Source: Fastidiosibacter lacustris (GTDB lineage Bacteria > Pseudomonadota > Gammaproteobacteria > Francisellales > Francisellaceae). From it: a stretch of DNA of 32,000 bases. The stretch lies in assembly GCF_003428155.1 (NCBI RefSeq), contig NZ_QLIR01000001.1, forward strand, positions 150,001 through 182,000, given 5' to 3'. This document shows positions 1 through 32,000 of the stretch, in pieces (position 1 is the first letter of the stretch; every line of letters begins with the position of its first letter). The notes under the pieces are model-generated. The model was not told the origin of the DNA. It saw nothing but the letters and a program-made list of their open reading frames with translations, and made no database searches. The position numbers and the translations under genes are program-made.

Positions 1-33
1 TGATGTTGAAGTAAATAGCAATCTGGATTAGCG

Positions 34-741
34 ATGGACGTGATGCAATACTTAACAGACATGCAACGGCGTTTAAATAATTTGGTTCGCGTGGGTACAG
101 TTATTGAGACAAATGACACACGCTTAAAGGTAAAGTTGGGCGATAATAGCACGGGGTGGCTGCCGTGGGTGACACAAAGAACAGGGGATTGCGTCACATG
201 GTGGAAGCCGTCCGTTGGTGAACAGGTGCTTGTTTTAAGTCCCTCTGGTGAGTTAAATAATGGTATTGTGCTACCTGCCATTTACACTAAAAATCAACCA
301 ACACTAAACCAAAATGAGCACACAACGGTTTACAAAGATGGCACTCGTATTAGCTATGATTATGCGCAAAAGAAGCTATCTGTAAATTGCGTTGGTGATA
401 TTGAAATCACAGCCGCTAAGATGCTCACTGCCGATATTACAGACTCGGTAACCATTAAAGGTGCTAAGACACTCAGCATTGATTTTGCGGGCAATATTGA
501 CATCAAAACACCCACGCAAGTCAAAATTGATGCGCCTAATATGATTTGCACGGGCAACTTGTTAGTACAAGGTGGTTTAACGTATATGCAAGGCATGACA
601 GGCTACAACCAAGGCGGTGGTAAAACGGCAACCATTCAAGGGGCGATTAATGTAACTGATGATGTGGTCGCTGGTGGCATCTCACTTAAAGGGCATATGC
701 ATACTGGGGATAGTGGCGGTAGTACGTCAGCACCAAAATAA
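34..741 (+). CDS. gpV: Baseplate spike / baseplate assembly protein V (P2 gpV family)
   Basis: 235-aa ORF. The N-terminal motifs 'LVRVGTV...LKVKLGD..TGWLPW' and 'GEQVLVLSPSGELNNGIVLPAIY' are typical of gpV/Mu gp45 spikes. The C-terminus carries an HxH apex motif (HMHTGD). It sits ahead of the W-J-I genes. Confidence 0.85.
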   Translation: MDVMQYLTDMQRRLNNLVRVGTVIETNDTRLKVKLGDNSTGWLPWVTQRTGDCVTWWKPSVGEQVLVLSPSGELNNGIVLPAIYTKNQPTLNQNEHTTVYKDGTRISYDYAQKKLSVNCVGDIEITAAKMLTADITDSVTIKGAKTLSIDFAGNIDIKTPTQVKIDAPNMICTGNLLVQGGLTYMQGMTGYNQGGGKTATIQGAINVTDDVVAGGISLKGHMHTGDSGGSTSAPK

Positions 742-765
742 AAAACAATTACTTATTAAAAACCA

Positions 766-785
766 CGCTGTTTATTAAAACAGCG
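766..785 (+). terminator. Possible intrinsic terminator hairpin after gpV
   Basis: 8-bp stem cgctgttt/aaacagcg with a 4-nt loop, 25 nt after the gpV stop, followed by an A/T-rich stretch. It lies between convergent gpV and the reverse cassette. The U-tract is weak. Confidence 0.4.
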
Positions 786-923
786 ACTTATATTAAATTT
801 TAATAACAAACGAAAGTTTCAATCCAACACTATATTAACTGTTAATATAGCGACCAAATCATTAAACATTATTTATTTTTTTTTGCAAGTTTTTTTTAGC
901 CTTTCGGTGCTATTGTAACTATT

Positions 924-1193
924 TTAGAACCGACGTAGATCATTCCATGCTGCCTCGATGATTCGCTTAACAGTTTCGTACATTAAATTACTATCTTTAC
1001 CCTGATAGCCAAACGAATTAACAAAGGTTGAAAAGGTAAGCTCATCTCCTGTCTTAGTTGACCATTTGCTAAAGGCATGCGCAATAGCAATTGCTTTGCT
1101 CTGAAATGCTTTCGCTGCATCATATTGTGCTAGTTTTTCACGCCGCGATTGAATTATTTCTATTTCATCTTGTGTCAATTCATTGATTTTCAT
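924..1193 (-). CDS. Hypothetical 89-aa protein (distal gene of the reverse-strand cargo cassette)
   Basis: ORF on the strand opposite to all structural genes. It starts 12 nt after the stop of ORF 1206..1529, which fits an operon. It looks largely helical by eye, and I recognise no family motif. Confidence 0.6.
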   Translation of the reverse strand: MKINELTQDEIEIIQSRREKLAQYDAAKAFQSKAIAIAHAFSKWSTKTGDELTFSTFVNSFGYQGKDSNLMYETVKRIIEAAWNDLRRF

Positions 1194-1205
1194 ATTTTTC
1201 TACTC

Positions 1206-1529
1206 TTATCCCCAAATCATCTTGTGCTCCAATTTGTCAACATACTTAATAGACACGGCAAGTTTTAAAATTTCCCTAAGCGCATCTCTTTCTGTGAGGC
1301 ACCATTCATGTCTGTCTCGCACTGTAGGCATGACATTAATACCTGCATAATCCCCGCCAACAAACTCGGCTACCCATTGCTCTGGGTAATCGTATAGTTT
1401 GGCTGGGAATAATCCAAAAGCAGGGACATCATCTTGATTGTCTTTAAGTTTGACTAATCTAATCACTCCAAAAAAAGTTTCGATTTCTTTCGTTTCGATT
1501 ATTAGCTGCTCTTCAAATATTGTTCTCAT
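1206..1529 (-). CDS. Hypothetical 107-aa protein (proximal gene of the reverse-strand cargo cassette)
   Basis: ATG at 1529 is preceded by AGGAG about 8 nt upstream on the minus strand. There is no signal peptide or TM segment, and I recognise no family motif. Confidence 0.65.
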   Translation of the reverse strand: MRTIFEEQLIIETKEIETFFGVIRLVKLKDNQDDVPAFGLFPAKLYDYPEQWVAEFVGGDYAGINVMPTVRDRHEWCLTERDALREILKLAVSIKYVDKLEHKMIWG

Positions 1530-1555
1530 TTTTTAACTCCTATTTTTATTGCCTG

Positions 1556-1621
1556 CTCACGTGAGGCTTTCCGCTACCAGGTCCGTCCTGGTATGTTTGT
1601 TATTATATGGCGTTACGCCAT
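1556..1621. promoter_or_regulatory. Three consecutive palindromes in the divergent control region between the reverse cassette and gpW
   Basis: The three are CTCACGTGAG (1556..1565, perfect 10-bp palindrome), taccagg-tccgt-cctggta (1575..1593, 7-bp stem) and atggcg-tta-cgccat (1607..1621, 6-bp stem). Confidence 0.4.
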
Positions 1622-1687
1622 GTAAAGCAAGTGGTTTTTAAAAAAATATTAAGTTTTTTTGGATAATGATGGTTAGTAGTCAATCAA

Positions 1688-1767
1688 ATAATCCCGCACA
1701 ATCTTAACTCATATTTAGCCCCATTCTTGATCTATACCATCGGGGGAGGGTCTAAAAATAATGAGAG
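1688..1767 (+). repeat. 80-bp direct repeat, copy 1 (leader, SD and first 7 nt of gpW)
   Basis: Identical to 7537..7616 except at 2 positions (1742 g vs a, 1752 c vs g). It includes GGGAGGG and ATGAGAG. Confidence 0.95.
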
Positions 1768-2096
1768 GGGTAGACCGTTTTACAGGACGTGCCATTGATG
1801 ATATTGAGCACGTCCAGCAATCAATTAGAGATATTTTAACCACGCCAATTGGGACGCGTGTAATGCTGCGTAACTATGGCAGTCGTTTGTTTGATTTTAT
1901 TGACAAACCGATGAATAACCAAACGATTGTACAAGTGATATTAGCAGCAGCGCAAGCTATTGATACATGGGAGCCAAGGGTCAAACTTACGCGCGTTGTG
2001 CCAACGATTACCAATAGCGGTCGCTTAACTATCGACGTTGATTTTACTTATCAACCTAATGGCAAACCTGCTCAGTTGCGCGGGGTGGTGTTATGA
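1761..2096 (+). CDS. gpW: Baseplate wedge protein W (GPW/gp25 family)
   Basis: 111 aa. The motif 'IRDILTTPIGTRVMLRNYGSRLFDFIDKP' is the classic gp25/gpW signature. The stop overlaps the gpJ start (ATGA). Confidence 0.9.
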   Translation: MRGVDRFTGRAIDDIEHVQQSIRDILTTPIGTRVMLRNYGSRLFDFIDKPMNNQTIVQVILAAAQAIDTWEPRVKLTRVVPTITNSGRLTIDVDFTYQPNGKPAQLRGVVL

Positions 2097-2941
2097 GTGC
2101 GTTTAATCTTGCCAAATTACCATTACCTGTATCTATCAGAACTGTAGATTATGAAGCGAACTTTACTGCATTGCTTGAGCAATTTAAAAAGCTAACGCCA
2201 GATTACGATGCATATTTAGAATCAGACCCAGTGATTAAGACTTTTGAGGCATGTGCTTACTTGTTAACACTTAAAGACCAAGAGCGCAACGATCAAATTA
2301 AGGCAGTCTTAATTGCCTTTGCCAAAGGTGCTGATTTAGATAATTTAGGTGCCTTACTTGCCGAAACTCGACAAGAAAATGAAGAAGATGAGCGCTTTAG
2401 AGTACGGATATTAACAGCGCTTGATAAGGTGAGCACGGCAGGCGTAGCACGCGCATATGAAGCGCTCAGTCTCGAGGCAGATAGACGCGTGTCGGATGTT
2501 AAAGCATATGATGATATAGCACAGCCAGCCAAAGCCTTTGTCACAATACAATCAAATGCGAGTGATAACGGCGAAGCGGATAGCAACCTGATTACTGTGG
2601 TTACAAACTATTTAAACCACGAAGATAGAAAGCCACTAGGGGCGCAAGTCATTGTGAACAGTGTACAGGTACTAAATTATACTATCGATGCGGTGGTCAA
2701 GTTTGAGCGCTCGGCAGATATTGAAACGGTTAAAAAACATATGCTCAATGCAATCAATGAGCTTGTCGCACAAAAGCACAGAATCGGGGCTACCGTTGCC
2801 CTATCTGAAATATATGCCAAACTCAATATTGAAGGAGTTGCTGTTGTTGAGCAATTAAACGAGCCTAAGGTAAATATTAAAGCAGGTAAACATCAAACGC
2901 CTTATTGTACTGCAATTAACATTATTGAGGCAAGCGCATGA
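2093..2941 (+). CDS. gpJ: Baseplate protein J
   Basis: 282 aa, translationally coupled to W upstream and I downstream. Size and position match P2 gpJ. Confidence 0.8.
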   Translation: MSAFNLAKLPLPVSIRTVDYEANFTALLEQFKKLTPDYDAYLESDPVIKTFEACAYLLTLKDQERNDQIKAVLIAFAKGADLDNLGALLAETRQENEEDERFRVRILTALDKVSTAGVARAYEALSLEADRRVSDVKAYDDIAQPAKAFVTIQSNASDNGEADSNLITVVTNYLNHEDRKPLGAQVIVNSVQVLNYTIDAVVKFERSADIETVKKHMLNAINELVAQKHRIGATVALSEIYAKLNIEGVAVVEQLNEPKVNIKAGKHQTPYCTAINIIEASA

Positions 2942-3507
2942 GTTTATTGCCGCCCAATAGTACTGATTTAGAAAAAGCGATGATTGGCGCTTTTGAAGGG
3001 GTGTTAAATGGAAAAGATTGGCTAATTAATAAGCTTTGGAATGCGGACTTATGCCCGTATGAGTTTTTGCCTTATTTGGCAAGTGCCTTGAGTGTTGATT
3101 TTGCGATTTATAATAATTTAACCGAAGCAGAAAAGCGTGAATATATCAAAAAATCGATTGAAATACACCGCCAAAAGGGCACACTCGGGGCGCTTAAAAA
3201 AGCGCTTAATATTACCGACTATGATATTGCTGTAGAGGAATGGTACGAATACAACGGCACGCCGCACACGATTAAGGTCAATATTACTAAACAATCACCG
3301 GGGGCGTTTAACACAGATTTAATTAGTAACACAATAAACGCTAATAAAAATGTACAAACTGTGTGTGTATTATCAGTTAAAACTCATGCATACAACACTA
3401 TCAAAGCAGGCAATAAGACGAGAGCAATCTTGCGCCAAGGCATCCCAACTAATAAAGTTATCGCTTTTGTTGGATGTGGGGTAATGATGCGATTGAGATT
3501 TAAGTAA
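2938..3507 (+). CDS. gpI: Tail/baseplate protein I
   Basis: 189 aa. The motif 'LLPPNSTDLEKA...' matches the N-terminal signature of P2 gpI. The start overlaps the J stop. Confidence 0.8.
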   Translation: MSLLPPNSTDLEKAMIGAFEGVLNGKDWLINKLWNADLCPYEFLPYLASALSVDFAIYNNLTEAEKREYIKKSIEIHRQKGTLGALKKALNITDYDIAVEEWYEYNGTPHTIKVNITKQSPGAFNTDLISNTINANKNVQTVCVLSVKTHAYNTIKAGNKTRAILRQGIPTNKVIAFVGCGVMMRLRFK

Positions 3508-3530
3508 AAGTATTAAAAAAAGGGGGTAAA

Positions 3531-4622
3531 ATGCCACAATTAATATTAACACAAAACGCACTGGCAAAACTTGCCAACGCACAACAAACAGGGGTACAGG
3601 TAAAACTGAGCCAGTTTGAATTAACCAACAGCGCAGATGCTACACTTGAGATAAAAGGCAACAATCTATATAAGGGAGGGATATCAAGTATTAGCAACGA
3701 GAATGCGACCACCTTGCGCGTTAAATGTTTAATGCCAGCAGGACTCGCAATCAATGATGTGGTACAAAAATGCTATTTGTACGATGAACAAGGTGACGTA
3801 TTTGCCTACGGACCGATTAACAGTTTTAAATACACACAAGATGCAAATATTGAGGCTGAAATTAATATTTACTTGACCTTTAGTGATAGCGACATGGCTA
3901 GTGTATCGCTTATCGTGCCATCAGATAGTTTTGTCGATTTTAAAACGTTTAATGAGCATCAACACGATGAGCGCTATGTTAATAAAGTGCAATATCATGG
4001 CGATATACAGACCTTTGCAAGGCGTTATGTGACAGAGATCGATTTAAGTGATCTGCCATTTGATATGATGTATCCAGTGCCTTTTTGTGGTGGTGGATAT
4101 CCTGCAAGAACAGAGGTGCAAATATTTCGTGAAGGGCACTGGAATAGTCAGAGCGATTTAGATGGCGACAAAGTGTCTGGAGATCCAAGTGTATCAGCTG
4201 TAAATATTTGTTTTACACTTTCAAGTTACCCATGGGGCGTGCCACAACTCATGCTGAAATTAGTAAACAATATTCAGGTTTATCGGAATGTAGTTTCAGA
4301 TATATCTTGGAAATTATTATTGAAAACTGAAAAGCTAGATGAAAACGGCAATGATACAGCACACAATACACCCACCAGATATATTAATGGGGATGGATTC
4401 AATAAAAACTATAATTCATCGGGTTTTTATCTTAGAGGTGGGTTAATGTATCACATTATATGCAACCAGAGCATCGAGTTTAATGTACACACTAAACCTT
4501 ACATTGTTCGTGAATCTTCGAATGCCACTTCCAATGTGAGATGGACTGCTTTACCTATCCCTGTGGCAGAAGCAAATTTTGGTAATACTAATTATGATGG
4601 ACGTGAGGGAGTATATTTATGA
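3531..4622 (+). CDS. Tail fibre protein (gpH-like N-terminus, divergent C-terminal receptor-binding part)
   Basis: 363 aa. The N-terminus 'ILTQNALAKLANAQQTGVQVKLSQFELTNS' resembles the conserved baseplate-attachment (tail-collar) domain of P2 gpH. A strong SD (aaggggg) precedes the start. I recognise nothing in the C-terminal two thirds. Confidence 0.75.
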   Translation: MPQLILTQNALAKLANAQQTGVQVKLSQFELTNSADATLEIKGNNLYKGGISSISNENATTLRVKCLMPAGLAINDVVQKCYLYDEQGDVFAYGPINSFKYTQDANIEAEINIYLTFSDSDMASVSLIVPSDSFVDFKTFNEHQHDERYVNKVQYHGDIQTFARRYVTEIDLSDLPFDMMYPVPFCGGGYPARTEVQIFREGHWNSQSDLDGDKVSGDPSVSAVNICFTLSSYPWGVPQLMLKLVNNIQVYRNVVSDISWKLLLKTEKLDENGNDTAHNTPTRYINGDGFNKNYNSSGFYLRGGLMYHIICNQSIEFNVHTKPYIVRESSNATSNVRWTALPIPVAEANFGNTNYDGREGVYL

Positions 4623-5134
4623 TTAAAGAAGTAAAACTGCCGAATGGGCGAATATTAATAAATGTGCCCGCGAATGAATTATATAGTTTGGGACTTGATG
4701 AAGCGCATATACAGCAGTTATTGCTTGTTGATGCGCAAGATGCAGCAAAAATAAGGGTGCTGAATTTTACAAAGCGAATACGTCAATACTTATATGGTCA
4801 CTCGGAAGCTGAGCGCATGGTGGGCTGGGTAGAAAAAGAAAAACGGGCAAGGCGGGTATTGGCGGGTGCAGCTACGGATGTAGATAAACAGCAACTAACG
4901 ATTGAAGCAACCAAGCGCGGGTTTGGTGAGACGATTGAACAATTAGCGCAAAGACAAATTGAACTGGCGGATATTTTAGCATTGCAAAATGCTGAATTAG
5001 ATGGTTTAGAGATTAAAGCAGTTGATGGGGTCCAACACGCGACAAGTATTGCTCAAGTGGACGGGCTGTTTGAGCAGTTTAAGCAAGATGCGGAGAGGAG
5101 CCTTAAAAATATTAAGATGTATAGGGGTGCTTGA
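4619..5134 (+). CDS. Hypothetical phage protein in the position of the tail-fibre assembly chaperone (gpG position)
   Basis: 171 aa, start overlapping the fibre stop (ATGA). The sequence does not show the usual gpG/Tfa N-terminal motif, so the functional call rests on position only. Confidence 0.4.
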   Translation: MIKEVKLPNGRILINVPANELYSLGLDEAHIQQLLLVDAQDAAKIRVLNFTKRIRQYLYGHSEAERMVGWVEKEKRARRVLAGAATDVDKQQLTIEATKRGFGETIEQLAQRQIELADILALQNAELDGLEIKAVDGVQHATSIAQVDGLFEQFKQDAERSLKNIKMYRGA

Positions 5135-5214
5135 TAAAACTAGTATTAATTCGCACAAACTTTATACATTTAAGACTTTACACCGTTAATCAGACTAAGG
5201 GGGGGGGTATCCGT

Positions 5215-5538
5215 GTGAATGTGATTAGGGCAATATTAAGTATATTACCAAGCATGATTATTTTACTGTTTGTTTTAGGAGGAGCTTATTATTTAGACAG
5301 TAAGCTTAACAAAATGAATGATATGTGGCTATCAGCCAATCAAGTAACAGTCAAAAACCAAAACGAGCAAATTAAAATCAATAAGGCTTTTGGTAAGCAG
5401 ATGGATACATTTACCAATTACATCCATGCATTACCACAAGATGAGCGCAGTCAATGGCTGGAGACTTACAGTTTGAATGTCCAGGAGATGTTGTACACGC
5501 CACCGAAGGGGCTCAAAACCCAAGAAGATGTTAAATGA
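5215..5538 (+). CDS. Small membrane-anchored protein (one N-terminal TM helix; i-spanin-like or exclusion protein)
   Basis: GTG at 5215 lies 7 nt after a G9 run that can act as SD. 'AILSILPSMIILLFVLGGAYYL' is one hydrophobic helix, followed by a polar, helical-looking domain. The ORF-track start at 5131 (TTG) adds a non-hydrophobic 28-aa extension and is less likely. Confidence 0.6.
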   Translation: MNVIRAILSILPSMIILLFVLGGAYYLDSKLNKMNDMWLSANQVTVKNQNEQIKINKAFGKQMDTFTNYIHALPQDERSQWLETYSLNVQEMLYTPPKGLKTQEDVK

Positions 5539-5774
5539 AAATTGTTTTATCGTTAACGTTTTTATTGTTAGGCGGTTGCAGCTTATTGCCGCGCGCGCAA
5601 GTCTCTGGGCATATCCCGCCTGAGCTAATGGAGCAAAGGTTAGTACACGGCTGTGCCACAATACAAAATGAACTCAAGCTTGCAAGCTGTTATTTAAAAA
5701 CGCGAGAAGCATTGTATTTGGCGAATCAAGATAAGCAGGACCTGGCAGAGCTAGAGCGTATTTGGAGCAAATGA
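5535..5774 (+). CDS. Small lipoprotein (o-spanin-like or exclusion lipoprotein)
   Basis: 79 aa. 'MKIVLSLTFLLLGGC' is a signal peptide with a lipobox-like LGGC. The start overlaps the upstream stop (ATGA). Confidence 0.65.
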   Translation: MKIVLSLTFLLLGGCSLLPRAQVSGHIPPELMEQRLVHGCATIQNELKLASCYLKTREALYLANQDKQDLAELERIWSK

Positions 5775-5809
5775 TTGATGAATATTAATGAGAAAGAGGG
5801 GAAAGTATA

Positions 5810-6958
5810 ATGAGTGCATTTTACCATGGGGTGGAAGTTGTTGAAATTGATGGCGGTGCGCGTCCAATTCGCACGGTTAAATCCAGTGTGATTGGATTAA
5901 TTGGGACCGCTCCAGATGCCGATAATGCGGTATTTCCACTCAATGCGCCTGTGCTAATTGCGGGCAACAGAACCGAAGCGGCAAAGTTGGGCAGTAATGG
6001 GACATTGCCAGATGCAATCGATGGCATCTTTGACCAAGTTGGGGCAATGGTGGTAGTAGTACGCGTTGACCATGCCGATGATAACGCACAAATGTTAGCC
6101 AATGTGCAAGGAGGTATTGACAGTGATACAGGGCAGCGCACGGGTGTGCAGGCATTTTTGGATGCGGGGTCCACATTGGGTTTAATCCCCCGCATTTTAA
6201 TTGCGCCAAATTTTAGCAATGAGGCGGGGATTGTACAGGAGTTAATGAGCATTGCCGAGCGCTTAAAAGCGGTGATTATTGCCGAGGCACCGAGCACCAC
6301 CGATACGGCTGCTATTGCTTATCGGAAAAACTTTGGTTCGGCACGTGTGTATGTAATTGACCCGCGCGTAATGGTTTTAGCCAGTGGCGTGGAGGTTGCC
6401 AAGCCAAGCTCGCCACGTATTGCAGGTTTAATGGCGCGTATTGATAAAGCGTATGGTTGGCATTACTCCCCATCAAATCATGAGATTTATGGCGTAACGG
6501 CGACAGAGCGCGCTATTGACTTTGAATTAAATGGCGAATGTCGTGCGAATTACTTAAACGAAAATAAGATAGCAACCATTATTAATCAAAATGGTTTTAG
6601 GTTATGGGGCAACTTAACGTGCTCAAATGATCCTAAGTGGCAGTTTTTAAGTGTGAGACGCACCGCTGATATGTTGAACGAGTCGCTGCTATATGCACAT
6701 AACTGGGCAGTTGATAGGGGTATTAGCAAGACCTTTGTCGATGATATTGTGATGAGCGTCAATGGTTATCTTAGATCACTCGTTGCTCAAGGACGCATCT
6801 TGGGTGGTAAATGCTGGGCGGACCCAGAGTTAAACAGTGAGAATGAGATTGCTAATGGGCATGTGACATTTAGTTTTGATTTTACGCCTGTTTATCCCGC
6901 CCAACATATTACATTTAATAGCCATTTAGTAAATGATTATATTTCGGAAATCTTTTAA
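5810..6958 (+). CDS. FI: Contractile tail sheath protein FI
   Basis: 382 aa. The N-terminus 'YHGVEVVEIDGGARPI' is typical of P2 FI-type sheaths. It is followed by the tube gene, and a good SD (agagggg) precedes the start. Confidence 0.9.
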   Translation: MSAFYHGVEVVEIDGGARPIRTVKSSVIGLIGTAPDADNAVFPLNAPVLIAGNRTEAAKLGSNGTLPDAIDGIFDQVGAMVVVVRVDHADDNAQMLANVQGGIDSDTGQRTGVQAFLDAGSTLGLIPRILIAPNFSNEAGIVQELMSIAERLKAVIIAEAPSTTDTAAIAYRKNFGSARVYVIDPRVMVLASGVEVAKPSSPRIAGLMARIDKAYGWHYSPSNHEIYGVTATERAIDFELNGECRANYLNENKIATIINQNGFRLWGNLTCSNDPKWQFLSVRRTADMLNESLLYAHNWAVDRGISKTFVDDIVMSVNGYLRSLVAQGRILGGKCWADPELNSENEIANGHVTFSFDFTPVYPAQHITFNSHLVNDYISEIF

Positions 6959-6987
6959 TTAAAAAAGAGTAATAGGGAGCAAAAAGC

Positions 6988-7485
6988 ATGTTTAACAATA
7001 TTTTAATTAACTTTGGTGTGTATCTGGACGGCATTGCTTATCTTGGCACCGCTAGCGAAGTACAGCTGCCAAAAGTTACGGTCAAAACGGAAGAATGGAC
7101 AGCTGCTGGCATGTCAGGCACGGTTGATGTGGATACGGGCAAGGTTGAAAAGATGGAGTCGGTAATTAAGTTTAAGGGCTTACAAACAGACCCAATCAAA
7201 CTGATTGGTAACAAAGAAGCGCCATTAATTATCCGTGGCAGTTTGCGTAATAAAGACGGCACAGAAAAGAAACTTACAATTGAAATGAGAGGGCTTGTTA
7301 AAGACTATGACAATGGCACCATTAATGCTGAGTCATTGGGTGAGACGAGTGTCACCCTGTCAGTCAGTTATTATCGCTTTAATGCCGATGGTGAGGACTT
7401 GATTGAAATCGACCCGATTAACAATGTCCGCAATATCAATGGTAGTAATCAATTAGAGGGCGTATTAGCCAATATTTCAAACTAA
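6988..7485 (+). CDS. FII: Tail tube protein FII
   Basis: 165 aa, immediately after the sheath gene. Size and position match P2 FII, and the SD is gggag. Confidence 0.85.
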   Translation: MFNNILINFGVYLDGIAYLGTASEVQLPKVTVKTEEWTAAGMSGTVDVDTGKVEKMESVIKFKGLQTDPIKLIGNKEAPLIIRGSLRNKDGTEKKLTIEMRGLVKDYDNGTINAESLGETSVTLSVSYYRFNADGEDLIEIDPINNVRNINGSNQLEGVLANISN

Positions 7486-7536
7486 TAAAAATTGCTTTGT
7501 AATCAGTAAATGAGTACATGTCAAGTGTATCTCACC

Positions 7537-7616
7537 ATAATCCCGCACAATCTTAACTCATATTTAGCCCCATTCTTGATCTATACCATCAGGGGAGGGT
7601 GTAAAAATAATGAGAG
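7537..7616 (+). repeat. 80-bp direct repeat, copy 2 (leader, SD and first 7 nt of gpE)
   Basis: 78/80 identical to 1688..1767. Confidence 0.95.
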
Positions 7617-7876
7617 TAACCTTACGCAATCAGGTCAAATTAACCAGTGGTGAGCATACCAATGTCATCAATTTTCGAGAGCCCACGCGAGGTGATTTAA
7701 AAGCCGTTGCTAATATTGAGAATGATATTGCCAAAGAAGATATGCTGATCAGTCGTTTAACTGGCATATCACTAGCGTCACTTGATGATGTGGTAATGGC
7801 AGACAGTGCTAAGCTGCAACAGGCATTAAGTGAGATCACGGATGCTAATTACGACCCAAAGCATATAATGAATTAA
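7610..7876 (+). CDS. gpE: Tail assembly chaperone E
   Basis: 88 aa, located between the tube and tape measure genes. 'INFREPTRGDLKAV' is gpE-like. Confidence 0.85.
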   Translation: MRVTLRNQVKLTSGEHTNVINFREPTRGDLKAVANIENDIAKEDMLISRLTGISLASLDDVVMADSAKLQQALSEITDANYDPKHIMN

Positions 7877-8004
7877 TCTTTGTCATAGCAACACAAACAG
7901 GCTGGCAAATCAGTGAGTTAGATAATTTACCATTGTCTGAGCTGATTAAATATTACAAACTTGCAGTGGATTGGATAAAAGCCAAAAGTGGCTTAGATAA
8001 ATAG
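7610..8004 (+). CDS. gpE+E': Tail assembly chaperone E+E' (programmed -1 frameshift product)
   Basis: The slippery heptamer C_CCA_AAG at 7855..7861 sits in the E frame. The -1 frame is open from 7849 and reads ...AYNELIFVIATQTGWQISELDNLPLSELIKYYKLAVDWIKAKSGLDK* to the TAG at 8002..8004, just before the tape measure start. Confidence 0.8.
7855..7861 (+). promoter_or_regulatory. -1 ribosomal frameshift slippery site CCCAAAG
   Basis: It has the X_XXY_YYZ pattern in the zero frame of gpE (gac cca aag). Confidence 0.75.
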
Positions 8005-8014
8005 TGAGTAAACG

Positions 8015-9874
8015 ATGGCAAACTGGAACAAAAAAGTTAGTCTTGAGTTGGGTGGCAGTATTAACCCAAGCTTTAGTAAAGTAACCGACAGCGCGATAAA
8101 GAGCCTGGATTATCTGGGCAGAAAAGAGAAGTCATTAAAAGATAATCAGGCGCTTATTGGTAAATTACAAGCTGATCAAGCTGCAATTGCTAAAACAAAC
8201 ACAAGCTATAAATCACAAGTTGCTGAGCTTAAAGCCTTGCAGCGCGCGTACAATGCGGCAGGCGGACAAGATGATAAATTATCGGCAAAAATATCCAAAA
8301 AACAGCAGCAGGTAAATAAAACGAATGCAGCACTCCAATCTCAAAAAAAAGGATTAAAGGAGCTTGGCACCTCACTTAAAAAAGCAGGTATTGACACCGC
8401 TAACTTAACGTCAGAAGAAAAACGTTTGCAAATGCAGTTAGAAAAAACGCAAAGACAGGCAAGGATTAAAGGCAACACATTATCAACGCTTGGCGCTGGC
8501 ATAAGTAAGCTCAAATATGTCGCTTTAGGTGTTACAGCTGCCGTTGGTGCAATAGGAGCTGCTACGATGAAATTAGTGGGTAGCTTTGCTGGACATGCTG
8601 ACAATATTGCCAAAACCGCCGACAAGCTTAATCTGAGTACAGACGCATTGCAAGAACTGCGTTATGCCGCTGGTCTTGCGGGCATATCAACCGAAAAGCT
8701 CGACAAGTCATTAGAGTTTATGCAAAAAAATGTGGTGGATGCCGCCAATGGGACAGGTGAAGCAAAAGATGCTCTAAATCAACTGGGCTTAAGTGCTGAG
8801 GAACTTAAATCATTAAAGCCAGACCAGGCATTAGGGCTTATTGCCGATGCTATGAATGGGGTGGCAAATAACCAAGAACGCTTGCGCATTGCCACACGGA
8901 TATTTGGACGTGAAGGTGCTGACATGGTGAATATGCTTAAGAATGGCTCCAAAGGCTTAAAAGAACTGGGTAAAGAAGCGCATGAAACGGGTGCTGTGTT
9001 TGAAGAAAAATCATTACGTGCAGCAGAGCTCAATACCGATGCTTATGGGAGAATGACACTAAGCTTACAGAGCGTAGCTTTTTCAGTTGCCAATGAGCTT
9101 ATGCCGAAAATGACAATTTTATTTACGAATATGACCGAATGGATTGCGGCAAATCGCGGGCAAATAGGCGAATGGGTGAAATCCTTTAGTAGTATGATTA
9201 GCTCAGTGTTTAGTGGTGTAAAGGCAGTTGGGAGCTTTATTCAATCAACCATTGGACTAGATAATGCCTTCAAAATAGTCGGCGGGACAATGGCGTTTAG
9301 CATGGTCAATAAAATTATGAATCTAGGCTCAGTCATCAAAGGGCTTGGCACTACATTTAAGCTGGTGAGTCGACTTTTTTTGACGAATCCCATTGGTTTG
9401 GCAATCACAGGAATTGCCGCAGCGGCATTACTCATATACAAATATTGGGAGCCTATTAAAGACTTCTTTGCAGGCTTGTGGGACGGCATAAAAAACATAT
9501 TCAACAGCGCGATTGATTTTATTGCAAAGCTGTTTGAGCCACAGGTAAAAATGATTAAATGGGTAGCGGAGAAGGCGACCTCAGTGGCTAAGTTCTTTGG
9601 GCTTGGTGGCAGTGATAAAGCAGAAAAAAGTGCAAATGCTGAAAATAAAATCAGCTGGAATAACTATAAGCCGTTGCAAACGGAGGATTTCAGTCAATTG
9701 CAACAGCAAGTTAAAGCAGCTAATCAGCAAATCAACAACAGCAATAAAACCAATAATGTGACAATCACCAATCAAGTTACGGTACAAGGCAATGGCGATA
9801 AATTATCGATTATGCAAGGGGTTGAAGAAGCCACGCAAAAGGCACTATATGACTTTAATTATGGAGGCGTTTAA
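8015..9874 (+). CDS. gpT: Tail tape measure protein T
   Basis: 619 aa. The N-terminal half looks like Q/K/A-rich coiled coil, with Gly/Ala-rich hydrophobic segments in the middle. It lies after E/E'. Confidence 0.9.
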   Translation: MANWNKKVSLELGGSINPSFSKVTDSAIKSLDYLGRKEKSLKDNQALIGKLQADQAAIAKTNTSYKSQVAELKALQRAYNAAGGQDDKLSAKISKKQQQVNKTNAALQSQKKGLKELGTSLKKAGIDTANLTSEEKRLQMQLEKTQRQARIKGNTLSTLGAGISKLKYVALGVTAAVGAIGAATMKLVGSFAGHADNIAKTADKLNLSTDALQELRYAAGLAGISTEKLDKSLEFMQKNVVDAANGTGEAKDALNQLGLSAEELKSLKPDQALGLIADAMNGVANNQERLRIATRIFGREGADMVNMLKNGSKGLKELGKEAHETGAVFEEKSLRAAELNTDAYGRMTLSLQSVAFSVANELMPKMTILFTNMTEWIAANRGQIGEWVKSFSSMISSVFSGVKAVGSFIQSTIGLDNAFKIVGGTMAFSMVNKIMNLGSVIKGLGTTFKLVSRLFLTNPIGLAITGIAAAALLIYKYWEPIKDFFAGLWDGIKNIFNSAIDFIAKLFEPQVKMIKWVAEKATSVAKFFGLGGSDKAEKSANAENKISWNNYKPLQTEDFSQLQQQVKAANQQINNSNKTNNVTITNQVTVQGNGDKLSIMQGVEEATQKALYDFNYGGV

Positions 9875-9876
9875 AA

Positions 9877-10293
9877 ATGGCGTTTATTCCGTTAGTACTT
9901 GGCAAGTTGCCATTTAGTGTTAATACTGCAACTTACAATAAGATAAGCAAAAGCTACTCAAGTAACTGGGCAACGCAAGAGCGGGTTAATAATAGCCCAG
10001 CTCTGCAAAATACGGGGGACCAGTCAGAAACCATGACTATCTCAGGGGTGACCTTTCCGTGTGACAATCTAGGGGCAAAAGGCGCTCTTGTAGCATTAAG
10101 AGAGCTCGCAGCCAGTCAAGACAGTAATTTTTTATTTGATTTAGATGGCTTTATTTACGGCAAATGGGCAATAACCAATATCCAGCAAGAGAACACCAAC
10201 AACAGCAACACAAGTTACTCGGTGAGTTTATCACGCTATCCAGAAACCACGGCAATTGACCAAGCGAAAGCTTATGTAAAAAATGCGATCTAA
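9877..10293 (+). CDS. gpU: Tail protein U
   Basis: 138 aa, directly after the tape measure gene. Size and position match P2 gpU. Confidence 0.75.
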   Translation: MAFIPLVLGKLPFSVNTATYNKISKSYSSNWATQERVNNSPALQNTGDQSETMTISGVTFPCDNLGAKGALVALRELAASQDSNFLFDLDGFIYGKWAITNIQQENTNNSNTSYSVSLSRYPETTAIDQAKAYVKNAI

Positions 10294-10302
10294 AATTCAC
10301 CA

Positions 10303-10331
10303 TTGGAGTTTATAAAAAAATTGAGTATAAT
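10303..10331 (+). promoter_or_regulatory. Putative sigma70-type promoter for the cargo gene
   Basis: TTGGAG (10303..10308), a 17-nt spacer, then a perfect TATAAT (10326..10331), in the 65-bp gap after gpU. Confidence 0.45.
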
Positions 10332-10358
10332 TTAATAAAAAATAAATGGTTGTTTAAA

Positions 10359-11411
10359 ATGTCGGATGTGCTTATTGAAATTTTGAAAATGATTGATTCA
10401 GGAAATCGTAAAAAATCAGAAGTGGCAAAAAACATAGCGGAAAAGCATGGTGTAACTGTCCAAAACGTGTACCAACATCTGAAAAAATTAGAGAAGCCAA
10501 TGCAAATTTTTGAGTGCAGTAAGGGATACCTCCATTTATTGCAAAAACGCTTATTTGCTCAGAATTTTAAACTAAAAGATATTACAAAAGAAGCTAGTGA
10601 ATACGATATTTGGATTAAACATATTCTGTCCCTTATTAAAAATGATATCGAGCTTAAAGACTCAATGTTTCATGTCTTTACAGAAATGTTAAACAATGCA
10701 ATAGAACATTCTGAAGGTGATACTATAAGGATTGCTTTATTTGAAAGTGCATATGGATATTTGGTATCGATTACTGATAACGGGGTGGGTATTTTTAAAA
10801 AAATCTGTAGATATAAGAATTTGAAAGATGAGCAGCATGCTATGTTTGAGTTATCAAAAGGGCGCCTAACAACAATGCCAGAAGCTCACTCTGGAGAGGG
10901 TATCTTCTTTTCTTCTAAAATTAGTGATGAATTTTCCATAATTTCACATGGTTTAATTTTTCATCATGAGCTTGATGTTAATAGTCTTTCTGAGCTTGAG
11001 GGCATGGCCAGAAGAAGTATGTATGAAGGGACAAAAGTTGTTTTTAAAATAAATAAATTTACCCCTAAATCTGTCACTGCAATATTCAAGCAATATACAG
11101 TTATAGATGAGGAGGGAGAATATATGTTTTCAAAGACAATTATAAAGGCAAAATTAATTCAATATGAAAATGAAGCACTAGTTTCACGTTCACAAGCCAA
11201 GCGTTTGCTGACACGAGTTAATGAGTTTAAAGAAGCAGTGATTGATTTTGCGGGAATTCGGTTGATTGGGCAGGGCTTTGCCGATGAAGTTTTTCGTGTT
11301 TTTACAACACGTTATCCTGATGTAAAATTAACGTATGTTAATGCTGAACCAGATGTTGATTTCATGATTAAGCGCGCAGTTGGCACTGCTAAGATCAATA
11401 AAAAAAGTTAA
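10359..11411 (+). CDS. Cargo (moron) protein: N-terminal wHTH + SpoIIAB/RsbW-like GHKL ATPase + C-terminal STAS-like (DUF4325-type) domain
   Basis: The ATG at 10359 is preferred over the track's TTG at 10350. 'SEVAKNIAEKHGVTVQNVYQHLKKLEK' is HTH-like. The Bergerat-fold boxes are the N-box 'TEMLNNAIEHS', G1 'TDNGVGIF' and G2 'HSGEGIFF'. The C-terminus 'SRSQAKRLLTRVNEFKEAVIDFAGIRLIGQGFADEVFRVF' matches my memory of the DUF4325/STAS-like signature. Motifs were read by eye only. Confidence 0.7.
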   Translation: MSDVLIEILKMIDSGNRKKSEVAKNIAEKHGVTVQNVYQHLKKLEKPMQIFECSKGYLHLLQKRLFAQNFKLKDITKEASEYDIWIKHILSLIKNDIELKDSMFHVFTEMLNNAIEHSEGDTIRIALFESAYGYLVSITDNGVGIFKKICRYKNLKDEQHAMFELSKGRLTTMPEAHSGEGIFFSSKISDEFSIISHGLIFHHELDVNSLSELEGMARRSMYEGTKVVFKINKFTPKSVTAIFKQYTVIDEEGEYMFSKTIIKAKLIQYENEALVSRSQAKRLLTRVNEFKEAVIDFAGIRLIGQGFADEVFRVFTTRYPDVKLTYVNAEPDVDFMIKRAVGTAKINKKS

Positions 11412-11430
11412 TTTTAAGGATTTTTGTATT

Positions 11431-11631
11431 ATGGCTAAATACACCACGAAAGACGGAGATATGCTCGATTATATTTGCTACAAGTATTACGGCACGACAG
11501 AAGTTACTAACAAAGTGCTTGAGGCAAATCGTGAGCTGGCAAAATTAGGTGCAGTACTCCCATCTGGTATTACCATTGAATTACCAGAGATTGAAAAGCC
11601 AACAGCTAAAAGAAGAGTAACCTTATGGTAA
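11431..11631 (+). CDS. gpX: Tail protein X (LysM-like)
   Basis: ATG at 11431 with an AAGGA SD at 11416..11420. 'KDGDMLDYICYKYYG...VLEANRELA...LPSGITIELPE' is the gpX signature. The track start at 11380 overlaps the upstream gene and is rejected. Confidence 0.85.
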   Translation: MAKYTTKDGDMLDYICYKYYGTTEVTNKVLEANRELAKLGAVLPSGITIELPEIEKPTAKRRVTLW

Positions 11632-12611
11632 TTGACTATCAAATCTTAGCCGATGATAAAGACATCACCGCAAAGATAAAAGCAGCGTTGGTTAGTTTAA
11701 CGATTACCGATACAACAGGAGACCATGCCGATGGATTAAGTTTGCATTTGGCAGACTACACGGATTCACTTAAATTTCCTGAGTCTAGTGCGAAGCTTAA
11801 TGTACATCTTGGCTACAAAGACAATCTGCATGATTTTGGTTTTTTCTTTGTTGATACGATGAGCTACCGTTATCCGCCAAGCGTATTAAGTTTAAATGCT
11901 AATAGCGTGCCCTTTGCGGCATCAAATACATACAAGGCGATGCAGACCCAACAAACACGCTCTTTTGACAATATAACGCTTGCAAGTTTAGTGGATATAA
12001 TTGCAAAAGAGCATGGGCTAGAGTCATCTGTTATACCAGGGCTAGGTAAAATACAAATTGAGCACATCGACCAAACCGATGAGGGCAATATCGGTTTTTT
12101 GTATCGAGTAGTTAGGCAGCATGGTTGCACATTAAAACCTACGCACACTAAATTAGTCGTGCTTGATGAGAAAGGCAAAAACGCCAAAGACGAGGACATC
12201 TTAACACTTACACTCGACCTAAAACAAATATCACAGCTAAGCTATAGCAGTAAAAAAGAAGCAAAGTTTAGAAGTGTGAATGCGAAATATCACGATGTTG
12301 ATAGCGCCGAAACAAAAAAAGTAACTGTAGGGAGTGGGCAACCTGAATTCGCCCTATCCTGGACATACGAAAACGAAGCAGCGGCAAAAGCAGCAGCTAA
12401 CAGAGAATTAAAAGGGTACGCGCTTGATATTGACTCCTTGAATATTACAACCATCGGCAATCCTGACATTATTGCGGGGGCGCCAATTATAATAAAAGGG
12501 TTGCGTGAGGATATACCGCAGGACTGGTATGTTAAAACAGCAACACACTCCCTTAGTAAACAAGGGTATCAAACCAGTGCTCAGTTGACGCTTAAACAGT
12601 TAAACGAGTAG
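11625..12611 (+). CDS. gpD: Late control / tail protein D
   Basis: 328 aa. The N-terminus 'YQILADDKDITAKIKAALVSLTITDTTGDHADGLSLHLAD' is gpD-like. The start overlaps the X stop. Confidence 0.85.
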   Translation: MVIDYQILADDKDITAKIKAALVSLTITDTTGDHADGLSLHLADYTDSLKFPESSAKLNVHLGYKDNLHDFGFFFVDTMSYRYPPSVLSLNANSVPFAASNTYKAMQTQQTRSFDNITLASLVDIIAKEHGLESSVIPGLGKIQIEHIDQTDEGNIGFLYRVVRQHGCTLKPTHTKLVVLDEKGKNAKDEDILTLTLDLKQISQLSYSSKKEAKFRSVNAKYHDVDSAETKKVTVGSGQPEFALSWTYENEAAAKAAANRELKGYALDIDSLNITTIGNPDIIAGAPIIIKGLREDIPQDWYVKTATHSLSKQGYQTSAQLTLKQLNE

Positions 12612-12637
12612 ATTGCGAATCCTAAAATAAGATAATT

Positions 12638-13765
12638 TCATAACAAATCAACTGCCTTTTGTCTATGTTCCGGGGCTAAATGCGCATATCTAAGTGTCAT
12701 TTTAAAATCACTGTGACCAAGCAGCTCTCTAACTACTGATAAACTTTCGCCCTTCATTATAAGCTGGCTGGCAAAGTTATGTCGTAAATCATGGAAACGG
12801 AAATTATCTATTTCTGTTTTTTTCATTAATGTAATCCACGACTTATTAATATTATCCAACTTGCCACCCGTTATTGGTGACTTAAAAACAAGCCCGCTCT
12901 GATTACCATTACTGCAAATATCAAGAAACATTTGCCGGACATTTTTGTGCATGGGAATACTGCGAGCATGACCTGATTTAGTGTTATCTTTATCTAAAGT
13001 AATTTGATTAGTTTTTAAATCAATATCACTCCATTTAAGTGTAAATATTTCACCTCTGCGCATCCCTGTATAATAAGCGAGAGTGACTATGTTACGAATC
13101 AATTTGTCAGCACCATCTAATGCAGTTAATAACGCCTCAGATTCACGACTAGATAAATAACGTATTTTACCAGAAGACTCCTTGAATTTTTTAAATCCAG
13201 TTAACTTATTTGCTTGCAAATAACCAAACTCTACAGCCCTACTTATTGCCCCTTTTAAAACGGTAGCAGTTTTATTCAAGGTTGAATCTGAAACATTCGA
13301 CTCGCTTTTATATTGAAATAAGAAATTATTTAGAATTTTTAAATCAATCTCATTTAGTAACATATTATGCAATGACTTGGATACAACCAAAAGCCTATGA
13401 TGCGTTTGCTTATAACTTCTATGGTTTTTTTTACTCCAATCTAAATAGAAACGGTCAAGATAGTTTTTTAATGTTAATTTATCATGTTGTGCTTTTTCTT
13501 TTTGTATGTCTTGACCTTGTGACACTAAAAGCAACAGTCGTTGCGCTTCTTTTTTGGCAACCGGCAAGGGGATTGTAGGAAATTTGCCAATGGTATAACG
13601 CTTTTGCTTCTTTTCAGAATTCCGATAAATTATTGAAAAAGTTTTAGCACCAGATGGAAATACTCTTAAAACTAAGCAATTAACTTCTGAGTCGAAATAG
13701 TCTATTATTTTATTGGTTGGTTCTAGTTCAGAAATGTTTGTTTTAGTTAATTTTAATTTGGGCAT
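12638..13765 (-). CDS. int: Tyrosine integrase, P4-like (N-terminal arm-binding DUF4102-type domain)
   Basis: 'MPKLKLTKTNISELEP' is the typical N-terminus, with AGGA 6 nt upstream. The catalytic residues are in 'YTGMRRGEI', 'HDLRHNFAS' and 'LGHSDFKMTLRYAHL'. The upstream track start at 13798 is rejected. Confidence 0.9.
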   Translation of the reverse strand: MPKLKLTKTNISELEPTNKIIDYFDSEVNCLVLRVFPSGAKTFSIIYRNSEKKQKRYTIGKFPTIPLPVAKKEAQRLLLLVSQGQDIQKEKAQHDKLTLKNYLDRFYLDWSKKNHRSYKQTHHRLLVVSKSLHNMLLNEIDLKILNNFLFQYKSESNVSDSTLNKTATVLKGAISRAVEFGYLQANKLTGFKKFKESSGKIRYLSSRESEALLTALDGADKLIRNIVTLAYYTGMRRGEIFTLKWSDIDLKTNQITLDKDNTKSGHARSIPMHKNVRQMFLDICSNGNQSGLVFKSPITGGKLDNINKSWITLMKKTEIDNFRFHDLRHNFASQLIMKGESLSVVRELLGHSDFKMTLRYAHLAPEHRQKAVDLL

Positions 13766-13812
13766 TTTATTCCTGGTTTTAGGTAGACCAATGGTCATAG
13801 TATAGCATTTAC

Positions 13813-13831
13813 AGGTAACATATAGGTAACA
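13813..13831. repeat. Two direct AGGTAACA repeats with 11-bp phasing (possible integrase arm-type sites or int operator)
   Basis: aggtaaca occurs at 13813..13820 and 13824..13831, in the AT-rich int-to-att spacer. Confidence 0.3.
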
Positions 13832-13961
13832 AAAAATAATAAAACCGAGAGGAAAAACTTCTTTCTCCGAAAATAAAAAATGTTACTAAAAGTCATTAAA
13901 ATAAATGGTTTCCCCATCTTGAGCTGCATGTAAAAAATCAGCGAAAATGACCTGCACCCCC

Positions 13962-14006
13962 CTCCGGAGCCAAAGGTCAGGCGTTCGAATCGCCTCGGGT
14001 GCACCA
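13962..14006 (+). tRNA. 3' fragment of a tRNA-Arg(CCG) gene (anticodon loop to CCA); probable attR core
   Basis: The segment reads CTCCGGA (loop, anticodon CCG), GCCAA, AGGTC (variable), AGGCG-TTCGAAT-CGCCT (T arm), CGGGTGC-A-CCA. No complementary anticodon-stem 5' strand, D arm or 5' acceptor strand is present at tRNA spacing upstream, so the gene is incomplete here. Confidence 0.6.
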
Positions 14007-14016
14007 TATGATTAAG

Positions 14017-14451
14017 CTACTTCACAAGTAAGTTTCTTAGCTGTGACAGATAAACTTCTTGATCTGCAACGGTGCTATTTTTCTGTGCACTCCAGATTGA
14101 TTCAGCAAGATAATTCATCATTTTATGGTGAACGGTGTGTTCATCGTTCAAGTGTGCTTTACATAAGGCGTGATAGATATCACTAATTCCTTGTGGTCGA
14201 TTAGTAATAACTTGTTCAATAAGTGCTAAATGTAAGCTCATATGCAAAAATGGATTGGTTTCACCAAGCTCAGGTGGAAAATCTTTGTCAAGATTGTAAA
14301 GGTTAGACAAAAAATTTTGGTATTCTGGATGATACTCGATTACACGTACAATTTGTATTTCTAGGTCCGTTAAAAGCTGTTTATTTAAGTGTTTATACCA
14401 ACTATCAAAATAAAGTTTTCTAAGTTCAAGTCGGGTTGGGTTAAAAATCAT
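14017..14451 (-). CDS. DUF1841-like conserved hypothetical protein
   Basis: 144 aa. The start overlaps the nth stop. The family assignment is from memory of the motif pattern ('WYKH...L..LE..I..VI..HPEY'). Confidence 0.6.
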   Translation of the reverse strand: MIFNPTRLELRKLYFDSWYKHLNKQLLTDLEIQIVRVIEYHPEYQNFLSNLYNLDKDFPPELGETNPFLHMSLHLALIEQVITNRPQGISDIYHALCKAHLNDEHTVHHKMMNYLAESIWSAQKNSTVADQEVYLSQLRNLLVK

Positions 14452-15086
14452 AAATAAACTTCTTTTTGTTTGAATTCACATAAATCATAGATGGGGCATT
14501 TACTACATTTGGGTTTTTTCGCTGTACAAATATAGCGACCATGTAAAATGAGCCAGTGATGTGCATCTTTTAAGAACTTTTTTGGAATAATGTACAATAG
14601 CTTGTGTTCAACTTCATTGACACTTTTTCCAGGAGCTAGGTTCATGCGGTTAGCGATCCGAAAAATATGTGTATCTACAGCTATCGTAGGTTCACCAAAA
14701 GCGGTATTAAGCACTACGTTTGCGGTTTTACGCCCAACGCCAGGTAAAGTCTCTAGTGCTTTACGATTATTGGGAACTTCACCATTATAAAGTTCAATAA
14801 GCATTTGGCAGGTTTTAATAATATTCTTAGCCTTAGTTTTATATAGTCCAATGGCTTGAATATATGGAATGAGTTCCTCCTCTCCGATGTGTAAAATTTT
14901 CTCTGGTGTATTTGCTATTAAGAAAAGCTTATCAGTCGCTTTATTGACGCTGATATCAGTTGCCTGAGCAGATAAAATGACTGAAATTAATAATTCAAAC
15001 GTTGAACTATAGTTGAGTTCAGTGGTTGGATGAGGATTATTGTGAGCAAAAATTTCAAAAATCTGTCGGCACTTCGTTTTGTTCAT
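14448..15086 (-). CDS. nth: Endonuclease III
   Basis: The HhH-GPD motif 'LPGVGRKTANVVL' is present, with the C-terminal 4Fe-4S cluster loop C-x6-C-x2-C-x5-C (CTAKKPKCSKCPIYDLC). Confidence 0.95.
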   Translation of the reverse strand: MNKTKCRQIFEIFAHNNPHPTTELNYSSTFELLISVILSAQATDISVNKATDKLFLIANTPEKILHIGEEELIPYIQAIGLYKTKAKNIIKTCQMLIELYNGEVPNNRKALETLPGVGRKTANVVLNTAFGEPTIAVDTHIFRIANRMNLAPGKSVNEVEHKLLYIIPKKFLKDAHHWLILHGRYICTAKKPKCSKCPIYDLCEFKQKEVYL

Positions 15087-15096
15087 TTGTTTATGC

Positions 15097-15720
15097 TTAA
15101 TTTAAGTTTTTTCTATTTTTAAATTCGGTAAGTGCTTGTTGAATGTAAGCTTTTTTATCAATATTTAGTTTGCTTAGCACAATATTTTGCTTGTGATTTT
15201 TGGTTTCTTTCTTTTGTTTTGTTTCAAGCCTTTTTGTCCTTTCATTATGGCGTAAACGATAGTAATTTTTTTGAGCTTCTTTTTGAGTTAAGTTTAACCT
15301 TTCAGGTTGTAACTCGTCTGGTAAAATTTGCATTTCAATGCAGTCCATTGGACATGGTACAACACATAAATCACATCCTGTGCATTCATTACTTAGAACA
15401 GTGTGCATGAGCTTTTTAGCGCCAACGATGGCATCAACTGGACACGCTAAAATACATTTGGTACAGCCAATACACAGATCTTCATTGATAATTGCCACTT
15501 TTTTGGGTTGATGGATGCCGCAACTAGTATCAAGTGGAAGCTTTTCGCGTTGCAATAGTTTTGCTAATCTATCGGCGCCTTCTTGTCCACCTGGAGGGCA
15601 GCGATTATGTTTTTCACCATTGGTAATGGCTTGTGCATAGTTATAGCAATCTTTGTAGCCGCATTTTGTACACTGAGTTTGTGGTAAAAGTGCGTCAATG
15701 TCATCAATTGAAATAATCAT
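15097..15720 (-). CDS. RnfB-family ferredoxin-like Fe-S protein
   Basis: The N-terminal Cys cluster is '[13 protein letters not shown]...CPPGG'. Two CxxCxxCxxxCP ferredoxin motifs follow ([24 protein letters not shown]). It lies next to nth, as in rsx/rnf loci. Confidence 0.8.
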
Positions 15721-15806
15721 TTGACTAAAATCAACTTAAGTTTCATGGTTGGGTATTGTAACGTAAATTTTAGAAATAAGAAATTTCTCTGAAGTCTTTT
15801 GTTTAT

Positions 15807-17678
15807 CTATACAGTCAATTGATAAGGTACTTCAACAATGACTCGTGCCTGCCCCTTTGTTTCAGTTTTGCTAACAGACTTTAAGCCCCAGCGTAAAAGG
15901 GCTGTTTTTTGATTGTGAAGTAAGGTATGCCAGAGTTTAGTGGTTTCAGCTTTTGGTAGCACTAATACAGACAAGCCACGCTCAGGTTCAGTTAAATCGC
16001 GTCTACGAATAAATTTGATAAGTGGTTTGGTAAGTGATTGATATTGAGATTCAAGGACGATAAGCTCTTCAGGAAAGTTGAGATCACGCCACTTTTTTTG
16101 TAGTCTTTCAGTTTTATCAGGATTGATATTGATAATCACAGGAGTAACATCAGGTGAAATTTGACGGGCAAAGTTTAAGGCAGCTATTGTACCTTTATGC
16201 AATTTAGAAATGGGTACAATCACTTTTGAATGAAAATCTTTTTGTAAAAAGGTTTCAATAAGTCCAGTATCAGCACTTAAAGAAAGCTCTTGGTCAGCTA
16301 AACAATAATGGTGGTGAATACGGTAGAACATAAGGATTAATAGTGGCAAAGCGACGATGATAATCCAAGCACCTTCAAAGAACTTTGATTCAACAACCAC
16401 AAGTACGGCAATAAAGGTACAAATGCAACCAAAGCTATTAATAATGGCTTTAACCCACCAGGTTTTCACATGACGACGGCGACTATACCAGACACGTACC
16501 AAACCAGCTTGGCATAAAGTAAAAGCTAAAAATACACCGATAGAGTAAAGGGGAATTAAGGCACTTGTGTTGGCCGCAAAAACGATAATCAAAACACAAG
16601 CAAAAATAGCTAAGGCAATAATACCATTACTAAATGCAAGTCTATCACCAATATTCTGTAATTGGCGTGGCAAAAAGCCGTCTTTGCTGATCATTGAAGT
16701 CAGTAATGGAAAGCCTGCAAAAGATGTATTTGCTGCCAATAATAAAATCAAACAGGTTACGGTTTGTAAAAGATAATAAAAGAAACCATTGCCATAAATA
16801 CTATGTCCAACTTGAGATAGTAAGCTTTGATTAGTTAAAGGACGTAGCTCTAAGTTTGCCACAAGAAATGAAATTCCTAAGAACATAGATATCAGGAGTA
16901 CGATTAAAATCATAAGCGTAATTGATGCGTTTTTTGCACGTGGTTGCTTAAAAGACATTACACCATTAGCTACTGCTTCAATTCCTGTCATGGCAGAACA
17001 TCCAGAAGAGAATGCGCGAAGAATAACGGTTAGTGTTAATACACCTGTAATGGGTTCCATTAAATCTATTGCATGACTGTAGTCAACAGGTGCTAAATCA
17101 TTGGTAAAATAGCGATATAATCCTATTCCAATCATGACAAGAATCACTACTACAAACGCATAAGTTGGCCACATAAATGCAGTAGCTGATTCCTTCATGC
17201 CGCGAAGGTTCATCCACATAATGCCAATAATAGCAATAATAGCTAATAACTCTGCATATGATTGTAAAGAAGGAAGTGCTGAGGTAATGGCAAGAATCCC
17301 AGCTGATACACTTACTGCAACTGTAAGGATATAGTCAAGCATAAGTGCTCCTGCTGCCAATAGCCCCATAAAAGTGCCAAGATTTTCACGTGCAACGATA
17401 TAAGCACCACCACCTTCAGGATAAGCATCAATAGCTTGCTTATAAGAGACCCCGACAATAACAATTAAGATTGCAATAAATATCGCAATGTGCAGAGACA
17501 TGCTAAGTGCTGCAACGCCAGCTACGATTAAAACGGTTAAAATCTCACCCGTTGCATAGGCAACAGATGATAGTGCATCGGAGGAAAAAATTGCTAAAGC
17601 ATGCTTTTTTGGTAGGGCTTGTTCTTCAGCTTGCGTTTTAGGGATTGGATCACCAAAAATGATGCGCTCTAATTTCAT
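15807..17678 (-). CDS. APC-superfamily permease with a C-terminal cytoplasmic domain (KimA-like)
   Basis: 623 aa with about 12 hydrophobic helices. The N-terminus 'AIFSSDALSSVAYATGEIL' is typical of this subfamily, and a soluble tail of roughly 150 aa follows. Confidence 0.75.
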   Translation of the reverse strand: MKLERIIFGDPIPKTQAEEQALPKKHALAIFSSDALSSVAYATGEILTVLIVAGVAALSMSLHIAIFIAILIVIVGVSYKQAIDAYPEGGGAYIVARENLGTFMGLLAAGALMLDYILTVAVSVSAGILAITSALPSLQSYAELLAIIAIIGIMWMNLRGMKESATAFMWPTYAFVVVILVMIGIGLYRYFTNDLAPVDYSHAIDLMEPITGVLTLTVILRAFSSGCSAMTGIEAVANGVMSFKQPRAKNASITLMILIVLLISMFLGISFLVANLELRPLTNQSLLSQVGHSIYGNGFFYYLLQTVTCLILLLAANTSFAGFPLLTSMISKDGFLPRQLQNIGDRLAFSNGIIALAIFACVLIIVFAANTSALIPLYSIGVFLAFTLCQAGLVRVWYSRRRHVKTWWVKAIINSFGCICTFIAVLVVVESKFFEGAWIIIVALPLLILMFYRIHHHYCLADQELSLSADTGLIETFLQKDFHSKVIVPISKLHKGTIAALNFARQISPDVTPVIININPDKTERLQKKWRDLNFPEELIVLESQYQSLTKPLIKFIRRRDLTEPERGLSVLVLPKAETTKLWHTLLHNQKTALLRWGLKSVSKTETKGQARVIVEVPYQLTV

Positions 17679-17829
17679 GGTTAAAGTCCATTTTTTCTCA
17701 TCAATTGAGTGAATTTACACGATTTTTATTTTTTAGGCAACTTGTACAATTTTAACAGACTATATAAATTTAGATCTAACTTGATCAGTACCTATTTATC
17801 AAACCCTTTAAATATAAGCATCTTCTTTT

Positions 17830-19089
17830 TTAACCACGTTTCATAATGTTGAAAAATTCTTCATTAGTTTGTGTTTTTTTCAAGCGCTCAGTCAAGAACT
17901 CCATAGCTTGGATATCTTCCATTTCATGTAGAATTTTACGCAAAATCCAGAGTTTCTGTAGCTCCTCTTGGGTGGTGAGTAGTTCTTCACGACGTGTACC
18001 AGAGCGCGCAAAGCTAATCGCAGGGTAAACACGTTTTTCTGCAATTTTACGATCAAGATGTAGTTCCATGTTACCTGTCCCTTTGAACTCTTCAAAGATC
18101 ACCTCATCCATTTTAGAACCTGTTTCGACAAGGGCAGTTGCAATGATCGTTAAGCTGCCACCTTCAGCAGTGTTACGTGCTGCACCAAAAAAACGCTTTG
18201 GTTTTTGTAGTGCATTAGCTTCAACACCACCAGATAACACACGTCCTGAAGCAGGCGAGACGGTGTTATAAGCGCGTGCAAGGCGAGTAATTGAATCTAA
18301 AAGAATCACCACATCTTGTTTATGCTCAACCAAACGCTTTGCTTTTTCGATCACAATTTCGGCTAATTGAACATGGCGTGCAGCAGGTTCATCAAAGGTG
18401 CTTGCAACGACTTCACCACGAACTGAGCGTTGCATTTCTGTTACCTCTTCTGGACGCTCATCGATTAAGAGCACGATCAAATAACATTCTGGATATTTTT
18501 TAGCAATTGAGGATGCAATATTTTGCATCATGATCGTCTTACCAGTTTTTGGGGGAGCAACGATCAAACCACGCTGACCTTTACCAAAAGGTGCGGCTAA
18601 ATCAATAATACGCGCGGTAATATCCTCACTTGAGCCATTTCCAAGCTCCATTGATAAACGTTCTTTTGCATATTCTGGTGTTAAATTTTCAAATAACACC
18701 TTGGTACGAGCTAATTCAGGGGAGTCAAAGTTAACGCTATCGATATGTTTAACTGCAAAATAGCGTTCATTATCTTTAGGGGGACGAATTTTACCAATAA
18801 TGCTATCGCCTGTACGCAAGTTTAGCTTACGGATAAAAGTAGGGGAGACATAAATATCATCAGGCGAGGCAAAATAAGAAGTGTCAGATGAACGTAAAAA
18901 GCCATAACCATCTTGTAATACTTCTAGTACACCTTCACCATATATATCTTCACCTTTATCGGCATGTTCTTTTAAGATATTGAAAATAATTTCTTGTTTG
19001 CGTGCACGACCTGTTGCTTCGAGTCCAAGTGCGCGTGAAAGCTCCATAAGCTCGGGAATAGATCTATTTTTTAAATCAGTTAAATTCAT
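17830..19089 (-). CDS. rho: Transcription termination factor Rho
   Basis: 419 aa with '[14 protein letters not shown]', the Walker A motif 'APPKTGKT' and a conserved C-terminus. Confidence 0.97.
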
Positions 19090-19152
19090 TAGGAAACTCT
19101 TTGTTAGTTAAGTGAAGAAGGGGAACCCCTTCGAGTTGAACGGAATATTTTT

Positions 19153-19476
19153 TTAAATGTGTTTATCAAGGATTTGAATAAGCTGAGATTTTTGCACAGC
19201 GCCTACTTTGGTTTCAACGTTTTCACCATCTTTGAAGACCATAAGTGTAGGAATGCCACGTACACCAAATTTGGCAGGAACTTCTTGGTTATCATCAACA
19301 TTGATTTTAACCACTTTTAACTTATCACCGTAGTGTTCTGCAATTTGGTCAAGAACAGGCGCAATCATTTTACATGGGCCACACCAAGGCGCCCAAAAAT
19401 CAACAAGGACGGGTCGTTCACTGTTGATGACTTCAGCATCAAATTGATGATCAGTGATATTAAGACATTGAGACAT
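19153..19476 (-). CDS. trxA: Thioredoxin
   Basis: 107 aa with a WCGPC active site. Confidence 0.97.
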   Translation of the reverse strand: MSQCLNITDHQFDAEVINSERPVLVDFWAPWCGPCKMIAPVLDQIAEHYGDKLKVVKINVDDNQEVPAKFGVRGIPTLMVFKDGENVETKVGAVQKSQLIQILDKHI

Positions 19477-19914
19477 TATTGTGTTCCTTTAAGTTTTTGT
19501 ATTGTCATTAAAAAATATTGCTCGCCGATTCTAACAGAAAAGGTGCATAAGGTGAACGCAAATCCCTGCTAAATTTTTTAATTTGGATTAACGGTAAAAT
19601 CATAAAGCTGTTAACTATTTTGATATCTTACTCAAAATAGTCCTTATAGCTAAAAGCTGGAAATTGTTTCAGAATAGTTCTACCTAAGTTTCAAACACCT
19701 TTGGTGAAGCTTTCAACTGAAATCTTAGATATATCATTTAAGAATGGCAGCAAAAATACCTTGATTTTATTAATGGATCATGATTGAAAAATATCATTTA
19801 GAATCCATAATGCAAGTTCAAAAGTTGAACCATCATTAAAGTTTGACATTCAGCTTTTGAGTTCACCAAAAACCTTATTTAAAAATAAATTAAGCATCCA
19901 AAGCAAGGGTAAAA

Positions 19915-20034
19915 ATGAAAGTAGTTAGCTTGTTTTCTGGTGCTGGGGGACTGAACTTGGGCTTCAAACAAGCTGGGTTTGAGTGCATGTGGGCGAATGA
20001 ATACGATAAGACAATCTGGGAAACCTATACTGCT
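19915..20034 (+). pseudogene. 5' remnant of a DNA (cytosine-5) methyltransferase gene
   Basis: '[38 protein letters not shown]' carries motif I (FxGxG) and the ENV/ExD-type motif II region. Similarity ends about where the convergent topA stop (20033) lies. The ORF then runs into topA antisense and stops at 20070 (51 codons). Confidence 0.7.
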
Positions 20035-22351
20035 ATTCCATTGTGGGTTGTTCGGTTTGATTTAAGTTAATGCTGTAATCGCATTCTGTATTAGGGCAAA
20101 CTTTTTGCTCACCGTCTTTTTTTGTTGTCTTGTGCAACAAAATAGGGGAGTGACATTTAGGACATTCTTCCTGAATGGGCGGATACCAAAATGAGTTCTT
20201 ACACTTTGGAAATCCTGCACACGCATAAAATACCTTGCCTTTACGTGATTTTTTTTCAACAAAGTTATTTTTTTTGCATTTCGGGCATTGAATTCCTAAG
20301 TCTTTTGGCTTTTCCAATGGTTCCATGTGTTTACATTTAGGATACCCCGAGCAGCCAATAAACTTGCCATATCGACCTTGTTTGATCAACAGATCCGACT
20401 CGCATTCAGGACATTTTCGATCTGGGACAATCTCAGGTGCCTCCTTTTCAACGGACTCCTCATTATCTTTGACAATAGCACGTGTATAAGTACATGCTGG
20501 GTAATTGGTGCAACCGATAAAGCGTCCACTGCGACCAAGGCGAATCGAAAGCTTATGACCACATTCGGGGCAATCTTCATCCATTTTTTCATGGGTGACA
20601 TCACTTTTTTTAATGCTTTCATCAATGGAGGTAATTTGGTTGATAAAAGGCTCCCAGAATTGTTTTAAAACCGGAATCCAGTCAATTTTACCTTCTGCAA
20701 TATTATCTAGCTCATCCTCAAGTTTTGCAGTGAAACTATATTCAACATAGTGATGGAAATAATTGGTTAAAAAGCTATTAACAATCCGCCCTACATCCGT
20801 TGGTTTAAAGCGTTTTTTCTCTAAAATAACATAGTCACGTTGTTGTAAAGTAGAAATAATGGTGGCATAAGTAGAAGGTCGACCAATACCGTATTCTTCT
20901 AATGCTTTAACAAGAGAAGCTTCACTATAGCGAGGCGGTGGCTCCGTAAAATGTTGCTTCCCAATGATGTCGATGACTGGAATTTTTTCACCTTCTTTAA
21001 CTGTAGGTAAAATCAAGCCTTCGTCGCTATCAACTGATGCGTCTTCATCTTTTGCTTCTTGATAAACTGCTAAAAAGCCAGGCTTGGCAATCACAGAACC
21101 TGTCGCCTTAAAAGCATGTGCTTTGTTTTCAGTCATAAACTCAATAGCAACAGTATCCATTAATGCATGGATCATTTGGCAAGCAACCGTACGCTTCCAA
21201 ATAAGATCATATAGCTTAAGTTGATCATTCGTTAGGAAAGTCTTTAAATCTTGTGGCTTATGTAATACGGAAGTAGGACGAATCGCTTCATGTGCTTCTT
21301 GAGCATTTTGGCTTTTTGTTTTGTAGATCTGTTCTTTACTCGGCAAATGGTCTTGATCATATTCTTTAGCGATAAAGGTTCTGATTTCACTGATTGCATC
21401 TTGTGACAAACTGGTTGAATCTGTACGCATATAAGTAATTAAACCCACGGCACCTTGAGCACCTAAATCTATGCCTTCATACAACTGTTGGGCTAACATC
21501 ATCGTTTTTTTAGTGGTAAAGCCCAATTTTCTAACAGCATCTTGCTGCAAGGTTGATGTAATGAAAGGAGGCAGCGGATTGCGTCGTTTTTGCTTTTTGT
21601 CGATGCTGTGAACGATAAGCTCATCATTGGTATCTTTTTTAATAATATCAAGTGCCTGTATAGCTTGAGTTTCATTTGTAAAACTAAACTGCTCGCATTT
21701 TTGATAATTAAATTGGCTTAATTTAGCAAAGAACTTTTTACGTTTTTTAAGCTCAGCAGTAATGCTCCAATACTCTTGTGATTGAAAGCCTTCGATTTCA
21801 AGTTCACGCTCTACGATCATCCTAAGAGCTGGGCTTTGCACACGTCCAGCTGAAAGACCGCGACGCACTTTTTTCCACAAGAGTGGAGAAAGCTTAAAGC
21901 CAACCAAAAAATCAAGTGCCCGTCTTGCTTGCTGAGCGTTAACAAGCTCCATGGCAAGTGTACGTGGATTGGCAACGGCTGCGGTTACTGCAGATTTCGT
22001 TATTTCATTAAAAGCAATTCGATGCACAATTTTATTTTTCAATAGATTTGCATCGTTTAGAAGCTCATAAATATGCCAAGAAATTGCCTCACCTTCACGA
22101 TCAGGGTCTGTTGCTAAATAAATATGGTTTGCTGTTTTTGCCGCTTTTTTTATGACATCAATATGACGCTTGTTGCGTTCAATGAGCTGATACTTCATTT
22201 TAAAGTTATCTTCAACGTCAATGGAAGCTTCTTTAGGCTCTAAATCACGAACGTGTCCATAAGAAGCAAGGATTTCAAAATCACTGCCAAGGTATTTTTT
22301 AATTGTTTTAGACTTTGCAGGAGACTCTACAATTACAAGGTTTTTCGTCAT
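20033..22351 (-). CDS. topA: DNA topoisomerase I
   Basis: 772 aa. The N-terminal TOPRIM region is '[18 protein letters not shown]', the active-site region is '[10 protein letters not shown]', and several C-terminal C4 zinc ribbons are present. Confidence 0.97.
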
Positions 22352-22505
22352 GGTTTATTCTTAGTTTTTAATTTTTTCTTTCATTTTAATTAAGCAATGT
22401 TCGATTTATATTGCTAGCGTACTTTTTGTTGGTCATATAAGAATTTGTTATATCTTCCAGCTATTATCATTTGCTAAATCTAACGATTTTAAGTCAAATT
22501 GCAAA

Positions 22506-25500
22506 CTATTTCGTGCTTAAAAGCGCAGCAGCAGCGGTAAAACCTGAGCCAAAAGCACAAAGGGCAACTTTATTACCTACTGGTCGCTGATTTAACGTTT
22601 CAGCTAAAGCAATTGGTATCGTGCATGAAGAGGTGTTTCCATAGCGTGCGATATTACTATAAAGTGTTCCCGGGAGCATTTTTAAACGTTTTTCAACGGC
22701 ATTGGAAATGCGCTGGTTGGCTTGATGTGGAATTACTAAGTCCACGCTGTTGAGTGTAATGTTGGCTTGTTGACAACATTTGTGCATAATCATTGACATG
22801 GTTTTAACCGCAAATGTGAATAATTTTTTACCTTGTAATTGTGTAAAGGCATCTTTGGCAGTTGGGACATTTAGGATATCGCCATTTTCAGCTGTTGCAG
22901 TCAATGAGATTTCGTCGATTATCGCTTTTGAGTCATTTTTGTAAGCATCACCATTGATAATCGTAGCAGTCGCTGCGTCACCAAATAGAAATGCAGTATC
23001 AAAGTCAGTTTGATCTAAACGCTTAGTCATATATTCAGCACTAATCAAAAGGACGCGTTTATTAGGTCTTGTTTGTAAGTAATCACGTGCGCTTTGTAAA
23101 GCATACAAATAACCGCTACAGGCAGCATTAATATCATAAGCAGGAATGTTTTGCTCGCCATAAGTATGATAAAGTTTCTCTAAAATCAAACATGACATAG
23201 AAGGTGAGAGATACTGATCTGGGGTGCAGGTTGAGCAAATGACCATGTCAATATCACTTAAGCTTAAATTGCTTTGTTTTAAAGCATCTTTAGCAACGCT
23301 CGCTGCAAGATCGATAATATTCTCATCTTTCGCCAGCCAAAAGCGTGATTCAATACCGGTACGATTAATAATATCCTCAGATTGATGATCAGGAAAGTTC
23401 GTCAGTAACTCATCATTGGTCACAAGCCTTGAGCCTGTTTTAAAACAAGGTGTACTAATTCCAACAGGATAGATACTATGTGGTTTGTTCTGTCTTGCTA
23501 TTTCTTCTTGGATTTTACGTATTAAAATAGGGCGTTTTTGAATTTTTTGATCATTTAGACTTCCCTCAGGCAATCTAAGTTTTAATAAATTCTCACCAAC
23601 AGTTGCGCGTTCAGATTCATTAACATAGATTTCCTCCACTACCCCATTACTTGGAGAGAGTATTTCGCCTGCAGATTTACTGGCTTCTAAATCAACCAGT
23701 TTATCCCCGACTTTAATATAATCACCAACCTTAACGTGAAGCTCGGTAATCAAAACGCTTTCATCTGAAGGACTTGCACCAATAACTTCAATATTATAAA
23801 AGCCCACATCGTTATGATTTGTCACTTCCCATTCTAATGACAGGTCAAGCAATTGGGTCGCAGCGGTTAAAATACGTTCGTAAGAGGGCAATACTTCCAT
23901 TTGATTGTCAAAATTGCAAGGCACATAAGTATCGGCACGGGTGATACGTTTTACTTTAATCAATCTTTTTGCCTGTTCTACGACAGAGGCAATAATATCG
24001 CCACCAACCCCACATGTGAAATTATCTTCATGAGTGACGATTAAGTATCCAGTTTTCTCAGCTGAAGCTAAAACTGTGCTTAAGTCATACGGTTTAATTG
24101 TGCGTAGATCAATAATTTCACTATCTATACCAACGGTTGCTAAAGTGTCTGCAACTTCTTGGCACAATGATACTGTATTTCCCCAGCCAACAAATGTAAT
24201 ATCTGAACCTGCTTTAACAATCCGTGCTTTGCCAACGGGCACGATTTGTTTATTGACATCAGTTGAAGTCGTATCTTCAATACTTGTATTGTTTAAGAGC
24301 TTTTTAGGATATAAAAATACACTGGGTCGATTAGACTCAAAAGCAGCATTAAGCATGCCTGCTGCATCTGAAGCATTAGAGGGCATATAAACATCAACTC
24401 CAGGAATGTGAGCAAATGTACCTTCATTAGTTTGAGCGTGAAAAGGACCAAGACCTGGGCGATAACCACCACAAGCTGCAAACACAATTACAGGACACTC
24501 CCAGTCACCGTTTGAGCGCCAATACATGGTTGCAAGCTCAGTAAACAGTAAGTTGTAAGCGGGTGGCATAAAATCAGCAAACTGAATAAAGGCAACGGGG
24601 CGCTTACCAGTTAGTGCCATCCCGATAGACACGCCCAAGATGGTGGCTTCGGCTAATGGACTGTTGATAACTCGACCTGGAAACTGAGTGGATAAACCTT
24701 TGGTTACACCAAAAACATCACCTTTTTCATCTTCGATGTCTTCACCCAAAAGATAAACACGATCATCATGCAATAAACGTTGGCGAAATACTTCACGCAT
24801 TGCAGCACCCATTCCAATACGAGTTTGTTGTGAAAAATCACCACGATACTCATAAGCATGTGGTAATAAATGTGCTGGCAAGGAGCGTTCAGCATTAAAA
24901 CACGCTTTAGGTGTGGTGCCTTGTAAAGCAAGTTCTACCGCGTCTTTAACCGCTTTTTTTGTATCGTTCTCTAATTGTTGTAGGAAGTTTTCTTTAACGC
25001 CTGCATTTAAAAGATATTGGCGACTTAAAGTAACAGGATCGTTTTGCTCAATACGAACAAGCTCTTTTTCATCGCGATAAATACGCTGATCATCAGCATT
25101 ACTGTGACTTTTTAGACGTTCTACTTTAAAGATAATGATATGAGGTGCACGATCTTTACGCATTTGAGCAATGATGCTTTCAATTTGCTCATGATATTCA
25201 AATGGTCTGCTACCATCAATATGAGTAATAGGAATATCATAAAATTCAGTTGGTTTTTTATTATTTGGTAGAGAGAAAAATGTTTTACCTTGAGTGCGAG
25301 TTGAAATTGCATATTCATTGTCTTGAACAACAAATAGTACAGGAAGGTTGCGACGCTTTGTCTCAGCAAATGCTTCCATTACCTCACCTTGTTGAGTAGT
25401 ACCATCACCCATTCCACAATAAACAATTGGTTGATCTATCAGACCTTTAATGCTTTGTGCAATACCTGCCGCAGGTAAAGCCTGATTGCCAACTGGAGTA

Positions 25501-25841
25501 ACAATGCTCACAATATTAAGTTTGCGTTCGCTGATGCCAATCACCATTTGGCGCCCATTTGACACACCTTCGGCTTTGCACAATGAGCTATAGAAGAACA
25601 TTGTTGCCTCGACGCCACGAGCGTGCATCAAAGGCTTGTCACGATAGTGGCAATGCAACCAATCAGAGGGTTTAAGGTATTCAGCAAAAATCGCAGCACC
25701 CTCATGACCTTTGGATGAAGCTAAAAAGTTAGCCTTGCCGCTATTGACAAGTTCGGCTTCAGTATTATCAATTTGGCGGATGCTATACATTTTTTGATAG
25801 CAGTGGATCAGTGTATTAAGCTTCGCAGTTGTTGCGCTCAT
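22506..25841 (-). CDS. Multidomain fusion: 2-oxoacid dehydrogenase E1alpha + E1beta + lipoyl/biotinyl-type domain + FabH-type beta-ketoacyl synthase III
   Basis: The ThDP motif is 'GMGDGTTQQGEV...VVQDNEYAIS'. The E1beta region is 'LLGEDIEDEKGDVFGVTKGL...SPLAEATILGVSIGMA'. The swinging-arm motif is 'KLVDLEASKSAGEI', with its Lys codon at 23676..23678. The KAS III triad is AACSG (Cys), PHQAN (His) and YGNTSS (Asn). ATG at 25841 with an AAGGAA SD is preferred over the track's GTG at 25871. Confidence 0.8.
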   Translation of the reverse strand: MSATTAKLNTLIHCYQKMYSIRQIDNTEAELVNSGKANFLASSKGHEGAAIFAEYLKPSDWLHCHYRDKPLMHARGVEATMFFYSSLCKAEGVSNGRQMVIGISERKLNIVSIVTPVGNQALPAAGIAQSIKGLIDQPIVYCGMGDGTTQQGEVMEAFAETKRRNLPVLFVVQDNEYAISTRTQGKTFFSLPNNKKPTEFYDIPITHIDGSRPFEYHEQIESIIAQMRKDRAPHIIIFKVERLKSHSNADDQRIYRDEKELVRIEQNDPVTLSRQYLLNAGVKENFLQQLENDTKKAVKDAVELALQGTTPKACFNAERSLPAHLLPHAYEYRGDFSQQTRIGMGAAMREVFRQRLLHDDRVYLLGEDIEDEKGDVFGVTKGLSTQFPGRVINSPLAEATILGVSIGMALTGKRPVAFIQFADFMPPAYNLLFTELATMYWRSNGDWECPVIVFAACGGYRPGLGPFHAQTNEGTFAHIPGVDVYMPSNASDAAGMLNAAFESNRPSVFLYPKKLLNNTSIEDTTSTDVNKQIVPVGKARIVKAGSDITFVGWGNTVSLCQEVADTLATVGIDSEIIDLRTIKPYDLSTVLASAEKTGYLIVTHEDNFTCGVGGDIIASVVEQAKRLIKVKRITRADTYVPCNFDNQMEVLPSYERILTAATQLLDLSLEWEVTNHNDVGFYNIEVIGASPSDESVLITELHVKVGDYIKVGDKLVDLEASKSAGEILSPSNGVVEEIYVNESERATVGENLLKLRLPEGSLNDQKIQKRPILIRKIQEEIARQNKPHSIYPVGISTPCFKTGSRLVTNDELLTNFPDHQSEDIINRTGIESRFWLAKDENIIDLAASVAKDALKQSNLSLSDIDMVICSTCTPDQYLSPSMSCLILEKLYHTYGEQNIPAYDINAACSGYLYALQSARDYLQTRPNKRVLLISAEYMTKRLDQTDFDTAFLFGDAATATIINGDAYKNDSKAIIDEISLTATAENGDILNVPTAKDAFTQLQGKKLFTFAVKTMSMIMHKCCQQANITLNSVDLVIPHQANQRISNAVEKRLKMLPGTLYSNIARYGNTSSCTIPIALAETLNQRPVGNKVALCAFGSGFTAAAALLSTK

Positions 25842-26013
25842 GAATGGTAGTTCCTTAATTAATGTACCCACAATTAAAGTCTTTAGGATTTAAATTAAGA
25901 GAAATATTGGTAAAGTTAATTGCTAATGTCAAATGTAAATCCTGCAAATTATATAAATCTTGGTTTTTTAATTTGTTGAAATTTGATAGTAAAACATGAA
26001 GTGGAATTATCGT

Positions 26014-27204
26014 TTAAACAACAAATCCTGCAATTAAAGCGGATAAAAAGCTTACCATTGTGGCACCAAAGACCAAGCGCCAGCCATGACGAGAAACGAA
26101 TTTAGCACGTTCTGTATCTAGCGCTTGTACGGCACCAACAATAATCCCAATTGAACCAAAGTTGGCAAATGAAACAAGGAAAACAGAAAGCACAGTTATG
26201 CTGTGTGAAGAAAAATCTGTAAGGTGATCTTTGAGATAAAGCATAGCCACAAACTCATTTGAGACGAGTTTAGTTGCTATAATGCCACCAGCTTGTACCA
26301 TATCACTTGCAGGGATACCTAAAATCCATGCAAAAGGGGAAAAAATATAGCCTAAAAGTGCTTGAAAGCTTATACCAAAAACAGCATTAAAAATGCCGTT
26401 GAGCATTGCAAGTAAGGCAATAAAACCAATCAGCATTGCACCAACGATAATGGCAATTTTGAAACCATCGAGTATGTATTCACTTAGCATTTCAAAGAAG
26501 GATTGTTTGTGTTGGCTTTGTAGAGACATTTCTTCAAAACTTCTTTCTTGTTCTTGGTTATAGGGGTTTAAGACATGCAGTACAATGAAGGTGCTAAGCA
26601 TATTTAATATCAATGCAGCAATAATATATTGTGCATCTAGGATTTGCATGTAGGAACCAACAATCGCCAAAGATACAGTAGACATTGCAGTAGCAGCCAT
26701 TGTGTACATGCGTTGCTCAGAGATTTGTGAGAGGATATTTTTATAAGCAATAAAGTTCTCAGATTGACCAAGGATCAAAGAGCTAAGTGCATTAAAGGAC
26801 TCTAGTCTACCCATGCCATTGATTTTGGACAGTAACCAACCACCACCACAAATAATAAGCGGTAGAATCTTGAAATATTGTAAAATACCGATTAAAGCGG
26901 AGACCAATACAATTGGCATTAAGACGTTGAAGAAAAAGACAAATTTATCGTTTGGTACGACTGATCCAAATACAAACTTTGTGCCTTCAGTTGCATATTG
27001 CATAATATAATCAAATCCAAGGGATATGACTTGAACGATTTCTTTTCCACCGTTAGAAGCTAATAAAAAATAAGCTACAATGATTTCAATGATGATAAGT
27101 TGAATAATAAAACGAATTTTAATATTTTTACGATTCATGCTGGCAAGATAAAGTACAATACCAATAACAGTAATAGCAAGCAAGAAGTGTAATATTTTTA
27201 ACAT
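26014..27204 (-). CDS. nupC: NupC/CNT-family nucleoside transporter
   Basis: 396-aa polytopic membrane protein. 'GGIIATKLVSNEFVAM' is the conserved CNT C-terminal-domain motif. Confidence 0.8.
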   Translation of the reverse strand: MLKILHFLLAITVIGIVLYLASMNRKNIKIRFIIQLIIIEIIVAYFLLASNGGKEIVQVISLGFDYIMQYATEGTKFVFGSVVPNDKFVFFFNVLMPIVLVSALIGILQYFKILPLIICGGGWLLSKINGMGRLESFNALSSLILGQSENFIAYKNILSQISEQRMYTMAATAMSTVSLAIVGSYMQILDAQYIIAALILNMLSTFIVLHVLNPYNQEQERSFEEMSLQSQHKQSFFEMLSEYILDGFKIAIIVGAMLIGFIALLAMLNGIFNAVFGISFQALLGYIFSPFAWILGIPASDMVQAGGIIATKLVSNEFVAMLYLKDHLTDFSSHSITVLSVFLVSFANFGSIGIIVGAVQALDTERAKFVSRHGWRLVFGATMVSFLSALIAGFVV

Positions 27205-27382
27205 TCCCCGATCCTCGTTGTTTAAAAGGTTGATTTAAAATCAAAACGCGCGCATCTTAATACTTTTAGTTAGAATTGTCATGTGATACTTTATATTTTG
27301 ATTTTCAAATGCGAAGCAATTGACCATGCCAGTTAAACCATTTAACATTGTCGGATCATTTTTTTGTAGATAAAAGCATTTC

Positions 27383-27994
27383 ATGTATATCACACTTTAT
27401 GTTAAAAAAGACTGTCCTTACTCACACAGTGCATGTATTGCATTAGAAGAAAAACGTATGAATTTCAAGGTAGTAGAGCTTGATGAGAAAAAAGATAAAG
27501 AACAAATTTTTACACTTAATCCAGAAGGCATTCTACCTATTTTGAAAGAACGTGACTATGTGATTTATGATCCTGAAGTTGTCATGTTATATATTGACGA
27601 GCGTTATCCAGCACCTTCATTGTTACCTAATTACCCTGTTGAGCGTGCTCGGACACGTTTGGCAATGAAGCGTATCGATCGGGAGTGGTATTTGTTACTT
27701 AACTTTATCTTAGCTGCTATAGATAAAGCAAAGGTAGAAGAGGCCAAAGCAGCATTGGTGGATAGTTTTCGTGCAATTGAACCTATTTTTTCAGAAAATG
27801 AGTTTTTTATGTCTGATACGATGACACTTGCAGATTGCTCTTTGGCTGCACTGTTACATGCTTTACCCAAGCAGGGCATTGCACTAGATGAATCATTAGG
27901 AGAAATTAGTAAGTATGCAGAGCGTATTTTTGCACGTGAGTCGTTTCAGCGCACTTTACCAAAGCAAATGAAAAAAATCTATCGCCGACATTAG
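27383..27994 (+). CDS. sspA: Stringent starvation protein A (GST-fold RNAP-associated regulator)
   Basis: 203 aa. It shows a GST N-terminal fold without a catalytic Cys/Ser context. 'MLYIDERYPAPSLLPNYPVERARTRL' is the SspA signature. Confidence 0.85.
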   Translation: MYITLYVKKDCPYSHSACIALEEKRMNFKVVELDEKKDKEQIFTLNPEGILPILKERDYVIYDPEVVMLYIDERYPAPSLLPNYPVERARTRLAMKRIDREWYLLLNFILAAIDKAKVEEAKAALVDSFRAIEPIFSENEFFMSDTMTLADCSLAALLHALPKQGIALDESLGEISKYAERIFARESFQRTLPKQMKKIYRRH

Positions 27995-28004
27995 GAGTAG
28001 AAAA

Positions 28005-29003
28005 ATGTGGGTAAATCATGCCGTCAATTATTTGTTTTTTATACTAGAAGTGGTGACAGTTGCACTTGCTATTGTAATAGTTTTTGCACTTATTGTTGGC
28101 TTATCGGCAAAAGCTAAGCGCGCAAAAAAAGGGCAATTAAACATTAAATCGCTAAATAAAGCATATCAAAACAGTCAGCAGCAATTGGCACATGAAATAT
28201 TTAATAAGACAGAGTTTAAAAAACTACAAAAACAGCACCAACAGGCACAAAAGTTGCTACATAAAAATAAAGCTGCACTTAGCAACGTTTTTGTTATCAA
28301 CTTTAATGGAGATATTAAGGCCTCGCAAGCAGAAAGTTTGGCAGAAGAAGTCAGTGCAATTTTACAAGTAGCTAAGCCTGATGATGAGGTAGTAGTTAAG
28401 CTTGAAAGTCCAGGAGGAGCAGTTAATGGTTATGGCTTAGCTGCAGCGCAATTAGCACGCGTTAAACAAGCTAACTTAAAACTAACAGCTGTTATTGATC
28501 AGGTTGCAGCAAGTGGTGGATATATGATGGCATCTGTTGCGGATCAAATTATTGCTTCACCATTTGCGATTGTTGGTTCAATTGGAGTGGTTGCACAATT
28601 ACCTAATATTCATCGCCTCTTGTCTGATAAGGGGGTTGATGTTGAATTGCATACTGCTGGCAAATATAAACGCACTTTAACCATGTTAGGCGAAAATACA
28701 GAAGAAGGGCGTCAAAAATTTAAAGAAGAGCTAGAAGTCGTGCATAGACTCTTTAAGGAACATATTACACACTTTAGAAATAAAGTAGAGATAGAAAAGG
28801 TTGCAACGGGTGAGTATTGGTTTGGTCAGTCTGCTTTAGAGCTCAATTTAGTTGATGCGCTTATGACTAGTGATGCTTATTTGTTAGAGAAATATCAAAC
28901 AGGTCAATACAATTTATTCCAAGTTGAATACCAGATCAAAAAGTCAAAATTTGCAGCACTATGTCACAGTACTCTAAATCTATTCCAGCGCGTTGGTCCA
29001 TAA
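28005..29003 (+). CDS. sohB: Peptidase S49 family inner-membrane protease SohB
   Basis: It has an N-terminal TM helix, then 'SPGGAVNGYG' and 'AASGGYMMA' (the nucleophile Ser region). Confidence 0.85.
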   Translation: MWVNHAVNYLFFILEVVTVALAIVIVFALIVGLSAKAKRAKKGQLNIKSLNKAYQNSQQQLAHEIFNKTEFKKLQKQHQQAQKLLHKNKAALSNVFVINFNGDIKASQAESLAEEVSAILQVAKPDDEVVVKLESPGGAVNGYGLAAAQLARVKQANLKLTAVIDQVAASGGYMMASVADQIIASPFAIVGSIGVVAQLPNIHRLLSDKGVDVELHTAGKYKRTLTMLGENTEEGRQKFKEELEVVHRLFKEHITHFRNKVEIEKVATGEYWFGQSALELNLVDALMTSDAYLLEKYQTGQYNLFQVEYQIKKSKFAALCHSTLNLFQRVGP

Positions 29004-29009
29004 CACGAT

Positions 29010-29936
29010 ATGGTAGAAGTTAACATCAGCACTTATTACCAAGGTTTTTTAGATCAAATAAAGCAATTAGAGAAAAATAAAAGCCTTGCACATGCTATAT
29101 TATTGCATAATATTGACAAGCTTGATTTAGATGGCTTATTAATTGATATGTGTGCCTCATTGTTAAATCAACAACACATTACTGATTTAACTGCATTTCC
29201 TGATATTTTTTACTTAAAACCAGATGAAACACAGATTAAACTGGAACAAGTAAAAAGTATGTTACAAGGAATTTATTTAAGTAGCTATCAATCTCATGCA
29301 AAAGTGGTAATCATTGCACCAATAGAAGCACTTAATACTTCAGCGGCTAATGCGTTATTAAAGAGTTTGGAAGAACCTCCGCAAAATACTTATTTTGTAA
29401 TGACAAGTAACAATTTACAATGGGTGATTCCAACCTTACGATCACGTGTTCAAGTGTTTAATATTGGTTTGGACTTTGAGCAGAAATGCCAATACTTGAT
29501 GCTTAAATATCAGATGAAACAAAACGAAGCGTTGAAAGCATTGCAAATGAGTCAATTACAGCTTGCCATTATTGATAGAATTAAAGCGAATAAAGATTTT
29601 TGGAATATACGTCGCGAGTTGATCAAAGTGTTATCAAGACAGTTGCCTGTTTTAGCTATGACAATTGATTTAAATCTACAATATCAGGATGCTTTATATT
29701 GGCTAACGAGTTTTATGATTGATGCTTTTTATTATAAGCTTAAAATTGATAAAGTATCTTTTATTGACCAGATTGAGTTACTGGCTCTATTTTGTAACCA
29801 ACATACTCATATTGAGATTTATAAGTATTATCAACGTTTATTAAAACTAAAAGATTATGAAGGCAAACATTTTAATGTAAATAAGCAATTGGCGATTGAA
29901 GCATTACTCGCTGAACTATCATCCCTTGCAAAATAA
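29010..29936 (+). CDS. holB: DNA polymerase III delta' subunit
   Basis: The clamp-loader signature 'NALLKSLEEPPQNTYFVMTSNN...IPTLRSRVQVF' is present. The P-loop is degenerate, as usual for delta'. Confidence 0.85.
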   Translation: MVEVNISTYYQGFLDQIKQLEKNKSLAHAILLHNIDKLDLDGLLIDMCASLLNQQHITDLTAFPDIFYLKPDETQIKLEQVKSMLQGIYLSSYQSHAKVVIIAPIEALNTSAANALLKSLEEPPQNTYFVMTSNNLQWVIPTLRSRVQVFNIGLDFEQKCQYLMLKYQMKQNEALKALQMSQLQLAIIDRIKANKDFWNIRRELIKVLSRQLPVLAMTIDLNLQYQDALYWLTSFMIDAFYYKLKIDKVSFIDQIELLALFCNQHTHIEIYKYYQRLLKLKDYEGKHFNVNKQLAIEALLAELSSLAK

Positions 29937-29957
29937 AGGATAAATTAAGGAAAACAT

Positions 29958-30236
29958 ATGGCATTATCGTCACAACAAAAACAACAATTCAAAGCCCAAG
30001 CACACAGCTTAAATCCAGTTGTGTTTATTGGTGAAAAAGGATTAACTGAAAATGTACTTATTGAAGTTGATCACGCGTTAGCCGCTCATGAACTTATCAA
30101 AGTCAAAATTGCGGGGATCGAAAAAGAAACACGTCAAGCCACAACACAAGAAATTTGCATTAAAGTTAAATGTGAACTTGTACAAATGATTGGTAATATT
30201 TCGGTTTTATATCGTAAGAAACCAAAAAAACAATAG
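29958..30236 (+). CDS. yhbY: Ribosome assembly RNA-binding protein YhbY (CRM domain)
   Basis: 92 aa with 'AHSLNPVVFIGEKGLTENVLIEVDHALAAHELIKVKI'. Confidence 0.9.
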   Translation: MALSSQQKQQFKAQAHSLNPVVFIGEKGLTENVLIEVDHALAAHELIKVKIAGIEKETRQATTQEICIKVKCELVQMIGNISVLYRKKPKKQ

Positions 30237-30248
30237 GGTATAGCTAGA

Positions 30249-31217
30249 ATGAGTTTTTTTCCGGTCACAAGACCAAGAAGGTTACGTCGTACAGCAATGT
30301 TAAGAGAACAGATTGCTGAGGTTAAACTTAATATTACTGATCTTATGTATCCTATTTTTGTTGTGCATGGACAAAGTATCAAACGTGAAATAAACGGTAT
30401 GCCCAATCAATATCACTGGTCGATTGATCGGTTGCCTGAGCTTATTAAGGCCATAAAAGAAGCAGGGATCCTGTCAGTCATGTTGTTTGGTATCCCTAAA
30501 ACAAAAGACAAGTATGCAACTGAAAACTATGATAGTAATGGGATTGTGCAACAAGCAATCCGTAATATTAAGATGTTACACCCAGAATTAATTGTTGCCA
30601 CAGATGTATGCTTATGTGCCTATACTAACGATGGTCATTGTGGGATTGTACACAATGATGAGGTTGATAATGATCAAACGCTTGATATTTTACAAAAAAC
30701 AGTCGTTTGTCATGCACAAGCAGGAGCAGATATTGTCGCACCTAGCGGGATGATGGATGGGATGATTCAAGCTATGCGTTATGCACTTGATCAAAACGAT
30801 TTTAACCAAGTTGCGATTATGTCTTATGCAGTTAAATATGCTTCAGCATTTTATGGACCTTTTAGAAGTGCGTGTGACTGTGCACTAAAGGGGGATCGAA
30901 AGAGTTATCAAATGGATTTTCGCAATAAAAAAGAAGCCTTAAAAGAAGCCAAAATGGATGAAGAAGAGGGGGCTGATTTTCTTATGGTTAAACCCGCGTT
31001 GAGTTACCTTGATATTATTCAAGATGTCTCATCATCAACAACACTTCCTATTGCAGCCTATCATGTTAGTGGCGAGTATGCGATGGTGAAAGCCGCCTTT
31101 GAAAAAGGCTGGCTAGACGAGAGGGCTGTAACCCTTGAAGCATTAACTGCAATCAAGCGGGCAGGAGCCAAGGTTATTTTAACCTATAGTGCATTAGATG
31201 TGAGTAAGTGGCTCTAA
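30249..31217 (+). CDS. hemB: Porphobilinogen synthase (delta-aminolevulinate dehydratase), Zn-type
   Basis: The N-terminus 'RPRRLRRT' is present, with the cysteine triad 'DVCLCAYTNDGHCG' and active-site lysine regions. Confidence 0.95.
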   Translation: MSFFPVTRPRRLRRTAMLREQIAEVKLNITDLMYPIFVVHGQSIKREINGMPNQYHWSIDRLPELIKAIKEAGILSVMLFGIPKTKDKYATENYDSNGIVQQAIRNIKMLHPELIVATDVCLCAYTNDGHCGIVHNDEVDNDQTLDILQKTVVCHAQAGADIVAPSGMMDGMIQAMRYALDQNDFNQVAIMSYAVKYASAFYGPFRSACDCALKGDRKSYQMDFRNKKEALKEAKMDEEEGADFLMVKPALSYLDIIQDVSSSTTLPIAAYHVSGEYAMVKAAFEKGWLDERAVTLEALTAIKRAGAKVILTYSALDVSKWL

Positions 31218-31358
31218 CGTTTCGCTTTTAGCTTCATTCCGTATAATTAAACTTTATATTTTATTTTAATAAGTGTTTTACCTAATCGTTTACGAGTTGA
31301 TTGTCACAAAACAGGTATAACAACGTCTGAGAATGTTTGAAAATAGATGGTTTGAAGA

Positions 31359-31435
<77 letters not shown>

Positions 31436-31491
31436 TTAAACTTCGTGTATTTTAACCAAACATTTTGGTTTTGCAAGTGCGTTTATGCAGT

Positions 31492-32000
31492 TTATTCAGG
31501 ATAAATCTCACCTGCTAGCCCCACAATAAGTGGATCAGGTTTGATCGCAATGTTAGGATCTTTATTTTTATAATCTAGCTTTGATAAAATAAAACGCATG
31601 GCATTGATTCTTGCTCGTCTTTTATCATCAGATTTAATTACGGTCCAAGGTGAAAATTCGGTATCTGTATGTAAAAACATATTTTCCTTAGCTTCTGTAT
31701 AATCATCCCATTTATCCAAACTTGCTTTATCAATAGGACTTAGCTTCCACTGTTTAAGTGGATGAACCGCGCGCGATTGAAAACGTATCTTTTGCTCCTT
31801 TTGACTAACTGAAAACCAAAGCTTAAAAAGGTGTATTCCACTTTGTATTAACATTTTTTCAAGTTCAGGCGCCTGCTTTAAAAATAATTCATATTGTTCA
31901 GGGGTACAAAATCCCATCACTCTTTCAACACCAGCACGGTTATACCATGAGCGATCAAACATCACAATTTCACCTGCAGTGGGTAAATGACGGATATAAC
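31492..32000 (-). CDS. ppk2: Polyphosphate kinase 2 (N-terminus truncated by the window edge)
   Basis: 'FDRSWYNRAGVERVMGF' and 'PLKQWKLSPID' are PPK2 motifs. The frame stays open to position 32000 (…YIRHLPTAGEIV-MFDRSWY). Confidence 0.9.
   Translation of the reverse strand, partial: YIRHLPTAGEIVMFDRSWYNRAGVERVMGFCTPEQYELFLKQAPELEKMLIQSGIHLFKLWFSVSQKEQKIRFQSRAVHPLKQWKLSPIDKASLDKWDDYTEAKENMFLHTDTEFSPWTVIKSDDKRRARINAMRFILSKLDYKNKDPNIAIKPDPLIVGLAGEIYPE

What the first reader, a model, noticed from the sequence alone, without database searches (positions are those of the whole stretch)
10294..11411. Single-gene moron splitting the conserved gpU-gpX-gpD block: wHTH + SpoIIAB-like GHKL ATPase + STAS-like domain in one polypeptide
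**Seen in the sequence:**
- A ~350-aa ORF sits between gpU and gpX. In the related tail clusters I know (phiCTX, R-type pyocins), U, X and D are adjacent.
- It is preceded by the only intergenic gap in this part of the operon, which holds TTGGAG-N17-TATAAT. This layout is typical of a moron expressed from the lysogen.
- Hand counts on a few 60-nt stretches gave about 27-32% G+C inside the gene, against about 37-52% in flanking gpU and gpD. This is not a full computation.
- The protein reads as a winged-HTH (aa ~1-50), then a Bergerat-fold ATPase with all three boxes (NNAIEHS, DNGVGI, GEGIFF).
- The C-terminus resembles the STAS-like DUF4325 signature (…VIDFAGIRLIGQGFADEVF…).

**Inference:** This places the kinase/anti-sigma half and the STAS half of a partner-switching module on one chain, with a DNA-binding head. 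It has no plausible role in tail assembly. Accessory genes wedged into P2-like structural operons are often anti-phage or lysogenic-conversion functions. I therefore consider this the best candidate for an uncharacterised prophage-encoded sensor/effector (defence, exclusion or regulatory switch). I do not know of a described function for this architecture.
Basis: partly seen in the sequence, partly recalled or inferred. Interest (0 to 1): 0.8.

Follow-up and report, generated by a model that had tools for sequence, protein, structure and literature searches.

The report
Prophage cargo gene: one-chain kinase–STAS switch
A prophage of Fastidiosibacter lacustris carries, wedged into its tail genes, an accessory gene with its own promoter that joins a DNA-binding head, an anti-sigma-type kinase/ATPase and a STAS regulatory domain in one protein; this widespread family has never been studied and its closest characterised relatives sense DNA damage to control bacterial immunity.

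Summary
A 350-aa ORF (10359..11411, +) lies between gpU and gpX of a P2-like tail cluster. It has a weak N-terminal wHTH, a SpoIIAB-like GHKL domain (ExxxNxxxH, DxGxG and GxG all intact; the best PDB fold match is SpoIIAB) and a C-terminal DUF4325 STAS-like domain (Pfam 8e-15). G+C is 33.5% against 40.9% for the prophage.

- **It is a moron.** The closest prophages (85-95% identical tail proteins) have U abutting X, or a 46-aa ORF there. One of them carries the 64%-identical homologue in another slot on the opposite strand, with promoter hexamers at matching positions.
- **The family is large and solitary.** There are 634 clusters at 50% identity. No neighbour is conserved and immediate neighbours are not clearly enriched for defence genes. 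At least 37 other proviral lineages have captured it.
- **Closest characterised relatives** are CapK/CapS and VapKSC (EMBO J 2026). VapS is itself a DUF4325 protein, but its phospho-acceptor Ser corresponds here to an invariant Gln.
- **Core family members carry phased GTTGACAAT repeats upstream.** These co-vary with the wHTH recognition helix. The window copy lacks them.

My best reading is a self-contained ATP-driven regulatory switch, not a tail part. A defence role is neither shown nor excluded.

The parts
10294..10358 (+). AT-rich (17% G+C) upstream region of the cargo gene. It holds the promoter-like TTGGAG (10303-10308), a 17-nt spacer and TATAAT (10326-10331).
   Evidence: The sequence was read directly and its G+C computed. 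The hexamers align column for column with TTGACT-N16-TAAAAT upstream of the 64%-identical homologue in L115/L117, which sits in a different slot and orientation. The site is not significant by itself. There are no family-type GTTGACAAT boxes here.
10359..11411 (+). Cargo (moron) gene encoding a 350-aa wHTH / SpoIIAB-like GHKL ATPase-kinase / DUF4325 STAS-like protein. Alternative starts are TTG 10350 and GTG 10368. It corresponds to WP_192877917.1 of Fastidiosibacter lacustris.
   Evidence: ORF and translation. Pfam. Source organism and accession. AF2 model with pLDDT 90. Foldseek top hits SpoIIAB, TM 0.72. Family invariant residues.
10359..10568 (+). N-terminal winged-helix domain (aa 1-70). 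The recognition helix is VTVQNVYQHLKKL, which differs from the core-family ISRQAVNKHL.
   Evidence: Weak HTH_20/MarR/ArsR hits. The AF2 secondary structure is H3-13, H19-30, H34-44 plus a beta wing at 50-71. Helix comparison.
10659..11063 (+). GHKL (Bergerat-fold) domain, about aa 101-235. N box: E109-x3-N113-x3-H117. G1: D140-x-G142-x-G144. Lid/G2: K167 G168 ... H177-x-G179-x-G181.
   Evidence: HATPase_c at 1.8e-7. The N box to G1 stretch aligns with VraS/DesK and with CapK. The best structural match is SpoIIAB. All catalytic residues are identical in 119 of 119 sequences.
11124..11378 (+). C-terminal DUF4325 STAS-like domain, about aa 256-340. S276-R-S-Q-A-K-R is invariant at the N-cap of helix 1. 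G304-Q305-(A/G)-F307 is invariant at the N-cap of helix 2, where STAS substrates carry the phospho-Ser.
   Evidence: PF14213 at 8.1e-15. VapS also matches PF14213, at 2.7e-17. hhalign puts VapS S48 opposite Q305. Residue counts. Helix boundaries.
11412..11430 (+). 19-nt spacer after the cargo gene that supplies a Shine-Dalgarno-like AAGGA for gpX. No terminator is predicted, so late-operon transcripts should read through U, the cargo gene, X and D.
   Evidence: Sequence read directly. In L008 the U stop region overlaps the X start, with GGAG lying inside U. The terminator scan finds none here.
9877..10293 (+). gpU (tail protein), left flank of the insertion.
   Evidence: PF06995 at 2.2e-20 and phrog_76.
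11431..11631 (+). gpX (LysM-like tail protein X), right flank of the insertion.
   Evidence: PF05489 at 3.9e-19 and phrog_46.

Best explanation
The gene is a promoter-bearing accessory cassette (moron) that this Fastidiosibacter/Caedibacter phage lineage carries in varying slots of its tail module. It has no part in tail assembly.

**The protein (shown).** It is a self-contained, one-polypeptide relative of the GHKL-kinase/STAS partner-switch modules (SpoIIAB-SpoIIAA, CapK-CapS, VapK-VapS). It has a winged-helix DNA-binding head, a catalytically intact SpoIIAB-type ATPase/Ser-kinase domain and a VapS-type (DUF4325) STAS domain.

**The likely mechanism (inferred).**
- The STAS domain has an invariant Gln where substrates have the phospho-Ser. 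I infer that it is not a substrate at the canonical site.
- It more likely acts in cis, or head-to-tail between protomers, as a regulatory or pseudo-substrate partner of the ATP-binding domain.
- ATP binding or hydrolysis, or phosphorylation at another site such as the invariant S276/S278, would then switch the protein between states that differ in DNA binding by the wHTH.

**Autoregulation.**
- In the core family the target is the gene's own promoter. That promoter is built from phased GTTGACAAT boxes that co-vary with the recognition helix, which makes the protein an autoregulated stand-alone switch.
- By analogy with CapK and VapK, the signal could be a stress or infection cue such as ssDNA.
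- In the window copy the recognition helix has diverged and the boxes are gone. Its DNA target and downstream output in the lysogen remain unknown.
For: **Moron status**
- The gene is absent from the U-X junction of L008 (U abuts X), L009 and L115 (a 46-aa ORF instead) and L010, the KIRK-like phage.
- In the syntenic prophage L115 the homologue (64% identical) sits on the opposite strand between tail-fibre-assembly genes.
- G+C is 33.5% against 40.9%.
- Promoter hexamers are positionally conserved across the two slots.
- At least 37 further proviral lineages carry family members next to terminase, integrase, repressor or gpD genes.

**Architecture**
- Pfam, the AF2 model at pLDDT 90 / pTM 0.86 and SpoIIAB as best PDB fold match at TM 0.72 all agree.
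- ExxxNxxxH, DxGxG and HxGxG are invariant in 119 of 119 sequences.

**Link to CapKS/VapKSC**
- VapS is a DUF4325 protein.
- The family N box to G1 stretch aligns with CapK, and the family wHTH with that of CapS.
- Those systems' function is described in PMC13373217.

**No canonical acceptor**
- Q305 is present in 119 of 119 sequences. Position 306 is Ala 99, Gly 18, Pro 1, Ser 1.

**Stand-alone gene**
- No neighbour family recurs in more than 3 of 79 loci.
- The window copy has 65 nt upstream and 19 nt downstream, leaving no room for a partner gene.
- There is no second STAS-like ORF in the 32 kb.

**Autoregulation in the family**
- 58 of 115 upstream regions have at least 2 boxes spaced 20-23 bp, against 0.12 in shuffles.
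- Downstream regions show no marked excess of boxes (23 of 108 with a box on either strand) and no conserved motif.
- Phased boxes occur in 57 of 76 members with the [ST]RQ[AST] helix, against 5 of 39 without it.
Against: - No experiment exists for any member of this architecture.
- The cis or pseudo-substrate role of the STAS domain is inferred from sequence only. I could not inspect the model coordinates, so domain docking was not checked.
- Similarity to CapK and CapS is weak (hhalign probabilities 28-38%) and the domain order differs.
- The wHTH hits are below Pfam thresholds.
- The window copy lacks the operator boxes, so the autoregulation argument does not transfer directly to it.
- The helix/box co-variation is confounded by phylogeny, because most box-less members are the divergent proviral ones.
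- A regulator with no adjacent target gene and frequent horizontal transfer is unusual. That pattern fits a self-sufficient conflict gene at least as well.
Confidence: 0.5

Rival explanations
1. It is a single-gene anti-phage defence or superinfection-exclusion system. The GHKL kinase is held inactive by its own pseudo-substrate STAS domain. An infection cue (for example ssDNA or a phage protein) releases it, and it then phosphorylates host or phage proteins, or depletes ATP, and so aborts infection. The wHTH acts as sensor or autoregulator.
For: - Phage lineages have captured the gene repeatedly, in classical moron slots.
- Its distribution across many phyla is sporadic and suggests horizontal transfer, always as a solitary cassette with its own promoter.
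- The nearest characterised relatives belong to immune regulation, and VapKSC gives about 2 logs of protection against one phage (PMC13373217).
- Rare fusions join it to DUF4062, AAA_16 and RHS repeats; linking these domains to conflict systems rests on my own knowledge, not on a tool result.
- A few neighbours are defence genes: SIR2-pAgo, RT, SoFic, SAVED.
Against: - PADLOC-DB gives no hit for the GHKL or STAS parts.
- The immediate neighbours in 79 genomes are overwhelmingly housekeeping genes, with no clear defence-island pattern.
- There is no recognisable effector domain.
- None of 50,697 sequenced phages, and no PLSDB plasmid, carries a homologue.
- No experimental data exist.
Confidence: 0.25
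2. It is an anti-sigma-factor-like lysogenic-conversion factor. The SpoIIAB-type domain binds and sequesters a host or phage sigma factor or another transcription protein. The fused STAS domain competes for the same surface in an ATP-dependent way, and the wHTH tethers the complex to DNA. The result is reprogrammed host transcription in the lysogen.
For: - The best structural matches are the anti-sigma factors SpoIIAB and UsfX, in their complexes with sigma F or with an antagonist.
- The core-family boxes contain the sigma-70 -35 consensus TTGACA. Their 21-22-bp phasing places the GACAAT of the next box at -10 distance, a 17-18-nt spacer (and arithmetic on it). The protein would therefore act exactly where RNA polymerase binds.
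Against: - No sigma factor gene is linked in any of the loci inspected.
- A partner-specific anti-sigma factor would not be expected to move freely between phyla at about 40% identity.
- The window copy lacks the boxes.
Confidence: 0.1
3. It is a trans-acting kinase, or a counter-defence decoy, aimed at stand-alone DUF4325/STAS proteins of the host or of other phages (VapS- or CapS-like antitoxins and repressors). The phage would use it to trigger or to blunt host VapKSC/CapKS-type circuits.
For: - Stand-alone DUF4325 proteins are the known substrates of CapK-like kinases (PMC13373217).
- Phages carry small DUF4325 proteins, including the related Francisella phage KIRK (Fhv_0047, PMC7924643) and several BFVD entries.
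- The non-phosphorylatable Gln would suit a decoy.
Against: - The Gln is invariant in the whole family, most of which is chromosomal and not phage-borne. It is therefore not a phage-specific adaptation.
- There is no separate STAS gene in the window.
- There is no linkage to vapC- or capS-like genes in 79 loci.
Confidence: 0.08
4. It is a decaying passenger gene with no current function in this prophage.
For: The family-typical operator boxes are missing and the wHTH has diverged.
Against: - The ORF is intact.
- Every residue that is invariant in the other 118 sequences of the alignment is retained in the window protein.
- The 64%-identical homologue in a sister prophage shares the same variant helix and the same promoter layout. 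This indicates a maintained sub-lineage.
Confidence: 0.05

Closest known systems
CapK/CapS (Chambers, Corbett et al., EMBO J 2026, PMC13373217)
   Same: - It combines a GHKL kinase of the anti-sigma type with STAS and (w)HTH domains.
- The family N box to G1 stretch aligns with CapK, and the family wHTH aligns with the CapS wHTH.
- The module is a transcriptional switch. It is mobile and phage/immunity-associated.
   Different: - CapKS is two proteins, HTH-STAS-GHKL plus STAS-wHTH. Here there is one chain with the order wHTH-GHKL-STAS.
- CapS is phosphorylated on a conserved Ser. The equivalent positions here are an invariant Gln followed by Ala/Gly.
- capKS always precedes an immune operon. 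This family has no conserved neighbour.
- The operators differ: CapS binds palindromes, whereas this family has direct repeats at 21-22 bp.
- Sequence similarity is marginal (hhalign probability 28-38%).
VapKSC toxin-antitoxin-like system (same paper); PIN.4 genes 'coupled to DUF4325 genes' (PMC5499597)
   Same: VapS is a bona fide DUF4325 STAS domain (2.7e-17), the same Pfam family as the C-terminal domain here (8.1e-15). VapK is a STAS-GHKL kinase.
   Different: - There is no VapC/PIN partner here or near any homologue.
- The acceptor Ser48 of VapS corresponds to Gln305.
- The kinase and the STAS domain are fused here.
SpoIIAB-SpoIIAA / RsbW-RsbV partner-switching modules
   Same: - SpoIIAB gives the best structural match for the GHKL domain (1til/1l0o/1th8, TM 0.69-0.73 normalised by target).
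- The N-box pattern ExxxNxxxH is the same (comparison by eye with the SpoIIAB sequence, from my own knowledge).
- Both involve an alpha/beta STAS-type partner domain.
   Different: - No sigma factor is involved as far as can be seen.
- The partner is fused in cis and lacks the phospho-Ser.
- A DNA-binding wHTH is added.
- The gene is solitary and horizontally mobile.
Morons of temperate phages (for example ctx of phiCTX; accessory genes in P2-like hot spots)
   Same: It is a single accessory gene with its own promoter and deviant G+C, inserted between conserved late genes and variably present among close relatives. In phiCTX, ctx is annotated with its own -35 and -10 signals.
   Different: - The slot (the U-X junction) is not one of the hot spots known to me from P2-like phages; this rests on my own knowledge.
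- No terminator follows the gene.
- The cargo is an uncharacterised regulator-like protein, not a toxin or a known defence gene.

Membership tests
Pfam PF14213 (DUF4325, STAS-like) | Score above the curated gathering threshold of the profile | tested here: met
   54.7 bits against a cut-off of 23, E = 8.1e-15, aa 282-336 in 353-aa numbering.
GHKL (Bergerat-fold) ATPases, SpoIIAB/RsbW-type | N box (E-x3-N), G1 (DxGxG) and G2 (GxG) motifs in the right order | tested here: met
   E109, N113, H117, D140, G142, G144, G179 and G181 are each present in 119 of 119 family sequences. HATPase_c scores 32 bits against a cut-off of 26.4.
GHKL (Bergerat-fold) ATPases, SpoIIAB/RsbW-type | Fold closest to anti-sigma-factor kinases | tested here: met
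   The top five Foldseek PDB hits are SpoIIAB chains, E = 6.5e-6 to 6.7e-4, TM 0.69-0.73 normalised by target. The model has pLDDT 90.
GHKL (Bergerat-fold) ATPases, SpoIIAB/RsbW-type | ATP binding or hydrolysis, or Ser-kinase activity | not testable with these tools
   This needs biochemistry.
Partner-switching STAS substrates (SpoIIAA, RsbV, CapS, VapS) | Conserved Ser/Thr phospho-acceptor at the N-terminus of STAS helix 2 | tested here: not met
   hhalign aligns VapS S48 with Q305. Q305 is present in 119 of 119 sequences. The next position is Ala 99, Gly 18, Pro 1, Ser 1.
CapK/CapS regulators | Two adjacent genes: HTH-STAS-GHKL kinase followed by STAS-wHTH repressor | tested here: not met
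   There is a single gene with the order wHTH-GHKL-STAS. There is no second STAS ORF in the window and no conserved neighbour in 79 loci.
CapK/CapS regulators | Located immediately upstream of an immune operon (348 of 443 cases in PMC13373217) | tested here: not met
   The window gene is followed by gpX and gpD. The neighbours of chromosomal homologues are mostly housekeeping.
CapK/CapS regulators | Kinase activated by ssDNA | not testable with these tools
   The CapK residues W68, K237 and K239 could not be aligned reliably. Only the N box to G1 stretch aligns.
VapKSC | Three-gene operon including a VapC/PIN toxin | tested here: not met
   No PIN family appears among the 25 most frequent Pfam families of the 144 neighbour proteins, and no neighbour cluster recurs.
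Known anti-phage defence systems (PADLOC-DB v2) | Match to a defence-protein profile | tested here: not met
   The only hits are to the wHTH of Csa3/CARF models, E = 0.01-0.02.
Phage moron | Present or absent among close relatives at an otherwise conserved junction | tested here: met
   L008, L009, L010 and L115 lack it at the U-X junction.
Phage moron | Own promoter (and usually a terminator), with deviant composition | tested here: inconclusive
   The G+C deviation is confirmed. Promoter-like hexamers are conserved in position with L115, but the site is not significant alone and no terminator was found. Transcription was not tested.
P2-like tail structural or assembly proteins | Conserved presence and co-variation with the tail genes | tested here: not met
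   The gene is absent from the closest relatives at this junction. It has no PHROG tail family hit. It is 64% identical to its nearest homologue where the sheath, tube, E, U, X and D proteins are 85-96% identical (other shared proteins of the module 60-82%).

The most novel reading that the evidence does not exclude
The wHTH-GHKL-DUF4325 proteins would be a previously unrecognised class of autonomous, single-polypeptide 'partner-switch' cassettes. Each is a horizontally mobile gene that carries its own portable promoter-operator, made of phased GTTGACAAT boxes in which one box serves as the -35 and the next as the -10. Each polymerises head-to-tail on those direct repeats through GHKL-STAS contacts between protomers. 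Each senses an infection or DNA-damage cue, as CapK does with ssDNA, and so acts as a one-gene immune or stress sensor that temperate phages repeatedly capture as a moron.
Probability: 0.2. Interest if true: 0.8.

Novelty: new variant of a known kind. Interest (0 to 1): 0.6.

Why it matters
- GHKL-kinase/STAS pairs were shown only in 2026 to couple DNA damage to bacterial immune operons and to a toxin-antitoxin system. This window shows a large, uncharacterised sister architecture in which the kinase, the STAS domain and the DNA-binding domain are one chain and the STAS phospho-site is replaced.
- There are 634 clusters at 50% identity, spread across many phyla. The gene always travels alone, and at least 38 phage lineages have picked it up, in three different slots of myovirus tail modules alone.
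- That makes it a compact, experimentally tractable model for how partner-switch signalling can be condensed into one protein. It is also a candidate lysogenic-conversion or exclusion factor.
- The phased GTTGACAAT promoter-operator array gives an immediately testable DNA target for core members.
- For genome annotation, the practical result is that 'DUF4325 domain-containing protein' inside a tail operon marks cargo, not structure.

Tried and rejected
- **Single-sequence AF2 model.** It was useless (pLDDT 39). I repeated the prediction with a 119-sequence alignment.
- **Model coordinates.** They are not exposed to scripts, so I could not check whether the STAS domain docks on the ATP lid.
- **Phage and plasmid collections.**
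  - Nothing matched in INPHARED phages by DNA or protein.
  - Nothing matched in PLSDB plasmids.
  - Nothing matched in IMG/VR with patterns from the single protein. Alignment-derived patterns were needed to find proviral members.
- **Exact look-up of the window protein.** It found no contig on record. The organism came from the cluster members instead.
- **PDB sequence searches.** They found no solved relative for the STAS part.
- **hhalign of the STAS part against single sequences.** There was no usable alignment with CapS, SpoIIAA, or the STAS regions of CapK and VapK. Only VapS aligned.
- **Conserved partner gene.** I looked for a conserved neighbour, a defence-island pattern and a conserved downstream element, and found none.
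- **GTTGACAAT boxes upstream of the window gene.** None were found.
- **Tail-assembly role.** Rejected, because close relatives lack the gene.
- **Kinase fused to its own canonical substrate.** Rejected, because the acceptor Ser is an invariant Gln.
Full report
**1. What is in the window**

The 32-kb window comes from Fastidiosibacter lacustris. The protein is 100% identical to cluster member WP_192877917.1, 'STAS-like domain-containing protein'.

Positions 34-12611 are the tail half of a P2-like prophage, with this gene order:
- gpV, W, J, I and the tail fibre, followed by two small genes;
- sheath, tube, the E chaperone and the tape measure;
- gpU (9877-10293), the ORF in question, gpX (11431-11631) and gpD (11625-12611);
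- an integrase on the other strand (12638-13798).

The ORF runs to 11411. Possible starts are TTG 10350, ATG 10359 (the database representative) and GTG 10368 (NCBI's model).

It is preceded by a 65-nt gap of 17% G+C containing TTGGAG-N17-TATAAT. A 19-nt spacer follows it and provides an AAGGA ribosome-binding site for gpX. No terminator follows.

The gene has 33.5% G+C (GC3 27%), against 40.9% for the rest of the prophage. It is the lowest 1-kb stretch of the prophage part.

**2. Is it a moron?**

Yes. A scan of IMG/VR with gpD returned 27 related tail clusters. The closest behave as follows.
- **L008** has 86-92% identical sheath, tube, U, X and D proteins. The end of U runs straight into the start of X.
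- **L009** is 85-96% identical in the same proteins. It has a 135-bp insert there encoding a 46-aa ORF.
- **L010** is about 50% identical and is the Francisella KIRK-like phage. U and X are adjacent (PMC7924643).

The protein's only close relative in 5.8 billion sequences is 64% identical; the next best is 44%. That relative lies in a metagenomic prophage, L115, which is syntenic with the window. Its sheath, tube, E, U, X and D proteins are 85-96% identical and the other shared proteins 60-82%.

In L115 the gene sits on the opposite strand, between the homologues of window genes 4619-5134 and 5131-5538. The U-X junction of L115 holds the 46-aa ORF. The same cargo therefore occupies two different slots in one phage lineage.

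The regions upstream of the two copies align. TTGGAG/TATAAT of the window falls in the same columns as TTGACT/TAAAAT of L115 and L117. This is the best evidence available here that the gene brings its own promoter. By itself the site is no better than chance.

There X lies next to L and the holin, and U abuts D. The statement does hold for the true relatives of this prophage.

**3. The protein**

Pfam gives these hits:
- DUF4325 (STAS-like), 8.1e-15;
- HATPase_c, 1.8e-7;
- HATPase_c_2, 2.4e-5;
- weak HTH_20 and related HTH families.

A single-sequence AF2 run failed. With a 119-sequence alignment the model is confident (pLDDT 90, pTM 0.86). It shows:
- a three-helix bundle with a beta wing (aa 1-71);
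- an alpha/beta GHKL domain;
- a beta-alpha-beta-alpha-beta-alpha STAS-like domain (aa about 256-349).

The best Foldseek matches in the PDB are SpoIIAB chains (E = 6.5e-6 to 6.7e-4, TM 0.69-0.73 normalised by target). Histidine-kinase catalytic domains and other anti-sigma factors follow. STAS-containing entries appear lower in the list. BFVD has no full-length viral match, only stand-alone small DUF4325-like proteins and one HATPase protein.

In the 119-sequence alignment these residues are invariant:
- E109, N112, N113 and H117, the SpoIIAB-type ExxxNxxxH N box;
- D140, G142 and G144 (G1);
- K167, G168, T171, H177, G179 and G181 (lid and G2);
- S276-R-S-Q-A and G304-Q305-x-F307-x-D309 in the STAS-like domain.

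The GHKL and STAS parts are the most conserved. The commonest residue averages 0.66 and 0.71 of sequences in those parts, against 0.52 in the wHTH.

**4. Relation to what is known**

Only three papers in the library mention DUF4325.
- One notes PIN genes 'transcriptionally coupled to DUF4325 genes' (PMC5499597).
- One lists a 112-aa DUF4325 protein in phage KIRK.
- The third does not bear on this gene and I did not read it.

The key reference is Chambers et al., EMBO J 2026 (PMC13373217).
- CapK (HTH-STAS-GHKL) is activated by ssDNA. It phosphorylates a conserved Ser in the STAS domain of the repressor CapS (STAS-wHTH), which de-represses the adjacent immune operon.
- VapK likewise controls the antitoxin VapS, and through it the toxin VapC.

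I took the CapK, CapS and VapS sequences from the paper's source data and compared them.
- VapS is a clear DUF4325 member (2.7e-17), so the C-terminal domain here belongs to the VapS type of STAS domain.
- The family profile aligns with CapK over the N box to G1 stretch (E = 6e-4).
- Its wHTH aligns with the CapS wHTH (E = 3e-4). Both alignments are weak.
- hhalign places VapS S48, the phospho-acceptor, opposite Q305. By hand the same register holds for SpoIIAA S58 and CapS S53/S54.
- Q305 is present in 119 of 119 sequences. The following residue is Ala 99, Gly 18, Pro 1, Ser 1.

The family therefore has the parts of a kinase/STAS/wHTH circuit in one chain, in a different order and without the canonical acceptor. 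It fails the membership tests for CapKS and VapKSC on gene number, on neighbours and on the acceptor Ser. It plausibly works in a related way.

**5. The family and its contexts**

The family is large. More than 6,900 clusters at 90% identity scored E <= 1e-3 among the candidates examined. In an exhaustive scan of 1.84 billion representatives, 634 clusters at 50% identity reached E <= 1e-30 and 1,431 reached E <= 1e-10. Nearly all members are about 345 aa.

At least 559 places in the collection of 185,579 species-representative genomes encode a relative. The 80 kept span Acidobacteriota, Proteobacteria, Cyanobacteria, Chloroflexota, Desulfobacterota, Actinomycetota, Planctomycetota and a candidate-phyla-radiation (CPR) lineage.

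I analysed 79 of these loci.
- The gene's neighbours vary in strand and distance.
- No neighbour protein cluster recurs in more than 3 loci.
- The 144 immediate neighbours are mostly housekeeping enzymes and transporters.
- Only a handful match defence models.
- Three individually inspected contexts agree with this picture.

No homologue occurs in 50,697 deposited phage genomes or in 72,556 plasmids. However, 58 IMG/VR contigs, forming 37 distinct groups, carry one. In these it lies next to terminase small or large subunits, integrases, repressors, an invertase or gpD. In one group of distantly related myoviruses (L130, L132, L137, L145) it lies just downstream of gpD, inside the tail/baseplate module.

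A few long variants are fused to RHS repeats, DUF4062 or AAA_16.

The window has no second STAS-like ORF, and the flanking gaps leave no room for a small partner gene.

**6. An unexpected family-wide cis element**

K-mer counts on 115 non-redundant 200-nt upstream regions showed extreme enrichment of TTGACAAT. ATTGTCAA and its complement occur in 61 regions, against 1 expected.

- The boxes lie on the coding strand as direct repeats. Their spacing peaks sharply at 22 bp (68 pairs) and 21 bp (36 pairs).
- 58 of 115 regions have at least two boxes 20-23 bp apart, against a mean of 0.12 in shuffles.
- The unit consensus is a.GTTGACAATa-N8-taa.
- Downstream regions show no marked excess of boxes and no other conserved motif.
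- With this phasing, the TTGACA of one box and the GACAAT of the next are separated by 17-18 nt, which is -35/-10 geometry.

Phased boxes are found in 57 of 76 members whose recognition helix reads [ST]RQ[AST]. They are found in only 5 of 39 without that motif, and all 5 of those still have an RQ pair. This supports the wHTH binding its own promoter, with one caveat: relatedness is not corrected for.

Proviral members with a ...NTVYRYI... helix instead show TATAGTT / AACTATAGTT palindromes in the promoter.

The window copy and its L115 relative share a third helix type (VQN[VI]YQHL). The window has no good box: the best is TTGACCAA at 10256, scoring 4.2 bits. L115 keeps only degenerate boxes.

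Direct repeats two helical turns apart suggest head-to-tail rather than two-fold symmetric binding. That would fit a GHKL-STAS contact between neighbouring protomers. This is an inference only.

**7. Verdict**

The gene is cargo, not a tail part.

The most likely mechanism is a self-contained, ATP-driven switch of the partner-switch kind that controls a wHTH. It is autoregulated in the core family, and its STAS domain acts as a regulatory or pseudo-substrate element and not as a canonical substrate. I give this reading a confidence of about 0.5.

A single-gene defence or exclusion role is the main rival, at about 0.25. It is neither supported by gene context nor excluded. What the protein does for the lysogen cannot be decided with these tools.

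I rate it a new variant of a known kind: an uncharacterised architecture related to the very recently described CapKS and VapKSC modules.

Noticed in passing
Loci L035-L114 and L001-L007, the 200 nt upstream of each family gene (for example L074 at -134, -112, -90, -68 and -46 from the start codon): There are direct repeats of GTTGACAAT at 21/22-bp phasing upstream of wHTH-GHKL-DUF4325 genes across many phyla. 58 of 115 regions have phased pairs, against 0.12 in shuffles. One box's TTGACA and the next box's GACAAT have -35/-10 spacing. Phased boxes co-vary with the recognition helix [ST]RQ[AST] (57 of 76 against 5 of 39). They are absent from the window copy.
   Followed up: yes
L118, L142, L149-L152, L159, L162-L169 (IMG/VR), about -30 to -70 from the start codon: Proviral family members with a ...NTVYRYI...-type helix carry TATAGTT half-sites or AACTATAGTT palindromes inside a TTTACA-N17-TATAGT promoter. 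TAACTATA occurs in 10 of 35 regions, against 0.6 expected. This may be a second operator type.
   Followed up: partly
L009:3325-3463 and L115:1622-1762 (the U-X junction of sister prophages): A 46-aa ORF (MMKLTPSVFKRISAQVNYDVLEIAKIFGLSIDQVYDYGSKHKVAQYG) occupies the U-X junction where the window has the 350-aa gene. It has no Pfam hit. The same junction therefore takes different cargo.
   Followed up: partly
window 742-1760 (minus-strand ORF 1206-1529): Between gpV and gpW there is a 1-kb non-syntenic stretch with a 107-aa minus-strand ORF that has no Pfam hit. The sister prophage L115 has an FRG-domain gene (PF08867) in that position. This is probably a second variable cargo slot.
   Followed up: partly
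L115:7884-8399: The sister prophage has an extra 171-aa gene, with no homologue in the window, next to its copy of the cargo gene. It lies between the homologues of window 4619-5134 and 5131-5538.
   Followed up: no
window 12638-14017: The integrase (33.3% G+C, as low as the cargo gene) is not followed by a tRNA gene. ARAGORN finds only one tRNA in the window, tRNA-Met at 31359-31435. The attachment site was not identified.
   Followed up: no
L176 (phiCTX NC_003278) 7727-7936 and 21930-23641: In phiCTX, gpX lies beside L and the holin, and U directly abuts D. The U-X-D order of this window is therefore that of the KIRK-like/R-pyocin-like arrangement, not that of phiCTX.
   Followed up: yes
Proteins P0230, P0272, P0189: Rare long family members are fused to RHS repeats at the N-terminus, or to DUF4062 or AAA_16 at the C-terminus. 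To my knowledge these domains occur in polymorphic-toxin and STAND conflict systems. They could also be gene-calling artefacts.
   Followed up: partly
Phage KIRK (PMC7924643, Fhv_0047) and BFVD entries A0A8S5RZ86, A0A514A0Y8, G9FH20: Stand-alone DUF4325-like proteins of about 90-112 aa occur in several phages, including the Francisella relative of this prophage. Their role is unknown.
   Followed up: no
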